Assembly (NCBI GenBank): GCA_963775685.1
Contig: CAVZJV010000014.1
Span: 512,001-576,000, forward strand
DNA length: 64,000 bases
Direction of reading: 5' to 3'
Source of the DNA: Candidatus Bathyarchaeota archaeon
GTDB lineage: Archaea > Thermoproteota > Bathyarchaeia > Bathyarchaeales > Bathycorpusculaceae
Shown: piece by piece, positions 1 to 64,000 of the stretch
Numbering within the stretch: the stretch's first letter is position 1
Layout: each line of letters begins with the position of its first letter
Position numbers and translations under genes: made by a program
The notes under the pieces: model-generated
The model's database searches: none
What the model was told of the DNA's origin: nothing
The model's input: the letters and a program-made list of their open reading frames with translations, nothing else

Positions 1-1253
1 TCCTGCAGTTTCTCCCACAGCTTATCTTTAATAAATACAAAGTCGCCAGTGTATTTGACGTATTGTAGTACAGCATTAACATACCATAAAGTGGCGTCGA
101 CGGTGTCGTATACTGGGATGCCCGATTTGTCGGAGACAACATTGGGAATCAACCCGCTCTTGCAATACACCATAAAAGCTTGCAAAATGTCTTTAGCGTC
201 TCTGTATCTGCCAGTTGATAGCAGAAGCCCCGGCAGCGAAATGAAGGTGTCTCTGCCCCACGGTTCAAACCAATGGTACCCTGCGATAACTGCTTTTCTG
301 CATGCAGTGTTTTGAACTATAAAAGAGTCGGCGGCAAGCAAAATCCAGTTAAGCCAGTCACTCATAGGCACACCAGGATGATCGCGATGAAAATCCGACA
401 ACAACTCAGTTTTTTGATTCTTCTCCCGGTCAAGTGATGCCTTAACCTCTTGGATTGTGCCGCCAACATACCCCAAAATATCTTCTGTTTCTTGGCTTTC
501 ATGACCAACGGCGCATGTGACCGACACCTCTTTTTCCGTGCCAGCGGGTACTATCAACTCAAAAATTCCAGGCTGGAAACAGTCATCAACGTCAGATTCA
601 CCCCGCATCAACTCGTCGCGGTAGTGTATGTGGGTTAACCAGTTTATGCCTTGTTTAAATTCTCCATCGGTTATACGACAAAGAACTGCGGCTTGGGGAC
701 GCTGGAAAAATGCTTGGAACTGCGAGCCCGCGCTATCCAAAGTAAAATTCAATGGAACATGGGCTTGATAAACTACTGTATGATAATATCTGCAGGTTAA
801 AAGTGGATAAATCCTAACAGTTGTATCAGATTTGTGTTTGTTTGTTATTTTGTATATTATAGCGACAGCATTTTTGTGGGTTGGCATAAAAATTGTTTTT
901 GATACCTGCACGGTGCCCAAGTCATAAGTATAGGTAGGGAAAGGATCGATTTTAAACTGCCCAATTAACTTGTAGCCATTGGGATAAATAACATCATGGA
1001 ACTCGTTAGCGCCTAAACGATGAACATCATCACCCACTAAAATATCTTCATCGAGTTTGGAAAGGCAAACCGTGCGGTTTCCAGGCGGATCCAACGCAGC
1101 AACCAGCAAACCATGATACTTACGCGTATTAATTCCCTGCAAAGACGAAGAAGCATAACTGCCTAACCCGTTTGTTACCAACCACTCTTTCTCTATGAGG
1201 TTGCTAAAACGAGAAAAAGATTCTTTCTGAAAAATTATGGCGGGTAATTTCAT
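1..1253 (-). CDS. Glycogen debranching enzyme (amylo-alpha-1,6-glucosidase), 3' end outside window
   Basis: Not in the ORF track because the stop lies outside the window. Manual translation from ATG at 1253 gives MKLPAIIFQK...EWLVTNGLGSYASS...NTRKYHGLLVAA, and in frame VIAGYHWFEPWGRDTFISLPGLL; both are GDE N- and C-domain motifs. Confidence 0.9.
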   Translation of the reverse strand, partial: MKLPAIIFQKESFSRFSNLIEKEWLVTNGLGSYASSSLQGINTRKYHGLLVAALDPPGNRTVCLSKLDEDILVGDDVHRLGANEFHDVIYPNGYKLIGQFKIDPFPTYTYDLGTVQVSKTIFMPTHKNAVAIIYKITNKHKSDTTVRIYPLLTCRYYHTVVYQAHVPLNFTLDSAGSQFQAFFQRPQAAVLCRITDGEFKQGINWLTHIHYRDELMRGESDVDDCFQPGIFELIVPAGTEKEVSVTCAVGHESQETEDILGYVGGTIQEVKASLDREKNQKTELLSDFHRDHPGVPMSDWLNWILLAADSFIVQNTACRKAVIAGYHWFEPWGRDTFISLPGLLLSTGRYRDAKDILQAFMVYCKSGLIPNVVSDKSGIPVYDTVDATLWYVNAVLQYVKYTGDFVFIKDKLWEKLQ

Positions 1254-1254
1254 T

Positions 1255-2136
1255 TTAAGGCATCAGCTTTGCAATATTCTTATCGCGTGGAACACAGAAA
1301 TAGTTTGCGACGGGCACACATTTAGTGCGGAACATTAACAAATGAGGTTTGGTTAGTTTGAATTCGGTGAGGGTTTCAGCATACCCCATACCTTTAGCGA
1401 AGACCAATTCGGAAGCGTCATAGACTTTCAGGAACTCGGGGGAAGCTTCCTTCTTCTGTAGACCAACAGCGTCACACCCGGTGGTTATCACCTCGTCGGC
1501 GAGTTTGTCGATGTTAGAGATTTCTACATCTTCCATGGTGGCGTCGTTTATGACGGGCCCACCTTTAACGACATAAGTGACCTTTAAACCCATGTTTTTG
1601 AGTTGCTCAACTAGCAATGAATCAAAAACGATTTCCCCAGCGTTATCCGCCAAAAACAGAACGCTCTGAGCTTTTTTTGCCAACTCGTAAGCCTTATCAA
1701 TGTCGTCAATTACAAGATCTTTTGTAGCTCCCCGAAGAACCCCTGCCAAACTCTTTAATGTGAACTTATGCCCAGGAATATCAAACTCCATGATGTTGCC
1801 AACAATTGCGCAGATGCAGGCTTTTTTGAACCGTTCCTTCTGGTTGATTCCGGATTCGACGTATTTTTTTGCGTGAGGACGCAGTTTTAGGGCTTTTTCG
1901 TTTGCTGCTTTTTTGTTATACTTGTATGGGTCACTGTTGCTTGTTAATTTCCTGATTATGCGATCTCGCTTGGTGCCAATGTCAGCAGCAACCGATGAGG
2001 GTTTGAACTCGCGGTTGAGCAGCTTCACGATTTCAGCAAGGCACCTAAAACGCAAAGCAGGGTTTGTGGTGGCTTGGTAGGTTTGGATTTGTGCCCTATA
2101 AAGCAGGCAGGATTCGCATTCAGGTTCAACCTTCAA
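1255..2136 (-). CDS. Damage-control phosphatase, ARMT1/DUF89 family
   Basis: Motifs LKVEPECESC, GNIMEF, DNAGEIVFD, PVINDAT, KGMGYAETL. Likely TTG start at 2136. Confidence 0.9.
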   Translation of the reverse strand: MKVEPECESCLLYRAQIQTYQATTNPALRFRCLAEIVKLLNREFKPSSVAADIGTKRDRIIRKLTSNSDPYKYNKKAANEKALKLRPHAKKYVESGINQKERFKKACICAIVGNIMEFDIPGHKFTLKSLAGVLRGATKDLVIDDIDKAYELAKKAQSVLFLADNAGEIVFDSLLVEQLKNMGLKVTYVVKGGPVINDATMEDVEISNIDKLADEVITTGCDAVGLQKKEASPEFLKVYDASELVFAKGMGYAETLTEFKLTKPHLLMFRTKCVPVANYFCVPRDKNIAKLMP

Positions 2137-2152
2137 GGAGCTCCACACACAT

Positions 2153-4610
<2,458 letters not shown>

Positions 4611-4697
4611 GTTACCGCCATAAAACCCTTATTTAGTAGTAAAGTACGTTGTCCATGTTTATATATTGTATCTTTTTAGACACAACAAAACACAATA

Positions 4698-5360
4698 TTA
4701 AACCAACTTCGTCTGCACTGAATCATGCTCACTTTTAGCTCTCCTTGCAGGCTCCCAAGACTTCCGTACGCAACTAGGGTAATCGCCATCTCGATCTAGC
4801 AGCCGCTTCAAAAAAGCCATTGTTTTCTCGTCCGTTAAGTATCCGGTTCCGAAGTCACCATACTTTGAGGTTAACTTGGCGATTTCCCGGTCCCGCTCAA
4901 CTTTAGCTATAATTGATGCTGCAGAAACAACAGGATATGTTCGGTCAGCTTTGTGTTCAGCAAAAATTTTTATTTTGATTTTAAGGCACTCTTTTATATG
5001 GTTGCCGAAGCGTTCTTCTAGCACATCTGCGGCGTCGACATATGCCTCGTCGGGTTTTAGGGCTTGGATTATTTTTGCCATGGTTTGGGCTTCGAGACGG
5101 TTCAGTTTGTGCAGTCTTCGTTCGCTTCGCACCACCTTGTCGATTTGAGGAGGCGGAACCTTGATGACTTGGTGTTTTTGGGCTATCTTGAGAATATCAG
5201 GATACAAGGCCTCGCGTTTCTTAGCGGTTAAAAGTTTTGAATCTTTGACACCCAGTTCAGCTAGCAACTGCAGGTTCTCAGTTTGTACTGCGACACCAGC
5301 AACCACTAAAGGACCGATAACGCATCCTCTCCCCGCTTCGTCCACGCCAGCAACCAACAT
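4698..5360 (-). CDS. rnhB: Ribonuclease HII
   Basis: Motifs GVDEAGRG, GVKDSK, EHKAD, VSAASIIAKV. Confidence 0.97.
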   Translation of the reverse strand: MLVAGVDEAGRGCVIGPLVVAGVAVQTENLQLLAELGVKDSKLLTAKKREALYPDILKIAQKHQVIKVPPPQIDKVVRSERRLHKLNRLEAQTMAKIIQALKPDEAYVDAADVLEERFGNHIKECLKIKIKIFAEHKADRTYPVVSAASIIAKVERDREIAKLTSKYGDFGTGYLTDEKTMAFLKRLLDRDGDYPSCVRKSWEPARRAKSEHDSVQTKLV

Positions 5361-5468
5361 CAGATGTTTTCAGCCTAACCAGTGAATTGTTTGGATTCTA
5401 GTCTATATTGCTTTTCCAAAAAACCGATCTCAAGAAAAAGAAGAAAAAAGGAAAAATATTTTTAAACC

Positions 5469-5906
5469 TTACTTAAAGTTGAGTTCAAAACTTATCGGGA
5501 CAGCCTCGCCCCATGACTGCCGAATCGGGCAAATCTTCTGTGCCATCGCATACACAGTGGATGCCTTTTTGCGTTCCCGTTCATTATCGTTCTCCAAAGC
5601 TACGTTCATGTTGAAGTGTACGTTTGTGAAAATCAGTTTCTCCATTCCTTCCACGTTCATTTTTACGTTTGCGATTGTTTCTAGGTTTTTGAGTTCTAAC
5701 TGGCTATTTTTTGCAATCAACAAAAACAGGGTATTGATGCAAGAAGCTAATGCAGCGGCGAATATATCCTCGGGCACACAGTATCCTTCTTTTCCTCCAA
5801 ACGAGGGCGGTGGGCTAACGGTGATGATTTTTTTGCCTTTGATTGAGAGTTCGCATTCGGTTGAGCCTTTCCATGTGGCGGTTCCTTCAAAATTCATTTC
5901 AGGCAT
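5469..5906 (-). CDS. OsmC/Ohr family protein
   Basis: Motifs PPPSFGG...PEDIFAAALASC and KICPI (two conserved Cys). Confidence 0.88.
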   Translation of the reverse strand: MPEMNFEGTATWKGSTECELSIKGKKIITVSPPPSFGGKEGYCVPEDIFAAALASCINTLFLLIAKNSQLELKNLETIANVKMNVEGMEKLIFTNVHFNMNVALENDNERERKKASTVYAMAQKICPIRQSWGEAVPISFELNFK

Positions 5907-5928
5907 TATTATTCATCCTTTTCCATAG

Positions 5929-5965
5929 ATATTCTGTTATTAGAATATGTTAACTTGTTAACTTA
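5929..5965. promoter_or_regulatory. Inverted repeat ATATTCT-N6-AGAATAT plus tandem GTTAACTT upstream of the OsmC gene
   Basis: Seen directly. A related palindrome, ATATTCGAATAT, lies just upstream of the ArsR gene (about 6439-6450). Confidence 0.4.
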
Positions 5966-6050
5966 TTTATGCCTTTTCTATTTTGAACATTAATCTTCAG
6001 GGTCTTAGATCAAAACGTTCTCCGTTTAAAAGCTGTTTTTTATTTTTGCC

Positions 6051-6438
6051 TCAATTGAAACGCAAAGTTTTTTGAAAGGCTTGTCGTCTCCCAAGAGAGT
6101 CAATTAGCAGATCTCTTACGATATCGCAAGCTGTATTTATTTTTGGGTTAGCAACACTGTAGTATATGTTGGATCCCTGTTTTTTAGTCGTCAAAATCTG
6201 TGCTTGCTGCATTATAGAGAGGTGCTGAGAAACATTCGACTGTCTTAACCCGAGGATATCTGTAAGTCCCCCAAACACACTTTTCCGAGCGCATCAGTAT
6301 TTCACCAACAGATTTTTCGCCTTCTCTTAAGACGCGAAGTATCCTCAGTCTTGTAGAGTTAGCTACTGTCTTGCGTATTTCAACCTGCATCCCGAAGACA
6401 TCGAAGCTGCTCTGGGCTTTTTCCATCGTCATCTCCAC
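6051..6438 (-). pseudogene. ArsR/SmtB-family regulator, frameshifted
   Basis: N-half VANSTRLRILRVLREGEKSVGE and C-half LGLRQSNVSQHLSIM...GSNIYYS lie in different frames, with a degenerate ~35-bp duplication at the junction. Confidence 0.75.
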
Positions 6439-6511
6439 ATATTCGAATATTCTAAAAGAGTAAATGGTACTTTTATCGTTTACTTGTAACCCAAAAACCT
6501 TTTTGGTTTAA

Positions 6512-6530
6512 AAGGCGCCACAGGCGCCTT
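6512..6530 (-). terminator. GC-rich hairpin AAGGCGCC-TGT-GGCGCCTT followed by T residues, downstream of flpA
   Basis: Perfect 8-bp inverted repeat. Confidence 0.35.
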
Positions 6531-6603
6531 CTTAGATTGATCCCAACAAGCTGTGTGGGAGGCTCATAGTCTTTTTCTCGAAGCCATCAATGTCGCATAG
6601 AAA

Positions 6604-7302
6604 TTAAAGATGCTGCGCCACTATCATAGCATGGGCTTTATCATACGGTTCCAGCTCCACAACTTCTTTAACGTCAAACCCTCTGTTTCTCAAAACATTG
6701 GCTTCCTGCCGATAAACCGCACTGGGATCCATGGTAACATCAATGCTCTGAGACTTGCATGCCAGCATAACCCAGCCATTTGGCTTAAGGAAAACATCTG
6801 CATTATCAGCTAGCAACTTTGCCTGTTTAGGCTGCGCTACATCGCAGTAAATCGTGTCAACTTTGCCTGAGATAAACATTGCATATCGCTCGGGTAGGCG
6901 TGCGTCTTCCAGCATAGGCGAAATGTTGTTTCGATAAGCCGCCACATTGTTAACTAAATCCCTAATTGAGCGCTGGGCAAACTCAACGCAGTAGACATAT
7001 CCGCTGTCACCAACTATGTCTGACACATGACTGGGAGTAGTCCCTGACGCAGCACCCAAATACAGCACTTTAAAACCTGGTTCTATGGGTACGTTTTGTA
7101 ATCCTTTGATTATTGCTCCGGCGAGCTTGCTGCGGAAAGCATCCCAAACACGATATTCAACATATTTAAATTTGAAAAGCCGTTCGCCATAAACCTTCAA
7201 ACCAGGGGTAAGATTGCGGGTGGCTAAGCGTTGTGCACCATCTTCAAGCATAACCTGGTAGATTTCTTTGAAATTGGGGTGCGGTTTAACTTTGAGGTGC
7301 AC
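6604..7302 (-). CDS. flpA: Fibrillarin-like rRNA/tRNA 2'-O-methyltransferase
   Basis: Motifs VYGERL, RSKLAGAI, VLYLGAASGTTPSHVSDIV, DVAQP, LEPYDKAH. Likely GTG start at 7302, overlapping the nop5 stop. Confidence 0.96.
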   Translation of the reverse strand: MHLKVKPHPNFKEIYQVMLEDGAQRLATRNLTPGLKVYGERLFKFKYVEYRVWDAFRSKLAGAIIKGLQNVPIEPGFKVLYLGAASGTTPSHVSDIVGDSGYVYCVEFAQRSIRDLVNNVAAYRNNISPMLEDARLPERYAMFISGKVDTIYCDVAQPKQAKLLADNADVFLKPNGWVMLACKSQSIDVTMDPSAVYRQEANVLRNRGFDVKEVVELEPYDKAHAMIVAQHL

Positions 7303-8713
7303 TTCTGTCTGGTCCCCGGTTTTGACCGCCGCCGCTTCCGCCATCCGCGTCGATCACGTCTATCTCGTCCGCCGCCGTAACTGAAATTGCGGCCTCCGCC
7401 TCCACCGCGCCACCTTGACGTGGTGGTCTTGGACCTCGGTCACCACCGCCAAAGTTTTTACCGCCACCTCTGAACCCGCCTCGATCATCTCTCCGTGGAG
7501 GACGATATTCGCGGCGTTCAAATGACCCTTCTGGTCTGGGTTTAGTTTCTTTTGGTGCTGGCGGTTCTTTGTATTTTTCGTGGATTTCCTCTATGCGTTT
7601 GTTAATGTCAGCTTTTAATTTGTCTCCGATATAGTGTCCTGCTCCGAAAGCGTCTGCTCTGGCTGCGATGGCTAGTTTGCCAGCGATGACTCTTGCGATT
7701 TTTCCTCGTTGCCATCTTTTCGCATCGTGGAGAAGGGTATGCTGAAAGATTAAGCCGTGTTTTGGTGGTCGAGCTCCTGTTTTTAGGCTGCGAAAAAGGG
7801 CTTTTTCTGCGCCTATGACTTGGATGGTGCTTGCTGGTCTCATGGCAAGGTTCTTTAGGCTTCCAGCCATAGCGATTAAACGTGCGCCTAGGAGTGCGCC
7901 TGCAACTGCGCGGACGTTAGGTGCCAGTTCCTCCATAGTGTGGTCAACGTAATCTTCCATATTCTTGCGTAACAGATAGAAGCCAAGCACGTCCTTGGCT
8001 AAGTCTTGTATCATCTCAAGGTCGGCTTCTGCGATGTCTGCGCCCATGGATGATTCGGCCGCTTTGGCAGCAAGCTGGCTTCGTTCTTTTGGAATGTTCT
8101 CATTTTCCAGATTGTCAACGGTAAAGTTTTCCCTATCGCCCAAATTCATAACAAGCCGTGAGTAAGTTTCATGTTTCTCGACTAGGCGATCAAGTTCAGG
8201 GAAGTAAACTCCATACCATTCACGGAGTCTGCCCATAAATAGGTTAACGGTTTGGTCTAAACTATCTAGCGTTTGGATGCTTTGAGCGACAATTAAATCC
8301 CGCTTTCCGGAGGCACCTTTAATCCTTAATTTTGCAAGTTCCAAGCTGACATTGCGGTTCCATGTGTTTAGTTCTTGTCCATCTTGGACAAAACCTGTTT
8401 CGATTGCAATCTCACTCACACGTGAGTGCAACACTGCGGTTTCTGCTGGCTTGGCAACTTCGACGGCGATTTTTAGCTTCTTTTGAGCTTCCTCTGCCAA
8501 TTTGCCGTTTTCAAAAACAAACGTGTCATAACCAACGCTTGCTAGAAGTGTGATTAGTGATGACACTTGGTCGGATATTTTTCCCGATTCGGTTTTGAGT
8601 AAGCTTTTTGCTGCCGCTTGTGTCTTTTTTGGAAACAGCGCTTTTTCTACTAAGCCATTGTTTTCGTCGAAAGCTGCTACGCCGAAGGGAAATTGAACTA
8701 TGAATAGTTTCAT
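7286..8713 (-). CDS. nop5: C/D box RNP subunit Nop5 (Nop56/58) with RGG-rich C-terminal tail
   Basis: Motifs LREWYGVYFPEL, PASTIQVIGAEKALFR, PPKHGLIF, RGKIARVIAGKLAIAARAD. Confidence 0.95.
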   Translation of the reverse strand: MKLFIVQFPFGVAAFDENNGLVEKALFPKKTQAAAKSLLKTESGKISDQVSSLITLLASVGYDTFVFENGKLAEEAQKKLKIAVEVAKPAETAVLHSRVSEIAIETGFVQDGQELNTWNRNVSLELAKLRIKGASGKRDLIVAQSIQTLDSLDQTVNLFMGRLREWYGVYFPELDRLVEKHETYSRLVMNLGDRENFTVDNLENENIPKERSQLAAKAAESSMGADIAEADLEMIQDLAKDVLGFYLLRKNMEDYVDHTMEELAPNVRAVAGALLGARLIAMAGSLKNLAMRPASTIQVIGAEKALFRSLKTGARPPKHGLIFQHTLLHDAKRWQRGKIARVIAGKLAIAARADAFGAGHYIGDKLKADINKRIEEIHEKYKEPPAPKETKPRPEGSFERREYRPPRRDDRGGFRGGGKNFGGGDRGPRPPRQGGAVEAEAAISVTAADEIDVIDADGGSGGGQNRGPDRSAPQS

Positions 8714-8933
8714 TTTATTGGCCCCGATAAACTATGTATTGTCACTGCATTGTCTTAATAAATAGTTTCGCTAACCTAAACCAAAAAGAACCGTTTTCTC
8801 CATGTTACGGCTCCAACACTTGTTACCCAAGGATACTGTACTTGAACATGTTCAGCTATGCAACTCGGCGGATTTGCCAAATGTTTGGACTTAAGGATAA
8901 TACAAAAATCTTCAAGTTCAACCAAAAAGGCTC

Positions 8934-9002
8934 AGCCTGAGTTTAGGGGTGAGCCCGTTCCGGCTTACTTCAATATGGGCCTAAGTTAGAGATAGTCAGG
9001 CT
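8934..9002. ncRNA. Candidate structured small RNA (nested three-stem hairpin)
   Basis: Nested complementarity AGCCTGA/TCAGGCT, GTTTAGG/CCTAAGT and GTGAGCC/GGCTTAC in an AT-rich intergenic region. Confidence 0.35.
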
Positions 9003-9519
9003 CGGAAATCGAATAAAATACTTAAATATTAAGAAAGCTGACTGTTTTATGGTGGGAAGTCCCTGAATAATAAAGCAAGTCAGGCATCATGAGCCTTTTT
9101 TTCTCTCGACCGATAAGAACCGAGTTATTGCCTTGAATTATATCAAGTCAAAAATGCTTAAAGCTTTTCTATATGTTACGATTCTTAATTAGATGACGAA
9201 CATAAGTGCGGTGAGTGTGCCTAGCATCGTTGAGTTCTTAGCAAGGGCTTTTTACTTTATCTGTATCAGCGCTGCAAAGTTTCGTAGAGCAAACGCAGAA
9301 TCTCTTGATCAACTTCATCTTCACAGAAACTCGTTCGGTAGGTGCCTGCTCAAAATCAAAAAACCTTGACGAGTAAAGATTGTGCATGACTCGTATCAAA
9401 TTAAGTGAGTAGTTCCGAACCCGGTTTGGGTCTGAGACCCGCGGTCCCCCAATATTGTGATTTAGCCGTACTTAGCGCTAACATAATGTCTGCTTGAATT
9501 CGGCATAATGGGCATCTAA

Positions 9520-9685
9520 CGACTATAACCAGGCAAGCAGTTAACGAACGGAATATCTTTAACGTTGCTCTTAACAGCTTTCTCTATTTCATTCGCTATC
9601 CGAGCCATCATCTCAACGGCCTCCACAGGATACTGACCCACCGCTGTTTCACCCGAGAGCATAATGGCATCTGACCCTGAGCTCC
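9520..9685 (-). pseudogene. pyk: Pyruvate kinase fragment
   Basis: Manual translation [28 protein letters not shown] matches the PK signature. No N-terminal part is present and stops follow. Confidence 0.85.
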
Positions 9686-10049
9686 TTTTTATCCCAAAAA
9701 GAAAGCCGACTTATGCAATAAACAAACTTTATATAAAAGACAAAATTAACCATCATTTTTCATGAGGCAAATGATGGGTGAACGTCTTTCCCAAAAATCT
9801 AAGGCTAAATAAATATTATAGGCTTATTTCGAATTAAGGTTCTTACTTTAAGAAAAATATGCAAATATAGCAACTTCGGGTCTTTTCAGAAAAACAAGAT
9901 CGCGATTTGCCATTTTCTTGAGCAGAAATTTGGAATCATTGTAATAATTGAATAATAAAATAACTTTGGCAGCCACAGTTTTCAGGTTCTTTATGTTTTT
10001 TATCCTCAAAAAATTTAATAGAACAGCTTTAAATTAAGTTCCAACAGGG

Positions 10050-10979
10050 ATGGGCAAACACATACCAGCTCAGAAAACAAAACCAAAAACAGTTGAAGCC
10101 AAAAATAAAACAGTTACAGTTGGGCTTATCCAAACCACTGTTTCAGAAAATATAGCAGAAAACATGAAAAAAACTGCGGAAAAAATTGAACAAGCTGCTA
10201 AATTAGGCGCCCAAATCGTGTGCCTCCAGGAACTCTACCGCACAAGGTATTTTCCACAGCAAGAAAACCAAGATGTCAAGAGCTTTGCTGAAACTATCCC
10301 CGGCGAATCCACAGAGTTGTTTTCTGGGTTCGCGAAAAAGTACGGAATTGTTATCATTGCGCCCTTGTTTGAGAAAAGCAGGGAAAGCAAATTTTACAAC
10401 ACAGCAGTGGTCATTGGTTACGACGGCGAAATAATGGGCACCTACCGGAAAGCCCACATACCTTTCGACCCTTACTTCTACGAGAAAGACTACTTTGAAA
10501 TGGGCGACACAGATTATCTGGTTTTTGATACATGTTTTGCACGGATTGGGGTGCTCATCTGTTATGATCAGTGGTTCCCTGAGCCAGCTCGCATCAACGC
10601 TTTGAGGGGAGCAGAAATCATCTTTTACCCAACCGCAATTGGCTACGTTAAAGGTTACACCTCAACAGACGGGAACTGGCATGATGCCTGGAAAACAGTG
10701 CAACGTGCCCATGCGATAGCGAACGGGATTCATATTGCCGCCGTTAACCGAGTTGGCGAGGAGAGCGAGTTGGAGTTTTGGGGGGGCTCTTTTATCTGCG
10801 ATAGTTTCGGCAAAATACTCACAGAAGCCAGCATCACAAAGGAAGAAGTGTTGATTGCAACGGTGGATTTGGATAAGAACAAGAAAATTCAGGAAGGCTG
10901 GGGCTTTCTACGCAACAGACGCCCCGACACTTATCAGCAGCTCACAAGAGACAACCAGAAAGGTGCAGAAGATGAGTAG
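10050..10979 (+). CDS. aguB: N-carbamoylputrescine amidase (carbon-nitrogen hydrolase)
   Basis: Motifs CLQEL, YRKAHIP, ICYDQWFPE, YPTAIG, RNRRPDTY. Adjacent to agmatine deiminase. Confidence 0.9.
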   Translation: MGKHIPAQKTKPKTVEAKNKTVTVGLIQTTVSENIAENMKKTAEKIEQAAKLGAQIVCLQELYRTRYFPQQENQDVKSFAETIPGESTELFSGFAKKYGIVIIAPLFEKSRESKFYNTAVVIGYDGEIMGTYRKAHIPFDPYFYEKDYFEMGDTDYLVFDTCFARIGVLICYDQWFPEPARINALRGAEIIFYPTAIGYVKGYTSTDGNWHDAWKTVQRAHAIANGIHIAAVNRVGEESELEFWGGSFICDSFGKILTEASITKEEVLIATVDLDKNKKIQEGWGFLRNRRPDTYQQLTRDNQKGAEDE

Positions 10980-12021
10980 TTCAGAGCGGACATGCCATGA
11001 ACAGGGCTTTTGCATGCCAGCTGAATGGGAAAAACACGACGCTATCTGGCTTGCGTGGCCATATGACCCGACTACTTTCCCAGACAGAGTTGCTCGTGTC
11101 GAAGCCGTTTATGTCCAAATCGTCAAGGAAATTCATGAGGGTGAACAAGTAAATCTTTTTGTCATTGACGAGCCCACCAAACAGAAAGTCACAAAAATAT
11201 TTAAGGAAGCAAAAATCGACCTTGATAGAATCAACTTCTATGTCTCCGATTACTCCGATGTATGGTTTAGGGATTATGGACCAATATTCGTCAAAAATCA
11301 AAACCACGAACTCGCCATGATTCACTGGGACTTCAATTCTTGGGGAGAAAAATATGAAACGCTCCTAAGAGACAAGCAAATCCCAAATGTCATAAACCAA
11401 AAAATTGCAATTAAATGCTTCAAACCCGGCATTGTTCTGGAAGGCGGTTCAATAGATGTCAATGGCAAAGGAACCTTGCTAACGACCGAGCAGTGCCTCC
11501 TTAACAAAAACCGAAATCCTCAGCTTAACAAAAAAGATATTGAAAAATTCTTGTTCGAATATTTAGGGGCAACTAATTTTATTTGGCTCAAAAACGGCAT
11601 CCTAGGCGATGACACAGACGGTCACGTAGACGATTTAGCTCGATTTGTTAGTCCATCTACTATCGTTTGCGCTGGTCAAGACGATGAAAAGGATGTAGAT
11701 TACGAGGCACTATCAGAAAACTATGACATTCTTTGCCAAGCAAGAGACCAAGACGGCGAGAAGTTGAAGATTGTAAAGTTGCCTATGCCCAGAGTTATGA
11801 GCGACGAGAACGAACGACTACCAGCAACCTATACAAACTTCTACATCGGCAACCAAAAGGTCTTGGTTCCCGTGTTTGATCATGAAAACGATAAAAAAGC
11901 CTTATCGATTCTCCAAGAGTTGTTTCCAACCCGCAGGGTTGTAGGAATAAAATGCATTGATTTAGTTTATGGGTTTGGCACGATTCATTGTATTAGCCAG
12001 CAGCAGCCCTGCAGCGTTTAA
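10972..12021 (+). CDS. aguA: Agmatine deiminase
   Basis: Motifs MPAEWE, WFRDYGP, LEGGSI, DDTDGHVD, GTIHCISQQQP. ATG at 10972. Confidence 0.93.
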   Translation: MSSSERTCHEQGFCMPAEWEKHDAIWLAWPYDPTTFPDRVARVEAVYVQIVKEIHEGEQVNLFVIDEPTKQKVTKIFKEAKIDLDRINFYVSDYSDVWFRDYGPIFVKNQNHELAMIHWDFNSWGEKYETLLRDKQIPNVINQKIAIKCFKPGIVLEGGSIDVNGKGTLLTTEQCLLNKNRNPQLNKKDIEKFLFEYLGATNFIWLKNGILGDDTDGHVDDLARFVSPSTIVCAGQDDEKDVDYEALSENYDILCQARDQDGEKLKIVKLPMPRVMSDENERLPATYTNFYIGNQKVLVPVFDHENDKKALSILQELFPTRRVVGIKCIDLVYGFGTIHCISQQQPCSV

Positions 12022-12126
12022 GCGTGTAACATAATCGGTTCAAAGGTCACTATTTAGTTAAGTTTAAACTTAGCACTATACTAATAGCTAAACCCCACAG
12101 TTTGAGGAGATAGGGAGAGTTTAGAT

Positions 12127-14343
12127 ATGGTTAATCAGCCTCCGATTCGCGCACGCGGGGTAAAAGTGCTTAAAGCTGTTTCATCACCGCTTAGGCTGCA
12201 AATTCTCAATTTGCTTTTTGACAAAAGCGCCCTCTCCTATACCGAACTTATGAACCAATTAAAAATGAATCCAAGCCGAGACGCGGGCAGATTTGCGTAT
12301 CATCTAAAATTTATGCTTAAAGCCGACTTGGTTGAGGCGGACGTAGAATCAAAAAAATATTACCTTACTGACTTAGGGAAGATGGTGCTTGACGTGGCTG
12401 ACCGAGTAGAGAAAAAAGCAATTAAGCCCCGTGGCATGTTGGTTCGCACCTCACATTTAACGGTTGAAGAGTTTGATGCAAACAAAATCGCTAACTCATT
12501 GATTAAAGAGGCGAAAGTTCCAGCGGAACTTGCGCAGAAAGCAGCTAAAGAAGCAGAGAAACGCCTCATAAAATCCAAGACAAAGTATCTTACGGCGGCG
12601 TTAATCCGGGAAGTTGTAAACGGAATCCTTGTAGAGAAAGGCTATGAAGACTTCCGCCATAAACTCACACGAGTCGGCATGCCCATCCATGAAGTAACTG
12701 CGTTGATCGAAAACAAAGAATCAAATCAAGACTGCCAAGCCACAATCAACAAAGCAGGACAAACGGTCCTTAGTGAATACAATTTGCTTAACATTTTTCC
12801 CCGAGATATCGCCGACGCGCACCTTTCAGGCGCAATTCACATCGATGGACTAGGCACTTGGGTTCTAAAACCTAACGAAGTCATCCATGACCTTCGCTAT
12901 TTCTTTAAGCATGGTGTTAAGCTCGACAATCCCTTTCAAGTCGCCATGGAAGCCCCCATCGACCTAAAATCCGCCTTATCCATAGCCTTCAACGTAGTCT
13001 TGCATACTAGCAAAGAAACCAACCGCGTTCAAACTTTCAATTACTTCAACGTTTTTCTTGCTCCATATTTGAGAGGCAACGAAGTAACAAAAATAAAAGA
13101 AAATCTGCGTTTATTCATCCAAAACCTCAATCAGCATGCGGAAGCTACTTTGTGCCTTGACCTTGCGGTTCCTAGGCTGTTGGAGGAAAAAGAAGCTATA
13201 GGTCCAAAAGGCAAAACCAATGGCAAATACGGTGACTTTATTCAAGAAAATCAACTTGTTGCTTCACTTATAGTTGATATTTTTATTGAGGAAAGCTCAT
13301 GCAAGCCGATATTTAGTCCCAAAATTATCATAAAAATTAACAGTGCCGCATTAACAGATGAAAAGGCAAAAGTCACTCTGCTCAAAGCACATCATTTAGC
13401 CGCGAAAAGCGGAGTTCCCTTTTTTGCCAACATGACCAATGAAAAGAACGAAAATGTGGCTTTTTCATCTTCAGGCATAAAGTTTGCCTCTGACTTAACG
13501 GGCGACTGGGAAACAGACACGCTACGCACGGGTTGCTTAGGCTGCGTAATAATCAATATGCCTAGGATTGCACAAGAATGCAAAAAAGACAAAAACAAGT
13601 TTTTCGATTTGGTACGGGAACGCTTTGAGCTTGCCGCCCGAGCACTGGGCATAAAGAATAGTGCGCTTAAGCAATTCGGAAAAAACTCGGTTCCGTTCCT
13701 GTTGCAGAAAGCCGACCGCGACACATACTTCCGACTTGAAAACTGCTCTCGCATAGTCAATTTAGTGGGTTTTCGCGAAGCAATCGAAGCCTTTACTGAA
13801 AGAACCATCCATTCGGAAGAGAGCCGCAAGTTAGTCGAAGAAGCCATCGGGAACCTTTTGGCTTTCAAGCAGAAAATCGGCAGAAAATATGGCAAACGCC
13901 TCTACCCTGTCATACTCGGAAACCCTGAAGCTTCAGAACGCCTAGCCCAACTGGACATTGAACGCTACGGTGTGGCTAAGATGAGGTTTTCGGGAAATAG
14001 AGACAAACCATACTATTCAACCGTCAAACGGTTTCAACTGAAACCCGCGGAGTTTTTGGCTTTACAGACAGATGCAATGGAGACAGCACAGAGGTTCAAG
14101 GGACTAAACGCAGGCGGAAACCTGAACATCATTGAGCTCGAAAACGTTGAGTACAAACCTGAGGGTCTGAAGGATTTAACGATCCGTTTAATGGAGAACT
14201 ATGGGATGGATTTTTTCACTTTCAATCGCCAAGTCAGCGTCTGCGACAACTGTAAAAAGAACGGGTTTGGAATGCTGCATAAGTGCCCCTCATGTGGTTC
14301 AATGAGCAACTTAACAGCCTTCGATCGCTTCACTTCAACTTAA
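12127..14343 (+). CDS. ArsR-like HTH + ATP-cone + class III ribonucleotide reductase (NrdD)-like domain; catalytic motifs missing
   Basis: HTH: LKAVSSPLRLQILNLL...FAYHLK. ATP-cone: VRTSHLTVEEFDANKI...IREVV. NrdD body: TRVGMPIHEV, DAHLSGAIHI, INMPRIA, C-terminal CDNC/CPSC. The protein ends AFDRFTST with no RxxGY motif. Confidence 0.85.
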   Translation: MVNQPPIRARGVKVLKAVSSPLRLQILNLLFDKSALSYTELMNQLKMNPSRDAGRFAYHLKFMLKADLVEADVESKKYYLTDLGKMVLDVADRVEKKAIKPRGMLVRTSHLTVEEFDANKIANSLIKEAKVPAELAQKAAKEAEKRLIKSKTKYLTAALIREVVNGILVEKGYEDFRHKLTRVGMPIHEVTALIENKESNQDCQATINKAGQTVLSEYNLLNIFPRDIADAHLSGAIHIDGLGTWVLKPNEVIHDLRYFFKHGVKLDNPFQVAMEAPIDLKSALSIAFNVVLHTSKETNRVQTFNYFNVFLAPYLRGNEVTKIKENLRLFIQNLNQHAEATLCLDLAVPRLLEEKEAIGPKGKTNGKYGDFIQENQLVASLIVDIFIEESSCKPIFSPKIIIKINSAALTDEKAKVTLLKAHHLAAKSGVPFFANMTNEKNENVAFSSSGIKFASDLTGDWETDTLRTGCLGCVIINMPRIAQECKKDKNKFFDLVRERFELAARALGIKNSALKQFGKNSVPFLLQKADRDTYFRLENCSRIVNLVGFREAIEAFTERTIHSEESRKLVEEAIGNLLAFKQKIGRKYGKRLYPVILGNPEASERLAQLDIERYGVAKMRFSGNRDKPYYSTVKRFQLKPAEFLALQTDAMETAQRFKGLNAGGNLNIIELENVEYKPEGLKDLTIRLMENYGMDFFTFNRQVSVCDNCKKNGFGMLHKCPSCGSMSNLTAFDRFTST

Positions 14344-14344
14344 A

Positions 14345-15272
<928 letters not shown>

Positions 15273-15333
15273 TTACCCAGAAAAAGAAAGAGTCAAGTGC
15301 TAAATAATACTTTGCATGAAACACAGCGCCTTA

Positions 15334-15400
15334 GCTTTCGGTTTGCGCGGGTTGGGGATTCGGCTTGATTTTAACCTAGTTAAAGCAAACGCAAAGCAGA
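15334..15400 (+). ncRNA. Candidate long hairpin RNA with possible apical K-loop
   Basis: Stems GCTTT/AAAGC, GTTTGC/GCAAAC and GGTTGGG/TTTAACC; apical GA...UGA; TATA-like TAAATAAT about 25 nt upstream. Confidence 0.35.
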
Positions 15401-15700
15401 GACAACAAAAGGAAGACGAATACTCAAAATCCACCATAGACTTTTAACGAAGGATTAAATGCTTCCATTCACTGGTGCAAATGGGGAGCATAAAATTACT
15501 GTAGATAGAAAATAAGAGCAACAGCTCCGGTTTTAATGCAATAGACCCTAATATATGTTTCAAAAACTACAATCTCTATTGCCTTGCTAGTGCTTATATG
15601 CTTTTGTTGTAGTACAACGACTGCAACAAGATCTTAATAGCTTGACCCTAGCATAAGTATTTTAAATTCAGGTAAGCCAAACTTGAAGGTGTTTTGAAAA

Positions 15701-15895
15701 ATGGAAACAGTTTTGAAACAAATTTCTAAAAAAGAAAACTTCAGAGAAAGCTTAGTATCCAGAGGATATATGCTTCGAATCCACGAGGTCCAAGCTCCCT
15801 GCCAATGGCTCAAAAACTGCTACGATGGAAAATGTCCGTCCTTTGTGAGGCATAACGGGAATTTTTACTGCTCCAAAATCAAAGCAAGAATCTAA
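15701..15895 (+). CDS. Small Cys-containing hypothetical protein
   Basis: 64-aa ORF with CQWLKNC...KC...YC; SD-like GAAGGTG upstream. Confidence 0.5.
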   Translation: METVLKQISKKENFRESLVSRGYMLRIHEVQAPCQWLKNCYDGKCPSFVRHNGNFYCSKIKARI

Positions 15896-15919
15896 ATCAT
15901 TTACGCTAAATTATAGAGC

Positions 15920-16831
15920 TTAAGTTTTCAAAGCTGCTATCGCTTCTTTCAAGATAGCAACCGATTTTTCAAACTTTTCCCTTGTTTTCTGTTTCAAGTC
16001 AAGCTCAACTATTTTTTCAACTCCCTCCTTGCCCAAAACAACAGGCACACCAATCGACACGCCATGAGTGCCATATTCACCGCATAAACAAGTAGAAACA
16101 CTCATAACTCGATTTCTACCCGTAAGAATTGCATCCGCCATGATCGCAATCACCATCCCTGGTGCATAAACTGTACTGCCTTTTAGCTGGATAACGTCTC
16201 CGCCAGAGGTTACCGTTGCATGAACAATTTTATCGAGCTGCTCTTGGGAAAGAAGACTTGTAATTGGAATGCCTGATACAGAAGCATACTCAACAAGGGG
16301 CACCATAGAGTCACCATGTTCACCAATCACCAAACCACGTGTATCTTCACGTGAAACGCCCAGTTCATTGGCTATATGTGTTCTAAAACGCATGGCATCC
16401 AAGATGTTACCCATGCCAAAGAGGCGACTGCGTGGAAAACCGGTTTCCTTATACGAAATAAATGTCATAATGTCAACTGGGTTTGTCACCATCATGAGCT
16501 TGCAGTCTGGGGCGTATTTGATTACTTCTTTTACTATTGATTTTATGATTTGAGCGTTGGTGTTCATTAAGTCAAAACGCGTCATGTCAGGTCTTCTGCC
16601 AAGTCCAGCTGTCACAATTACAAGTTCCGACCCTGCCATTTCTTTAAAATCGCTGGTTCCTCGGATTTTGCCGTCGAACTCAATAGCTGGAGCAGCCTGC
16701 ATCATATCCAAAGCTTCACCCTGCGCCGCCTTTTCATTCTTATCGATAAGGACAACATCTCCGATCTTATAACGCAAAATATCAAAAGCCGCAGCGCTTC
16801 CAACTTTACCTGCACCAATTACGGTTATCAT
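15920..16831 (-). CDS. mdh: Malate dehydrogenase (LDH-like)
   Basis: Motifs IGAGKVG, TAGLGRRPDMTR, VTNPVD, IGEHGDSMVP. Confidence 0.93.
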   Translation of the reverse strand: MITVIGAGKVGSAAAFDILRYKIGDVVLIDKNEKAAQGEALDMMQAAPAIEFDGKIRGTSDFKEMAGSELVIVTAGLGRRPDMTRFDLMNTNAQIIKSIVKEVIKYAPDCKLMMVTNPVDIMTFISYKETGFPRSRLFGMGNILDAMRFRTHIANELGVSREDTRGLVIGEHGDSMVPLVEYASVSGIPITSLLSQEQLDKIVHATVTSGGDVIQLKGSTVYAPGMVIAIMADAILTGRNRVMSVSTCLCGEYGTHGVSIGVPVVLGKEGVEKIVELDLKQKTREKFEKSVAILKEAIAALKT

Positions 16832-17106
16832 ACCATAAAACCATATTTAATATGATTTAGAAGTTGAATATAAAGCGATATTTTCTAATGCATGTATAGG
16901 CGAAATCTTTTATGCTGCTCAGCGCCATGTTGAATGAATGAGTGCAGGATTGTGTTTGCGGTATGGTTTTAAGTTTGAATCGGATGCCTTTGTCAATGTC
17001 TTAATGTTGCTCATGTGTTACTTAAAAATTCAACACTAAAGACTGGCTATCCTTAGACAAAAATACAGAAAGCCCAATAAGTAAAATTTAAGAAGAAAAA
17101 TCAGAA

Positions 17107-17556
17107 TTATTTGACAATGACCACGGGGCAAGGCGCTAAATGAGCCACTTTCTCACTAATTTTCCCTAAAAAAATCTCCCGAACTCTACTGGAACCACGA
17201 TGCCCAACCACTACAATGTCAAACCTCCCTTCCTTTGCCTCTGCAACAATCTCCATCGCTGGGTCACCGTCACGCAGCTTCATCGAAATCAAAACGCTCG
17301 TGTTCACCTCTTTTGCTCGGGTAACAGACTTGTTTAGAATCTCCTCATGAAGCATTCGCAGATCTTTCGAAAACAAAACCATGCTGTCCCCAGAGAAAGT
17401 GGTGGGCTCCAGAGGAACTGCACCTATTGCTGGCGTCTCGCTAACATTCAAAACCGTTATTGAAGCACCGTACTTCTCCGCTAAATTAAGGGCAAAATCC
17501 AAAGCCCGATCTGAATTTTCTGAGCCATCAACCGCAACCAAAACATTCTCGATCAC
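17107..17556 (-). CDS. Universal stress protein
   Basis: Motifs NVLVAVDGSENS, GDPAMEI, VVGHRG, GKISEKV...PCPVVIVK. Confidence 0.93.
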   Translation of the reverse strand: MIENVLVAVDGSENSDRALDFALNLAEKYGASITVLNVSETPAIGAVPLEPTTFSGDSMVLFSKDLRMLHEEILNKSVTRAKEVNTSVLISMKLRDGDPAMEIVAEAKEGRFDIVVVGHRGSSRVREIFLGKISEKVAHLAPCPVVIVK

Positions 17557-17726
17557 AAAATGCACTCTCTGAAAAAAAATATGTTTTATTGCCCCATTAA
17601 GCTTTTTCCTAATTTTTGTCACCTCTTAATCTGAAAAGGATAATTCTGGTATATGTGCCCGTTATCCTTTAACCATATAAGGATAAACTGTTATTTTATA
17701 ATTAAGAAAGTCGTGGGGGTACATCG

Positions 17727-19355
17727 ATAAATAGGCAACTCAAAATCCTGACAGTCATCCTTATCGCTTTAGTTATTCTTCTCGCAGCTCTAACTGCTGA
17801 TGTTCCCTCAGCAAAAGCAGTCGAAACAACATCAGCTTGGAGTAGCATGGCTCCTATGCCGACTGCACGCGGAGGAGTTGGTTTAGCGGTGGTAAGTGGA
17901 AAAATCTATGCAATCGGCGGCTTAAATGGCAACAATGTTCCTGTCAGCACTACTGAAGAGTACGATCCTCAAACAAACGGGTGGACAAGTAGAATGCCGA
18001 TGCCTACTCCCAGAAGCGGGTTTGCTATAGCAGTATATCAGAATAGAATCTATGTTATAGGTGGGACAGTCGGAAGCGGATACGTGGGAAATAACGAAGT
18101 ATATGACACAGGAACCAACACTTGGGAGACAAAAACGTCAATGCCTACGCCAAGAGCAGATTTATGTGCGAATATAATAAACGATAAAATCTACCTCATC
18201 GGAGGAAAAAAATACTCAAGTATAGCGCCCTACTTCAACGAAACCAACATAAACGAAGCCTATGACCCCGTCAGCGATAGCTGGAGCACAAAAACATCCA
18301 TTCCAACACCAGTTCAAGGCTACGCTTCAGCTGTTGCTAACGGAAAAATCTACGTAATGGGCGGGTCACTTGAATCTCTATCGCTTGAAAACACTCTTTT
18401 AACTGGCGTTAACCAAATGTATGACCCTAAAAATGACAGCTGGAGTTTAGCTGCAAAATTACCTAACGTTCAAAGTTATGGTGCTGCAGCTGCAACTGAA
18501 GGCTTCATGGCTCCTGCGCGAATCTATTGTATCGGCGGCTACTCGGGTGGAGCATTCAGTTCCCAAGTTCAAGTTTATGATTCAGTAAACAATTCTTGGA
18601 CCGCTGGTCAGCCTATGCCAACTGCCAGGGCATACTTGGGAGTTGTTGATGTGGACGATGTTTTATATGCCATTGGAGGTTTCGATGGGACAAATTGGCT
18701 TAATGTAAATGAGGAGTATAAGCCAGTTGGGTATGGAACTGTTCCGCCGAAAGTGCAGATAACTTCTCCTGAAAACAAGACTTATTCTGAGGTAACGTTG
18801 ACGTTTACGATTAATAGAGGAACTCAATGGATGGGTTACAGTTTAGACAACCACGCAAACGTAACCATCCAAACAGAAACCAAACTGCTTAATATCACCC
18901 AAGGCACCCATGAAGTTACAGTCTATGCAAACGATAGCCTTGGAAACATGGGAGTTTCGAACAGTGTTTTCTTCGCTGTTGATAAACTTCCACCCAGCCT
19001 TGAGATATTGCTTCCACAAAACAAAACCTACGATACTGTTGATATCCAATTAACCTTTACTGTAGATGAAGCAGTCACTTATTTAGCATATAGCTTGGAT
19101 GGACAAGAAAATGTAAAGATTAATGGAAACCTGACTTTGCCGGCTTTGTCTAACGGACCACACCGTATAACGCTCTATGCAAATGATACCGTCGGGAACA
19201 CAGGACAAAAAACTGTTTCCTTCAATATTGCTCCTTTTCCGATTGTTGAGGTTGTTGCAGTTTTGGCTATAGTGACAATTATTTTGGCTTCAGGATATTT
19301 GGTTTTTAAGCGTAAAAAATCAGGCATCGGCAAAGAGCAGCGCGCAAGGTGGTAA
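17727..19355 (+). CDS. Secreted, membrane-anchored Kelch-repeat protein with Ig-like domains
   Basis: Six MPTxR...IYxIGG Kelch repeats, two Ig-like YSLD domains and a C-terminal TM helix. An in-frame signal peptide lies upstream of the track ATG at 17847. Confidence 0.9.
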   Translation: MNRQLKILTVILIALVILLAALTADVPSAKAVETTSAWSSMAPMPTARGGVGLAVVSGKIYAIGGLNGNNVPVSTTEEYDPQTNGWTSRMPMPTPRSGFAIAVYQNRIYVIGGTVGSGYVGNNEVYDTGTNTWETKTSMPTPRADLCANIINDKIYLIGGKKYSSIAPYFNETNINEAYDPVSDSWSTKTSIPTPVQGYASAVANGKIYVMGGSLESLSLENTLLTGVNQMYDPKNDSWSLAAKLPNVQSYGAAAATEGFMAPARIYCIGGYSGGAFSSQVQVYDSVNNSWTAGQPMPTARAYLGVVDVDDVLYAIGGFDGTNWLNVNEEYKPVGYGTVPPKVQITSPENKTYSEVTLTFTINRGTQWMGYSLDNHANVTIQTETKLLNITQGTHEVTVYANDSLGNMGVSNSVFFAVDKLPPSLEILLPQNKTYDTVDIQLTFTVDEAVTYLAYSLDGQENVKINGNLTLPALSNGPHRITLYANDTVGNTGQKTVSFNIAPFPIVEVVAVLAIVTIILASGYLVFKRKKSGIGKEQRARW

Positions 19356-19487
19356 AATAATTTAAAGTCCAAAAGAAGTTTAAAGTTTAAATCTCTTGCA
19401 ATTACAAACAATCTCTAACCGTTTTCTTGATTTTCGACGGGAAAATTTAATTAAACATTAATCAAAGATTTTAGAGAGGTCTCGCAA

Positions 19488-19739
19488 GTGGGCTACGAAA
19501 TTGATTACGCCGGAGGCGAACGGCTTGGGTGTTCCTCAAAAATCGTAATCGCTGATAGAATATTCTATGTAAAATTGTTTAGCTCCTCGGCATCAAAATT
19601 TTTCTCTGGGGACCAACAGGGTGTAATCCAAAAAGAAATTTCAAAAGTCGAATTTGAACTATGGACTAACATTCTTGCCGAAAATGAAGTAGACGCACAA
19701 GAAATTAAGAAAAAGTTGTGCTTAGGGAGAAAGTATTAG
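19488..19739 (+). CDS. Hypothetical protein
   Basis: 83-aa ORF with GAGAGGT SD and GTG start. Confidence 0.6.
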   Translation: MGYEIDYAGGERLGCSSKIVIADRIFYVKLFSSSASKFFSGDQQGVIQKEISKVEFELWTNILAENEVDAQEIKKKLCLGRKY

Positions 19740-20162
19740 CCAACCAAGAATTTATGCCTAACATCACCATAATCTGTTTTTGGCTTTAGGGCAATTGCTG
19801 GGCAGTACCCTACAATATTTTTCTTTTGTGATAACATATTTGATTGAAATTTTTTCATTTATACATAAGTCATCAATAAATTTTAAATAGGCTAAAAAAA
19901 TCGCTACACATAGTGGTTGGCCGCGATTGAGTCTTTCTTTCTGCTTTAAATCCTGTTGGGTTTCTGACGTTAGGGTTTGAACGAACGAACCTTTTGAAGT
20001 TCTCGCTGATAAATATCGGCAGCAAACTAAAGACTCAAAAGCTTGTAAAAGGGAATGTGACCTGGTTAGTGACTATTTAGTAGGGAGGATTCAAAAAATT
20101 AAGAAGGGCTAAATTTGTTTTTTCAACCCTAAATAACATCAAAAGCATTATTTGACTGACTG

Positions 20163-20912
20163 CTAAATCTCTCTCCAACGTGTTTTCTTTATAGCAATAA
20201 ACAGAATTACAGCGCATACTACCACCAATACTACCCAATCAAGGATTAACATGTTTGATGAGAGGTTTAGGTAACCTGTTGTCGAATGCATAATTTCCGC
20301 TGCATAGGTTGTAGGCGAAAGGTAAGCCAGATAATTGAAGGGCGCAGGAACATAACTTATCGGGTAGTAAACTGGAGGAAGGGTGGCGAACAACAGTGAA
20401 AGAAGTCTTGAGAAAGCGTAACTTTGAACGACGTCGCTTGAAAAAGTTGACAGCATAAAGCCTATTGCCACTGAAACTGCGAACATTAGCAGGAGAACGA
20501 TGGATAAAATCATTATTTGAATTATGTTTGGGTGTAGATAGATTCCTGCGAGAGCAACAAGGATTACTATTGCGGGGAGCGAATAAATAATTTCGGCAAT
20601 TGCCATTCCACCCATGTACATTCGTGCGCTTGTTGGTGAACTAACAATCATATCTTGAAGTTTAAAGTCGTTTTTTAAGTGGGCAAGGTCGGATTGAAGT
20701 GCTATACCGCTTGAAAAGAAAATCATGATTAATCCGCCCTCGATTGCCGCTCCCAAAAGCGTTCCATTACTGACAAATGTAATTACAAACAGCAGCGAAA
20801 GCGGCGCAATCACCGAGCTAACAAGGACTACAGGGTAATTTTTCATCTCGTAAATGGCATTGACAAGCACTCCTGCAAGGATTTGGCTTAGTTTACTACG
20901 CTTCACCCTCAT
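20163..20912 (-). CDS. ABC-2 type exporter permease
   Basis: Six hydrophobic segments and PPVYYP...LSPTTYA; overlaps the ATPase gene. Confidence 0.9.
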   Translation of the reverse strand: MRVKRSKLSQILAGVLVNAIYEMKNYPVVLVSSVIAPLSLLFVITFVSNGTLLGAAIEGGLIMIFFSSGIALQSDLAHLKNDFKLQDMIVSSPTSARMYMGGMAIAEIIYSLPAIVILVALAGIYLHPNIIQIMILSIVLLLMFAVSVAIGFMLSTFSSDVVQSYAFSRLLSLLFATLPPVYYPISYVPAPFNYLAYLSPTTYAAEIMHSTTGYLNLSSNMLILDWVVLVVVCAVILFIAIKKTRWREI

Positions 20913-21810
20913 AATCCCCCACTTTTTGACCAACAATGCTAAAGAAAATATCATCCAAAGTAACAGGAGTGATGGAGAATTTTGCGCCTTGTTCGGAGAG
21001 CAACCGCGCCAATCGGAATGCTTCAGTTTCATTGGTCATTATTTGTATGTGTCCGTTTTTGCTTGTGGTTACTTCGCTGTCTGTCAATGGAGGGATTTGA
21101 GTTTTTGGGGGCACCTTAATGCTGTATTGGTACTTTGAGCTCCCGCGGATCACTGGGAGGGTTCCGATAGAGATTAGTTTTCCTTCTTTTAGAATCCCAA
21201 TGTTGTCTGCAAGCTGCTCTGCTTCGTCGAGGTAGTGGGTCGTAAGAAAGATAAAGCGGTCTTTTCCAAGCTCCCTTAGAATATCCCAGAGTTCTCGTCT
21301 TGAAATCGGGTCTAATCCGGTTGTAGGTTCATCCAGAAAAATAATTTCTGCTTCCGAAGCGGTTACTGTAGCAATGAGAACTTTTCTTTTTGTTCCACCC
21401 GATAGGTGACTGTTTAATGTGTAGGCGTATTGTTCTATCTTGAGTTTCTTAAGCGATTCCAGGGCAAGTTGATTTGCTTGTTTGTAATGGTAGCCGCGCC
21501 AAAGAAGATAAGACAGCACCGTCTGTTTAGGCGTCATCCATCTTATTGTTCTGGCTTCCTGTGGAACAATGGCGATTCTTTCACGCAATTTATCTGTTTG
21601 ACGAAGTACGTCTATGTTGTTTATTCTTGCCGATCCAGTGGTGGGTTCCAATTCCGTTGCAAGGATGCGGATGAGCGTTGTTTTTCCAGCGCCGTTTCTG
21701 CCGATTAATGCGAATATGCCCTTTGTTTCCACTGAAAAACTCACTTTGTCCAGCGCTTTTTCGCGATCTTGGTAGATCTTTGTTAATTCGTTGCATTCCA
21801 GCTTGCCCAT
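20896..21810 (-). CDS. ABC exporter ATP-binding protein
   Basis: Motifs GRNGAGKTT, LSGG, FLDEPTTGLDP, TTHYL. Confidence 0.95.
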   Translation of the reverse strand: MGKLECNELTKIYQDREKALDKVSFSVETKGIFALIGRNGAGKTTLIRILATELEPTTGSARINNIDVLRQTDKLRERIAIVPQEARTIRWMTPKQTVLSYLLWRGYHYKQANQLALESLKKLKIEQYAYTLNSHLSGGTKRKVLIATVTASEAEIIFLDEPTTGLDPISRRELWDILRELGKDRFIFLTTHYLDEAEQLADNIGILKEGKLISIGTLPVIRGSSKYQYSIKVPPKTQIPPLTDSEVTTSKNGHIQIMTNETEAFRLARLLSEQGAKFSITPVTLDDIFFSIVGQKVGDYEGEA

Positions 21811-21945
21811 GATCAAGTCTACCGAAAACATTGTGTAGTGTTTTATTAACTTACTTTTTCTTCACTAAAAATGTTCCGACTTATACTAAGAAAAAGCTAA
21901 AGTTTATACCAACTTTGGAATGATAGTAACAGAGAGGAAAACGCT

Positions 21946-22971
21946 ATGACCGTTCACTTAGTTTCATGGAATACAAACCGTAACTTGTTGGAGGAAACTA
22001 ATCGCCTCTACGATGAAGCTGGAACCTTTAATTGCATACAGAAGGGCGACCTTGTTGCGGTTAAACTCCATGTGGGCGAATTGGGCAATCCCTATTATGT
22101 GCAGCCATGCTTTGTCCATGACGTCATCCGCAGAGTTAACGAAGTAGGCGGAAAGCCCTTTCTTACTGACTCCAACACAGCCTATAAAGCACAACGAAGC
22201 AACGCCCATGATCACATGAATAACGCTTTGATGAATGGGTATAACATGGCGCCCTTCATCGTTGCGGATGGATTAAAGGGTGAAAACTACCAACTTAAAA
22301 AAACAAAGGGCATCCTTAGAGAAATTGAAGTTTCAGGCGCCATTGCCGAAGCTGACGCCATGATTGTGGTTTCCCACTGTAAAGGACATGAGCTAAGTGG
22401 GTTCGGCGGCGCGATAAAGAATTTGGGGATGGGCTGCACGCCAAGTAATGGAAAAATTCGTCAACACAGAACTGTCGGCTTAGAAGTCGACAAATCCAAA
22501 TGCATCGGCTGTGGCAAATGCAAAGAAAGTTGCCCCCTGAATCTCCCAGACATCATAGAAGGAAAAGCCAGAAATACTTCACCATTATGTATGCGCTGTC
22601 CCTTATGCATTGGGGCCTGCCCCATGGAAGCCATCCGTTTCGTTGGCAAAAAGAATCTTTCTAAGGCTTTAGCATCAGCTGCTTATGGGGTGATTTCCAC
22701 TTTCAAACCATCCAAAGTGGCATATGTGAGTTTTGCTAAAGATATTACTCGATATTGTGATTGTTTGCCAAACCCAGGTGAAATAATGCTTAAAGATGTT
22801 GGTGTGTTTGCTTCAGATTCGCCGGTTTCAATCGATGCTGCGTTTCTGCAATCAGTTGACTATCAGGTATTGAACGATGCTTCTGATGTGGATTGCATGT
22901 TGCAAGTAAAAGAGGCAAAGGCACTTGGGATTGAGGGCGAAGTTAAACCCAAAATAAATATTTTAAGCTAA
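21946..22971 (+). CDS. DUF362 domain Fe-S protein with 2x[4Fe-4S] ferredoxin insert
   Basis: Motifs VAVKLHVGE, HCKGHELSGFGGAIKNLGMG, CIGCGKC..CP, CMRCPLC..CP, CDC. Confidence 0.9.
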   Translation: MTVHLVSWNTNRNLLEETNRLYDEAGTFNCIQKGDLVAVKLHVGELGNPYYVQPCFVHDVIRRVNEVGGKPFLTDSNTAYKAQRSNAHDHMNNALMNGYNMAPFIVADGLKGENYQLKKTKGILREIEVSGAIAEADAMIVVSHCKGHELSGFGGAIKNLGMGCTPSNGKIRQHRTVGLEVDKSKCIGCGKCKESCPLNLPDIIEGKARNTSPLCMRCPLCIGACPMEAIRFVGKKNLSKALASAAYGVISTFKPSKVAYVSFAKDITRYCDCLPNPGEIMLKDVGVFASDSPVSIDAAFLQSVDYQVLNDASDVDCMLQVKEAKALGIEGEVKPKINILS

Positions 22972-22985
22972 TTTCTAATTTTTGG

Positions 22986-23759
22986 CTAAGACTTGCTTTT
23001 TCCTTTTCTTCTTCGCATTATTATGTAAAGGGCAATTACCGTTGCAAACCCAGCTATAACAGCAACGATTATGTAATGTGAAATACCCGCAACCTCTGTC
23101 CAATTGGACCCCAAGTAATACCCCACATAAATCAAAACGCTATTCCATAAGAGGCACCCTAATATGGTGAAAACCAAAAACTTCGCTAGCGGCATCTTTG
23201 CAGCTCCTGCAGGAAATGATATTAATGTTCTTATTCCTGGGACCAAACGCGCCAGAAAAATCGTAAGTGAACCATATTTGTCGAACCATTTTCCCGCAAA
23301 TTTAAGTTGATCCAAAGAAAACAAGACCCTTCCCAAAATCCTGCGTTTTGTGAGTGCTTCAATGCCCTTCAAGCCTATGTAGTAGTCTATTAGTGAACCT
23401 ATAATGGCTGCGGCAGTTGCAACCATGACGGTAACCCAAAAATTAAACTGACCTATCGAAACAAGGTAGCCAGAAAACGGAAGCACCACTTCGCTTGGAA
23501 CTGGCAGGGAGCTTGATTCAAGAATCATTAAGCCAAAAATTCCTGAGTATCCCCATGAGGACACGGTTGTTTTTACGTCTCTTGTGAAGTTCATGAGGGC
23601 GCTGATTAATGGTCCGCTGGTTATTGATGTGTCTTCGATGAGCACATCTTCCGTTATCTCGAAAAGGACATACACTACGAGAACTATGACTATCGTAACA
23701 GCAATTATTTGAGGTGCTTTCCTTCGTAACAGCGAGATCTTCGAGCTTAGAGCTACCAA
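22986..23759 (-). CDS. DedA family membrane protein
   Basis: Motifs LESSSLPVPSEVVLPFSG and FLARLVPGIRTLISFPAG. Confidence 0.93.
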   Translation of the reverse strand: MVALSSKISLLRRKAPQIIAVTIVIVLVVYVLFEITEDVLIEDTSITSGPLISALMNFTRDVKTTVSSWGYSGIFGLMILESSSLPVPSEVVLPFSGYLVSIGQFNFWVTVMVATAAAIIGSLIDYYIGLKGIEALTKRRILGRVLFSLDQLKFAGKWFDKYGSLTIFLARLVPGIRTLISFPAGAAKMPLAKFLVFTILGCLLWNSVLIYVGYYLGSNWTEVAGISHYIIVAVIAGFATVIALYIIMRRRKGKSKS

Positions 23760-24026
23760 TGGTTATCAATTGACTTCAATGCTGAACATGAATTTATCTT
23801 AGCCTATAAGAAAGAGAAAAAGTCATCAAACAACGCTCCGGGTCAAACCCAATGAGTCCTCCCGAAAAACCATATCTTTCTGACTAAGATCCGGGTAAGA
23901 ATCATAAAAGAGTATACAAAAATTCATTTTTTGAATGCCAAAAGGTGTTAATGTTGTGCAGTCAAATCAAAATGCAATATAATGCTTGAACTTTCGAGTT
24001 GTGTAGTTTGGTCGGATGTAAATTTT

Positions 24027-24251
24027 TTAAACAACAGAGTGTTCGGATTGGACATCTCTGATTCGGCAATCAGGATTTATATACCGTATAGCAGGGCCCG
24101 CTTTCCATAGAGAATTATAAACTTCAAGAAACTCTTTGCTTGAAAGCTTTTTTTCTTTCTCGATTTTCAACATAGCTTGAGATATTTGGCCATTAGATTC
24201 AAGCGAATCTCCTTTGGTTTTCAAAGCATCTATAAGTCTTTGCTTTAACAC
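24027..24251 (-). CDS. Small hypothetical protein
   Basis: 74-aa ORF with GGAGG SD before GTG. Confidence 0.5.
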   Translation of the reverse strand: MLKQRLIDALKTKGDSLESNGQISQAMLKIEKEKKLSSKEFLEVYNSLWKAGPAIRYINPDCRIRDVQSEHSVV

Positions 24252-24404
24252 CTAATTCCTCCATTTTTGAAACAATGAGGTAACGCGATTTTTGGAGTGA
24301 CGCTTTGGCATTGGAACCTGCATGCCATAACTTTTCTCAAGCGCCTGTCGGCACTTTTCCGCAAGCATATCTTGCTTATTAGCCGAACATTTCTTTTCAA
24401 CCAT
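24252..24404 (-). CDS. Small hypothetical protein (50 aa, MVEKKCSANK...QKWRN)
   Basis: Manual translation; its stop abuts the start of the next ORF. Confidence 0.4.
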   Translation of the reverse strand: MVEKKCSANKQDMLAEKCRQALEKSYGMQVPMPKRHSKNRVTSLFQKWRN

Positions 24405-25418
24405 ATACTTAACCTATACAAAAATGGGGACTTGTAAAGATAAAAGGCGTATTTCTTTTTTAAATACGTATGTTTTTAAGGAATAATCTATTGAGGTTAA
24501 TATATCGATAAAAAGAATAAATCACACAATAAGTACAAATCAAAAAATAGTTTGTAAACGTGAGGGTAAAAGCAAAAAGTCTATTCACTATTTGGACTTA
24601 CCAACTTGTTTGGCTGAGTTATTAGTTATGCTTGGTTTTTTGGGTATTTGGAGTTGAGTGTTGCAAGTTTGGAGTCATTAAATGTACTCTTTGGATGTCG
24701 TTATAGAATATCTCTGATGGTCGTCTGCAACTTTGCGTAAAATGACTTTAGATATTTCTCGGGAGATACTTTTGGGAGCTTTGTTCCTCACGGGTAATTT
24801 ACTTATTTTGTCTAGAGAAGTTGTTTTCATTTAATTAATAGTAGATTTCAAGTCGGTAATTAAAAATTTTCAATCGAAAGTTTGGATAAGAAATTATTTA
24901 ATTGAGAATAAATAGGTTAATTTTGGAATATTAGAGAGAGTCTTAACTTGAACTTTATGTCAAAATGTTCTGGAGGGTTGGTTAATAGTGACCGCCCCAT
25001 GAGACTAATAAAATTTAAGCTTAAAGCAAAAATCAGTTACATTGCTCTGGAGAAAATCACAACGGAGATAATAGCGGATAATCTGGTTGAAGCGAAATGA
25101 ACAGTAAACTTTGCAAAATACGCCCCACTTCTAACGCTTAAATTGGTTATTGCATGATTCAAGAGTTTAGAGAAAGTCTTCCCTCTTTTGAAGAGTTTAC
25201 AATAAAATAAATGTAGGTTTCTAAGGGATGTTAACGCGTTTTTAAGTCTTCAATCTATTGAAATATTAAAAAAATAAAATATACCTAACGAATTGCTACA
25301 TCAATTAAGCAAGTTTTGCTTTTTAGCTATATTGTGCATTTTGAAATATCGCTTAAATCCTTTTTTTGATTTTGCTTTGTTTAAAGAAATAGAAATCACG
25401 AACCAGTTGGTGACATGT

Positions 25419-25745
25419 GTGGTTAGTAAAGATCAAGCCATAGGCGGTGCAATATTATTAATTTGCGGTCTGGTTGCAGTACTATACATTATAACGTTGT
25501 CTTATCCACAATGGCTAGTCACTTTCGGGCTGCTCAGCGTTTCTTCTAACGTTCAATTTTGGGTAATTGCTGTGCCGGTCTTTGTAGCTTTTGAAGCAAT
25601 AATGTTCATTGGAACATGGATAGGGTGGACAATGGCAACAACACTTTCTCCAAAACCAATCGAAAAAAACACAACTGAAAGAGATAACAACGGAGAAGGA
25701 ACAAAATTTGAGGAAAGTCAAGGTCCGGCCAAGATGGCAAGCTAG
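25419..25745 (+). CDS. Conserved archaeal two-TM membrane protein (SKDQAIG...WIGWTMATT.PKPIE)
   Basis: Motif pattern of a small TACK membrane-protein family; GTG start at 25419. Confidence 0.7.
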   Translation: MVSKDQAIGGAILLICGLVAVLYIITLSYPQWLVTFGLLSVSSNVQFWVIAVPVFVAFEAIMFIGTWIGWTMATTLSPKPIEKNTTERDNNGEGTKFEESQGPAKMAS

Positions 25746-25867
25746 ACATTGAGCTTAGACTGTTATATTATAAAAAACTTTAACTCCTTCAGCAATAAAG
25801 TAATGCAAGATCGAATTATCGGTAACAAATACTTTTGAGTCTATTTGCAAATCCACAATCAATTCAT

Positions 25868-26029
25868 TTAAAAGGGATGTTTTGGAGTTTTACGTTTGAG
25901 TTGTTTGCCTGGATTATTGTTACCACTAGTGTGTGCAGGGTGTGGGTTGCAGCAACCGCAGCAACAGCAACTTCTATTTATTTCGATTAATAGTCCGTTT
26001 GTTAATTTAGATTCTTTGCACGGTTTCAA
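25868..26029 (-). CDS. Possible Cys-cluster microprotein (SCCCCGCCNPHPAH)
   Basis: Manual translation of a 53-aa ORF below the track length cut-off. Confidence 0.35.
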   Translation of the reverse strand: MKPCKESKLTNGLLIEINRSCCCCGCCNPHPAHTSGNNNPGKQLKRKTPKHPF

Positions 26030-26186
26030 AAGTCACAAGAATGAACTGTTGCAACTTTTCAAGGAGAGAGCCAGAAACTGAAAAGCACAACAGATGAGAT
26101 CTAAATTTTTTTATAAGAACCATATAGAGATTTTATATGTTTGGTAAGAGTAAAATCAATCGAGTTATTTTGAACTCAAAAGACAA

Positions 26187-26432
26187 TTATGTTAAAGATT
26201 TAACCCTGAAAAATTTTAGGATCCTATCGCCTGAATCAGTGATGACAAAAGTAGCGGTTGCACAATTTTCTTGCTTTATAACTAATCCTTGTTCAACAAG
26301 CACACCAATATGTTCTTTCAGCCACTTCATATCGACATCTATTAAAGAAATTATTTCATCAAGGCGAGTAGGACCATGTTTCAAAAGTGAATTGACAACG
26401 CTAATGTACATCTCTAGTTGTGTCCTTGCCAT
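26187..26432 (-). CDS. Small winged-helix DNA-binding protein
   Basis: RTQLEMYISVV...LVEQGLV...FVITDSG. Confidence 0.8.
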   Translation of the reverse strand: MARTQLEMYISVVNSLLKHGPTRLDEIISLIDVDMKWLKEHIGVLVEQGLVIKQENCATATFVITDSGDRILKFFRVKSLT

Positions 26433-26770
26433 TGTCGAAGCCCAGTCTCTCTCTTTAAGGATTTGTCGGTGTTGAATTTTATAAATGTTGGCATTTTTTT
26501 ACCCTGCGGCAAGGTTTTATTTTGAGAACAATAAACTGAAACAATATTTTTTTGAATCGAAGCAAAATCATGTCGTTAACGCTGAGTTTAAAAACTTGGC
26601 TGTTTTTGGGAAGACATATTTTTCTATCCTGGAAGAGGTGGATTCGATCTTTTTGATGGCCGTTAGATGCGATAAACACCTTTCACTTTCAATTGCAAGT
26701 AATTTGATTTAGAGTTAAATTTTGTTGACATTTCCGGTTTTTTGCAATTTCAGGAAACTCTTGAGGTTGT

Positions 26771-27055
26771 CTAAGATTCTGATAAGTTGCCAACTATTTG
26801 GAAAACTTCTCTTATTAAAAGTTCCTGAATTCGGCTATATTCTTCTTCTGCCTTTAACGGATTCTTCAGACTTTTTGCATGTGTGGCCGCGTGAGCTTCT
26901 ATGATGCGACCCATCTCAGTCAAGTCAGAAACCAATAGAATTATAGTGCCACATTCACACCTAATTGAGATTTTTTCCTTGACTTGATTTTTTCTTTGCA
27001 TGCATTGTTCATCTAATATTCTGTCTATTGGAGAAGCGCTAATAAATCTTGCCAT
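26771..27055 (-). CDS. Small putative Zn-binding protein (CEC...HxxxH)
   Basis: IRCECGTIILLV...IEAHAATH. Confidence 0.6.
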   Translation of the reverse strand: MARFISASPIDRILDEQCMQRKNQVKEKISIRCECGTIILLVSDLTEMGRIIEAHAATHAKSLKNPLKAEEEYSRIQELLIREVFQIVGNLSES

Positions 27056-27183
27056 AGCGAAACAAATTTGCTTTTGTTAAGCAATTATGCAAATTCACCT
27101 CAAGTTTTTTTCACATTTGTTTAGTGAAATTGCAAAAGAACTTAAATATTGACTCTTTAGATTAATTATACCGGGGATAAGGT

Positions 27184-27969
27184 ATGGCTTATCTTGGACC
27201 GCTAAAATCCGAGCTAAAAATCCACATATTACTCAGTCTTTTAGAGCGGGAAAAAAAACTAGGAGATATCCGCGTCGATCTCAAATCTAGCGAAACCACG
27301 ATTCTCCATACATTAAAAGACCTTGAAGGCTTGAACCTGACTATCAAGTCTTGTGGTATTTACCGGTTGACATCATTGGGTCTTTTAGAAGCCCAAATGT
27401 GCAAATATGCAAGCTCGTCTAATGAAGTTATTGAAAAATTCAAAGATTTTTGGCTACTCCACGACTTATCTTCATTACCGCCCTGTCTGATGCTAAGAAT
27501 AGGAGCCTTGAGAGATTCAACTTTGATTCGAGCAGAAGCTCTCGAACTGGATAAAGTTTACAAAACCTTCAATGAAGTTCTTATGAAATCATCGAAAGTA
27601 ACAGGAATCTCCCCGATTTTCCATGCAAACTACATACCGGTGATAGAGTACTTGCTTAGCCTAAATGTGCCCGTTGAATTGATTCTCACCCCAGGCGTTC
27701 TTACTAAAACTCTGGCATTGGCTAAAAAGGACAACCTTAAGAAAAGCTTTGAAAGTGGTACGTTAAAGATTTACCTCAAAGAAAATTTAAAATTTGCTTT
27801 GACGGTCACGGACAAAAATTTCTCGTTGGGTCTTTTTAAGAATAATGGAGAATACGATGACAATATGGACCTGTTGTCACTAAATAAGGAAGCAATTGAA
27901 TGGGGACAAGAGCTTTTCGTAGATACTCTGAAAGACAGCACAAGAATTGAGTCGGAGGCGCTCATGTAA
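27184..27969 (+). CDS. HTH transcriptional regulator with DUF1724/FilR1-like C-terminal domain (COG4742-like)
   Basis: SELKIHILLSL...YRLTSLG, DFWLLHDLS.LP, GISPIF, SLGLF...YD, AIEWGQELF. Confidence 0.85.
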   Translation: MAYLGPLKSELKIHILLSLLEREKKLGDIRVDLKSSETTILHTLKDLEGLNLTIKSCGIYRLTSLGLLEAQMCKYASSSNEVIEKFKDFWLLHDLSSLPPCLMLRIGALRDSTLIRAEALELDKVYKTFNEVLMKSSKVTGISPIFHANYIPVIEYLLSLNVPVELILTPGVLTKTLALAKKDNLKKSFESGTLKIYLKENLKFALTVTDKNFSLGLFKNNGEYDDNMDLLSLNKEAIEWGQELFVDTLKDSTRIESEALM

Positions 27970-27986
27970 AATTAGAAGGGGAGTTA

Positions 27987-28823
27987 ATGTGTGTAAATGT
28001 TGCAAAGTTTTTGGTTTCAACCTCTTTGCTCTTATCGTTAGATGGTGCCCTCATCGTCATCTTTGGTTCGTTTCTCTATGCAATTCAAATAAATCCTGAA
28101 TTAGCGATAGCGTCATTTTTAGCTGTATTCTCAATCTACAACTTAAATAAAGCCACAGACAAAGTCGAAGACCAAGTCAATCAACGCGAAACGTGCTCCA
28201 AACCTAACAAACATTACTTTATTTTTTCAGTTGCCACCATGATTATAAGTCTCATAATAGGGGCTCTAATCAGCTTCTTCTCTTTCTTAATTCTAATAAC
28301 ACCTATCGTTATAGGTTTTTTCTACAGCATCAAGATATCGCATAAGCTGCCCAGACTTAAAGAAATAACAGGGGGAAAGAGTCTCTTTGTCGCCTCTTGC
28401 TGGAGTATTATCGGGGCTTTTCTGCCACTGTCTTTGCATCCGATCAATTTCGAGAAAGTTGCGTTAGTGTTCACTTACATTTTTGCTCAAGTAATGGTGA
28501 ATACTATTTTGTTTGACTATTTTGATGCCAAAGGGGATTTGTTAACGGGAATTAAAACAATCCCTACAGCACTCGGACCAAGCAGAACAAAGTTACTTCT
28601 CATCACTACAAATAGCACTTTGATATTATGGCTTGGCTTTTGTTGTTATGCTGGGTTATTCATCAAGTTTATTCCAGCCCTACTTTTGGGAATAATCTAC
28701 AGTTACTTAATAATTTGGCACTTCCTCATCAGTAAAAAATCTCGAAAAGGTATTACAGATATTATAATAGACGGAGAATGGCTCCTTATAGTTCCTTTAA
28801 TGCTACTACTTATTCTTGTCTGA
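27987..28823 (+). CDS. UbiA-family prenyltransferase
   Basis: Motifs YNLNKATDKVEDQVN, PRLKEI, NTILFDYFDAKGD...TIP. Confidence 0.88.
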   Translation: MCVNVAKFLVSTSLLLSLDGALIVIFGSFLYAIQINPELAIASFLAVFSIYNLNKATDKVEDQVNQRETCSKPNKHYFIFSVATMIISLIIGALISFFSFLILITPIVIGFFYSIKISHKLPRLKEITGGKSLFVASCWSIIGAFLPLSLHPINFEKVALVFTYIFAQVMVNTILFDYFDAKGDLLTGIKTIPTALGPSRTKLLLITTNSTLILWLGFCCYAGLFIKFIPALLLGIIYSYLIIWHFLISKKSRKGITDIIIDGEWLLIVPLMLLLILV

Positions 28824-28993
28824 GAACAGGGACATCACAATGAGTGCTAGTTTAGAGGCAATTTCTGAAACCTTTTACAAACAAAATAACTATCTTATTT
28901 TGTTGAGAATATTGACAACTATTGAGACACAAAAAAGTAATACATTGTCTCAACATCACCGATAAATACAACTTTCAAAATATTGTTTAATAA

Positions 28994-29977
28994 ATGCAAG
29001 TTCTTAAACGACATAAAACAATCGCTCTGGTTTCACTTTTTTTAGCTACCATATTAACTGTTTCAGCGGTTTTTATTGTCCAAAACATTCCTAAACCTTC
29101 ATCAAATCCGCATCCTTCCCCTACGCCCACCCTTTCTCCTTCTCCTTCCCAAAACTCACCATCACCGACATTTAATCCAACTGCAACCCCAACACCTGCC
29201 CCCACTTTCACTTCACAACCCACCCCAACACCTTTTCGTTTCCCAGGCGAAGTTAGTCAGTATCAGAACCAAACATTAACGCCCATTGTCGTTTATATCG
29301 ATACTATTAATCAGCACCCCGATGTTGCAATTGCTGGAACACAGTTTATAGATAAATCAACTTATCATTTAGCTATTACAGGCCTTGTGAATAATCCCTT
29401 AAGTTACACATACAATGAAGTCATAGACAGCTTTAATTCAACCCTAGAAGTTGCTACGCTTCCTTGCGTGGAAGGATGGAGTGCAACTCTGCTATGGGAA
29501 GGAGTCCCAATAAGCGATCTTCTTCAACAAGCAGGCGTTAGCTCAGATGCAACAACACTCATTTTCTTGGCATCCGACGGTTACTCAACCTCGCTACCAC
29601 TGGACTATGTAAAACAAAACAATATTACGATAGCCTACAAAATGAACAACGTACCCCTCACAGCTCAAACTGGATGGCCTTTCTTTCTTGTAGCCAAAAA
29701 CCAATATGGATACAAATGGATAGAATGGCTGACAGAAATTAACGTGTCAAGCAATTCAAGCTACCTTGGATACTGGGAAAGCCAAGGCTACCCCAATAAC
29801 GCAACGGTTTTCGTCCCAAACAACACCATACAACTACTAAGCAGTGTTCCTACCTTCCTTTCAGTTATCGTCATTTTGATTGCATTCGCAGTGATAGCAG
29901 GGGTAGTACTTGTTTCTTGGCGCAAAATAAAGAAAAATCAGAAATTAACTCTTTGTCAATGCCCGTTGCTTCTCTGA
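28994..29977 (+). CDS. Membrane-anchored molybdopterin-dependent oxidoreductase (sulfite oxidase/MsrP-like)
   Basis: Motifs LPCVEGWS, WEGVPI, DGYSTSLP, GWPFFLV, YGYKWIEWL, GYWE..GY; N-terminal TM, P/T linker and C-terminal TM. Confidence 0.88.
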   Translation: MQVLKRHKTIALVSLFLATILTVSAVFIVQNIPKPSSNPHPSPTPTLSPSPSQNSPSPTFNPTATPTPAPTFTSQPTPTPFRFPGEVSQYQNQTLTPIVVYIDTINQHPDVAIAGTQFIDKSTYHLAITGLVNNPLSYTYNEVIDSFNSTLEVATLPCVEGWSATLLWEGVPISDLLQQAGVSSDATTLIFLASDGYSTSLPLDYVKQNNITIAYKMNNVPLTAQTGWPFFLVAKNQYGYKWIEWLTEINVSSNSSYLGYWESQGYPNNATVFVPNNTIQLLSSVPTFLSVIVILIAFAVIAGVVLVSWRKIKKNQKLTLCQCPLLL

Positions 29978-30612
29978 TCCAATGCAGCGATGTTTGCTGC
30001 TTTTTTCTTTTAAAAAGAAAAAATCTTTCGAAGCATTGCAGCCGTTTCTTACTTCAATCTAAATAGCCAACAAAATCATTCGAGAGAATAACAACAACAG
30101 ACGACGATTTAGCGTTTGAATCAGGATTTCTAAGTCTTCTCTTAACAGCCTTTCTGTCTAATAGAACAACAACACTTGAAATTGCAGTAATGGCAGGGCT
30201 TGTTTTGGGTTGTTTTCTTGATTTAGGGTTTGCGGCGTTTGCAGGTTGCGTCTGGAAACGTTACAGAACGTCACAAAAAGGCAAAAGGTGTTCTAGTGTT
30301 TTTCTCGTTTGAAATAGATTTCCTATTTGGTTAAAAGCTCACTTTTTTTCTTCCTAACAACCTCCATTTTAATGGTAGAAAGAAAGGAAATAATCAGTAT
30401 CTCTTTTTAGTTGTAACTTTTGTAGCCTTCAACTCTTAATTTTGGGTTCATTAAGGAATTTTTTGCTTTGTGTAGTTGGTTGTGATTTCCAAAATTTTAT
30501 GAAAATGGAGACCATATTACTAAATCAGATATGTTAAGATTGCTGAAACACGATTTATAACATGAATTGTTCAACTTACAAAATAGAGAATAGCTATAGA
30601 AGAGGAAAAAAA

Positions 30613-30987
30613 GTGACATCAGAGTTAATTGAAAGTTCACCTAAAAGACGAGACAAACTTGTAATCATGACTGAAATTGTGTGCATCGCTAAAAAAGGGA
30701 CTTCGAAAACTCACATCATGTTTAAAGCTAGCCTAAGTTTCAGCCAGTTAAAACAATATCTATCTCTTCTGACGAAAACTGGTCTTCTTGAAAAATTTTC
30801 AATCAATGGAAAAGAGATTTTTAAATCGACGCCGAAGGGTATTGAGTTTATGGAGATGCAACAGTTCATTATTAATTTTCTAACTGAAGATTCTAAAGAG
30901 TATGGCAACTGTTTGAAAAATTCATTTATCTTCACCGCTCATAACAAAAGTAAAATTTTTCTGCGACCAATCAACAGAATGCTGTAG
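30613..30987 (+). CDS. Winged-helix DNA-binding protein
   Basis: KRRDKLVIM...KTHIMFKASLSFSQLKQYL...TPKG. Confidence 0.85.
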   Translation: MTSELIESSPKRRDKLVIMTEIVCIAKKGTSKTHIMFKASLSFSQLKQYLSLLTKTGLLEKFSINGKEIFKSTPKGIEFMEMQQFIINFLTEDSKEYGNCLKNSFIFTAHNKSKIFLRPINRML

Positions 30988-31422
30988 TATTAAATCAGTT
31001 ATCTTTTTGCTATTCATTTCTGCTTGTCTAGCCGAAAGATAGTATCCCAGTAATTAATTGTTGGCTTTCTGTGATAGAGTTGATAGTTTATTTTAAGTGA
31101 ACCTTTTTTGGTTAATAAACTTAAATAAAGTGATTCCTGAAGGAGAATTTTTGATTTCTGTGATAGTTTTTAGTTTTAACCTAAAACATTGAACAAATTT
31201 GAAATGTTTTAATTACCTCTTAAAAAAAATGGAAAAGGAGAATAAAGAGTCTTCAGTTTATTGATTTCTGGTTTTTAAAATATGAAAATAGTTTGTTTGT
31301 AGAGTTTAGCTATGGAACTAAGTTTAAAGGTTTAACTGGAGGTTACGATAGAATGTGGAGTTACTGTCGTTACGCTATTTGTTGAAACGTAAATAGAGGG
31401 GGTGTGTTTGTGGTTGTAGGGA

Positions 31423-31894
31423 ATGCTATGTAAATACCTTAAGAACTACGTCACAAAAAAAAACAATTTCCGCAGCCATATGCATTTTAATAATCATAGG
31501 TCTTAGCATGACACTGGAGGATTTTGTTTCAAATAGAAGCATTGTCCACGCAGAATCCGTTAAAGGGATAGGAGTCGGAATATACTGGGATCAGACATGC
31601 CTAAACAAAACTCAATCGCTGAATTGGGGCACAATAGCGGCAGGTTCCTTCAATAATTTGACTGTCTATGTTAGAAATGAAGGCAATTCTGAAGTCATAT
31701 TATCGTTGGGTACATCAGACTGGACTCCATCCTCAGCTTCCAGCGATATTTACATAAACTGGAACTACACAGACAATGTTCTTGGAACATACGAAGTAAC
31801 TCCAGTAAAATTAACATTAACTGTATCACCGACAATCGATGGAACAACCGATTTTAACTTTATAACAAGCATAACAGCAAGAAACGTGTATTAG
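31423..31894 (+). CDS. Secreted Ig-like hypothetical protein; signal peptide separated by a frameshift in an A9 run
   Basis: Body WGTI...VRNEGN...WNY. ATG 31423 joins the hydrophobic N-terminus if the A9 run near 31455 is A8. Confidence 0.6.
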
Positions 31895-32239
31895 CGCAAC
31901 TCGGAGTATTCTTTTTAGCAAAATAAATTAACAGGAATGGAAATAAAACGGATTTGATGGATACAAGTCTAGTCCAACCTTTGGTAGTGCAGAAAAAATG
32001 GTTAGAGAAAAGGCTTTTATTTTCAAATTGAAATATACCGTTAGGTGCGGTTTAAGCTTGGGTTAACTTAAACGAATGCGAAATATTCAGGAAGAGAGAG
32101 AAGAACAATTCACGTAACGTTTAAGTCAACCCACGCCTGGTTCAGGATTAATGCATTTAATAATAAATAGTGATGTGGTTGTGCTTTTGCAACAACAATT
32201 TTAGTAAAAATGGTATTTGTAACGGAATATTATAAACTA

Positions 32240-33010
32240 ATCACTACTGAACATACCGTCTAAACACCCATTTATAAGGGTGCGTTGACGCAAAGCATTA
32301 ACCTTATTGACGGAACAGAAATCTTTACTCTCAACACATATAAAAGCGCATTTACACTCTACCAGCAGCCATCGCAAACGGCTTTGCGACATTCTTTGAC
32401 GACTACGACAATCTAATTTATACCACAGGTAGAAGACCAAGCGTTACAACAATATACGCTCCAAAAACATCAAACGAAATAGGCAAATCGCTAATTATCG
32501 AGGCACATTAAGTGACATTTCTGCCGGCACAAAGCAATCTCCGCAAGCAGTTGTTTTTCCCAGCTGAGTGTCAGTTACATCTGATCCAATCAAGAAGGAA
32601 GGGATGTGCTATATTTACGAGGAAAAACCGTTGCCCAGCAATTTCAAGTCGTTGACGTCATAGTCGACGTCATCGATTCCAACTGTAACCTCCGAAACAT
32701 CGGCATAGCAAAAACTTGACTAAACCGGAAATGTATATTTTAACGTGGAAACTCGAAATTACTGGCAGCCAAAGTTATTGCAACTTTCCAGGACACTAAC
32801 GGAACTCCCCATTATCTTCAGAAACCAACTTTGTATTGATCAAGCCGCACCAGCAGCAATGCCAGCCGGCTACTGAAGCAGTATTGATGGCTAAACAACA
32901 CTTTTGTTTCAAAAGTTGCAGCAATAATCGTAATTATCATAATAGGATTTGCTGAGATAGAGCTCCTAACAGTCAGAAGGCTACCAAAAATCAAACACAC
33001 AAAGACACCT
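32240..33010 (+). pseudogene. Degraded C-terminal part of a PQQ-like beta-propeller surface protein
   Basis: Fragments YDNLIYTTGRRPSVTTIYAP, DISAGTKQ and VDVIDSNCNLRNIG align with YDQQIYALGKGPSSVTVDAP, DVSPGTQQ and INVVDSNGNYRTIG of 36389-39055. Multiple stops and frameshifts. Confidence 0.8.
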
Positions 33011-33124
33011 TCTCTTTTACTTTTTTATAGAATATTAATATTTAATAAAGATCTCATTATTTTTAGTCGTGGCTTCTTTTTTCAGCAAAATCTTGGTTGC
33101 GTCTTTTGCAGAAACTATGTTATT

Positions 33125-33410
33125 CTATATGATGCCGGCAAGATTCTCCTCTTCAATGATCAGTAATTCTGCATTGAGTTCTCTGAAGGATTTAGAATGC
33201 TTATTCCGTGAGCGGTGACAACGTAAGCTACATTGTTTTTTCCACTATTTTTTCTTCAACAAAGCCCTGCTTTAAAAGAAAGCCCAGGCATTGTGTTTAT
33301 ATGTCGCAGTTCATGCTTGCCTTGTACATGATGTAAGTTAACTTCAAAGGACCTCTTTGTGATAGGACCTTTAGAATATCAACGTACATTTCTAATTTTG
33401 AACGGCACAT
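33125..33410 (-). pseudogene. Winged-helix regulator pseudogene
   Basis: MCRSKLEMYVDILKVLSQRGPLKLTYIMYKASMNCDI*TQCLGFLLKQGFVEE, then frameshifts. Confidence 0.85.
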
Positions 33411-33870
33411 TCTTATCCGTCTTAACTTAAACTGAAAATTGCAATTAACGTTGTGGGCGTTGTAGACTGCATTTGCATTCGAAATATAGTTCTACTGGGC
33501 TTCACAATTCCGTTGATTTTCAAAGTTTGATTCTCGAATCCAAAACAAGTGATAAGCTATAACAGTTATGTCAATATTGCTAAGTCATTAAACAATCTAA
33601 TTCGCTTCATTTGAAACAACTTGGAGCCTCAGCCCATCACCCTAACAACATAAGAAGCAAACTAACGAACTATCGTATGATATAGTTAGAGGTAAGTAAG
33701 AATGAATTTATGAATTGAAGATGTTAAAAAAGATAAAAAGAGACAGTGTCTGGAAGTTAGGCATATTCCTTTGCTGATGTTGAGTTTTTCACATTTCCGA
33801 AAAGGTTAATGTTACCTTAAATTCTGACAGGCACAATTCCAACTAAAAAAAATGAAGGAAAGATTAGGGT

Positions 33871-34953
33871 TTAGGTTACCGCTGTTGTTTGATCAATGAT
33901 CTTGGCCATTGGAGCATTATTCTTTACTGAGGCTATACCGTTTTCGGCTGACTCTCTTGATAGGTAGGATTGGCTTGCAGCAATTATCTCGCGGTTAGCA
34001 GCTTTCAGATTGAAACGGAACTTACCGGCAGCATCACAATGTATTTCAAAAGCAGGATCTTGTATAATCCCTTTGTTAGCAGACTCTGGCATATTTTCTT
34101 TCGCGGTGAAATCAGAGATCTTAGCTATTGGAGCATTCTTTTTTATTGAAGCAATACCCTTCAGAGCGGACTCTTTTGCCCCGTATGATTGGCTTACGGC
34201 AATTATCTGCCCGTTACCAGCTTTTAGATGGAAACGGAACCTACAAACTGCATCATAAAAGACCTCAAAAACTCCGGTCACTTTTGCAACTATTGGCATC
34301 TGCTCAGTTATCATTTCGGTGGGTGGCAAAGGTTCAGGTGTCGCCTCAACTACCGGCACGACCTCAGGGCTGGGCATTGGTTCTGTTGCTTTTTCAACAA
34401 CTGGTATGGGTTCAGCAGGCATCGACGCGTCTGGAGTTTTCTCAGCGATATGAGCCATCTTGGTGTGATCATCCATAGCTTGCTTGGTCATAAAGCCCAT
34501 CCCGCAAACAGGACAAGTAAGCTCGATATTTGGCATAAGTACTCTGTCCACAACATGGACTATACCGTTGTCCGTTATAACGTCTGTATTTACAATGTGT
34601 GCATCATTATTGATTACAGGGTTCATATGAAAATGCCATTTGCTTCCATCAATCTGAATTTCCTGACCTTGGATAGTTTTAGCGGTCTTCATTAGACCTA
34701 TTTCGTCAACGGTAAACTTTCCAGGAACAACATGATACATTAGAATCGCCTTAAGCTTTGGAATATTCTTCAATAGTTCATCAACTGACCCAGCGGGAAG
34801 CAATGAAAAAGCACGATCATCTGGCGTGAATATTGTGAATGGACCTGAGCCTTTTAACGTTTCAACTAATCCTGCAGCTTTTACTGCCGCAATAAATGTT
34901 TTGAAACCTCCAGCTGCAATAGCAATATCAACAATATCTTCCGTCATTTTCAC
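33871..34953 (-). CDS. Fasciclin (FAS1) + C2H2 Zn finger + Pro-rich linker + tandem DUF1508 (YegP-like) fusion
   Basis: GPFTIFTPDD...HVVPG...NGIVHVVDRVL; CPVC...HTKMAH; two FRFxLKAxNxxIIAxSQSY...GIASxKxNAP units. Confidence 0.88.
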   Translation of the reverse strand: MKMTEDIVDIAIAAGGFKTFIAAVKAAGLVETLKGSGPFTIFTPDDRAFSLLPAGSVDELLKNIPKLKAILMYHVVPGKFTVDEIGLMKTAKTIQGQEIQIDGSKWHFHMNPVINNDAHIVNTDVITDNGIVHVVDRVLMPNIELTCPVCGMGFMTKQAMDDHTKMAHIAEKTPDASMPAEPIPVVEKATEPMPSPEVVPVVEATPEPLPPTEMITEQMPIVAKVTGVFEVFYDAVCRFRFHLKAGNGQIIAVSQSYGAKESALKGIASIKKNAPIAKISDFTAKENMPESANKGIIQDPAFEIHCDAAGKFRFNLKAANREIIAASQSYLSRESAENGIASVKNNAPMAKIIDQTTAVT

Positions 34954-35392
34954 CTCCTCTTAAGAATCTTCAATTGCTTACAGTATTTAGTATATACTAA
35001 GCAAGTTAACATTGAATAGCTACACATAAAAGGTGATGTGATTGTGATGGAACAGGCACAAGATTGCTTATTACATTCAATAACCTACTGCTATGTTGAA
35101 AGTTTTGCGCTCGACTATACTTGACTAGTTAATTGTGCAGGTTGCTAAAAATCAGAAATGGAAAAACAAAATAGCGCTTGCTTACAAAGAAACTTTAAGG
35201 AAAGTTTCTTTTTTCTGGAGAAGCAGTGCTCCAAACATTAAAAAAAATAAATGGTTTAGAACTGAAAAAAGAGGCGGGAAAAAGTGGGGTCACTAAAAGT
35301 CAAAACTCTAAAAGAAAATATACTATACCACTAAAATCAAGCATTTACTAGAGCGAGCCGCGCGCGCTGAGCTTTTATTATTGCATTGAGAC

Positions 35393-35689
35393 CTATTTTC
35401 TAAATTCAGTAATTTCGTTGCTTTCACTTAGCTCTTTTAGCGATGGAGACACGCTCACAACATCGCCCACAGCTTGCACCATCCTAATAGGCATATTAAC
35501 TTTAGAGCTCCTAAACCGTTTCTTGAATCCAAGCTCTTCAGCTGCAGTATCCGCCAACTTCACGTGCAATGTGGCGATATTCCATGTTTTTTCATCGATG
35601 CTTGCACCCTTTACGTCGCCCAGTATGTATCCTCCCGTTCCGATAACTTTCTTACCTAGTAATGTTTCAAAACTGATCAAGCTGCCCAC
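35393..35689 (-). CDS. PRC-barrel domain protein
   Basis: LLGKKVIGTGGYILGDV...VQAVGDVV. Confidence 0.88.
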   Translation of the reverse strand: MGSLISFETLLGKKVIGTGGYILGDVKGASIDEKTWNIATLHVKLADTAAEELGFKKRFRSSKVNMPIRMVQAVGDVVSVSPSLKELSESNEITEFRK

Positions 35690-36388
35690 CAGTAGTAACC
35701 TATAATTAACTTAATCTTTAAAGTTTTCGAAATACGCTTGAACTTCATTCCAGATTACGACACATGGCCAGAAAAAATCAAAATGCACCAATATATTTCA
35801 TAAAGTAACCTTGGAAGTCTTCTTTGCTCTATGGAAGTAGTGTTTCTAACCTTCAAAAACATAAATGGTTCATTATGGTTTCCAGTAACCGCCTTAAAAA
35901 TAGTAGAAACGAAAACACGCCAGACAAACTCAAGAAGCAAAGCGCGAGACTGCGCCTTAAAAAATATTGAAATAAGCGTTTGTTCTTCACGTTGATTTCC
36001 ATACTCATAAGGCAATATTGCAAGTTCCTTGTTTAAAACGACTTATGCCTAATTTAATTCTCGCTTTTAATCAAAAAGGCTGAAACTCACTCTTTTAAAA
36101 GACTAACTATCTTTTCCCTCTTTGTTTAATTGCAAAAAGAATGGATTCTTGTCTAATTATACAATCGACCAAATTCTGGTTTGGTAAAACCAGGCTTAGA
36201 TAGATAAAGAATTTTTGTATTTTTGCGTTCCTTTTTTTAATCTCACAATTTCAAAACATCTAACTATAAAAAATAATTGACCATACGAGTCAGACTTGGC
36301 TGTTTGGATACCATGTTAGGAACATATAGCTCCGGCGAAGAAAAAATAAATAATAATAAAAAAAGGAAAAAAGGTTTAGGTTTTGATT

Positions 36389-39055
36389 TTATGCCCGTTT
36401 TCTAATTGACAGCAGTGCTAGAACTGCTCCAACTAATATTATTACAACTATTATTGCTGCAACTGCTGGCATGAAGTAAGTTTCAACCATCGACACTGGT
36501 TGAGTGGACGCTATTGGGGTAGCTATCGGTGCTTCATCTGCGATAAAGGCTGTTTGCGCTGAGGAGCCATAGTACGAGTTTGTACCTTTGAAAGTTGCAA
36601 TAACGGTGTATTTGCCTGCAATGTCTGGGGTCCATCCAAAGCTGTATGTGCCACTTGCATCGCTTATAGTGCTGCCTATTGTTCTATAGTTTCCGTTTGA
36701 GTCGACAACGTTGATTTCAACATTGATACCTTGGATATTTGTCGGCTTTGCGAATTGCTCGTAAACGTAGCTCATCCAGCTGGTCATGTTTCCGTCTGAA
36801 ACTGCAGGTACTCCATTTGGGAATCGTAGCTGTATAGGGGTTTGTTGCGTGCCTGGTGAGACATCAGTTACTGTTCCTCTTACAACAATGCTATTTCCAA
36901 CTGTAACTCCTGACAGTGGAGCATCAACGGTAACGGAGCTTGGGCCTTTGCCGAGTGCATAGATTTGTTGGTCGTAAGTGTTCATGGCTGCAATTATGCT
37001 GTCTCCAATGATTGGGTATCCACCCCAGTGGGTTCCACGTAACAATCCATCGGCTCTCCAGATGAGATCGCCTGTTGTTGCATTGAGGGCAATCATTGGT
37101 GCATCGGGTGGTAGAGATTGTTCGTATCCTGAGTGTTCAGTGTGGATTACATAGATCATTCCGTCTGCAATAAACATGGGATACAGCGGCCATTGTGAGA
37201 AGGTTGAGCCTGCAGCATATGGGTTGGCTGCTGTGTAACTCCATAAGAGTTTACCAGTCAAAGTATCGTAGCAATATAGGATTCCTGAGTAGCCGGCGGT
37301 ATAGTATTTACCGTCATAGATTTGGTTAACTGAACGGGAAGATGTCCCGGCGAGGCCCATAGTGTAGAAGTCTAAGTAATCGTGAGGTTGGCTTATCCAC
37401 ATGTAGTCTCCAGTTTCGGTGCTGAAAGCATAGTCTTGCCTTGTTTCTTTTTCACCGAAGACAATTATGCCGTTTTTAGATATGTCGCTTGTTGCTTGCC
37501 ATGCTATAGTTACGTTGCCTTGGGTCCAGTCTGCTGGTGGTGCCCAACTTTTACTGAATAGTAATTGTCCTGCGGTGCTCGGTGCTATGCTTATTGCCCA
37601 TAGGTTGACTCCTGCAGATGATGCTGAGCCGCCGAGTATTCTGTCATTTTGGACTCCATAGACTGCGCCAGGCAAGTTGGTGGGTATTGATACATTCCAC
37701 ATGAAGCCAGCATATCCTGTTGGCGTTAGGTAGTAGCTTGCAGGTTGTCCATTGAGGGTTGTTCCAGCGAGGCCAGTTCCGTTAACGATTTTTCCATCAG
37801 CGATCCATTGTTCTATGTCGGTGGAGCCAATTTCTTGGCTATTGTATAGAGCTGGTATGTTGGTTGAGTTCCACAGGGTAATGAAGCCTTTCGCTAAGTT
37901 TGTTGTGTAGATGAGGATTTCTCCGTTTTCGCCGAACACAGTGTTTCCTGAGGGAACACCATAAATAGCGTATACGAAGCTACCAGTGTATGGGTCAAAG
38001 GCGCACCATGTTGTTCCTGCAGTTGAGGGTAATCCTAGGAGGGGCAATGTTGCGCTGTTTGCTGTTGTCCATAGATATGGGTAGGTGCCGAGGAGGTTAA
38101 TTGAGTTCCATTGCATTAGTTGTCCGCGTGTTAGGGTGAGATTGTTGAGCAATGTTTTTGACCACAAAGTTTGGCCTGTGTGCAGGTTTACAGCGGTGAT
38201 TTGATGTATCTTTGAAATGCTTGGATATTCGTCGTAGTAGAGGTTTCCTAGCATTATAACACTGCCTAAGAATTTGCCTTGGTATGCGTCTCCTATTGTC
38301 ACTCGGTCGTTTGTTATGTCTCCGATAATTGAGCTCTCTGCTCCTCCGATGAGACCGCCACCGGTTAGGGGTCTACTCCAAAGTATGTGTGGTGCCTGCG
38401 GAGCAAAGTCGTTACCCCATGCGATGCGGTTGTAGGTGCCTGCATTGTTGGAAGCAGGAAGCCAGTTACCTCCAATGTTTTGCCAACTTTGGAATTGGTC
38501 GTTTATGGGACGAGTCCAGTATTCAGTTGGAAGTGGCTGGCTTTGGTAGCTGGGTATTGGTTCTGTTTGAACTGTTAATGTAACTGCTTCACTTAAGCTA
38601 GCCAGCATTGTCGTCCCGGCTGGAATAACCAGACCATTGGAGTTTATTGCGGCTGGATTTGTTTGTTGTGGGAAAGAGGACTGTAGAGTGTAGTTGCCAG
38701 CGACCGTGGGTGTGTAAATGGTAAATGACCCCCCAGTCGCATCGGTTCTGAACGGACCAATTGTCTCGTTAGTACCGTCTGGATGTGTAATGGTGACCAT
38801 GAGACCTTCCCAGCCATATTTTGGTGCTGCTAATTGATCAGTAATTCCCAAGCGAATGACGGTCTGTTGACCAACGCCGACAGGATTGGGGGTGGCGCCA
38901 ACGAAAGCATAGGTTTTGAGTTGTCCTTGGGCATCAGCTGTAGATATTGCGAATGCAGAAATAGCCGTTGAAGATAATAGAATCAAAGCCATTATAGTGA
39001 TTATGTTTTTTATTTTGTGTTTTTGCATTTTTATTTTCTCCTTAAATATGCTCAC
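36389..39055 (-). CDS. Large secreted PQQ-like beta-propeller surface protein with C-terminal TM anchor
   Basis: Signal peptide; PNPVGVGQ, PLPTEYWTRPI, repeated TGxxLW, GKGPS, NGVPAVSD, WTPDIAGKY; C-terminal TM. Confidence 0.9.
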   Translation of the reverse strand: MSIFKEKIKMQKHKIKNIITIMALILLSSTAISAFAISTADAQGQLKTYAFVGATPNPVGVGQQTVIRLGITDQLAAPKYGWEGLMVTITHPDGTNETIGPFRTDATGGSFTIYTPTVAGNYTLQSSFPQQTNPAAINSNGLVIPAGTTMLASLSEAVTLTVQTEPIPSYQSQPLPTEYWTRPINDQFQSWQNIGGNWLPASNNAGTYNRIAWGNDFAPQAPHILWSRPLTGGGLIGGAESSIIGDITNDRVTIGDAYQGKFLGSVIMLGNLYYDEYPSISKIHQITAVNLHTGQTLWSKTLLNNLTLTRGQLMQWNSINLLGTYPYLWTTANSATLPLLGLPSTAGTTWCAFDPYTGSFVYAIYGVPSGNTVFGENGEILIYTTNLAKGFITLWNSTNIPALYNSQEIGSTDIEQWIADGKIVNGTGLAGTTLNGQPASYYLTPTGYAGFMWNVSIPTNLPGAVYGVQNDRILGGSASSAGVNLWAISIAPSTAGQLLFSKSWAPPADWTQGNVTIAWQATSDISKNGIIVFGEKETRQDYAFSTETGDYMWISQPHDYLDFYTMGLAGTSSRSVNQIYDGKYYTAGYSGILYCYDTLTGKLLWSYTAANPYAAGSTFSQWPLYPMFIADGMIYVIHTEHSGYEQSLPPDAPMIALNATTGDLIWRADGLLRGTHWGGYPIIGDSIIAAMNTYDQQIYALGKGPSSVTVDAPLSGVTVGNSIVVRGTVTDVSPGTQQTPIQLRFPNGVPAVSDGNMTSWMSYVYEQFAKPTNIQGINVEINVVDSNGNYRTIGSTISDASGTYSFGWTPDIAGKYTVIATFKGTNSYYGSSAQTAFIADEAPIATPIASTQPVSMVETYFMPAVAAIIVVIILVGAVLALLSIRKRA

Positions 39056-39832
39056 TCTTTTGAGAAAGCAAACAATAATGTTAGGTTATAGACTTATAAC
39101 ATTTCTTAAGATTAACAAGATTCAACCCATAAAAACTCCCAAAAGTTTCACTATATAGCTTGTTATGATATCGTGAAAATCGTTAAGGCACAAGAAAAGG
39201 GCAATTCTAACTTCATCCTCTTTTAGGTGAATGTCTACCACAGCGCAATCGTGGTTTGATGTCTCATGGAAGGAAAATGGAATGCAGCATATTTGATTTA
39301 TGTTGCCAATAGCCGCATAATTAACGAAGCAGTAATTGTGGTCTTGTAAGAGTCCAATCTATAGTTGTCTGTGGACTTGTTTCCAAAACTCAAAATCACG
39401 ATTAATTTCGCGAACGGAATCAAAGAAAACATTCACATGATAACCACGCCGTTTCCTTACAACAAGAGACTTAATGTTCACTCTAACAAGTTTCCTTAGA
39501 AAATATTTAATTCATTTTTTAATTCTGCCCGCCTTTCGTTTCTGGGTTTCTGATTCCGTTAGAATATGGCTTTTTTTGCAAGTAATCAAAGTCATAAAAT
39601 ATTTTTTTGATGCCCCAGGTTGGGCTTTGTCTTTTTCTGATTAAACACGATAAATGCCGGTTCCTTATTTTCTGCGCATTCCTCGATGAATGGAAATATG
39701 TCTGCGAGGTTGTCTGCGAACCTTCTTTTCAGGTTCCCAAAATCTATTTCGAAATATTCCAAGAACTCTGGAAGAAACTGTTCTTTTATTATGTGGGTAT
39801 CCAGTACTTTTCCCTACAAACTTCTAAAGGTC

Positions 39833-40444
39833 TCACCATTCATCTCTTTTGCTAACGGCTTGTTTCTTTAGGTCCTCTTCTATATCCTGATAGATGTTTT
39901 TTGCGGTCGATGAAACCACTGTCAAACCATCACCTGCAACACTCTTCACAGTGGGTATCTTCACCAATCTTTCTGCTCTAGTTTGCGGTATATACTCAAC
40001 AGTAATTTCTTTCGATGAAAAGTTTAGCTTTTCACCTGAGTACCAAGGCTCATACATTTCGACTCTAATTAGATATTTTCCTGCCCCAATGCCTTTCATA
40101 TCCAAAAATTGTGGGACCTCCAAGCTTTCGCCTAGTAGTAAACTTTGTGGGATATTAAGCGATGTTGATTTGAGCAGATGCTCTTCGAAATATAGATCCA
40201 GAGCTATTTTTGAAAATGACGCGTTTGAAGGCATTAAGCTAAATTCAATCTTAAGTGCTAACTCGTCTTCTTTAGTTGTCTTGGAGATGCGGTTAATTAC
40301 TATTTCTTTTATTGGTGTGTTTGCTTCTTTTGTCCTGTTAATGTTGAATTGAAAAGAGAGGTCGTCTAGTGTTGATTGTTTTGCCTGTTTTATGGCGAGC
40401 TTCATTATCTCTCTTTTTTGCTGATTCTTAGTTAAGTTACCCAT
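39833..40444 (-). CDS. Hypothetical protein (beta-rich)
   Basis: 203-aa ORF with no recognised motif. Confidence 0.65.
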   Translation of the reverse strand: MGNLTKNQQKREIMKLAIKQAKQSTLDDLSFQFNINRTKEANTPIKEIVINRISKTTKEDELALKIEFSLMPSNASFSKIALDLYFEEHLLKSTSLNIPQSLLLGESLEVPQFLDMKGIGAGKYLIRVEMYEPWYSGEKLNFSSKEITVEYIPQTRAERLVKIPTVKSVAGDGLTVVSSTAKNIYQDIEEDLKKQAVSKRDEW

Positions 40445-40997
40445 ATTTTGTCAATTATTTAGTTTTACTTAATAGTATATTAGGTTCTTTCTTCGGTTAA
40501 TAATTGGATGTAACTTCTGCAGTTTTTGTTTTTGATTTGAAAAAGTAAGAAACAGCAACTTTAGAAATAGTCGTAGCTATTTCTTTTTTCTTATACTTAT
40601 TGAGGCTTCGTAAGGGAAAAATTGTTTATTAGTTAAAGAGCTAATATCAATGACTCCAGATCCATCCTTGAATACCAATGGATATTCCACGACAAGTATC
40701 TTAACAAATTCTTCCAAAGCATGCTTAGCTTGAGTATGCTGGATTCCCTCTGGCTCTGAAGACAGTTTCTATCACCTAGTTAAACTTACCCTAATTTTGC
40801 CTTTAAGCCTTTGCTTCCTTTGACTAACTAACGTCATTCTTAGTAGGAGATATTACACAAGGGTAACGTTGAAATAAAAAAATAAACTTCAGAAAACGAA
40901 AAAAGGTCTCTATAGGCAATCGATTGTAAAGAACTTAGAAGAATGTCCGGTCGATCTCAATTGCCGATCAGATCAGGGCGGCCATTTACACTTTAGG

Positions 40998-41615
40998 CTA
41001 AGACTCTTGATAGTCAACTGTTAGCTTACAAACCAACTCATAATGATATGGTCCTGCATCGATTTGTTTAATGACACAAAAACCGTTCTCGCCAAGAACT
41101 CGATTGGCCTCATCTTCCAAGAGGCGTTCTTTAAATGGCGGTCCATGATCAGTTTGGATCTTCTTCCAGTCTACATCAACAATCGTGGCTGTTGGTTTAG
41201 ATATGCGTCTAACTTCTTTAAAGAACACTTTCTTATCCGCTACCTCATGCAAAACGTTAGCGAATAAGGCAAGGTCAACGGATTCTTTCGGAATTCCAGT
41301 ATGGCACACATCGCTATTTACTGTTTTTATGATATTTGGGTTCACTTCTGAGTTGGCAATGTTTTCTTTTAAGCCATTTAGCATTGTCTGGCTGCTATCA
41401 ACAGCGTATACTATGCCTTTTTCTTCTGTCATCTGAGCCATTGGTATAGTAAAAAAGCCAGGTCCCGAACCCAAGTCTACTATAACCATTCCTTTCGTTA
41501 CCCCTATCTCGTTTAGAAGGGTTTGTGGATTATGCCATTGCTTTCTTTCTTCAGACATTAAGAACTTGACAAGGTCAATATGAGGGTCAATATGAGGGTC
41601 AATATGATGTTCCAT
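40998..41615 (-). CDS. Class I SAM-dependent methyltransferase
   Basis: Motifs VDLGSGPGFF, VYAVD, ANVLHE, VDWKK...GPP. Confidence 0.92.
   Translation of the reverse strand: MEHHIDPHIDPHIDLVKFLMSEERKQWHNPQTLLNEIGVTKGMVIVDLGSGPGFFTIPMAQMTEEKGIVYAVDSSQTMLNGLKENIANSEVNPNIIKTVNSDVCHTGIPKESVDLALFANVLHEVADKKVFFKEVRRISKPTATIVDVDWKKIQTDHGPPFKERLLEDEANRVLGENGFCVIKQIDAGPYHYELVCKLTVDYQES
41573..41607. repeat. 12-bp tandem repeat (GGTCAATATGAG, about 3 copies) encoding HIDP repeats
   Basis: Seen directly; the protein begins MEHHIDPHIDPHIDL. Confidence 0.85.
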
Positions 41616-41625
41616 TACTAACTCC

Positions 41626-42105
41626 TCAACTTTGCCTCTTTGGGTTCGAGCGTTTTTTGGTTCGCCACGTTAAGCCACTATAAATCGTAAACGCTAAAAG
41701 AACCACAAAAACCGCTGCCTTGATGACTGTGAAATCTATGATGGCAGAGTAAAGTGCAAATGTTGCTGGAAATGCCCCGATGTATAGAGTGTAGAATATT
41801 GCTGTGGGTAGTTTGTAGTTGTATTTGTAGTCTTTGAAGATGCGTTTGCCAAAGTATAATGCTGCTAAGCGTCCCATGCCATGAGTGCATTTTATGCAAT
41901 TGTAGCATGGACGCAGGCAACCAAGAATGTTCAGCAAACCATAAATTAAGATCAGCGTCACTACAAAAAATACAATACCGGCAGTTAAATCAAATAGTAG
42001 AAAAGCGACTGCGTCAAGAATAATCCATAAGAAAAGCGCGAGGTTGCCGTATATAACTAATTTTTTGGGGAAGAAGATTGGTCGACCATTTTTTGGTTCT
42101 GCCAT
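41626..42105 (-). CDS. Membrane protein with Cys motif CxxxCxxCxxC
   Basis: Four hydrophobic segments and GCLRPCYNCIKC. Confidence 0.7.
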   Translation of the reverse strand: MAEPKNGRPIFFPKKLVIYGNLALFLWIILDAVAFLLFDLTAGIVFFVVTLILIYGLLNILGCLRPCYNCIKCTHGMGRLAALYFGKRIFKDYKYNYKLPTAIFYTLYIGAFPATFALYSAIIDFTVIKAAVFVVLLAFTIYSGLTWRTKKRSNPKRQS

Positions 42106-42333
42106 GCGCGGCATATTGCAGTAGATGGGATATAAGGATTCTTTTAACAACCACTATTAATATTGTAGCATAAAGAGAATAACAAACTGGAATTTTGGCG
42201 TGGAGTTGTTCTCCCGATCAAGTCAGAAGCAACCGGTTATTAAAAGAAGAAGAAGGTTGAAAAATTTGCTCTTCTTCTTCTACCAATAAGATGCCTATCG
42301 ATCGGGGGTTTAGCGGAGGATTTGAGAGTTGGG

Positions 42334-42950
42334 TTAGTTATTGGCGGATAGTTTTTGCGATAGTTTGTAGCCGCAGGTTCCGCAAAGCAACCCCCATGAA
42401 TCATCAAACAAAGTAAACAGCCAGCCAGACCGCTGCTTTACGCCGCAAACAACACAAGACTCCACAGTATAGTCTGAGAGTACCCTGGTCAGTTCCTTGG
42501 TTTTAAGCAAAAGATATTGTGTTTCGACTTTGACGGGGTAGCTCTCGGGTGGATCGGAGCTTTTTTGGCTTCCATTATCTTCCCGGGGAAGATGAATTTG
42601 GCTATTTCCATCAAAGAGGCAGCCATTGGGTTCGGATGGTACCTTCCCATCGGCGTTTGGTTGTGTGGAGGGTTTGGTTTTTCTAAGCCGCTGTTTTGTG
42701 TATGGTTGAGGTTTGTTTCCTCTGGGTTGCTGACCATTGAGTGGTTTTTGGGTTAAAAAGCCAGGGCCCCATTTGACAGTGCTACGGGGAAGATGCTGTT
42801 TAGCCATGTTTTTAGGCTCTGCTGGTAAAAGAGGCAGATTTCATATTCACTTCCGAGATGGGCAAGATAATTGGGCTTCTCTTGCAGCAGCTTGTATTGG
42901 TAGGTTCGGTTGCTGCCGTTTCTTTTTTTAAATATCCTGCTGATGAGAAA
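42334..42950 (-). pseudogene. Fragment of a mobile-element protein with C-terminal Zn finger (CVVC...CGTC)
   Basis: Only the C-terminal part is coherent; upstream frames are broken. It lies at the island edge. Confidence 0.4.
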
Positions 42951-43136
42951 CAATGACCGATATAGCTATGTTATTAGCTGGAATCACTGGAGTTTCCTTA
43001 ATCGGTAGATTACTTTACTTAGTTCAAAGGTTACGAAGATGCAGATAATTTCTCTTGGCTAAAAAAGGAAGCGGATGCGAGCTGGTTTATTTCCCAAATT
43101 TTTCTTTAGCGGCAAATTCACTTAATTTTTCTATTC

Positions 43137-43733
43137 TCAAAAAGAGCCTGTTTTAACTTCTCCTGCTCGTTCATAGTCTGCGACAATTACACCCTTAGAC
43201 GAAGTTTTACTATCGGTTAGTTTGAACGCAGCAGGAATTGTGCCGTCGCCAAAAAGCCTCTTGCCGGTACCCAGAGTAATAGGAAATATTTTCAGCCATA
43301 ATTTATCTATCAGATCATGTTTCAGGAGCGTTTGAATAAGCTGGCTGCTGCCGTAAACTTGCAAATCAAGTCCATCTTGCTTTTTTAGCTTTTTGATTTC
43401 ATCCACGACATCACCCTCTATAAAGACCAAGTTTTTCCACTCGTATGATTTTAGTGTGTTGGAAACGACATACTTTGTTGCATCATTGATGCCCGGCCAG
43501 TCAGCTTCATGCTGTGGCCAGTATGACGCAAAAATCTCGAACGTTCTTCTTCCTAACAACAAGCTAAAAGGTTGCTTCATCTGTTCACTCATGACTCTGC
43601 CAAGCAAATCATAAAAATAGGGAACCGTCCAACCGCCGTATTTAAAATCGCCCGAAGTATCTTCCTTGGGTCCGCCTGGTGCCTGAATGACACCGTCAAG
43701 AGTTACAAATAATGCAACGATAATTTTCCTCAT
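43137..43733 (-). CDS. Dihydrofolate reductase-like (RibD C-terminal) protein
   Basis: Motifs VTLDGVIQAPGG, LLLGRRTF, YGSSQLIQTL, LGTGKRLF. Confidence 0.92.
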   Translation of the reverse strand: MRKIIVALFVTLDGVIQAPGGPKEDTSGDFKYGGWTVPYFYDLLGRVMSEQMKQPFSLLLGRRTFEIFASYWPQHEADWPGINDATKYVVSNTLKSYEWKNLVFIEGDVVDEIKKLKKQDGLDLQVYGSSQLIQTLLKHDLIDKLWLKIFPITLGTGKRLFGDGTIPAAFKLTDSKTSSKGVIVADYERAGEVKTGSF

Positions 43734-43941
43734 AGAAATTCTCCTTAACAACAATTAGATTGAATCTATAAAATAGTTTTTCATTTCAGACCAAGCGCAT
43801 CTCCCCTCAATGTACCACACTTTTAGGCTCAAAAGTAGCCAAAAAAATAACTGCTTAAAAAACAGAAGGGTCAGAGAATATTGTGTGTATTGGTAAGCTA
43901 CTGCAAACTTTTTAATAACTTTCCAAACTTAATGGTTAACT

Positions 43942-44012
43942 GCGAGTAAGGCCTATCCGAGGCAATGATGCCCGCGCTTGTGGGATGGAAGTATTAGGAT
44001 AGGGTTCGTAAC
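43942..44012 (+). ncRNA. Candidate small structured RNA
   Basis: TATA-like TTTTTAATA at 43909; stems CCTATCC/GGATAGG and CCCGC/GTGGG; T-tract downstream. Confidence 0.4.
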
Positions 44013-44047
44013 CTTTTATTTATCTAGCAAAAACGTTTTGTCATTCT

Positions 44048-44455
44048 TTATTGCATTGTTAGGATTTCTAGCATTTGGTTGACGGTTACGATTTTTGTTT
44101 TCTTAAAGTTGTTTAGTATCAAAAGGTGGTTGTCGCCTGTTACTATGTAATCTGCTTTTCCCGTATACGCGGCGTTGAGGACTACGTCATCGTCTGGGTC
44201 AGACACAACTTCTTTGAAGAGGGCGTTGTCGGGCACTATTTTAGCCATTTTCACCATTATTGAAAGAAACCTCTCAACTTGTGAGCCTGTGATGTGGAAT
44301 TTGTCTCTTCCCGCTACATCTGCAAGTTCAGCCAGCATTTGGCGAGATAGTATTACAGTGTGCTTGTTGAGAAGTTCAAGAATTAGTTTTCGGGGTTTTC
44401 CATCATGGATGAGAGCGGAAACCAAAACGTTCGTGTCGATGACTGCGCGAACCAT
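44048..44455 (-). CDS. PIN-domain toxin (VapC-like)
   Basis: Motifs VIDTNVLVSAL, DPDDD, IVTGDNHLL. Confidence 0.93.
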   Translation of the reverse strand: MVRAVIDTNVLVSALIHDGKPRKLILELLNKHTVILSRQMLAELADVAGRDKFHITGSQVERFLSIMVKMAKIVPDNALFKEVVSDPDDDVVLNAAYTGKADYIVTGDNHLLILNNFKKTKIVTVNQMLEILTMQ

Positions 44456-44456
44456 T

Positions 44457-44747
44457 TCATGCGCCCTGGTTGCCTCGTTTCAGGGCTCGGTATGCTTGGA
44501 TTTCGTCCAGAATCTCTTGTTCGGAGGGTTTCTTTTTTCCTTTGTTTTGCTGGTCGATTTCTTCGAAAAGATCCTTGAGCTCGACTAGTGGAGGGATTTT
44601 GAGTTTTGTCACGACAAGTTTGTCGTCTCTGCGATAAACAACGAGTTTCGTGTTTGGGGTTATGGCGAGTTCTCTTCTGAAGCGTTGAGGAATAACGATT
44701 TGCCCTTTGGTTCCGACGACTGCAACGTCTGACTCTTCTTGACCCAT
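44457..44747 (-). CDS. AbrB/MazE-type antitoxin
   Basis: VGTKGQIVIPQRFRRELAI; directly upstream of the PIN gene. Confidence 0.92.
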   Translation of the reverse strand: MGQEESDVAVVGTKGQIVIPQRFRRELAITPNTKLVVYRRDDKLVVTKLKIPPLVELKDLFEEIDQQNKGKKKPSEQEILDEIQAYRALKRGNQGA

Positions 44748-44775
44748 ACTGATCACAGTATAACTTTCATACTGT
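44746..44775. promoter_or_regulatory. Probable TA operator: ATACTG / CAGTAT / ATACTG half-sites
   Basis: Inverted repeats overlapping the antitoxin start. Confidence 0.55.
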
Positions 44776-44826
44776 ATCCAGATAAAGGTTACCCCACAGG
44801 AACACAAAAAGGAAGAGAGGGGATGT

Positions 44827-45036
44827 TTACTGCTTGTTGACTTTACTCTTCCAGTAAAGCAGAATCGCACCCGCCACAGTGGATGCTAACACAATCGCCG
44901 GAGCCTTAATCTCCAGCGGAATCGGCAAAGAAGCAACAAACGTAGTAGCAGCGCCCGCAACTGTGCCAGCTAAAACGATTAGAGCTTCCTTATTTTCAGA
45001 TACCTCTATCTCATTAACCAAACAAATCACCTCCAA
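44827..45036 (-). CDS. Small two-TM membrane protein (holin-like)
   Basis: Two hydrophobic helices and a basic C-terminus (YWKSKVNKQ). Confidence 0.5.
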   Translation of the reverse strand: MEVICLVNEIEVSENKEALIVLAGTVAGAATTFVASLPIPLEIKAPAIVLASTVAGAILLYWKSKVNKQ

Positions 45037-45376
45037 GAAGCATTAACAGGAAAAAATCAGTTCGAAAATAGAATTCAGAATTCAAGTTCTTTGATGAAGA
45101 GAGCAGCAGACCAGCTTGCCCATAAAAAAGAATATTCTACCGATAAACAACACCTAAAAAGTAGACCGAAAAGCTAAGAAAGTAATTTTCCAAAAATGAA
45201 ACAACTTGCTTTTCGGGCTGTTCCATAAATAGAACTAAAAGCGAATTCATCCACTATGGGTAAGGGATCACTGATGCAACATAGCACCTTTCAAGTAAGG
45301 ACAAGATTTTTCACATTCAGCATTAGAAAATCAGTCATCACCTTATTGCTACTTCTAATTCTCATATTGCTCATCC

Positions 45377-45586
45377 TTAGCCGGCAACTAAGGCTGCTTG
45401 GAGATTGTTTAGGTCTACTGGATTTGTAAGTATAATGTCAATGTCTTTGGTTGCAACTTTTAGGCCATAAAACGCCATGGCGCCGCCGCCGATCAAGTAA
45501 AGCGCAATAGGTCGTCCTGCTATTGCGTTTAGTCTATCGAATTCTTGCTTAAGGTAGTCTTTGTTAAAGGAGCGTCTTTGAGCCAT
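45377..45586 (-). pseudogene. Truncated nucleotidyltransferase (DUF6036/AbiEii-like toxin)
   Basis: LYLIGGGAM...ATKDIDI, then a stop at 69 aa. Confidence 0.8.
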
Positions 45587-46533
45587 TAAGCCATCACTCC
45601 ATAATCACGGGCTTTATCAACAAAGTCATCCCAAGTAGGTAGCGGCTGCCCTTCAAGACGAATATGAGTTTGCAAGAATTCAAGCATGCCCTTTACTTGG
45701 TTCTCTAGCCCAAAATGCTCAGCTTCCCTGATAAGGTATGTTTTGTCGATTTGTTTTTCCGTTTTTTTAAGCAGCAACAGAGCGTAAGTTGAATAACGCA
45801 CATTGCCCGGCTCCAACAAAAGCGTATGCAAAACAGCATCCTCAAGCTTGATCGTCTCCTTTGTGGTTGAATAGAAGTAAACATCAAATTCTGAGAAAAG
45901 CGGCAGATCATACTCAGAGAAAATTGAGGTTGCGGTTTTGTGGAAATCTCCAGTTGGCGCCTCTGCAGAATTAGGTACTCGAACCAGAAATTCCATGCCC
46001 TTTTGCCAAAGGATAACAGAGTTTTCAGAGAGCGTCTTGGAAATCTTGTTAACAAAATATCGCTCGTATTCTTTTAGGAAATCTGCGAGTATCTGGAAGC
46101 GAGTGTTGATTATGTATCTTTTCTGAGTTTCTGCGATTATGCCTCTTGCTTTTAGTTCTTTGAGGTAACGCCAAAGTGTAGCGCCTGAAAACCTTGATAA
46201 GTCGCCATCATCGAGGATTTTGAAAAGGATTTCGATTGATTTTCCACTAAGTATGTTTTCCCAATCCATAAAATCATAGGAGAGCAAAAGATCCCTAAGT
46301 AGAGCAGCATGCTTTGTCTCGCTATAACCAGCGAGCTTTCTATTGCCTGATTCACTTGTTTGGATTAACCCTTTTTTATTCAATTTTTCCAAAGTATATG
46401 AAAGAAGCGCAGATTTAAGCGATAGTAACTTCTTGATCTCCGGCAGAGATTGATTACCTTTAGCAAGCTCTTTGAGCAACTGTAATTCTGTTTTGCCTAA
46501 AGTGTAATCTGGATCGGAATGTCTCATACTCAT
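45586..46533 (-). CDS. Tandem wHTH protein, putative type IV TA antitoxin/regulator
   Basis: Two HTH regions and C-terminal LPTWDDF..KA.DY; coupled to the NTase gene. Confidence 0.75.
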   Translation of the reverse strand: MSMRHSDPDYTLGKTELQLLKELAKGNQSLPEIKKLLSLKSALLSYTLEKLNKKGLIQTSESGNRKLAGYSETKHAALLRDLLLSYDFMDWENILSGKSIEILFKILDDGDLSRFSGATLWRYLKELKARGIIAETQKRYIINTRFQILADFLKEYERYFVNKISKTLSENSVILWQKGMEFLVRVPNSAEAPTGDFHKTATSIFSEYDLPLFSEFDVYFYSTTKETIKLEDAVLHTLLLEPGNVRYSTYALLLLKKTEKQIDKTYLIREAEHFGLENQVKGMLEFLQTHIRLEGQPLPTWDDFVDKARDYGVMA

Positions 46534-46578
46534 TTCATATTATTGAAAACCTATTTAAGCATTTTAAAAATATGAAAT
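46532..46578. promoter_or_regulatory. Inverted repeat ATTTCATATT...AATATGAAAT flanking a TATA box
   Basis: 10-bp perfect arms upstream of the antitoxin-like gene. Confidence 0.5.
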
Positions 46579-46979
46579 ACAATAATAACTCTCACGCTAT
46601 AAACAATGGCGTATTGGCGTAGCATGCGGTTGTATCGCGGAGGTTGCCTCTTAGCGCAAGGCTAGTTCCCAAAGTTTAGAATGATTAGAAGTAGTCGTCG
46701 GTAATGCCTATAGGACTACTACTTCTATTTGAAAGAGAGATAGTCGTTTTAGTTAATGACGACCACAAGAAAACTTTTCGCTGGTCATCAACAACTAACT
46801 AAGTAGAAGAAGAAGCGCAAATATTTTTGTATTCTTCTTCTTTCAATTCCCTTTCATATTTAGAAGTAGTTGAACAATGAAAAATTGATTGTTCTACTAC
46901 TTCCAAGCGGCGACAGAGTATTCGAGGATTAGGGCTGATCTTGGTGAAGACGAAATTGATTTGTCTGAGTTGCAGTGAG

Positions 46980-47545
46980 CCTGCTATGGAAGACGTCTCG
47001 TATTGCCAAGAATGACAATGCAAGAAATCAACCAAAACTAAGCACACCAACCGCATAGTTATCCACCCCAAATACCGAACTATAGGTGTCGGAGAAAAAA
47101 TAATCCGGGAAACACTACAGCAAGCTGATACGCTAAATGTTGAATTGGTTGCTGTGATGGCAAAATATTCACCTTTGCTGAGAGCGAGAATGCGAAAAGT
47201 TGTTGAACAGCAATCAGTTGAGGGTGTTAAGAAGCTAAGGCAAACACTCATACAGTTTGGCTTCAATTTGCAGCTCCTGGAAAGTCAGCATTATGTATAG
47301 TCAAAACTTGAAAACCTCAACGAGGAACAAATAAGCGAACTAAAGCTGCATTTATGGCAAACAAACATCCGCGCTTCAAAAAAGAGATAGCAGCTAGTCG
47401 ACATGAACCCTTTGGGAAAACCTACGATTACATAAAATACGTTCAAAATGCCAACATCAGTCAGCTCGGCAAATTGATTAAGGTTCTTGCAATACTATCC
47501 CAAACAAAAGTTTACCTTTTTTGGCAAAAACCAATCTTAGTATAG
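46980..47545 (+). pseudogene. GNAT acetyltransferase remnant
   Basis: Across frames: CYGRRLVLPRM, NRIVIHPKYRTIGVGEKIIRETL (GNAT motif A), VELVAVMAKYSP. Stops and frameshifts throughout. Confidence 0.75.
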
Positions 47546-47704
47546 GGTCAAATCCAGTCAGCTCACCAAGGAAAATGACAACGACTTTGTTTACTGGAGT
47601 TATAATATAAATAAAGATTAAAAAAAGTTAAATGTAATCCTTTTGGAGCTATCTAACCTGACGAGGAATAATTTTAAATGCACAGCAATCACTAAAAGAG
47701 AATC

Positions 47705-48650
47705 ATGATAGACTTGAGCCGACTCGAAATAGGTGCAGGCAAAGCAGGCGCAAGGGAAAAATTCGAACGGCTCATCGCACGATTAATTAAGTTACAGTTT
47801 TACGATGCCCAAGAGGTTAAGCCGAACCCAGGCGATTGGGGTATCGACGTATACATCGGGAAATTTACCTCAGGAGATATTACTGTTTGGCAGGCAAAAT
47901 ACTTTCCAGATGGTGTAGATGATTGCCAAAAAGACCAAATTCGTAGATCTTTCAATCAAATAGTTGATAAGTCAAAAGAGAAAAGTTTCTGCGTTAATGC
48001 CTGGATTCTTTGTATCCCAAGTACTCTTGATGGAGACAGCAAAATTTGGTGGGAGAAATGGGCTAGCACAAAACAAAAGGAGACAGGGATATCTATTAGG
48101 TTGAAGGAACGACTTGAGATCGTTACTATGCTTCAAACACCTGAAGCTCACCCGCTTTGTATTGAATTCAATCTCGCAGACCGGACGGAACTTTTGATGG
48201 AAGAGAGAACAATTGAGCCTCTTCCATTGAAGGAAAGTTGCGAATATGATCATTCTTTCTTTATTTTAAAGCTGCTTGCTGCGGGAATAACAGAAACTGA
48301 ACCTGCAAAAAAGCAGTTTTTTAATGCAGAAATAGTCTCAAAAGAAATACTAGATAAAAAGGATAAATTTGAGCTTGCTGAATTGAACGGACTTTATGAT
48401 AAAATTCATGATTTATGGTCAACGAGATTTATTGAAGCAATGCAAAGTCAAAATGCTGAAGCAGAAACTAGACGAATTTATCCCAACCATGCTCAGACTC
48501 ATTGAGGAAAAGAATAATGAGTTATTATACTGCCATAGACTACCTATTTCTTTCTTCCATAAGAAGGGGCTAATGCAGCAAATGGCAGACATTTGTACCG
48601 TGGGATGGACCCCTGACTACAAAAGCTTGAGTAAGAAGGTGTCAATCTAA
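47705..48650 (+). CDS. ABC-three-component/Lamassu effector (LmuA-like): Mrr-like PD-(D/E)xK nuclease + C-terminal domain; 1-bp insertion at about 48483
   Basis: Motifs EKFERLI, GDWGIDVY, VWQAKYF. Removing one C from TATCCCA fuses both ORFs (314 aa). Confidence 0.8.
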
Positions 48651-49219
48651 TGCCGCAACATACGAATTCCGATTGGAAGAGTAGATTAACGTTTACTGCT
48701 GAGGATGACCTGGTGTTCAACTCTGCAAGGTTATTATTGCTTTTTGATGAACTTTCCAAATTGAGCAAACAGGGTGTCGATATTGAAAGGTTATCTTATT
48801 ATGATTTTTTTGCGGCTAACCCTTTTGTTATTCTTTCAGAAAATGACCCTTCACGTTTAGACTTTGAGTTAGAGGGGTTTGAGCCAAACAAATTAGAATA
48901 TACAAGTTCAGCGCAGAGATACAGTTCGAAACGAGAATCAATAAAGCACTATTTAGCGCTGCTACTTGCAAAAGGGCTCATAGACGTTTCTAATCAGGAA
49001 GGCAAAATAATTTTCGTTATAACCGAAAGAGGTTCTTCCACAGTCAACAAAATAAATACGATTTATGCAATAGCCTATAGGAAAAGCGTTGGCTATATTA
49101 TTAAACGCTTGAAGGATTATTCCGACAAAAAATTATGGGAATGTTCAAGAAAGTGGTTAGAGGCTAAAGCGTTCCAAATTGACCTTTATGGCACTATCGG
49201 AGAGAATTTGAATGAATAG
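48650..49219 (+). CDS. ABC-3C middle component (LmuC-like)
   Basis: ARLLLL...LSYYDFFAANPF...LLAKGLI...ITERG; overlaps both neighbours. Confidence 0.78.
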   Translation: MPQHTNSDWKSRLTFTAEDDLVFNSARLLLLFDELSKLSKQGVDIERLSYYDFFAANPFVILSENDPSRLDFELEGFEPNKLEYTSSAQRYSSKRESIKHYLALLLAKGLIDVSNQEGKIIFVITERGSSTVNKINTIYAIAYRKSVGYIIKRLKDYSDKKLWECSRKWLEAKAFQIDLYGTIGENLNE

Positions 49220-51134
49220 AATAATAATAAGCAAAATTACCGGCAAGAGTGTTGAAAAGGACTATTCTGTTCAATTCAAGCGCGGGTTAAACATAATTGC
49301 TGGTGAAAGTATGACCGGCAAAACATCAATTTTGCAACTTATTAATTATTGCTTCGGAGACTCTGAGTACCCACAAACGCTCGAATTCCAGAAACTGATT
49401 GTCGCATTGTTGGAAATAGAGATAGATGAAGAGTTTTTCACAATTGAGAGAGTCCTTTCAAGAAAAAAAACGGCAACGATACATTTCTGTAAGATAGAGG
49501 ATTTAAGAATCAGTCATAAGTCCATTGAAGTGAATGTTTCTATTTCGAATGATGAGGAATCGATCAGTAGTTTTATTCTTTCAAGGATTGGGCTAGAAGG
49601 AGTTGAACTAAAGAAGGCACCTACACAGGAAGCTTCTGAAACAAACACTCTGAGTTTTAGAGACCTATTATGGGCCTGTTACTTAAAGAGAAGTCGAGTT
49701 GGAGGAGAGCAACTGCTTTTTGAAAATGAATACTGGAAAAATAATAAGCTCATTCAAATTGTGGACATAATATTCAATGTTTATTCCAATACGGCAGCAT
49801 TGCTAAGTTCTGATTTAGAATCGCTCAATAATGAAATAGATGCAAACGAACAAAAAATGAAAACAATTCTAAATTTCCTTGATTCGCAAGGGGTACTTCA
49901 GCCTGAAGAGCTTGCGAAAGAATCTACTAAATTAGCATCTGACACGTCATCCCTTAAAAAACGCTTGACAACAATAGATGAGGCATTAACTGGTAGTTCA
50001 GATACAGCAAAGGGTCTCAGACACGAGGTATTAGGACTTCAAGCCGTCCTCCAAAGAATCAAGACTGATAAAAGAAGCATGGAAAAGAATCTTTTGCTAT
50101 TATTGCCGCTCAGGTCACAATATCATGAGGATATTAAGAAATTAACATTTCTAAACGAAGCCAAAGAAATCTTCGACCCTCTTCTAATTCTTCGCTGCCC
50201 TTATTGCCTAAGACCTTTAGAAAAAAACGCTGAAAACCATAACTGTTGTCCACTATGTAAAGAAGAAATAAATCAAATAAGTACTGAGTCGAAGGTCGAT
50301 GTGACTAAGGAAATAGGAATTATTAAGCGCAAATTAGACGAATTAAACGTTTACATTGAACAAGTAGAAATGAGGATCAAAGAGAATGAAGTTCATGAAA
50401 AGAGCACATCTGAACGATTGGCGTACCTCAGCAAACAGCTGGATGAATCCCTTGAAAGTTTTGTCAGCCCATATTTATCCGAGAGAGACGAATTAAAAAC
50501 CTCAATAATTACCAATGAAAACAAGATTGCAACTATTGACCAATCACTTAATTTCAGAAATCAAATAAAATTCATCGAAGAGGAAATAATCTGTCAAAAA
50601 ATAAAAGCAGAGAAGCTTAAATTAGAAATTAAGAAGGAAAGGACAAAGTCCGTAACGCGAATAGAGTTGATCAATTCTTTAAGCGCTTTGTATCGTCAAC
50701 AACTGAACGAGATACACTTCCCCAAGTTGGATAACGACGCCAGAATCGACGAAAAACTAATTCCTTATGTTAAAGGATTAAAATACGATAAGTTATCAAG
50801 CGAAGGTGCAATCAATCTCTCCTCAATTTGTTGGATGACAACGATTTTTGAGGAAGCGATAAAACGGTCAATGCATCATCCCGGTTTCCTAATGCTTGAT
50901 TACATACAAGCAGGAATTGGTATAGGTCCAGAAATAAAAGAGGAATTTCAAGATGTTGCTATTGTGAAGGGTCTTTATGATGTTCTTCTAGACGTTTCTC
51001 AATTAGATTCAGAATGTCAAGTAATTGCAATCGATAATCATCCACCCGATTATGCTAAAGACTATGTAATCGTTCGCTACACCAGAGACCCTAAGAAATA
51101 CCCTTACGGATTCATCGACGACGAGACAACTTAA
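49212..51134 (+). CDS. SMC/Rad50-like ABC ATPase (LmuB-like)
   Basis: Walker A GESMTGKT, coiled coils, CPYC/CPLC hook, signature SSEGA, Walker B FLMLD. Confidence 0.88.
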   Translation: MNRIIISKITGKSVEKDYSVQFKRGLNIIAGESMTGKTSILQLINYCFGDSEYPQTLEFQKLIVALLEIEIDEEFFTIERVLSRKKTATIHFCKIEDLRISHKSIEVNVSISNDEESISSFILSRIGLEGVELKKAPTQEASETNTLSFRDLLWACYLKRSRVGGEQLLFENEYWKNNKLIQIVDIIFNVYSNTAALLSSDLESLNNEIDANEQKMKTILNFLDSQGVLQPEELAKESTKLASDTSSLKKRLTTIDEALTGSSDTAKGLRHEVLGLQAVLQRIKTDKRSMEKNLLLLLPLRSQYHEDIKKLTFLNEAKEIFDPLLILRCPYCLRPLEKNAENHNCCPLCKEEINQISTESKVDVTKEIGIIKRKLDELNVYIEQVEMRIKENEVHEKSTSERLAYLSKQLDESLESFVSPYLSERDELKTSIITNENKIATIDQSLNFRNQIKFIEEEIICQKIKAEKLKLEIKKERTKSVTRIELINSLSALYRQQLNEIHFPKLDNDARIDEKLIPYVKGLKYDKLSSEGAINLSSICWMTTIFEEAIKRSMHHPGFLMLDYIQAGIGIGPEIKEEFQDVAIVKGLYDVLLDVSQLDSECQVIAIDNHPPDYAKDYVIVRYTRDPKKYPYGFIDDETT

Positions 51135-51333
51135 AAGAAAAGGGCACCCAGTTAAAACCAACAAATGATAGTCAAATTTTTTAAGATATATTTTTTTACA
51201 TTTGGCGATTTGTCACTTATTAGATAAGGAAGAATAATAAATACGACTTCGAAAGCAACAGTATCAACCGTTAATTTCTTAAACAAACCAGAGAGCATAT
51301 GACTATACTAACAAGAATAAGTCTGGTGAAATA

Positions 51334-53922
51334 GTGTCTGGAAAAAGTCCTTTTCGACGGATAGAAGTCAAGAGCTCGCAATCTTGCGACATCGAATCCT
51401 TATTTAAAGATCTAAAGAATAGATCCGCGGATATCAAGGAGTTATTTGCTCCACAAGCGGATGTTCTTAGAGATTATCAGAAGAACTATATCGATGCGAA
51501 AGATGTCAGTATTGAACTCCCAACTGGTTCAGGAAAAACACTTGTTGGTTTGCTTATTGCAGAATACCGCCGAAGAATCTTAAAAGAAAGAGTTCTTTAT
51601 CTTTGTCCAACCAAACAATTAGCATACCAAGTAGGTAATAAATCCGTAGAATACGATATTCCCGCGAAAGTTTTAGTTGGTTCAAAATACGAATTCAGCC
51701 GTCCTGACTCTATTGCTTATCATTCAGGAGCTACGACCGCAATATCGACTTATAGTGGTCTTTTCAACATTAATCCAGAATTTAATGACGCCCAAACTAT
51801 AATTCTTGATGACGCTCATGGTGGAGAAGGTTATATCTCCTCACCGTGGTCTATGACGGTTGATCGGGAAAAAGACCCTGAGGTATATGCACACCTAATT
51901 TCAACTTTTGAGAAAGACATGCCAACGCTATCTATCCTTTATGGTGAGAAACCCAAAAGGCTACCTAAGGTTGAAAAAATCCCTTACGCAATTTTTTTCA
52001 ATCATATTCCCGAACTTGTTGGAATCTTTAACACAGAACTAAGGGAAAATACTTCTAACTCTTACTCGTGGCAGTTTGTTAAAGAGGGACTGCATGCATG
52101 TCATGCATACATCTCATGGGACGAAATTTATTTACGCCCATATATCCCGCCTTCCCTTAGACATAGACCCTTCTCCGATGCAAAACAGCGTATCTACATG
52201 TCTGCCACATTAGGTAGCGGTGGAGAACTAGAACGAATAACTGGAGTAAACCAAATTAGTCGAGTTCAAACACCTAACACTTATCTCAGGCATGGGATTG
52301 GACGTAGACTCTTTCTATTTCCTGACATTGTAACCGAAGAATCCGAATATGAGTCATGGCTTGTCAAACTAATCGCCGCTTCCAAGAGAACATTAGTTCT
52401 TTGCCCGAATGGACGTGCGTTAACCAATCTAAAACAATTGCTGCAAAAAAGTGAAACATCTATACAAATACTTGGAGCATCTGACATAGAAAATTCCTTG
52501 GATCCCTTCATAAACTCAGAGTCAGTGGTTCTGGCACTAACAAATAGATATGATGGGATTGATATACCGAGTAAACTATGCAGGGTTCTAGTGATGTATG
52601 GCTTACCTACAGGTACAAATCTCCAGGAAGTGTTCCTAGAAGATAAGTTAGGATTGGATGTACTTCTCCGTGAAAGAGTGAAGACCAGAATTGCACAGGG
52701 CACAGGACGCTGCACAAGAAGCGCTACCGATCAATCTGCCGTAGTAATGGCTGGAAGACGCTTACTAGATTTTTGTATTAAGAATGAGAATCAAAGGATG
52801 TTTAACCATGAGTTACGGGGAGAAATGAACTATGTGCTTCAATTGAAGCTCACCTCTGTTGCTGACTTGGACTTGATGCTAAAATCATTCTTCCAAAAAG
52901 ATGAAGATTGGAATATGGCGGAAGAAGAGATAGCAAAGATTCGGGATTCTGATGAAAAACTTGATACAACAGTATCTGAAATTCTTGCTACAACAGTTGC
53001 AAGCGAAGTAAACTTCTCTTATGATTTCTGGTTCGGAAGATTTAAACAAGCCGTTGAAAGTGGTATTTCAATAACCGATAAACTTACCGATTCGCGACTT
53101 TCATCGTATCGTGCATTTTGGCATTACTTAACAGCCTGCGCTGCATTCGCTGCGTCTAAAGATAATCCCGACTTCATAGCCATTGCTGAAAAACAGATGA
53201 GTCGAGCAATAAAGACATGCAAAACTGTTTCATGGTTTGCAAGCGCTTTGAAGCCAATGTTACCAGTTGAAAAAGTTAGGGCAGTTGCAAACGAACTTGA
53301 AACGCTCGCTACCGAGGGAATAGCTGATGTTTTGAAAGATTTGGGATCCAGAGGTCCTGGGTTCCCAAGAAAGATGGAGGAAGTGGAGAAATTACTCGGG
53401 GAAAAGAAGCACTCAAGTTTCGATAGGGGTATGGTAGAGTTAGGACTTTTGCTTGGTTTTAACGCATGGAAAACTGATGCTCAAGCTACACCAGACTGTA
53501 TTTGGCAACTTGGCAATGAAATTGTGTATCTATTCGAAGGCAAATCAGAGGAAACCACAGAAGACCCCATTTCGGTTGATGATTGCAGACAAGCTGCTGG
53601 ACATTTAAAATGGGCAAGCGCTGATCCCCAACTCAAAAATTGCAAAGCTTTCAGAAGTATCCTCGTTACGCCGAGAACTACAATTGACAAGAATGCAGTG
53701 CCTCACGCTAACAATCTGTTTTTTATGACACCTTCAGATATGCAATCACTATTTGAGCGAGCAAAAGCTATGCTCACTGCAGTTAGAACCGTTATGATAG
53801 ATGAAGCGGATGAAGAATTTAAGGAAAAAATCATTTCCGAACTAATCAAAAACGACCTGACGCCGACTTCAATTCAAGCCATACTGCAAGCTAAGTCTGT
53901 TGATGATCTAAAGAAAATGTAA
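51334..53922 (+). CDS. SF2 (DinG-like) helicase with C-terminal PD-(D/E)xK nuclease-like domain
   Basis: Motifs PTGSGKT, DDAH, MSAT, YDGIDIP..CR, QGTGRCTR; C-terminal PDCIW...FEGKS. Confidence 0.88.
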   Translation: MSGKSPFRRIEVKSSQSCDIESLFKDLKNRSADIKELFAPQADVLRDYQKNYIDAKDVSIELPTGSGKTLVGLLIAEYRRRILKERVLYLCPTKQLAYQVGNKSVEYDIPAKVLVGSKYEFSRPDSIAYHSGATTAISTYSGLFNINPEFNDAQTIILDDAHGGEGYISSPWSMTVDREKDPEVYAHLISTFEKDMPTLSILYGEKPKRLPKVEKIPYAIFFNHIPELVGIFNTELRENTSNSYSWQFVKEGLHACHAYISWDEIYLRPYIPPSLRHRPFSDAKQRIYMSATLGSGGELERITGVNQISRVQTPNTYLRHGIGRRLFLFPDIVTEESEYESWLVKLIAASKRTLVLCPNGRALTNLKQLLQKSETSIQILGASDIENSLDPFINSESVVLALTNRYDGIDIPSKLCRVLVMYGLPTGTNLQEVFLEDKLGLDVLLRERVKTRIAQGTGRCTRSATDQSAVVMAGRRLLDFCIKNENQRMFNHELRGEMNYVLQLKLTSVADLDLMLKSFFQKDEDWNMAEEEIAKIRDSDEKLDTTVSEILATTVASEVNFSYDFWFGRFKQAVESGISITDKLTDSRLSSYRAFWHYLTACAAFAASKDNPDFIAIAEKQMSRAIKTCKTVSWFASALKPMLPVEKVRAVANELETLATEGIADVLKDLGSRGPGFPRKMEEVEKLLGEKKHSSFDRGMVELGLLLGFNAWKTDAQATPDCIWQLGNEIVYLFEGKSEETTEDPISVDDCRQAAGHLKWASADPQLKNCKAFRSILVTPRTTIDKNAVPHANNLFFMTPSDMQSLFERAKAMLTAVRTVMIDEADEEFKEKIISELIKNDLTPTSIQAILQAKSVDDLKKM

Positions 53923-54400
53923 TTTCTTTTCCATTCCGCTTCTAACCGGAAGATACAATCTAACGATTCCTATTTGATCTCTAAATATCGATCTTATCGT
54001 TAGTAAGTTTGTAGTTGGAGAGAGCAAGAGTATGAACATAGTTGTTTTCCAATATTGAAGCAAAATCTCAAATGGTCATTTTTCCACTGATCGGAAGAAC
54101 AACATCACGCTAAAATTTCAGTTGTTGTTCTTTTGTTAGTGCAAGATTACGTTGGAAGAAGAAAAAATCGGATTTAACCCAATGCAATTTTTTCTTCTCC
54201 TGAAAGAAGACAGAAACGTGTGCAGATTGTTGCCTTCTTCTTTTTATCACTTAAACGGGCAAGATGTTGTTTGAAAGAAGAAGAACGGGCTTTTCTGTAG
54301 CAATTAGCCGTTTTTCTTCTTCTAATACTCGTAATATTGGAGCTCCATTTCGATCCAGCAACAACTTCTGCTATTATCAGGCATTCGAACAATTTTGCTC

Positions 54401-55345
54401 TTAAGGTTGACCACTGAAGAGGTTGACCATTTTATTTGAGGGAACTACTTCTTGAAGAATGACCGAGGCGACGTGAGAGAAAAATCTGCGTAGAACTTCG
54501 TTTTGACTATCTTCTTTTGCCTTTGGGATGTGGTCTGACATTAAGAATTTGTAGGCAAAGTTTTCCGCGAATGCTTGCCTCCAAGAATCATCCCTGGTAG
54601 AAGATTTGCTATCAATAATCAATTCACTTAGTCCCTTTTGGGTTTCTTTGAGTTGTTGGCTTAGAATGAAAAGTTGATTGTAATTATTTGCATCGCCACT
54701 TCTCTGCTCCATGCTTCTTTGGGTCTCATCCTCTTGGTCAGATTGAGCAGTCCATTTCAACTGACTTACTTTTTCCGTTACATCTTCTATTTTTTTCCCA
54801 ACGAACGCTAGCTCTGTTGAGGTATGAGGGGGGACAGCCTCTAAAACCTGGGCAGAATGTAATATATCGTATAAGACTGAATGCCCAAAATGATTGACGA
54901 GCCAGGGTATTTCTTCGAAAAGGGGATAATCTAGCCTTTTTCCCCAGTCTTCTAAGACGTGCGTGAGCTTCTCAAATTCGTCTAAATGCTCAACTATGAA
55001 TTGTTCTTGAAACTGCTCTCGGGCCTTGCGTATGTCTTCAAGTGATCGATTTTTAAACAGTTTTAGGGCTTCTATGCCGTTTAGGGGATTAAGATGAATC
55101 GTGTTAAGGTATAATATTGCACCCCGGAAGGTTAGGTGGAACAGTTTCTTTTTTCGCGGGTTTTCGTTTGAGTCATTGAAGGGAGTTAGGTAGCCTTCTT
55201 GGTGGAGTTTGTTGAGGCAGAAGTGGATTGTTCCGCGGCTTATTTTCTCTAGTTGTTTTTGCTTGTAGAGATCATATTCAGTTTGTGGACCTTGTTGCGC
55301 AATAAGGGCTAGTATAGAGTGGGTTTTTGGGTTTTTCTTTAGCAA
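54401..55345 (-). CDS. N-terminal wHTH protein (element regulator)
   Basis: ILALIAQQGPQTEYDL...LNKLHQEGYL...KLFHLTFRG. Confidence 0.7.
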   Translation of the reverse strand: MLKKNPKTHSILALIAQQGPQTEYDLYKQKQLEKISRGTIHFCLNKLHQEGYLTPFNDSNENPRKKKLFHLTFRGAILYLNTIHLNPLNGIEALKLFKNRSLEDIRKAREQFQEQFIVEHLDEFEKLTHVLEDWGKRLDYPLFEEIPWLVNHFGHSVLYDILHSAQVLEAVPPHTSTELAFVGKKIEDVTEKVSQLKWTAQSDQEDETQRSMEQRSGDANNYNQLFILSQQLKETQKGLSELIIDSKSSTRDDSWRQAFAENFAYKFLMSDHIPKAKEDSQNEVLRRFFSHVASVILQEVVPSNKMVNLFSGQP

Positions 55346-55439
55346 TATCTCAGTGACCTATGTGATATCTAAAAGATACTTCCTTAAATAATTTTCTCGC
55401 ACTATTATCACAGTAAGCACTGAGATGTGAAGAAGTGAA

Positions 55440-55715
55440 ATGAGCATACCCAAAATCGTGGAACACAAAATAATAAAAATGCGAAAACGCGACGGCACAA
55501 CACAATACACACTAACGCTTCCCAAAGAGTTCGCCGAAGCCTTAACACAAGAAGGAATCGATTCTCTATACATTGTTTTCAACAGAGGACTCGGAGCTTT
55601 CCCAAAGATTCCAGGCTTCACCGAAAAAGCATTAACCACATTTCTGCAGGAACACCAAGCACTCCAAAAACTCTTCACCAAAACTACTGAAACCGATTTA
55701 ATTATTCAGAAATAA
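55440..55715 (+). CDS. AbrB-like small DNA-binding protein
   Basis: QYTLTLPKEFAEAL. Confidence 0.65.
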   Translation: MSIPKIVEHKIIKMRKRDGTTQYTLTLPKEFAEALTQEGIDSLYIVFNRGLGAFPKIPGFTEKALTTFLQEHQALQKLFTKTTETDLIIQK

Positions 55716-55733
55716 GAAGGAAAGAAAAGAGAA

Positions 55734-56183
55734 ATGGCTGGACTAACCGAGGAAACTCAGGATATATTTGGCAAGGCCGATAGCAAATCCTGCCTAAATG
55801 AAAACACTAGCCTAGACCCATTACAGCCACTGATTTTTGTTCGCTACCGCGACCATGTCCTGTACAATCGTGCCTCTGCTGTTTTGATGCAACCACAGAT
55901 TAGAGAAGCTGTAGGCTGGCTAATCTACGAAGCCGATCAATACATTATTCTTTCCTGGGATAGGGATGCAGACCCACCAACACTTCATGGTGGCGACCCG
56001 AAAGCCTCAGGTCTTGTTCTCCTAAAGTCAGACATTGTTCGATCGATTAAGTTCTATCCGCATCTTCTTCCAAATCTAGAATTGAATTTAAAAAGTAAAC
56101 AATCCATACATGCAGATGAGTCTGCGTTCCGACGACCATCGGAGCGAAAAACTCACTCCTCAAAAGGAGAAAAAACAAAATGA
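55734..56183 (+). CDS. Integrase-associated conserved protein (copy 1)
   Basis: VRYRDHVLY...REAVGWL...GLVLLKSDIV; homologous to 59142-59582; ATGA overlap with the integrase. Confidence 0.8.
   Translation: MAGLTEETQDIFGKADSKSCLNENTSLDPLQPLIFVRYRDHVLYNRASAVLMQPQIREAVGWLIYEADQYIILSWDRDADPPTLHGGDPKASGLVLLKSDIVRSIKFYPHLLPNLELNLKSKQSIHADESAFRRPSERKTHSSKGEKTK
56087..56179 (+). promoter_or_regulatory. Internal TATA box and structured leader of integrase 1
   Basis: TTTAAAAA at 56087; hairpin GAGT-CTG-CGTTCCGA-N6-TCGGAGCG-AAAA-ACTC; CTCCT/AGGAG hairpin over the SD. Confidence 0.6.
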
Positions 56184-57607
56184 TCGAAAAGACCCTTTTA
56201 GCCCCCGCTATAACCCGCAACCATCAACTTTCCCTTGAAGAAATAAAAAGCCTCAACCTCCCCATGACATTCCAAGGCGACCAAGTTGTAATCTACACAA
56301 GCTTAACCGGCTGGAAACTCAAAAAACCCGTAACCATAGAACTCAAAAACATCTTAGATGCTAAAGAAAAAGGCCTCGTCGACTACATCATCAGATCCTG
56401 CCTAAACGACCGCCCCGGCGTAATTGCTTTTTTATTCGAGAACCAAAGCATGCTAAAACTCGCTCGCCACTTTCTACGCCATCTCTCAGGCTCCTACAGA
56501 AGCTGCTTAACCTACTCCGTCAACGTCAAACGATACGCGACTTGGCTAGGCTATACGCCTGACTTAATTATCCAAGACGTCAAACCTGTCGGCGCAATCC
56601 CAGACCCCATAAAAGTACAGAACCACTGTGGATTCCTAAACGACTACCTCGCCGAACTACAAGACGACGACCTCAAACCAGCAGCAGTAAACAACTACAT
56701 CAAAGCTGTCAAAACCTTCTACCACGTAAACGGAATCGACGTCAAACTCACAGAACGCCTATCCCGAAAAGTCGCCTACAAAGACCGAGCCCCAAAACCC
56801 GAAGAAATCACAACCATGCTCGATAAATCAGCTACTCGCGAAGCCTTTATCATTGCAGCCTTAGCAACAGGTGGATTCCGAGAAGGAACATTTTGTAAAC
56901 TAAAATACCGACACGTAAAAGAAGACCTCGAAGCTAACAGAATTCCCATACACATACACGTAGAAGCCGAAATCACCAAAGGAAAATACCACGACTACGA
57001 CACCTTCATCAACACTGAAGCAAGCAACCTGCTGAAAATGTACATCGCCGACAGAAGACGAGGCATCAGATATACTCCGCCAGAAGAAATCACCGACGAC
57101 TCACCTTTAGTTCGAAGTGATCACCAAGCACACAAAGTGGTCGGTATCAGCGAAAAAACGCTGCGAAAAATCGTGCACACAATCGCTGTTGAAGCTGGCG
57201 TCTCAAAGAAACTGCCTGACAGCTGGATGTACAGTGTAAGAACCCATAGCCTGCGAAAATACTTTAGAACCCAGATGAGTGCCTCAAAAATCGATAGCGA
57301 AATCATCAAATATTTCATGGGCAAAACCATCGACACTTATGAAGACGTCCAAAGCCTAGGTATTGAAACCCTAAGAAATCTCTACACATCTGCAGGATTA
57401 GCGATTAGACCGAAAACTCAGACCAATAGAATTGAGCAGTTTAAAGAAATCTTACGCGCCATGGGAGAGAACCCTGAAGAAGTCTTATCTAAGGATGCTT
57501 TGATGCGGGGAAATATAACTGAGCTCCCAGAAATATACCAGAATCATCAGTTATCGATTCTGGCTCAGCAGCTTAAGCAGCTGATTATGAGGGAGGTCAG
57601 GGTTTAG
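56180..57607 (+). CDS. Tyrosine recombinase/integrase 1
   Basis: Motifs GFREGT, HSLRKYFR, FMGK..DTY; SAM-like N-terminal domain. Confidence 0.93.
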   Translation: MIEKTLLAPAITRNHQLSLEEIKSLNLPMTFQGDQVVIYTSLTGWKLKKPVTIELKNILDAKEKGLVDYIIRSCLNDRPGVIAFLFENQSMLKLARHFLRHLSGSYRSCLTYSVNVKRYATWLGYTPDLIIQDVKPVGAIPDPIKVQNHCGFLNDYLAELQDDDLKPAAVNNYIKAVKTFYHVNGIDVKLTERLSRKVAYKDRAPKPEEITTMLDKSATREAFIIAALATGGFREGTFCKLKYRHVKEDLEANRIPIHIHVEAEITKGKYHDYDTFINTEASNLLKMYIADRRRGIRYTPPEEITDDSPLVRSDHQAHKVVGISEKTLRKIVHTIAVEAGVSKKLPDSWMYSVRTHSLRKYFRTQMSASKIDSEIIKYFMGKTIDTYEDVQSLGIETLRNLYTSAGLAIRPKTQTNRIEQFKEILRAMGENPEEVLSKDALMRGNITELPEIYQNHQLSILAQQLKQLIMREVRV

Positions 57608-57702
57608 TGAACGAAAAAACTGGTAGTTTTTTCGCGTTAATATTGGCGCCGCCGAAAGGTTCCGCGGCTTATAAGCTGAACTTATACTAGACTTTTGCGA
57701 AG
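57608..57702. other. Putative recombination/attachment region with a dif-like core TATAA-GCTGAAC-TTATA
   Basis: Inverted repeats at 57612-57634, 57634-57649, 57648-57668 and 57670-57686. Confidence 0.5.
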
Positions 57703-59145
57703 TCACCGTTGATTTGTGACCTCCCTACGTATGATATTCTTAAGTTCCTCGGCTAAGATCGAGAGTTGGTGCGTCTGATTCTGCTCAGAATTAACGGTTA
57801 TGTTTCCTCTGATAAAGGCGTCTTTGCTTAAGATTTCCTCGGGGTTCTCTCCCCAAGCGCGAATTATTTCTTTGAGTTGGTCTATGCGGTTAAGTTTCGT
57901 CTTAGGTCGGATTGCTAAGTTCGCTGCTGCGTACATGTTTCTGAGTGCGTCTATTCCGAGGCTTTGAACGTCTGCGTAGGTGCTAATGGTGTGCCCCATC
58001 ATATACTCGACGATTTCTGATTCGATTTTTGCTGCAAGTAACTGAGATTTGAAGAACTTTCTTAGGCTGTGGGTTCTTACGGTGTACATCCAACTATCTG
58101 CTAGCTTTTTTGCTGTGCCTGTTTCGACAGCTACTTTGTGAACGATTGCTCGTAGCTGTTTTTCGCTTATGGGTTCAACTCTGTTAGCGTAATGAGTGCT
58201 TCTTATGAGCGGTGCGTCGTCGGTGATTACTTCAGGGGGAGTGTATTTTGAGCCGTGGCGTCTTTCTTGGATGTAGAGTTTTAAGAGTTGGCAGGCTTCG
58301 TTGTTTAGGAAAGTGTCGTAGTCGTGGTATTTTCCTTTGGTAATTTCGGTTTCTATATGGACATGAATTGGGACCACGCCTGCTTCTAGGTCTTCTTTGA
58401 CGTGTCGATATTTGAGTTTGCTTAAGGTTCCTTCTCTGAAGGCTGCGATTGCAAAGGCTGCTATGATGAAGCTTTCTCTTGTGTCGGACTTATCTAGCAT
58501 CGCTGCGATTTCTTCGGGTTTTGGCGCTCGGTCTTTATTCTCAACTTTTCTGCTAAGCGGTTGGTCTAACTTGACTGTTTTTGCTCCGTTAACGCGATAA
58601 AAGCTTCTTACGGCTTTCATGCAGTTGCTTATTGCACCGGCTGAAAGTCCTGCATCTTGAAGGTCAGCTAAGTAGTCGTTGATAAAAGCGCAGTGGTTTT
58701 GCACTCGTTGCGGATCGGGGATTGCTCCAACTGGCTTTAGGTCGACGATGATTTCGTCGGGTTTGTATCCGAGCCAAGTTGCGTATTTTTTGACGCCGGC
58801 TGAGTAGTTTCGGCAGCTTGAGAAGGACTTTGAGCAGTTGCGTAGAAAGTGGCGCGCTAGTTTAAGGAGAGTTTTGTTTGCAAAAATATAAGGGATCAGT
58901 GCGGGTTGCTCTCTTATGCAGCCTCTAATAACGTAGTCTACGAGTCCTTTTTCGCCTGCTTCTAAGACGAGGTTTAATTCGATAGCTATGGGTGTTTTGA
59001 GTTTCCAGCCGTTGAGGCTTTTTTCGATTATAACGAGGTTTCCTTGAAACATCAGCGGAAGTCCGAGGCTTTTTAGATCTTCGATGGTTAAATCACGGTT
59101 TCGAGTTATAGCTGGGGCTAACTGTCTAGTCTTATGTTCAATCAA
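57703..59145 (-). CDS. Tyrosine recombinase/integrase 2
   Basis: Motifs AFREGT, HSLRKFFK, MMGH..STY; end-to-end homologue of integrase 1. Confidence 0.93.
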   Translation of the reverse strand: MIEHKTRQLAPAITRNRDLTIEDLKSLGLPLMFQGNLVIIEKSLNGWKLKTPIAIELNLVLEAGEKGLVDYVIRGCIREQPALIPYIFANKTLLKLARHFLRNCSKSFSSCRNYSAGVKKYATWLGYKPDEIIVDLKPVGAIPDPQRVQNHCAFINDYLADLQDAGLSAGAISNCMKAVRSFYRVNGAKTVKLDQPLSRKVENKDRAPKPEEIAAMLDKSDTRESFIIAAFAIAAFREGTLSKLKYRHVKEDLEAGVVPIHVHIETEITKGKYHDYDTFLNNEACQLLKLYIQERRHGSKYTPPEVITDDAPLIRSTHYANRVEPISEKQLRAIVHKVAVETGTAKKLADSWMYTVRTHSLRKFFKSQLLAAKIESEIVEYMMGHTISTYADVQSLGIDALRNMYAAANLAIRPKTKLNRIDQLKEIIRAWGENPEEILSKDAFIRGNITVNSEQNQTHQLSILAEELKNIIRREVTNQR

Positions 59146-59582
59146 TGTTTTTTCGCTCCTTTCTGGATTTTGGAGCTGAGTTTTTCGCTTCTTTGGCTAG
59201 GAGCGCATACTCGATTCTTTAGTAAAGTGGATGGACAATTTAAAACATGCTCAAAATTTAGAAGCGCCATGGAAACAATGCAGCTTTTAATAACCACCAC
59301 GCCGTTAAAACCGCTACGGCACTCTGGAAGAGGCCTATCACACTCGATAAGCATAACATCATCGTTCTCTTCCTTAACCCAGCCTATTGCTTCCCGTATG
59401 ATTGCTTCAGCAGCAGGTGTCTCAACGTTTCTAAAAAACACATGGTCTCTGTACCTAACGTAAACAGCTTTGAGGATTTGGGAGCTATCGCCAGCTGATT
59501 CGCCAAAACATACACCGTTCAGGCTAACTTCATTGGTGCTCTTCATTGAACCTGTAGCGAGATCAGCCATTTCCTCCCACAC
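59142..59582 (-). CDS. Integrase-associated conserved protein (copy 2)
   Basis: VRYRDHVFF...REAIGWV...GVVVIKSCIV. Confidence 0.8.
   Translation of the reverse strand: MWEEMADLATGSMKSTNEVSLNGVCFGESAGDSSQILKAVYVRYRDHVFFRNVETPAAEAIIREAIGWVKEENDDVMLIECDRPLPECRSGFNGVVVIKSCIVSMALLNFEHVLNCPSTLLKNRVCAPSQRSEKLSSKIQKGAKKH
59146..59245 (-). promoter_or_regulatory. Internal TATA box and structured leader of integrase 2
   Basis: TTTTAAAT at 59245-59238; hairpin GAGT-ATG-CGCTCCT-N6-AGAAGCG-AAAA-ACTC; GCTCC/GGAGC pairing over the SD. Confidence 0.6.
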
Positions 59583-59602
59583 CTCTTAATTTTATGGTTA
59601 GT

Positions 59603-59842
59603 TTACTTGTTTGGTTCTGGAATCTTTTCGAAGTTGACAAGTTCCCAGGGAATGTGTGCCACCAGTCCGCATCCGACATAGCGATAGAAACTTTCTGGAT
59701 CAACAAGGCTGGTGTTGCCTGTTTGCATTAAGCGGGGCTTTTGCATTTTTATGTGACATGCGCACGCTTCGCCTAGGCAATCGCTGTTTTCCTGTTGAGG
59801 GTGCGATGCAGCTAAGGGACAAACCTTACGAGGCTCCATCAT
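59603..59842 (-). CDS. Small Cys-rich (putative Zn-binding) protein
   Basis: KVCPL...CLGEACAC...GCGL. Confidence 0.65.
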   Translation of the reverse strand: MMEPRKVCPLAASHPQQENSDCLGEACACHIKMQKPRLMQTGNTSLVDPESFYRYVGCGLVAHIPWELVNFEKIPEPNK

Positions 59843-60051
59843 GGTCTCTCCTTCGCTAATGCTGTTTCCTCAGCCGTATCAAAGGTCACGGCTGGAAATG
59901 GCGCCTTGGGTCGTTTATGGGTTGCCTTGTATGCTTTGAGTCCTTGTTTGAGGATTTCATTTGCGAATGCGCTTCGGGTTGCTAGGTCCCTGTAGGCGTC
60001 TATTTCTTTTAGGACCGCTTGATCGATGGTGAAGGCGACTTTTGCTTTCAT
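59839..60051 (-). CDS. Ribbon-helix-helix protein
   Basis: KVAFTIDQAVLKEID...RSAFANEIL. Confidence 0.8.
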   Translation of the reverse strand: MKAKVAFTIDQAVLKEIDAYRDLATRSAFANEILKQGLKAYKATHKRPKAPFPAVTFDTAEETALAKERP

Positions 60052-60071
60052 TTCTCTTAATTCCCCTCGTG

Positions 60072-60112
60072 GTTAACTTAGTTAACTCCGTTACTATGGG
60101 TAACCTTATAAA
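60072..60112. promoter_or_regulatory. Repeated GTTAAC/GTTAC/GTAAC boxes next to TATA between divergent RHH genes
   Basis: Four boxes at 9-10 bp spacing. Confidence 0.5.
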
Positions 60113-60156
60113 TCTAATCCTACTAATCATACTTCTGTTCACAGGAGAAAAACGGC

Positions 60157-60576
60157 ATGAAAGCGATAAAAATCTCAGACGACATCCACAGCAAACTAAC
60201 CGGTCTACTAGGCGAGCTCACCGCTGAGACTAATAAAATGCAAACTTACCAGGACGCCATAAACGCTCTCCTAGAGCAGTCAGTTATTCTTCCGCCTGAA
60301 GTCATTGCCAAAGTGGAAAACTTCATTGAAGAAAACAAAGATACAGGCTTCACCAACAAAGAGGACTTTGTCCGTGATGCTATACGCTACAGGCTTGAAC
60401 GATTGAAAACCGACAATGAATGCATTGAAGTTTCTCGCGAACAATATAACGAACTCGACGAAGCCCTAAAGGAAATGGGAACACCCTTCCACAGTCCAGA
60501 GCAATTCATACACAGCCAAATATCCGATATCATCTACAAATACGATGAATACAAGAAAAACAAGCAATATCCTTAA
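60157..60576 (+). CDS. Multi-RHH/CopG-like regulator
   Basis: KAIKISDDIHSKL...TYQDAI; VILPPEV...GFTNKEDFVRDAIR. Confidence 0.8.
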   Translation: MKAIKISDDIHSKLTGLLGELTAETNKMQTYQDAINALLEQSVILPPEVIAKVENFIEENKDTGFTNKEDFVRDAIRYRLERLKTDNECIEVSREQYNELDEALKEMGTPFHSPEQFIHSQISDIIYKYDEYKKNKQYP

Positions 60577-60639
60577 TCAAACCACTAGCAGACAAGCCTT
60601 ACAAGAATTGTTTCTAAGGATGAGACAAAGAAGTTGAGG

Positions 60640-60891
60640 TTGATAATTCAGGGTGTCAAAAGCTACATTCACATAAAGGAGGATTATCTGTTGCCGATGC
60701 GGCGGTTAGAATCAGAGACGCTCTCAGAATGGAAACACCTAGCCGTATCATGGAAAATACAAATAAGCAGAGCCCAAACTCCATAGGACAAAGTCAAATG
60801 CGAAAACCTGCTAAGCAGTACCCAAGAGCACATCAAACAATTCATCGAAGCCGGCGTCAAAGAGGTTAAAGAACTCAAGGAATTCGATTGA
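60640..60891 (+). pseudogene. Small helical hypothetical ORF interrupted by one in-frame TAG (60784)
   Basis: Manual translation LIIQGVKS...RAQTP*DKVKC...KEFD. Confidence 0.4.
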
Positions 60892-61028
60892 ATTTGTCTA
60901 TGTTAAAAAAGAAATAGGCACTTTATTTAGATTGAATCGTTAGCTGATGAGGCTGAGCGGCAGATAAAAAAAATGCTTCACAATGATTAATTAATCGAAG
61001 CAATAAACCTTAAGCTACAATGTTGGTA

Positions 61029-62543
61029 CTAGTAGTAAACCTGTGGATACTTCCCTGCGATAGGGTAAGCTGGGTCGTCATAGACAATGTCTAGTTTTGA
61101 GCCGTATTGGGTGAGTCTACTCTGTAGTTGTGTCCAGATTTGCTGGGAAGTACCGTTTGCAGCCCACACACCCCAAACACTATCTTGTGGATTACGCATG
61201 CCCCATCCATAGTTTCTGGGCAAAACAAGGGCTGCTTGAGCTTTAATGCCATCACGGATTACAGTGGTGTTTTGGACTACTTCATTCCAGAAGCGTTCTA
61301 ATGCTTGGAAATGTTCCGCTTGCAGGGTTCCGTATGGTCCTGTCATACTATCTGCATAATTGAATAATACGACATATTGAGCCCCATTTTCGTAGGAAGT
61401 TTTCATGTCTTCGAAAATTTCATTTCCATCCGCAAGATATGGGGCTTGTGTGTATTTCCATGTCAAGATCGTTCCCCAGTTTTTGCTCTGTAGATTTGCT
61501 GCGCCGCGCGCTAAGGCGATTTCTTGGGCAACCGAATTGTTCCAGCCTAACTGTGCAAGAACCATGTCGTATCCGCTCTTATAATCCCACCAGTAAAGAC
61601 CATAATCAGAGGTAAAAATTGGAAAATCCCCTTTGCTTATGTTACATTGATTTCTCAAATTATCTATGGGTCCTTTGGTTTTGGCTATAAAGAGATTTGT
61701 TGCGGCATTGTAATCAGGTATTGGGTTGTCGCTCTTTATTTGCAGGTAAGTTTTTTCTTGAGCTATGATATCTGAGCCATTTTCTATTGTATAGAAATTA
61801 TCTCTCAGTACTTGGTAAGAGTGACCTGCATCATGGTGGCCATAAGGTGAACCGCCTGTATATACTTTATTTATTGTGCTTGTGATCGTTTCTCTTAGAG
61901 TTACTGAGCCGTTTGGCTCATAAGTGGTCATGTTGGTGTTACTTAACGTGTTAGATATCGTTACAGAAGAATTGTTGGGGTCAAGCTCAAGGGAAAAGGT
62001 TTCATTGCTTTTTTTTACTTCAATTTTGCCGTCTGGAAAAAATGCTGTCCAACACCCATTATAATCAGAACAGTTTACGACGCCATCATTTAATTTATTG
62101 ATAAAAATTCCTTGATTCTCACCAAAATAGACGGAGCCATCAAGCATTTTGCCTCCAGGTTCATCTCCCAAATAGACTCCCACGAACATGCCTCCCCATC
62201 GTTGCTTGGCAGTTCCTATCCACTCCGCATTTTCGGCATTACCTATTACGTCAAAGTAAGCCGCAAAGTGTAATCCTTTAGATACCGCATAATCGCCTAT
62301 CTCGTTAACTGCAGAGGCATCATTCTTCAAAAGGCCTGACTGTAGCACAAAGAGGTTTGTGTAATTTGCGACTTTGTCAATTAGGGCTTTGGCGTCTTGT
62401 ATGCTGGTTCCGCCATAGGTTACTCCAGCGTAGAACGGTTGTTGTACTTTATGGTTTTCGATTAGACTTGTGTAGCTGATGAATGTGATCAAGCTTCCGC
62501 AGAGTATGCATATGATGGCTAATGAGAGGATTTTCCGGTTCAT
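61029..62543 (-). CDS. Secreted hypothetical protein, possibly glycoside hydrolase-like
   Basis: Signal peptide; YAGVTYGG, VYLGDEPGG, FTSDYGLYWWDY..GYD, WGTILTW, LPRNYGWGMR. Confidence 0.75.
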   Translation of the reverse strand: MNRKILSLAIICILCGSLITFISYTSLIENHKVQQPFYAGVTYGGTSIQDAKALIDKVANYTNLFVLQSGLLKNDASAVNEIGDYAVSKGLHFAAYFDVIGNAENAEWIGTAKQRWGGMFVGVYLGDEPGGKMLDGSVYFGENQGIFINKLNDGVVNCSDYNGCWTAFFPDGKIEVKKSNETFSLELDPNNSSVTISNTLSNTNMTTYEPNGSVTLRETITSTINKVYTGGSPYGHHDAGHSYQVLRDNFYTIENGSDIIAQEKTYLQIKSDNPIPDYNAATNLFIAKTKGPIDNLRNQCNISKGDFPIFTSDYGLYWWDYKSGYDMVLAQLGWNNSVAQEIALARGAANLQSKNWGTILTWKYTQAPYLADGNEIFEDMKTSYENGAQYVVLFNYADSMTGPYGTLQAEHFQALERFWNEVVQNTTVIRDGIKAQAALVLPRNYGWGMRNPQDSVWGVWAANGTSQQIWTQLQSRLTQYGSKLDIVYDDPAYPIAGKYPQVYY

Positions 62544-62635
62544 GGCAACTCACCTGTTTGAAGTTAAAACATATAAATAAAAAGAACGGTAAAAACGGTC
62601 AGAAAAAAACCGTTTTAGTCCGGGCTGAACAGGTA

Positions 62636-63352
62636 TCAACTGTGCCAGGTTCCAGTTTCAGAAGTCGCACTATGTGTGTAAGTTATATGAGGGTCTTGTC
62701 CAGAGTTCAGGATTGTATCTAAGCTAGCATCGTGCCACATATTACCCCAATCTTGATACTGAATTAAAGATGTAGTTCCAGCTGTAGATGGCGAGGTAGA
62801 CGCGGTCATTCCCCCTACAATATCCTCAAATGTTGTGACATATCTGTCACCATACCAAACTACTCCGTAGTCATATGTACCTGAACCGATATTATACCAA
62901 TTGGTTCCGCCGTCCAAGGAATATCTAAACAACCAAACGGTACTGCTGTTACCATTTCTTCCAGTGCATATCTTTATTTGACTAGAATCAAGATTCGAAA
63001 TTGAAATTGTTGTTGTTAGATCCGGTAGCACCCACTGACCGTTTGCTTGTCTCGCACCCGTAAAGAACAATGTTGAGGTTGAATCAGTTTGATACCAAGT
63101 TAAGTTAACCTCGGCAGTATAATTGTTAGTGCCGCTCGCAACTGCTATAGCGTCCCACTTTTGCATAGAACTACCAGCTTGATGGTGAACTGCTGAAGTC
63201 TCCATTACAGACGAATAGACTCCAGATACTCTATTTTGAAGATGATACCAACCGTAACAGTATGGTGTAGCTGACGCTGAGGAAACCAGCACTGAGGCCA
63301 TGATTATACAAAAGGTTCCTATCAACATACTTTTTTTACTCATTTTTTTCAT
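62636..63352 (-). CDS. Secreted beta-rich hypothetical protein
   Basis: Signal peptide (KK, hydrophobic core, ASA); T/S/W-rich. Confidence 0.7.
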   Translation of the reverse strand: MKKMSKKSMLIGTFCIIMASVLVSSASATPYCYGWYHLQNRVSGVYSSVMETSAVHHQAGSSMQKWDAIAVASGTNNYTAEVNLTWYQTDSTSTLFFTGARQANGQWVLPDLTTTISISNLDSSQIKICTGRNGNSSTVWLFRYSLDGGTNWYNIGSGTYDYGVVWYGDRYVTTFEDIVGGMTASTSPSTAGTTSLIQYQDWGNMWHDASLDTILNSGQDPHITYTHSATSETGTWHS

Positions 63353-63435
63353 TTTTTATTTTCCTCTTGCAAGTTATACTTGCAAGCTATGTCTTACTAA
63401 TCAAGTGATAGTTAATACCATGCACTAGGACAAAG

Positions 63436-63453
63436 TGTACTGAATTTAGTACA
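63436..63453. promoter_or_regulatory. Palindromic operator TGTACT-N6-AGTACA (second copy at 63859-63876)
   Basis: Near-identical palindromes upstream of two consecutive genes. Confidence 0.5.
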
Positions 63454-63492
63454 GACCTCTTGATTTTTAAGACGGCAAAAAATATATGATAC

Positions 63493-63792
63493 TTAGTAAT
63501 TAGCGCACGTTGAGTAAAATGGAATAGTTCTTATCTGTTTTGAGCAAGATTTTTTGATCTTTATCCAATTTATCAGAAAAACTGTTGCAACAATAATGAT
63601 TGCTAAAACAGCGGCTAAGCCTATCCAAAAAATTGCTACTATTATCTGGTTTAGCATTGAAGGTAATGGCATTGGGAGAGGCGTTTGGCTTGACTTGTTA
63701 GGGAAAAGAAGGTAACTTATTTCTAGTAGCAGAAGACTCAATAGTAAAGCGGCAATGGCTGCGAGCAGCATTTTAGTTTTTTGTCCAAACAC
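63493..63792 (-). CDS. Small two-TM membrane protein
   Basis: Two hydrophobic segments with a Pro-rich linker. Confidence 0.5.
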   Translation of the reverse strand: MFGQKTKMLLAAIAALLLSLLLLEISYLLFPNKSSQTPLPMPLPSMLNQIIVAIFWIGLAAVLAIIIVATVFLINWIKIKKSCSKQIRTIPFYSTCANY

Positions 63793-64000
63793 GATGTTTC
63801 CGAGCTATAGGATTTTTTGTCATTTATGAAAGTATAAGGATGTTATTTAACATTATATTGTACTAATTTCCGTACAGTTCTTTCATTATCCCTTAAGCAC
63901 TAAGAATAGTGGAGAGAATAAGAGCACTTAAATGTTAATATACCCTATTCCTTAGGGTAGTGGTGAAGACGGTTAACCGAAAAAGAACCATCTGATATCC

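What the first reader, a model, noticed from the sequence alone, without database searches (positions are those of the whole stretch)
12127..14343. Catalytically dead class III ribonucleotide reductase fused to a DNA-binding HTH: candidate dNTP/NTP-sensing transcription factor
Seen: an N-terminal ArsR-like wHTH, an ATP-cone, a full-length NrdD-like barrel and the Zn site (CDNC...CPSC). The protein stops at AFDRFTST and the convergent pyrB stop is 1 bp away, so there is no room in any frame for the glycyl-radical RxxGY motif. Where NrdD normally has the finger-loop Cys (GCR-type) this protein reads SSSGIKF, and the segment after the HIHD-like motif reads KPNE with no Cys. No NrdG activase lies nearby. 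Known: class III RNRs need the Gly radical and the thiyl Cys, and they bind nucleotides at ATP-cone and specificity sites. Inference: the RNR scaffold was recycled as a nucleotide-pool sensor, a functional analogue of bacterial NrdR. Its position next to pyrB fits a role in nucleotide metabolism.
Basis: partly seen in the sequence, partly recalled or inferred. Interest (0 to 1): 0.85.

Follow-up and report, generated by a model that had tools for sequence, protein, structure and literature searches.

The report
Dead ribonucleotide reductase turned gene regulator
This archaeal gene encodes an anaerobic ribonucleotide reductase that has lost its catalytic residues and gained a DNA-binding head, and it belongs to an uncharacterised family, widespread in one archaeal phylum, that probably controls nucleotide-supply genes.

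Summary
ORF 12127-14343 (+, 738 aa) carries a winged helix-turn-helix (wHTH), an ATP-cone, an NrdD-like barrel and a four-Cys zinc ribbon. Both active-site Cys and the radical Gly are replaced, and the protein ends 15 residues after the last zinc Cys. It is not an artefact. At least 119 close clusters share the architecture. The N-terminal profile finds it in 136 of 201 sampled genomes of its class and, at a looser threshold, in 220 of 301 of its phylum. These include aerobic ammonia oxidisers, which have no other NrdD and no activase. The ATP-cone and wHTH are the best conserved parts and the barrel the least, yet all are under purifying selection. In other lineages the gene sits directly upstream of a true nrdD or a B12-dependent nrdJ, or beside pyrB or pyrH. 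In the window's family only pyrB remains beside it, and a separate nrdR-nrdD-nrdG operon supplies RNR. Best reading (about 0.55): a ligand-responsive transcription factor for nucleotide-metabolism genes. The ATP-cone is the likely sensor and the dead barrel a scaffold. No operator, ligand or expression data were obtained. Ten literature searches found no description.

The parts
12054..12100 (+). Conserved promoter block upstream of the gene: TTAGTTAAGTTTAAAC (BRE/TATA-like) followed by a block conserved around the presumed transcription start
   Evidence: An alignment of 64 distinct upstream regions from close relatives shows a conserved block of about 55 bp, while sequence further upstream does not align. 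The 16-mer occurs once in the genome. Reading it as BRE/TATA is my inference.
12127..14343 (+). Whole gene: wHTH - ATP-cone - dead NrdD barrel - zinc ribbon, 738 aa plus stop
   Evidence: AF2 model: mean pLDDT 89.3, pTM 0.80.
12160..12417 (+). Winged helix-turn-helix, residues 12-97 (recognition helix about 53-65, 'DAGRFAYHLKFML')
   Evidence: Pfam DUF7347 scores 31.3 bits and HTH_5 27.2 bits. Local Foldseek hits to HlyU have target TM-scores of 0.70-0.74. phmmer to HlyU gives E 0.023. G54, F56, Y58 and H59 are invariant or nearly so.
12436..12684 (+). ATP-cone, residues 104-186, 'VRTS' variant
   Evidence: Pfam ATP-cone, 30.2 bits. It is the most conserved domain: mean top-residue frequency 0.68, with 35 of 83 columns at 0.8 or more. 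The same variant occurs in catalytically intact archaeal NrdDs.
12709..14211 (+). NrdD-like ten-stranded barrel, residues 195-695, with catalytic residues replaced
   Evidence: Pfam NRDD, E 1.8e-63. Foldseek top hits are class III RNR structures, E 8e-26 to 7e-19. Conservation is 0.37, with 26 of 475 columns at 0.8 or more.
12868..12882 (+). Relic of the first active-site Cys: KPNEV (Glu251 in the Cys column)
   Evidence: This column holds Cys in 0 of 71 family members.
13465..13485 (+). Relic finger loop SSSGIKF (no thiyl Cys)
   Evidence: This column holds Cys in 0 of 71. Seven of 71 have a Cys somewhere within 13 residues, at varying positions.
14212..14304 (+). Zinc ribbon, residues 696-726 (C706, C709, C720, C723)
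   Evidence: All four Cys are invariant in 71 sequences.
14305..14343 (+). Short tail ...SNLTAFDRFTST plus stop: a vestige of the glycyl-radical loop, with Ser in the Gly column, and nothing after it
   Evidence: Of 71 family members, 36 keep 21 or more residues after the last zinc Cys and 35 keep 20 or fewer.
14345..15266 (-). Convergent pyrB (aspartate carbamoyltransferase catalytic chain), a conserved neighbour, here split by a frameshift

Best explanation
The gene encodes a member of an old, uncharacterised archaeal family derived from the class III ribonucleotide reductase catalytic subunit NrdD.

Shown here:
- The barrel has lost both active-site cysteines, the radical glycine and part of the substrate-contact motifs, so it cannot reduce nucleotides.
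- An ArsR-like winged helix-turn-helix was added in front of the inherited ATP-cone.
- The whole protein is kept under purifying selection across a phylum.
- It is repeatedly encoded next to the RNR gene in use (class III nrdD or class II nrdJ) or next to pyrimidine genes (pyrB, pyrH).

Inferred mechanism:
- The protein binds DNA through the wHTH, probably as a dimer or higher oligomer held by the NrdD-type barrel.
- It regulates transcription of nucleotide-supply genes.
- A ligand bound to the ATP-cone, most plausibly an adenine nucleotide, changes its conformation or oligomeric state and hence its DNA binding. This is the logic known for bacterial NrdR.
- In the window's lineage the adjacent nrdD has been lost. 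RNR is supplied by a separate nrdR-nrdD-nrdG operon with its own NrdR, so the local targets are open (pyrB, its own promoter, or distant genes).
For: Dead enzyme:
- The Cys1 column holds Cys in 0 of 71, the thiyl-Cys column in 0 of 71, and the Gly column holds Gly in 12 of 71.
- HxHD reads HIDG. Across the family only its first His is fairly kept (0.77), and the NxN flap is not conserved.
- The NrdD equivalog score is 234, below the 326 cut-off.
- There is no stand-alone glycyl-radical piece in the genome.

Functional protein:
- 119 close clusters share the architecture.
- dN/dS is about 0.04-0.065 against 6 close orthologues.
- The model is confident, pLDDT 89.3, and its fold matches NrdD.

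DNA-binding and sensor modules are the constrained parts:
- ATP-cone 0.68 and wHTH 0.53, against barrel 0.37.
- Motifs RDAGKFAYH, VRTSR..EEFDR.KI and YLTAPLIRE are conserved; within them R107, F116, I121, R161, Y58 and H59 are invariant in 16 diverse sequences.
- The cone variant is shared with intact NrdDs.

Link to nucleotide genes:
- The gene lies directly upstream of a true NrdD on the same strand in 14 loci.
- It lies next to NrdJ in 8 of 8 ammonia-oxidiser loci.
- pyrB is convergent in 11 of 11 loci of the window's family and lies within 3.5 kb in 20 of 50 other loci.
- pyrH is a divergent neighbour in 3 loci.

Independence from class III chemistry:
- In 5 closed ammonia-oxidiser genomes the fusion is the only NRDD match.
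- None of the five has an NrdG2 match over cut-off.
Against: - No operator was found. The conserved promoter block has no second copy in the genome, and no inverted repeat exceeds shuffles in 52 diverse upstream regions.
- The ATP-cone has Thr-Ser where canonical cones have the phosphate-binding Lys-Arg, so ATP or dATP binding is unproven.
- The window's genome has a true NrdR, and NrdR-box-like palindromes sit at the nrdR-nrdD-nrdG operon. RNR control there may not need this protein.
- Eighteen of 50 loci show neither an RNR gene nor pyrB nearby; three of those 18 have pyrH as a divergent neighbour. One group sits among housekeeping genes.
- The arrangement with pyrB is tail-to-tail, which is not typical of a regulator and its target.
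- Overlapping or near-abutting starts with nrdD in 4 loci (-93 to +32 bp) fit a protein partnership equally well.
- Locus selection for the synteny count was partly biased: L015-L023 were chosen because a second match lay beside the first.
Confidence: 0.55

Rival explanations
1. A non-catalytic regulatory subunit. The dead paralogue acts mainly through protein-protein contact with the active RNR, for example as a heterodimer with NrdD, tuning its activity or stability. In this reading the wHTH is secondary or serves protein contacts.
For: It is a tandem duplicate directly upstream of nrdD on the same strand in 14 loci. In 4 of them the gap is -93 to +32 bp, which suggests co-transcription. The barrel stays under purifying selection. 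That dead paralogues often pair with their active relatives is general knowledge and was not tested here.
Against: Five closed ammonia-oxidiser genomes have no other NrdD. Their neighbour is a class II NrdJ. In the window's family the active NrdD is a distant paralogue (25% identity) encoded elsewhere. The wHTH recognition helix is among the most conserved segments, which is hard to explain without DNA binding.
Confidence: 0.15
2. A DNA-binding regulator or chromatin-associated protein whose signal is not a nucleotide pool. The degenerate ATP-cone and barrel would serve only as oligomerisation or scaffold domains, and the links to RNR and pyr genes would be inherited gene order.
For: The canonical Lys-Arg of the ATP-cone is replaced by Thr-Ser. 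Loop 2 and the NxN flap are not conserved. One group of loci lies among housekeeping genes. Eighteen of 50 loci have neither an RNR gene nor pyrB nearby.
Against: The cone is the most conserved domain. The same cone variant is kept in catalytically intact NrdDs, where an allosteric role is expected. The neighbour changes from nrdD to nrdJ, pyrB or pyrH, but in 35 of the 50 loci it is a nucleotide-metabolism gene.
Confidence: 0.15
3. Still an enzyme, with chemistry other than radical ribonucleotide reduction carried out in the relic active site.
For: Some barrel motifs shared with NrdD persist: N477-x-P479-R480, R605, D610, Y630 and G663-G664. The ATPAE-loop position is acidic in 48 of 71. A phosphate-binding pocket may therefore survive.
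Against: The barrel is the least conserved region (0.37). No replacement catalytic residue is conserved at the former Cys or Gly positions. The NxN flap is not conserved. Half of the family has lost the C-terminal domain.
Confidence: 0.05
4. A decaying pseudogene or an assembly artefact.
For: The neighbouring pyrB in this assembly carries a frameshift, so indel errors or gene decay occur locally.
Against: The frame is intact at the same length in 114 of 119 close clusters. The family is present in 136 of 201 sampled genomes of the class. dN is far below dS. The structure model is confident.
Confidence: 0.02

Closest known systems
NrdR (bacterial repressor of RNR genes: zinc ribbon plus ATP-cone)
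   Same: A DNA-binding module is joined to an ATP-cone, and the gene is encoded next to RNR genes. The proposed logic, ligand at the cone changing DNA binding, is the one known for NrdR. That mechanism is recalled and is touched on in passages of PMC11226230.
   Different: The DNA-binding module is a wHTH, not a zinc ribbon. The protein is 738 aa with a whole dead RNR barrel. There was no TIGR00244 match. The cone lacks the Lys-Arg pair. The same genome has a true NrdR (129.7 bits, cut-off 124.65).
NrdD, class III (anaerobic) ribonucleotide reductase catalytic subunit
   Same: Homologous barrel, ATP-cone and zinc ribbon. In the sampled tree the family is sister to an archaeal NrdD lineage with the same cone variant.
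   Different: No thiyl Cys, no second Cys, no radical Gly. The HxHD and NxN motifs are degraded. The score is below the equivalog cut-off. A wHTH has been added.
ArsR/SmtB-family wHTH regulators (e.g. HlyU, PagR)
   Same: The N-terminal fold and weak sequence similarity match.
   Different: There is no Cys in residues 1-200 (read), so no thiolate metal site. The score is below the metalloregulator subfamily cut-off (30.3 against 55). It forms only the first 100 residues of a 738-aa protein.
Enzyme-derived regulators such as PyrR (a phosphoribosyltransferase fold regulating pyr genes) or PutA/BirA-type dual proteins (recalled, not tested here)
   Same: A metabolic enzyme fold of the pathway is reused to regulate that pathway.
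   Different: Those proteins keep catalysis or bind RNA. Here catalysis is lost and a separate DNA-binding domain is fused on.

Membership tests
NrdD (functional class III RNR) | Ten-stranded alpha/beta barrel homologous to NrdD | tested here: met
   Pfam NRDD, E 1.8e-63. Foldseek top hits are class III RNRs, E 8.2e-26 to 7.2e-19, target TM-score 0.59-0.76.
NrdD (functional class III RNR) | Thiyl-radical Cys at the tip of the finger loop | tested here: not met
   T4 'MGCR' aligns to 'SGIK'. P0121 'MCCR' aligns to 'SSSG'. There is no Cys in residues 440-462. The column holds Cys in 0 of 71.
NrdD (functional class III RNR) | Second active-site Cys on the first barrel strand | tested here: not met
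   P0121 'PYC' aligns to 'PNE'. The column holds Cys in 0 of 71.
NrdD (functional class III RNR) | C-terminal glycyl-radical motif R-x-x-G-Y and the domain after it | tested here: not met
   The protein ends 'DRFTST*', with Ser in the Gly column. The Pfam match stops at profile position 538 of 562.
NrdD (functional class III RNR) | HxHD motif and NxN flap that hold the substrate (as described for PcNrdD in PMC11226230) | tested here: not met
   HIHD aligns to HIDG, and N-S-N aligns to N-K-E. Family conservation of these columns is 0.16-0.77. The mapping is by transitive alignment.
NrdD (functional class III RNR) | Four-Cys zinc ribbon before the C-terminal domain | tested here: met
   C706, C709, C720 and C723 are invariant in 71 sequences.
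NrdD (functional class III RNR) | Score over the curated equivalog cut-off (TIGR02487) | tested here: not met
   234.3 bits against 326.35. The tandem partner in L015 scores 520.5.
NrdD (functional class III RNR) | Cognate activase NrdG | tested here: inconclusive
   The window's own genome has one NrdG2 over cut-off, next to the intact nrdD on C5. None of 5 ammonia-oxidiser genomes that carry the family has one. Only TIGR02495 was searched.
NrdR | N-terminal zinc-ribbon DNA-binding domain | tested here: not met
   The N-terminus is a wHTH. There is no Cys in residues 1-200.
NrdR | ATP-cone with nucleotide-binding residues | tested here: inconclusive
   The domain is present over the Pfam cut-off, but the Lys-Arg positions read Thr-Ser. 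Binding was not tested.
NrdR | Match to the NrdR equivalog model TIGR00244 | tested here: not met
   TIGR00244 is not among the 11 NCBIfam matches at E up to 1. The genome's real NrdR scores 129.7.
NrdR | Binds NrdR boxes upstream of RNR genes | not testable with these tools
   Box-like palindromes exist at the nrdR-nrdD-nrdG promoter. They are most simply assigned to the true NrdR. No operator for this protein was found.
ArsR/SmtB metalloregulators | Winged helix-turn-helix fold | tested here: met
   HTH_5 scores 27.2 bits against a cut-off of 22. HlyU gives target TM-scores of 0.70-0.74.
ArsR/SmtB metalloregulators | Metal-sensing Cys/His site and subfamily score | tested here: not met
   There is no Cys in residues 1-200. 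NF033788 scores 30.3 against a cut-off of 55.

The most novel reading that the evidence does not exclude
This would be the archaeal counterpart of NrdR, built from a fossil enzyme. A phylum-wide master regulator of deoxynucleotide and pyrimidine supply arose by duplication of an ancestral class III RNR. It keeps that enzyme's allosteric ATP-cone, and perhaps a relic nucleotide pocket, to read nucleotide pools. It now controls whichever RNR class the lineage uses, including the B12-dependent enzyme of aerobic ammonia oxidisers, where it survives as a molecular relic of an anaerobic past.
Probability: 0.4. Interest if true: 0.88.

Novelty: new variant of a known kind. Interest (0 to 1): 0.8.

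Why it matters
How most archaea regulate ribonucleotide reductase and dNTP pools is largely unknown. In this class, NrdR was found over cut-off in only 37 of 201 sampled genomes, in two families.

A conserved candidate regulator makes the question directly testable. It sits beside nrdD, nrdJ, pyrB or pyrH, and it is present in cultured ammonia oxidisers named by the sources (Candidatus Nitrosotenuis species).

It would also be a clear case of a radical enzyme scaffold turned into a transcription factor.

There is a practical point too. These genes are widely annotated as 'anaerobic ribonucleoside-triphosphate reductase'. That label wrongly suggests anaerobic dNTP synthesis in metabolic reconstructions, including those of strict aerobes.

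Tried and rejected
Operator search:
- Footprinting of 64 close upstream regions gave only a core-promoter-like block.
- That block and the window's own inverted repeat have no second copy in the genome.
- Enumeration of inverted repeats in 52 diverse upstream regions gave nothing above shuffles.
- A GATC enrichment upstream of the fusion and nrdJ genes in 5 ammonia-oxidiser loci (25 in 1700 bp against 325 in 68,305 bp) was chosen post hoc on related genomes. It partly reflects the stop codon of the upstream gene. No shared k-mer emerged from 8 loci. I rejected it as evidence.
- A shared 8-mer between the window promoter and the nrdR promoter is not conserved in relatives. I treat it as chance.

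Expression: no RNA holder was listed for the gene.

Dimer test: complex prediction with two copies of residues 1-190 returned 'no answer' (score 0.02, mark 0.42). This is neither support nor evidence against.

Stand-alone glycyl-radical 'spare part': none was found in the genome.

An error of mine: the column I labelled as the catalytic Glu was the wrong Glu. The PcNrdD Glu581 equivalent lies in the ATPAE loop. Re-examined, that position is acidic in 48 of 71, so this contact may be partly kept.

Selection analysis: 2 of 8 orthologue pairs were dropped because fixed-frame slicing gave stops. dS is saturated (1.4-2.5), so the ratios are rough.

Tree: FastTree only, with 6 intact NrdDs, all chosen by similarity to the query. 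No AU test was run.

Literature:
- Ten searches found no description of this architecture.
- The last search was badly framed: none of its 25 listed papers holds 'NrdD'.
- I saw passages only of PMC3019208, PMC9531940 and PMC11226230. All other papers were seen only as search listings.
- Subscription journals and supplementary files were not visible and may hold a description.

Recalled, not seen in any call: T4 NrdD residue numbers (Cys79, Cys290, Asn311, Gly580 and the G580A crystal form); the NrdR-box consensus and its roughly 31-32 bp tandem spacing; the NrdR oligomer mechanism; PyrR, PutA and BirA as analogies.

Other phyla were not searched.

This call repeats it with that field added.
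Full report
**What is in the window.** The ORF 12127..14343 (+) encodes 738 residues. Pfam places three domains:
- a wHTH (DUF7347/HTH_5) at residues 14-89;
- an ATP-cone at 105-176;
- the NRDD family at 195-734. This match covers profile positions 1-538 of 562, so the part that holds the glycyl radical is missing.

The curated NrdD equivalog scores 234.3 bits against a cut-off of 326.35. The stop codon ends at 14343. The convergent pyrB frame ends at 14345.

**Catalytic residues.** I aligned the protein to T4 NrdD and to the genome's own intact NrdD, P0121. P0121 itself aligns with solved NrdDs and carries 'PYC', 'SMCCR' and 'SRVVGY'. The results:
- The finger-loop Cys is replaced (SSSGIKF).
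- The first-strand Cys aligns to Glu251 (KPNEV).
- HIHD aligns to HIDG.
- The NxN flap N-S-N aligns to N-K-E.
- Loop 2 carries a 7-residue deletion.
- The terminal DRFTST aligns to SRVVGY, with Ser in the Gly column.

The roles of these motifs in PcNrdD come from passages of PMC11226230. The mapping to this protein is by transitive alignment and is an inference. The T4 residue numbers are recalled. The four zinc-ribbon Cys are present.

**It is a family, not an accident.**
- The 119 best other clusters are 73-87% identical. Of these, 114 are 734-747 aa and 116 carry all four Pfam domains. The sampled ones end ...FDRF(T/S/A/I)ST.
- A full scan of 50%-identity representatives gave 1679 proteins at E up to 0.001 and 319 at E up to 1e-30.
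- I aligned the 91 sequences that were the query, its own NrdD, three close relatives and all listed representatives of 640-810 aa. By a profile built from the N-terminus, 73 carry the wHTH.
- In a second alignment of 71 wHTH-bearing members, the Cys1 column holds Cys in 0 of 71, the thiyl column in 0 of 71, and the Gly column holds Gly in 12 of 71.
- Seven of 71 have a Cys somewhere near the finger loop and 5 of 71 near the first strand, always at varying positions.
- Thirty-six of 71 keep 21 or more residues after the last zinc Cys. This tail is recognisably a vestigial glycyl-radical domain (for example ...YSRSLAKYLPLRWW...). Thirty-five, including the window's clade and the ammonia oxidisers, keep 20 or fewer.

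**Which parts are constrained.** Figures below are for the query plus 61 members at 24-44% identity.

| Region | Mean top-residue frequency | Columns at 0.8 or more |
|---|---|---|
| ATP-cone | 0.68 | 35 of 83 |
| wHTH | 0.53 | 15 of 86 |
| Zinc ribbon | 0.44 | 4 of 31 |
| Barrel | 0.37 | 26 of 475 |
| Tail | 0.23 | 0 of 12 |

- Barrel positions that stay conserved are D230, H232, G235, W245, P249, N477-x-P479-R480, P523, G548, E551, R605, D610, Y630 and G663-G664.
- The ATPAE-loop position is acidic in 48 of 71.
- A surviving phosphate pocket therefore cannot be excluded, although the flap, loop 2 and the radical residues are gone.
- Against 6 close orthologues, dN/dS is about 0.04-0.065 overall. 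dN is 0.02-0.06 in the wHTH and cone and 0.11-0.14 in the barrel. dS is saturated, and 2 of 8 pairs were dropped.

**The cone.** The 'VRTS...EEFDR.KI...YLTAPLIRE' variant is also present in catalytically intact archaeal NrdDs, including the tandem partner in L015. The window genome's own NrdD and NrdR, and an ammonia oxidiser's NrdJ, have the usual Lys-(Lys/Arg) instead. In the variant these two positions read Thr-Ser, with an Arg one residue earlier. The cone is thus an inherited allosteric module. Its ligand is unproven.

**Structure.** AlphaFold2 on the 71-row alignment gives mean pLDDT 89.3 and pTM 0.80. Foldseek against the PDB ranks class III RNRs first: 9d3x at E 8.2e-26, then 8p2s, 4coj and 1h79, down to 7.2e-19. 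Local hits are NrdR (9a6n) and the ArsR-family protein HlyU, with target TM-scores of 0.70-0.74. By sequence, the first 190 residues weakly match HlyU (E 0.023) and PagR.

**The genome's real RNR.** The genome is 96.9% complete.
- It has a second NRDD match on contig C5, full length, 655 bits.
- That gene is preceded by an NrdR (TIGR00244, 129.7 against a cut-off of 124.65) and followed by an NrdG2 (182 bits against 131).
- No class I/II barrel was found.
- No stand-alone glycyl-radical piece was found.
- In 30 related genomes the promoter of this operon carries a palindrome, ACnCTA-N4-TAGyGT, just after the TATA box. A second AACACTA lies about 32 bp downstream. This resembles tandem bacterial NrdR boxes; that consensus is recalled.

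**Distribution.**
- With a profile of the first 270 residues (A1), 136 of 201 sampled genomes of the class match at E up to 1e-40. Among high-quality genomes the figure is 92 of 121. About 133 match at E up to 1e-83.
- One family has 0 of 43 and another 0 of 5.
- NrdR over cut-off is found in 37 of 201: the window's family (26 of 27, plus the window genome) and 10 of 43 of the family that lacks the fusion. The two regulators are partly complementary, but the window's family has both.
- Across the phylum, 220 of 301 genomes match at E up to 1e-10. By my count from the table, about 190 match at E up to 1e-53. Several families are complete (43/43, 24/25, 18/18, 11/11, 8/8) and several empty (0/20, 0/10, 0/10, 0/6).
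- The 43/43 family is named by sources as Candidatus Nitrosotenuis and relatives, annotated as 'anaerobic ribonucleoside-triphosphate reductase' or 'ArsR family transcriptional regulator'.
- In 5 of their closed genomes, the fusion is the only NRDD match. None of the five has an NrdG2 over cut-off.
- A scan of one genome per species found 582 relatives. The 80 best are close relatives, and 70 of them are labelled Bathyarchaeota or Bathyarchaeia.
- Other phyla were not examined.

**Origin.** I built a FastTree of the barrel columns of the 91 sequences. The 17 rows without a wHTH form one clade with 99% local support: 6 intact enzymes and 11 further dead forms, most with two ATP-cones. All wHTH rows lie on the other side, together with one N-terminally short row. 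This fits a single origin of the fusion from an archaeal NrdD lineage. The sample of intact enzymes is small and biased, and no topology test was run.

**Gene neighbourhood.**
- In the window's family, pyrB is convergent and abutting in 11 of 11 loci.
- I examined 50 loci from other families. L015-L023 were picked because a second match lay beside the first, so the count is biased.
- An RNR gene lies within 1 kb in 22 of the 50. Fourteen are true nrdD directly downstream on the same strand, with gaps of -93 to +566 bp. Eight are ammonia-oxidiser nrdJ: seven downstream on the same strand and one divergent.
- pyrB lies within 3.5 kb in 20, either an RNR gene or pyrB in 32, and neither in 18.
- The partners were checked: NrdD scores 520.5 against 326.35, and NrdJ 727.8 against 399.95. 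One locus reads fusion, nrdD, nrdG, then convergent pyrB.
- Three loci have archaeal UMP kinase (pyrH, 193-207 bits against 158) as a divergent neighbour, 62-200 bp away.
- One group of loci sits among housekeeping genes: PAN, TGT-C2/PUA, aTrm56, TFE and thiolase.

The simplest history is an ancestral order fusion-nrdD-(nrdG)-pyrB. The window's family then lost the middle genes and uses a separate nrdR-nrdD-nrdG operon instead; whether that operon was acquired from outside was not tested.

**Reading.**
- Shown: a dead NrdD scaffold, an added wHTH, a conserved cone, purifying selection, wide distribution including aerobes, and recurrent linkage to RNR and pyrimidine genes.
- Inferred: DNA binding, ligand sensing at the cone, and control of nucleotide-supply genes.
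- Weak points: no operator was found. The cone lacks the canonical Lys-Arg. The window's genome has its own NrdR. Co-directional, nearly overlapping arrangement with nrdD in some lineages fits a protein partnership as well. The ammonia oxidisers, which lack any NrdD, argue against a heterodimer as the general function.

**Novelty.** The sequences are in databases under misleading or generic names. Ten full-text searches and passages of two RNR evolution papers gave no description of a wHTH-ATP-cone-dead-NrdD protein. Subscription journals and supplements were not visible. I file it as a new variant of a known kind, namely ATP-cone-bearing regulators of RNR genes and enzyme-derived regulators. 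It fails the tested defining features of NrdD, NrdR and ArsR-type metal sensors alike, so I do not file it as a member of any of them.

Noticed in passing
window 14345-15266 (-), break near 14743-14752: pyrB is split into two frames (132 aa and 180 aa ORFs that overlap). An intact orthologue aligns in frame -3 up to residue 178 and in frame -1 from residue 175. In 11 of 11 loci of the window's family pyrB is a single uninterrupted ORF (306-380 aa as called from the first start codon). The cause is either an assembly indel or a real frameshift.
   Followed up: partly
L001 (G000:C5:128990-133717); promoter at L001 about 4040-4130 (-): The archaeon carries an nrdR-nrdD-nrdG operon. Its promoter has a TATA box followed by a palindrome ACnCTA-N4-TAGyGT and a second AACACTA about 32 bp downstream, conserved in 30 related genomes. 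This looks like tandem bacterial-type NrdR boxes. In the class, NrdR is confined to two families.
   Followed up: partly
G000:C14:101680 (outside the window): A perfect box-like palindrome, ACACTAAATATAGTGT, lies just after a TATA-like CTTTATAAA. About 90 bases downstream there is a tRNA-like 3' end (GGTTCAAATCC...CCA). It may be a further NrdR target.
   Followed up: no
proteins P0192, P0200, P0201, P0231, P0243, P0246, P0255, P0258, P0259, P0263 (one search hits): This is a second kind of apparently dead NrdD. Most carry two ATP-cones at the N-terminus instead of a wHTH. The catalytic columns are not conserved, and most lack the zinc ribbon and C-terminal domain. In the tree they nest among intact NrdDs.
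   Followed up: partly
proteins P0194, P0197, P0204, P0230, P0233 and others of 1000-1700 aa: These very long NrdD relatives match the query in 2-5 separate stretches and end with an intact ...YSR(I/V)TGY... motif. Inteins are likely, but this was not examined.
   Followed up: no
L017 (G185:C1), ORF 8059-13065 (-): The family member here lies in an open frame of 1668 aa. The usual 715-aa match occupies only the C-terminal part, and the frame runs on towards the contig end. It may be an N-terminal fusion, or simply an open frame without a stop.
   Followed up: no
window 10050-12021 (+): Upstream on the same strand lie a carbon-nitrogen hydrolase-like ORF and an agmatine-deiminase-like ORF, as judged by their reading and by conservation in 5 of 11 related loci. 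They overlap as called from the first start codon. I did not run family searches on them.
   Followed up: no

Follow-up and report, generated by a model that had tools for sequence, protein, structure and literature searches.

A pair of facing integrases very probably marks a tailed provirus and a defence island integrated in tandem at a Bathyarchaeia tRNA-Asn(GTT) gene

Elements and prophages that accumulate in tandem at a single tRNA gene do so by successive use of the same tRNA 3′-end core, and the resulting arrays have direct core repeats between the elements and a complete tRNA gene at one end. Archaeal tyrosine integrases of the SSV type also target tRNA genes, and carry an attP inside the integrase gene, which is split on integration. 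In the lambda Int system, the recombination directionality factor Xis is encoded by a small gene coupled to the integrase gene. Within the Bathyarchaeia, a siphovirus-like provirus of 46.8 kb lying in a genomic island is described for a complete Bathy-6 MAG (PMC11697101).

The locus analysed here lies in a window of 64,000 nt (the whole stretch of DNA studied) and resembles tandem tRNA arrays in its shared tRNA core, its direct repeats and the complete tRNA at one end; it differs from the usual head-to-tail array, in which the integrases point the same way (for example the L092/L045 contig), in that its two integrases lie tail to tail. It shares with SSV-type elements the use of archaeal tyrosine integrases that target tRNA genes, whereas intA and intB are full length with a core 36-43 nt past the stop codon, and neither is of the SSV type. 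The presence of two paralogous tyrosine recombinases recalls XerC/XerD-dif, but intA and intB do not co-occur obligately, no paired half-site of the dif kind is present, and a tRNA-type att of its own accompanies each integrase. Two integrative elements are very probably present in tandem at the tRNA-Asn(GTT) gene of this Bathyarchaeia (Bathy-6-like) genome; the facing integrases belong to separate elements, a tailed provirus (B) and a defence island (A), and are what site-specific integration ordinarily produces, a tandem at a tRNA hotspot being a known kind of arrangement.

Open reading frames confirmed the twin integrase modules described in an earlier note on this DNA, with intA and intB as intact, convergent tyrosine recombinases facing a 95-nt spacer (57608-57702). 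The features of the two modules are as follows.

54272..57659, plus strand: integration module of island A (regA, 91-aa gene, partner A, intA, arm and core), as matched to L045
54401..55345, minus strand: regA, divergent wHTH regulator (PadR E 4.3e-5, under the cut-off)
55440..55715, plus strand: 91-aa gene, an ORF 98% conserved in L045
55734..56183, plus strand: partner A, overlapping the start of intA
56180..57607, plus strand: intA, tyrosine integrase of island A (Pfam PF00589, 34.0 bits)
57608..57643, plus strand: integrase-proximal arm of island A, with an identical counterpart in L045 and similar ones in L046, L047 and L066
57644..57659, minus strand: 16-nt att core, the tRNA-Asn(GTT) 3′ end including CCA (exact 16-mer)
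57660..57702, minus strand: integrase-proximal arm of provirus B, with a 13-nt inverted repeat at 57679-57691
57660..64000, minus strand: integrase-proximal end of provirus B, which runs past the window to G000:C14:604839 and is bounded by cores
57703..59145, minus strand: intB, tyrosine integrase of provirus B (Pfam PF00589, 37.8 bits)
59142..59582, minus strand: partner B, 77-90% identical to homologs in L054-L056, L060 and L091
59603..59842, minus strand: 79-aa gene with 6 Cys (from the ORF list)
59839..60051, minus strand: 70-aa RHH-like gene (PHROG transcriptional repressor, E 2.2e-4)
60157..60576, plus strand: regB, divergent regulator (from the ORF list)
59603..60576: regulatory cassette that recurs elsewhere, comprising the Cys-rich gene (minus), the RHH-like gene (minus) and regB (plus)

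Both integrases scored above the curated Pfam cut-off for Phage_integrase (PF00589; 27.1 bits) and matched PHROG integrase families at E 1e-8 to 1e-12; a PDB sequence search with intA gave no match. All 73 family members share R234, K267/269, H356, R359 and Y387 as invariant residues, while at position 382 there is H in 60 of them and K in 13 (intA among these), and intB has the full set of catalytic residues (R, K, H-x-x-R, H/W and Tyr); these roles are given by motif only and, with Y387 just 5 residues past position 382, the assignment of the nucleophile is provisional. Protein alignment showed 66% identity across 468 aa and contained the motifs quoted earlier, in agreement with integrases that are homologous yet diverged. 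The partner proteins share 33% identity across 96 aa (E 7e-13), and in both modules the end of the partner gene overlaps the start of the integrase gene by 4 nt. No cross-match between regA and regB was seen in tblastn, as expected from the claim that the two regulators are unrelated. The family labels proposed for the small genes are weakly supported: the 70-aa gene matches a PHROG repressor, the resemblance of regA to PadR falls below the cut-off, the “AbrB-like” 91-aa gene and the “multi-RHH” regB had no Pfam match at E<=0.01, and the 91-aa gene matched no PHROG either.

The spacer is made up of the 36-nt A arm, the 16-nt core and the 43-nt B arm. The exact 16-mer occurs at two sites in the 3.06-Mb genome, the spacer and a complete tRNA-Asn(GTT) gene (G000:C14:604840-604916), as direct repeats, and this tRNA gene, the hotspot, lies beyond the window, 35 kb to the right of the spacer. 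A palindromic A6/T6 motif can be read at 57613-57633 in the A arm. In the B arm, the 13-mer at 57679-57691 has its only inverted-repeat partner 35 kb away, 11 nt from the tRNA-Asn end of provirus B, and a motif related to it comes after the stop codon of the L089 and L092 integrases. One of the readings offered earlier, two related elements that landed at one hotspot in opposite orientations, thus survives in its first part, through the tRNA-Asn cores and the single-arm copies described below, and fails in its second, the core copies being direct repeats.

The interval between the two core copies is a 35.2-kb tailed provirus (window-equivalent 57660-92839), whose right boundary is the complete tRNA-Asn and whose left boundary is the displaced 16-nt copy of the tRNA 3′ end; direct tRNA 3′-end repeats with a complete tRNA at one junction are what mark a tRNA-targeting element. 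Its tRNA-distal end is occupied by intB, which reads outward to the displaced core. The genes at C14:579860-604708 include those for the large terminase (phrog_979 2e-91; Terminase_6C/6N), the tail tube (PF18906 1.4e-16), an HK97-gp10-like protein (PF04883 6.7e-10; phrog_5 3.1e-22), tail as well as minor tail proteins, DNA methyltransferases and a protein resembling ParB, with a further match to phrog_290 at 1.1e-16. With a large terminase and tail genes, B is a Caudoviricetes-like provirus. Neither Pfam nor PHROGs recognised a portal or capsid protein; ORFs of 351 aa and 459 aa, with no match in either collection, lie at the places expected for capsid and portal. The “surface-protein genes” said to adjoin the right arm lie within provirus B. 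The Bathy-6 MAG provirus and B are both tailed, with terminase, integrase and structural genes, and differ in length (46.8 kb and 35.2 kb, respectively; PMC11697101). Base-precise boundaries are now given for a 35-kb tailed provirus of an uncultured Bathy-6 archaeon.

On the other side of the spacer, the genes to the left of the A module are as follows.

44048..44870, minus strand: PIN/MazE-like toxin-antitoxin pair (Pfam PIN_3 1e-20, MazE_antitoxin 3.6e-8)
45586..46533, minus strand: wHTH/HVO_2833_C regulator-like gene of island A (Pfam HVO_2833_C 8.1e-20)
47705..51134, plus strand: Lamassu genes LmuA, LmuC and LmuB, cargo of island A (PADLOC; Pfam ABC-3C CTD8, MC2)
51334..53922, plus strand: DEAD/DinG-type helicase, candidate defence gene PDC-S28, cargo of island A (PADLOC 3.2e-110)

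PADLOC assigned LmuA (3e-55), LmuC (1.1e-44) and LmuB (6.7e-166) to three adjacent genes, the composition of a Lamassu system, and the PDC-S28 helicase also matched Pfam DEAD (3.5e-16) and Helicase_C_2 (2.4e-10), bearing out the earlier remark that defence cargo adjoins the left arm and placing a Lamassu and helicase defence island at the same hotspot as the provirus. The A module is 95.3% identical to L045 over 3389 nt (54272-57659), a likeness that extends to the final base of the core and no further; the L045 copy stands alone and runs straight into a complete tRNA-Asn. The stretch 45383-46541 is 93.6% identical to one inside the A-type element of the L092/L045 contig, between two att cores, and 44807-45141, part of the PIN/MazE region, is common to the same element. 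The PIN/MazE pair is 93-94% identical to copies in two other genomes (G002 and G012), the latter 4.4 kb from an integrase beside tRNA-Asn, and probably belongs to the cargo, at or close to the island's far end. A DNA synteny search of window positions 26-46 kb against 5 relatives returned patchwork matches. The integrase-proximal core of a tRNA-targeting element is present, and a scan of the window allowing up to 4 mismatches did not find the far repeat: matches with 3-4 mismatches (12588, 22399, 38893 and 43241) are at chance level, one of them inside a long ORF, and an 11-nt match at 45478 falls within a Gly-rich coding stretch. A is thus called a putative element from homology alone.

In the proposed arrangement, element A is a defence island with Lamassu, the PDC-S28 helicase and probably the PIN/MazE pair; intA, at its tRNA-proximal end, reads toward the shared core, which intB, at the tRNA-distal end of B, faces from the opposite direction. 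The two integrases use one tRNA-Asn core but have their genes on opposite sides of it, so that tandem insertion leaves a tail-to-tail pair. B would have been the second arrival, landing between the tRNA and A; it may still be able to excise, and A, with its far core missing, would not. No empty site was found when the tRNA-Asn 3′ sides of 11 relatives were compared (12 were taken, one stretch being only 274 nt): the flanks had scattered placements in G000 by tblastx, and the first bases after tRNA-Asn differ in each relative, with no common flank.

The same final arrangement would arise in the reverse order, with B integrated first and island A later entering the displaced core of B and not the tRNA, and the spacer does share only 16 nt of tRNA sequence. 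This order is improbable, however, as the single A-type modules (L045, L046, L047 and L066) adjoin a complete tRNA and not a bare core, and as A, with no far core, would appear older than B with its perfect repeats.

Far less credible is a XerC/XerD-like heteromeric system in which the two integrases act jointly on the spacer site, although intA and intB are paralogous and both intact, and the short spacer between their convergent genes contains a recombination core. Each type occurs alone elsewhere, the outcome that the earlier note had itself set as refuting the idea: one integrase of the family was present within +-10 kb in 80 of 80 related loci, and no adjacent opposite-strand integrase pair was found among 40 other genomes, so the two types are not repeatedly paired and, as paralogs, do not co-occur as a rule. 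The spacer holds one tRNA-derived core and two arms, and each arm has counterparts downstream of integrases that stand alone; the spacer has no pair of inverted half-sites about a centre of 6-8 bp, and the partner of the core is the tRNA 35 kb away, not a second half-site. A tempting reading of the pair as a two-recombinase machine is thereby removed, and tandem integration of two separate elements is favoured by the same loci. The single-arm versions sought in related genomes were found, for example in L045 beside tRNA-Asn, whose integrase is 98% identical to intA. The closest relative of intB, the L089 integrase (76%), likewise adjoins tRNA-Asn, and the intB-like integrase of G012:C10 is the immediate neighbour of tRNA-Asn, its right flank being syntenic. 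The 7-kb element L120 follows the plan of B (tRNA-Asn, then integrase, then a perfect core repeat), and in L142, an IMG/VR viral contig of 33.6 kb, the integrase reads toward a same-sense tRNA-Asn core. A second tail-to-tail pair was seen in L121, around a tRNA-Pro core and from two different integrase families.

An assembly artefact (contigs ending at the tRNA-Asn core and misjoined) or a recent inverted duplication is equally hard to credit: independent reads do not bridge the spacer and family integrases often lie near contig ends in other assemblies, but 16 nt of repeat is not enough to misdirect the assembly of a contig of 2.47 Mb, integration predicts precisely the order tRNA, B, core, A, and arms that are 66% identical, each with a closer relative elsewhere (98% and 76%), exclude a recent duplication, as the earlier note had argued. 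None of the public runs holds the junction (the best shares 0.18 of sampled words), the contigs of 4 runs at 88% likeness gave no bridge over 57665-57795, and one X3 contig matches 57592-57659 and then continues unlike the window; the read data speak neither for nor against the junction, and the join comes from the assembly alone.

Together these loci define a Bathyarchaeia tRNA-targeting integrase family in which an upstream partner gene is nearly always present. A tRNA 3′-end match of at least 12 nt was found 14-107 nt past the stop codon in 66 of the 82 integrase copies (43 sense, 23 antisense), and the family targets tRNA-Asn, -Lys, -Pro and -Arg at their 3′ ends. The att sequences reported here, cores as well as arms, can serve to locate element boundaries in other Bathyarchaeia MAGs. 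Along the integrase tree, a quick IQ-TREE result, core sense changes label at least 27 times. In L089 and L092, the nearest relatives of intB, the core is in the opposite sense, so the layout of B is a recent change within its clade.

The partner gene, with a homolog directly upstream of the integrase in 74 of the 80 loci, is a small conserved gene coupled to an integrase as in lambda Int/Xis, but it differs from Xis in having no Xis or HTH signature. The partner protein had no Pfam or PHROG match, Foldseek gave nothing at E<=0.001, and the ESM Atlas returned unnamed archaeal and viral clusters only. The AF2 model of partner A (mean pLDDT 64) has a predicted five-strand barrel at residues 33-107 that weakly suggests an Sm/LSm-like fold (VIA-align Z 5-6.6, a range common for unrelated models).

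A wider reading, unlikely when its three parts are taken jointly, is that island A is satellite-like, that the att region flips, and that the Sm-like partner is a new integrase accessory factor. Island A could be satellite-like, having its att core in common with tailed proviruses such as B and an integrase related to theirs; if so, the integrase and partner protein of a helper would be able to act on island A. The att region of the family, a core flanked by the 13-nt inverted repeat, may invert with respect to the integrase gene, which would explain why close relatives have the core in either sense.

The regulatory cassette at 59603-60576 has two further copies in G000, at 90-92% DNA identity and beside another integrase type, and is also present in L050, L054-L056, L060, L091 and L121.

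The two facing integrase genes reflect two elements inserted in tandem at a tRNA hotspot, an ordinary arrangement that is resolved here to the base; the main features in the source genome (G000, contig C14) are as follows.

56180-57607 (window), plus strand: intA, integrase of 475 aa
57703-59145 (window), minus strand: intB, integrase of 480 aa
G000:C14:604840-604916, same strand as the spacer 16-mer: complete tRNA-Asn(GTT), beyond the right edge of the window, 35.2 kb from the spacer

Our own ORF calls agree with the placement in the earlier note, and the two integrases, described there as homologous yet clearly diverged, share 66% identity over 468 aa and each score above the Phage_integrase cut-off of Pfam. 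The start of each integrase gene is overlapped by 4 nt by the preceding partner gene, and the two partner proteins are 33% identical. Across all 73 aligned family members the R, K, H-x-x-R and Tyr residues of the catalytic site do not vary; at the fifth position 60 have H and 13, including intA, have K. On these grounds the initial observation of twin integrase modules is confirmed; the family labels it attached to the small regulators were weak or unsupported in profile searches. Modelling of the partner protein (mean pLDDT 64) predicted a barrel with a weak Sm-like resemblance (Z up to 6.6). A palindromic A6...T6 motif is located just 3′ of the intA stop codon (57613-57633), where the T-run on both strands could end transcription of both convergent genes; most family members have related A-run/GTA/T-run motifs after the stop codon. 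The remnant of a third family integrase, at G000:C14:1176225-1176694, is 47-53% identical, covers the C-terminal third only and contains an in-frame TAG.

The earlier note had suggested comparison with single-arm versions in related genomes, and L045, a locus from another MAG, carries the left arm alone, 95.3% identical to window 54272-57659. End alignment showed that the intA-type stop codon of L045 is followed by 36 nt and then by a complete, opposite-strand tRNA-Asn(GTT), of which the window keeps only the last 16 nt (57644-57659, in reverse complement) before diverging. This exact 16-mer occurs twice in the whole G000 genome, in the spacer and inside the complete tRNA-Asn(GTT). Hence three parts make up the 95-nt spacer: the 36-nt arm of the left element (A), the 16-nt core and the 43-nt arm of the right element (B). 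A 13-nt sequence in the arm of B (57679-57691) has a second, inverted copy at the opposite end of the interval, 11 nt away from the tRNA. The junction is described as assembled, with no reads bridging intA and intB among the public runs examined, and no empty tRNA-Asn site was found in the related genomes.

A-type elements have their integrase on the side of the core nearest the tRNA, and B has it on the far side; when both insert in tandem at a single tRNA, the resulting arrangement is tRNA, core, B (intB pointing outward), core, intA pointing inward, and the rest of A. B is located between the tRNA and A and has perfect repeats, which points to its being the later arrival; the reverse order, B before A, gives an identical map. 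The proposal of two related elements at one hotspot in opposite orientations holds for the two elements and the single tRNA and fails for the orientation: the two cores form a direct repeat, which gives the elements one common att polarity and leaves only the integrase genes in opposition. An XerC/XerD-like two-recombinase heteromer was rejected, as each of the 80 loci listed has a single family integrase and a second tail-to-tail pair, at L121:10001-13807 in another Bathyarchaeia MAG, combines different integrase families.

In the L121 pair, an integrase of the intA/intB family and a tRNA-Pro core are followed by a different type of integrase, with a Zn ribbon, which is 55% identical over 430 aa to that of G000 and carries a regulatory cassette of the right-arm (regB) type. 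Tandem integration thus produces convergent integrases repeatedly as a side effect, and their presence is no sign of a dedicated two-enzyme system. The regB/RHH/Cys-rich cassette of the right arm has two more copies in G000 at ~90% identity.

G000:C14:39135-41552: cassette copy, outside the window
G000:C14:1512257-1514724: cassette copy, outside the window

After each copy comes an integrase of another kind, bearing a Zn ribbon at its N terminus, and then an opposite-strand tRNA; this integrase is broken into two ORFs in the tRNA-Pro copy and intact (429 aa) in the tRNA-Leu copy.

The family was surveyed in 80 of 164 confirmed stretches from public genomes (±10 kb each). One intA/intB-family integrase was present in all 80 loci listed, with a partner homolog directly upstream in 74. 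Integrase matches at E<=1e-20 were seen in 18 of 41 genomes, among which only G000 has two adjacent opposite-strand copies. With a tRNA set and 12-nt threshold of our own choosing, 66 of 82 integrase copies have a tRNA 3′-end match of at least 12 nt shortly after the stop codon (43 sense, 23 antisense, 16 absent), the targets being tRNA-Asn, -Lys, -Pro and -Arg. A quick IQ-TREE phylogeny (73 rows; nine copies, shortened or carrying stops, were left out) assigned intA and intB to separate starred clades and showed repeated switches of target and orientation (27 changes). Family integrases are frequently located 0.5-3 kb from the end of a contig and point inward (both ends of G016:C5, the start of G016:C6, L047, L065, L067, L073, L074, L076, L082, L084 and L087), suggesting that these elements break assemblies, as repeats or variable insertions. 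Three family integrases (L090, L102, L122) within ~55 kb of contig CAZWDU010000003.1 look like an array of elements.

Judged by its genes, element B is a tailed provirus with intB at its tRNA-distal end. The inter-core interval is a tightly packed minus-strand gene run encoding a large terminase (phrog_979, 2e-91; Terminase_6C/6N), a tail tube protein (PF18906, 1.4e-16), an HK97-gp10-like neck or tail-completion protein, minor tail and tail proteins, a ParB-like protein and DNA methyltransferases; capsid and portal had no match in the profile libraries searched. Two other elements share this plan: the 7-kb L120, which runs from tRNA-Asn through the integrase to a perfect core repeat, and L142, a 33.6-kb IMG/VR contig. 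Published work describes a siphovirus-like provirus in a complete Bathy-6 MAG (PMC11697101) and integrase-bearing tailed viruses of Bathyarchaeia (PMC10848311). The surface-protein genes noticed beside the right arm (61029-63352; 504 and 238 aa, secreted or surface-type) do adjoin it, inside provirus B, and belong to a family that is multi-copy across the genus, with 70-90% DNA matches in many genomes.

The intA module directly adjoins a complete tRNA-Asn in L045, L046, L047 and L066, and the contig of L092 and L045 has an A-type element of ~21.8 kb between two cores. Window stretches 44807-45141, 45383-46541 and 54272-57659 are common to that element, and a Lamassu system and a PDC-S28 helicase are encoded between them in the window, bearing out the defence cargo noticed beside the left arm, so that element A is a defence island of at least 12.8 kb. 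Its far core was sought and not found, so A has probably lost the ability to excise. The PIN/MazE pair at 43843-45160 is 93-94% identical to copies in the related genomes G002 and G012, with most other common stretches at only ~70-87%, and a partial copy is present inside provirus B (window-equivalent 67481-67731), which suggests that the pair moves horizontally.

The assembly containing the window (G000:C14:512001-576000) is archaeal and 3.06 Mb in size; fibrillarin, Nop5 and TrmB genes are present in the window, and the record titles of public relatives read Bathyarchaeia or Bathyarchaeota, several being 'Bathy6' or Bathycorpusculum. An ornithine/aspartate carbamoyltransferase (14345-15266) is split into two overlapping ORFs (N domain 14724-15266, C domain 14345-14743), which could reflect a frameshift or an assembly error.

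Follow-up and report, generated by a model that had tools for sequence, protein, structure and literature searches.

Two convergent integrase modules

The window, that is, the whole stretch of 64,000 nucleotides analyzed here, from a genome assigned to Candidatus Bathyarchaeota, contains two convergent modules, each composed of a short upstream ORF and a tyrosine recombinase gene, with the following features (in coordinates of the window):

55734 to 56183, plus strand: up1, upstream ORF, 149 aa, its core predicted as a small beta-barrel and its tail as disordered
56087 to 56093, plus strand: TATA-like box, copy 1, TTTAAAA, beginning 31 nt 5' of hairpin 1
56118 to 56154, plus strand: hairpin 1, copy 1, outer stem GAGT/ACTC, internal loop CTG/AAAA, inner stem of 8 bp, loop of 6 nt; 53.6 bits
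56156 to 56169, plus strand: hairpin 2, copy 1, CTCCT-CAAA-AGGAG, pairing the int1 SD
56180 to 57607, plus strand: int1, tyrosine recombinase, 475 aa, PF00589
57610 to 57637, no strand assigned: A-run/T-run palindrome immediately 3' of the int1 stop, resembling a bidirectional terminator (putative function)
57645 to 57659, minus strand: tRNA-Asn 3'-end fragment, an att core remnant, between int1 and int2
57703 to 59145, minus strand: int2, tyrosine recombinase, 480 aa, PF00589
59155 to 59176, minus strand: hairpin 2, copy 2, GCTCC ... GGAGC, pairing the int2 SD
59178 to 59212, minus strand: hairpin 1, copy 2, outer stem GAGT/ACTC, loop ATG/AAAA, inner stem with one C.A mismatch; 59.2 bits
59238 to 59244, minus strand: TATA-like box, copy 2, TTTAAAT, beginning 32 nt 5' of hairpin 1
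59142 to 59582, minus strand: up2, upstream ORF, 146 aa, a paralogue of up1

The integrases int1 and int2, which score 34.0 and 37.8 bits, respectively, against PF00589 (gathering cut-off 27.1), are 66% identical, and the upstream proteins are 33% identical across 96 residues, their tails remaining unaligned by BLAST. In both modules the stop of the upstream ORF overlaps the integrase start by 4 nt (ATGA for up1 and int1), and the 3' end of up1 contains the TATA-like box along with both hairpins. The positions and sequences of the two copies of hairpin 1 are as given in a preliminary description of this DNA, and a gapped pattern of the motif matches twice in the window, with no matches expected (100 shuffles). 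Copy 1 has a predicted fold of -14.8 kcal/mol (z -3.5), with the structure as drawn in that description, and copy 2 has a predicted fold of -8.0 kcal/mol (z -2.5), with the same shape. The inner stems had both been described as pairing, and this holds fully for copy 1, but in copy 2 only six of the seven pairs form because of the C.A mismatch (CGCTCCT/AGAAGCG). The two copies are indeed read in different frames of their host ORFs (ESAFRRPSERKT versus RVCAPSQRSEKL).

As to the second hairpin, proposed to cover the integrase SD, it is present in the MFE folds of both window copies, but it does not extend to the family as a whole: pairing of the SD is seen in 19 of the 54 leaders folded (both window copies plus 17 more) and is missing from the other 35. 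The second hairpin and the occlusion of the SD are clade-specific; hairpin 1 is contained in the MFE fold of all 54 leaders. A switch had also been proposed, with CGCUCCU of copy 2 pairing alternatively with AGGAGCG at the SD. This pairing is perfect over 7 bp, but it is 5.6 kcal/mol weaker than the two-hairpin fold (-11.5 versus -17.1 kcal/mol); a comparable alternative was not found for copy 1 within 7 kcal/mol, and the nearest relatives (L038-L040), which have a different SD region, lack the pairing. With the alternative pairing both disfavored and not conserved, and with SD pairing confined to part of the leaders, a riboswitch-like function is not supported.

Covariation and distribution of the hairpin

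A model of hairpin 1 matches 59 of 99 related loci, or 59 of the 90 for which upstream sequence is available, at E <= 4.5e-8, the motif being located 22-54 nt 5' of the integrase start codon. It is absent from the other 31, and therefore it is not required by every member of the int1/int2-type integrase family. A single copy is present per integrase, always on the sense strand, and the 527,658 bases of loci searched contain no second copy. The same hairpin is found in unrelated tyrosine integrases possessing a zinc-ribbon N-terminus, there within one long ORF, and it is also found beside integrases without detectable similarity to int1. The weaker model matches, as far as these were inspected, are likewise all beside or within genes with a PF00589 match. 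The motif is exclusively linked to tyrosine integrase genes, of two architectures, and its hosts are mobile elements of Bathyarchaeia and related archaea. No match at E <= 1 was found in Rfam 15 (4227 models) for positions 54000-61000 of the window, and in eight related loci the Rfam 15 matches were only tRNA, RNase P RNA and chance matches away from the motif; the motif itself corresponds to none of the Rfam 15 families. The tblastn search of int1 against GenBank phage records produced no match, and a search with one of the zinc-ribbon integrases (L131) produced only distant bacterial integrases and one archaeal enrichment clone; thus no cultured system with mapped transcription starts was found.

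Standard pairs occupy 93% of the pair cells, versus 27-49% when the partners are slid, and the observed pairing score was equalled in none of 500 shuffles. One example is pair 21-44 (UA 32, CG 22, UG 4), with at least 16 state changes on a tree of 50 integrases, and another is pair 19-46 (CG 43, UG 20, UA 2), with at least 11. When 13 loci of the zinc-ribbon type are considered alone, RNAalifold predicts the same hairpin, with 5 of 15 pairs compensatory. The preliminary description would have given up its proposal had no covariation been seen across homologues; both stems covary, with many independent changes. The unpaired G and the A5 run are invariant, and the triplet facing AAAA varies (CTG, TCG, GTG, and others).

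In 51 of 53 loci the upstream ORF passes through the motif in full; the 5' half of the motif is in phases 0, 1 and 2 in 40, 10 and 3 loci, respectively, and the three frames of the A5 run are represented by 33, 12 and 8 loci. As the motif is read in all three frames, the constraint must act on nucleotides. The peptide tail that the motif encodes is predicted to be disordered, and the information profile peaks at the motif, the flanking coding sequence being far less conserved. The notion that the upstream gene conceals a structured element selected at the nucleotide level is thus borne out by the three frames and the covarying stems, and an explanation through a shared peptide, also foreseen in the preliminary description, is contradicted by the former. 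More generally, it is scarcely credible that the similarity of the two copies should be a residue of paralogy, or a shared peptide, of duplicated modules. While these modules are paralogous, with integrases 66% identical, the motif is far better conserved than its flanks, including the poorly matching upstream proteins and their tails, it recurs in three frames with stems that have changed many times independently, and it is found beside integrases not recognizably similar to int1.

The same reading frames bear on a possible programmed frameshift, at which the hairpin and the A5 run would cause the upstream protein to be fused to the integrase. At the ATGA overlaps the integrase is read in -1 with respect to the upstream ORF, many loci keep its frame open far enough upstream to reach into the motif, and natural fusions of an N-terminal module with an integrase are present in the zinc-ribbon type. 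A programmed -1 frameshift site, however, consists of a slippery run in a fixed frame with a stimulatory structure downstream, an arrangement that the motif does not have: A5, read in three frames, offers no constant codon context for slippage, the conserved hairpin is 5' of the A run, not 3', and conservation of the motif is just as strong where one uninterrupted ORF is already present. We consider such a frameshift very improbable.

A number of known elements were rejected by inspection. A kink-turn is built of tandem sheared G.A pairs by a 3-nt bulge, and a bulge-helix-bulge has a 3-nt bulge on each strand, the two separated by 4 bp. In the alignments, a single internal loop has NNG on one side and AAAA on the other, with no GA/AG tandem, so neither a kink-turn (L7Ae site) nor a bulge-helix-bulge intron is recognized. 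A tRNA-like att site, a hammerhead core, and a C/D or H/ACA sRNA were likewise rejected, as was a leaderless start at the loop ATG, this being the variable triplet.

A possible promoter in the upstream gene, and RNA versus DNA

A TTAAA-type box begins at -30 to -34 from the hairpin in 49 of 54 loci, and its hexamer doubles as a Leu-Asn codon pair. In all 43 rows the box has TTA as its Leu codon (TTA makes up 25% of all Leu codons in the upstream ORFs), and the Asn codon is AAT in 37 of 37, counts that overstate the support, as do those of G.U pairs below, since related sequences are not independent. Thus the synonymous sites of the box are frozen across the family. The TATA-like boxes of the preliminary description do precede both window copies, but the gap between box and motif is 25-26 nt rather than the 23-25 claimed. 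Archaeal TATA boxes are located approximately 26-27 nt 5' of the transcription start. The element has the makings of an archaeal promoter, an A/T-rich box at a fixed distance, conserved at the nucleotide level, and the frozen synonymous sites and fixed spacing fit a TATA box that would place the transcription start at the base of the hairpin.

The reading that we prefer, with a probability of about one half, is that an integrase-specific transcript begins with the hairpin, which acts in cis as a structured RNA, and such an RNA would probably be an undescribed signal controlling the amount of integrase. Transcription from a promoter within the upstream gene (the TTTAAAT box, followed by an A/T-rich stretch) would start at, or a few bases from, the base of the hairpin, and the 5' end of the integrase mRNA would then be a hairpin of 34-45 nt in which an invariant, asymmetric internal loop, with 5' NNG opposite 3' AAAA, separates the outer stem from an inner stem that covaries. 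The unpaired bases that do not vary would be a likely contact for a trans-acting factor, host-encoded or integrase-encoded, that may set the stability or the translation of the integrase mRNA, and through it integration and excision of the mobile element. In the window copies and in part of the family a second hairpin would pair the SD as well, and translation of such leaders may need a ribosome arriving from the overlapping upstream ORF (ATGA), or opening of the hairpin. For the zinc-ribbon integrases, the preferred reading needs a further assumption, namely that an internal start produces a protein truncated at its N-terminus.

Alternatively, the hairpin may be part of a bicistronic mRNA of the upstream ORF and the integrase, with no internal promoter, serving as a processing or stability site that sets the two cistrons apart, or as a structure that ties integrase translation to ribosomes completing the upstream ORF (translational coupling). 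The upstream ORF crossing the whole motif in nearly all loci, its stop overlapping the integrase start, mostly by 4 nt, and the SD pairing of the 19 leaders, which fits coupling, all speak for this arrangement. It leaves unexplained, however, the frozen TTAAAT box at its fixed distance, most leaders do not occlude the SD, and the same hairpin is present inside single long integrase ORFs, where no stop/start junction exists. We regard it as rather unlikely.

A further alternative is that the element acts as DNA, in the form of a folded single strand or an imperfect palindrome to which the integrase or an accessory protein would bind, serving as an autoregulatory operator, as an accessory recombination site, or in replication or transfer of the mobile element. 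The strict linkage to tyrosine recombinase genes is in agreement with such a role; the covarying stems and conserved unpaired bases recall integron attC, once mistaken for an RNA motif (PMC5737381, in the available part), and an archaeal XerA has been reported to bind stem-looped att sites (PMC8371274, in the available part). However, the att sites are located elsewhere. A tRNA gene or a tRNA 3' fragment is found immediately behind the integrase stop, representing the att core, and the recombination site, judged by its sequence, is this tRNA 3' end, not the hairpin, which shows neither identity with the target nor duplication at the ends of the elements. In the window, a 95% identity with the related locus L007 stops exactly at the tRNA-Asn fragment (57645 to 57659); a second att copy at the far end of the int1 element was searched for and not found. 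The att sites behind the integrase genes, like the presence of the motif in other integrase families, are additions to the preliminary description.

The hairpin is alike in elements targeting tRNA-Asn, -Lys, -Arg, -Pro, -Phe and -Leu and RNase P RNA, and, with one motif per integrase, no partner copy is present within 3 kb. The half-site sequences vary freely while their pairing is kept, and a double-stranded operator would not need the pairing. Sense-strand G.U cells number 31, versus 7 A.C cells, which would be G.U on the opposite strand. This excess, subject to the overstatement mentioned, and the promoter geometry favor RNA over folded DNA, and a role as DNA appears unlikely, if somewhat less so than the bicistronic mRNA. 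It should be added that motifs of folded single-stranded DNA and of RNA are not reliably distinguished from sequence, a point on which the authors of PMC5737381 agree in the part available.

Of all the readings of the structure, a guide RNA of the bridge-RNA kind, its loop specifying the integration target, is among the least plausible. A structured element with a variable terminal loop is located directly 5' of a recombinase gene, as such a reading would have it, but one loop is common to L043 (tRNA-Asn) and L038 (tRNA-Lys), the loops of L007, L026 and L043 differ although all three are at tRNA-Asn, and no complementarity between loop and att core was seen by eye.

The preferred reading may be extended to a new and widespread class of archaeal integrase-associated RNA, embedded in coding sequence and provided with its own promoter, whose G/A5 loop would be bound by a conserved factor, possibly the integrase, as a shared post-transcriptional switch of integration and excision in Thermoproteota mobile elements, and, in the boldest form, as a cofactor of the recombinase. 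So extended, the proposal is speculative, and we would not expect it to hold.

Comparison with known systems

To our knowledge, very few cis-regulatory RNA structures are recognized in archaea, and the control of integrases in archaeal mobile elements is largely unknown. One point of comparison is the sib hairpin of the bacterial phage lambda, which is located 3' of int, beyond attP, and acts via RNase III. As is proposed here, a cis-acting RNA hairpin sets integrase expression post-transcriptionally, but the hairpin described here is 5' of int, and in archaea. Another is the MS2 replicase operator, with other leader or operator hairpins that sequester the SD and with translational coupling, resembled by the 19 leaders that pair the SD beside a stop/start overlap; unlike in these, the conserved hairpin 1 leaves the SD untouched, and most leaders have no SD pairing at all. 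A third is the IS110 bridge RNA, whose loops pair with target and donor DNA. It too is a structured non-coding RNA 5' of a recombinase gene, but the hairpin loop described here does not change in step with the target, and the recombinase here is of the tyrosine type.

Integron attC shares with the motif an imperfect hairpin, covarying stems, conserved unpaired bases and the link to a tyrosine recombinase, and it was formerly reported as an RNA motif (PMC5737381, in the available part). Unlike attC, which forms arrays flanking cassettes, the motif is present in one copy per integrase, 5' of the gene, with no cassette array throughout the loci analyzed, and att is the tRNA 3' end. In operons of the SNJ2 type, small accessory ORFs share a transcript with the integrase, and control of lysogeny has been proposed to depend on two alternative transcription starts; that integrase is of a different family, from a haloarchaeal virus, and the available part of its description includes no conserved hairpin (PMC8371274). 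The same review, in this part, names only a handful of instances of transcriptional control. No description of the hairpin was found in the literature as covered by abstracts and matched passages, including those of PMC8371274 and PMC5737381. It was probably overlooked because motif searches cover intergenic regions and this motif sits within ORFs.

The motif is short, sharply defined and backed by covariation, and across a phylum it accompanies integrases of no fewer than two unrelated architectures. It offers a mutable target for studying integrase control in the proviruses and integrated elements of Bathyarchaeia and, as a sequence marker, indicates their integrase end.

As to the upstream protein, it has no sequence match in Pfam, PHROG or PDB, and in the protein atlas it falls into hypothetical clusters only, from Bathyarchaeota and tailed viruses. 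Its structure model has a mean pLDDT of 65, with 75-91 through most of the core. All Foldseek E-values are above 0.06, and among solved chains the best Z is 7.0, with Sm/LSm/Hfq dominating the top 50, values below 8 possibly reflecting a common arrangement only; an Sm/LSm-like fold, with a bent small barrel of five strands, is thus no more than a candidate. At the other end of the modules, sequences like the palindrome at 57610 to 57637 are also present behind many related integrase genes.

The hairpin and its conservation as a structure

Both copies of the hairpin sit where the preliminary description placed them, in the tail-coding parts of the small open reading frames (ORFs) up1 and up2 that precede the two tyrosine recombinase genes, int1 and int2.

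Hairpin copies and neighbouring genes in the window (positions, strand, feature)
55734-56183, + strand, up1, small ORF 5' of int1
56118-56154, + strand, hairpin copy 1
56180-57607, + strand, int1, tyrosine recombinase of 475 aa with a PF00589 match
57703-59145, - strand, int2, tyrosine recombinase of 480 aa with a PF00589 match
59142-59582, - strand, up2, small ORF 5' of int2
59178-59212, - strand, hairpin copy 2

The stop codon of up1 overlaps the start of int1 by 4 nt, as does that of up2 the start of int2. The proteins of up1 and up2 share only 33% identity over 96 residues, and their tails cannot be aligned. Both copies fold as drawn, except that the inner stem of copy 2 contains one C.A mismatch.

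Scans with the integrase alignment yielded 99 related loci (18 from genomes, 1 viral, and 80 of 319 metagenome relatives). A covariance model made from 57 distinct copies matches the hairpin in 59 of them, 9 of the 99 being without upstream sequence. Every matching locus has just one copy, on the strand of the integrase (E <= 4.5e-8), its 3' end lying 22-54 nt ahead of the integrase start codon, and a search of 527,658 bases of these loci with the model found no second copy. The 31 loci that have upstream sequence and no motif mostly belong to more distant integrases (43-55% identity), and most of them possess other upstream regions, several with an ordinary intergenic TTTATATA promoter. In five more distant relatives (L060, L070, L075, L076, and L087) the upstream protein is kept and the motif is replaced by a short hairpin, TTCGG-CAAAA-CCGAG. 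Exact motif matches also occur in five IMG/VR contigs of 21-36 kb (L133-L137), mostly near predicted viral contig ends, a location that would fit an integrase at a provirus end.

Covariation across relatives, proposed as a check by the preliminary description, is found in both stems: standard pairs occupy 93% of pair cells, versus 27-49% in controls with the 3' partners slid, and none of 500 shuffles equalled the observed covariation score. Two pairs carry the main covariation: pair 21-44, present as UA (32), CG (22), UG (4), or other combinations (7), and pair 19-46, present as CG (43), UG (20), or UA (2). On a quick, unrooted maximum-likelihood tree of 50 integrases, to which recombination could add changes, the first pair shows at least 16 state changes and the second at least 11, and thus the covariation signal does not stem from one old split. 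Among 65 sequences, little or no variation is seen in the unpaired G that precedes the inner stem, in the closing C-G and G-C pairs, or in the five A's.

The claim of conservation at the nucleotide rather than the peptide level is borne out by the reading of the motif in three frames among the 53 loci whose upstream ORF could be resolved. Phases 0, 1, and 2 are used by the 5' half of the hairpin in 40, 10, and 3 of these loci, and the codons over the A5 run are CGA-AAA-ACT in 33, GAA-AAA-CTC in 12, and GCG-AAA-AAC in 8; the protein tail encoded over the motif is predicted to be disordered. The conserved element is the structure, not a peptide, and the structured motif is real, well supported, and apparently undescribed.

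Putative integrated elements and the recombination site

In the 3.06-Mb genome containing the window, int1 and int2 are convergent, tail to tail, and 66% identical; a comparable layout is seen at locus L041. The integrase stop is directly followed by a tRNA gene in convergent orientation or by the 3'-end fragment of a tRNA. Between int1 and int2 this is a 15-nt 3' end of tRNA-Asn (57645-57659; repeat of 15-16 nt), and the 95% identity between the window and L007, a locus of another genome, stops exactly there. The complete tRNA-Asn gene lies beyond the window, 35 kb off, at about 604854-604930 of the same contig (C14). It is on the same strand as the fragment, and this arrangement suggests that int2 marks one end of an integrated element of roughly 35 kb, next to which a second element, carrying int1, has inserted. 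The hairpin itself was considered as the recombination site and rejected, the att core being the tRNA 3' end after the integrase stop; the hairpin is alike among elements that differ in the tRNA used, and its loop does not track the target.

An 18-nt sequence, AACTTATACTAGAYTTT, occurs at 57675-57692 and just after the tRNA-Asn gene (C14:604854), inverted on the two sides of the att core, and is a candidate binding repeat for the integrase, flanking the attP of the int2 element. Just 3' of the int1 stop, an A-run/T-run palindrome (57610-57637), similar to those after many related integrase genes, is likely a bidirectional terminator between integrase and tRNA. The block shared with L007 (3.4 kb, 54272-57659, with unlike flanks) comprises a minus-strand PadR-like gene, an ORF of 91 aa, up1, and int1, and 60358-60555 matches L007 beyond the other side of this block in the opposite orientation. 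Upstream, at 47705-53922, a defence-island-like gene set encodes an Mrr-like/CTD8 protein, the ABC-3C middle component MC2, an SMC-like ATPase, and a DEAD/Helicase_C_2 helicase.

A probable RNA element and its proposed leader role

In 49 of 54 loci, a promoter-like TTAAA-type box starts 30-34 nt 5' of the hairpin's first G. An A/T-rich stretch is present at about -12 to -3. The box is read as Leu-Asn, with TTA as the Leu codon in 43 of 43 rows and AAT as the Asn codon in 37 of 37; TTA accounts for 156 of the 623 Leu codons of the upstream ORFs, and five or six codons occur in other conserved Leu columns. Given the distance from box to transcription start in archaeal promoters, the position of the box would place a start at the hairpin base.

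Hairpin 1 is part of the minimum-energy fold in all 54 leaders, and a second hairpin, as read from the folds, directly follows it in about 33. The earlier proposal that the second hairpin covers the integrase SD holds for both window copies, but the SD is paired in only 19 of the 54 leaders. The alternative 'switch' pairing suggested for copy 2 costs 5.6 kcal/mol and is unavailable in the nearest relatives.

Comparable motifs have previously been confused with folded DNA sites (PMC5737381). G.U cells number 31 on the sense strand versus 7 for their antisense equivalents, and this excess, the promoter geometry, the single copy per locus, and stems that vary freely around conserved loops all favour a sense-strand RNA. 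On this sequence evidence, function at the RNA level, all RNA readings taken together, appears probable, and action as DNA unlikely. The most likely role, with the mechanism deduced rather than observed, would be to act in cis as a leader of integrase mRNAs in Thermoproteota mobile elements; for the hairpin as the 5' leader of the integrase mRNA we put the probability at roughly 0.5.

The upstream protein belongs to an unannotated family, whose atlas neighbours include tailed-virus clusters. Its predicted fold is a five-stranded barrel, closest to Sm/LSm/Hfq chains at only Z <= 7.0, a likeness that may serve as no more than a lead for RNA binding. Zinc-ribbon modules also occur with the motif, which is thus tied to the integrase, not to the upstream protein.

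The hairpin in other integrase families

Model scans found matches in 9 of 151 genomes sampled from the class and in 11 of 151 from the phylum. Among the weaker matches, stems differ widely (CGCCCC/GGGGCG, CGTCTGG/CCAGGCG, and CGCCAC/GTGGCG, for example) and the outer stem is lengthened to GCCGAGT/ACTCGGC, with the unpaired ATG...AAAA constant. In one set, all five loci have the match adjoining or within a tyrosine recombinase gene, the recombinase match at L109 being weak and below the Pfam cut-off. At further weaker-match loci, the Pfam comparison gave PF00589 matches in 8 of 10 open frames, four more frames being left out, and none in the other two, one of which (L126) is cut by the contig end.

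Most of these other integrases possess a zinc-ribbon N-terminus, and their hairpin lies within a single long ORF, between the zinc ribbon and the catalytic portion. From 13 such loci, RNAalifold predicted the same hairpin with no structure supplied. In L116-L131, of this type, a second covarying hairpin (CAGGGC/GCCCTG, CCAGCCC/GGGCTGG, and GGGACC/GGTCCC, for example) comes directly after the first, at about 50-70 nt past it, and beyond it lies a conserved AGAT peptide, with an in-frame ATG-GAG in some loci. The zinc-ribbon-type integrase gene of L120 is directly followed not by a tRNA but by an archaeal gene for RNase P RNA (2522-2827), which may be an integration target.

The window's own genome carries two weak copies with covarying outer stems (AAGT/ACTT and CAAAT/ATTTG), both adjoining small integrase-like genes.

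Weak hairpin copies in the genome containing the window
G000:C14:891995-892041, - strand, 27 bits (model R1), 46 bits (R2)
G000:C14:2157259-2157301, + strand, 25 bits (model R1), 36 bits (R2)
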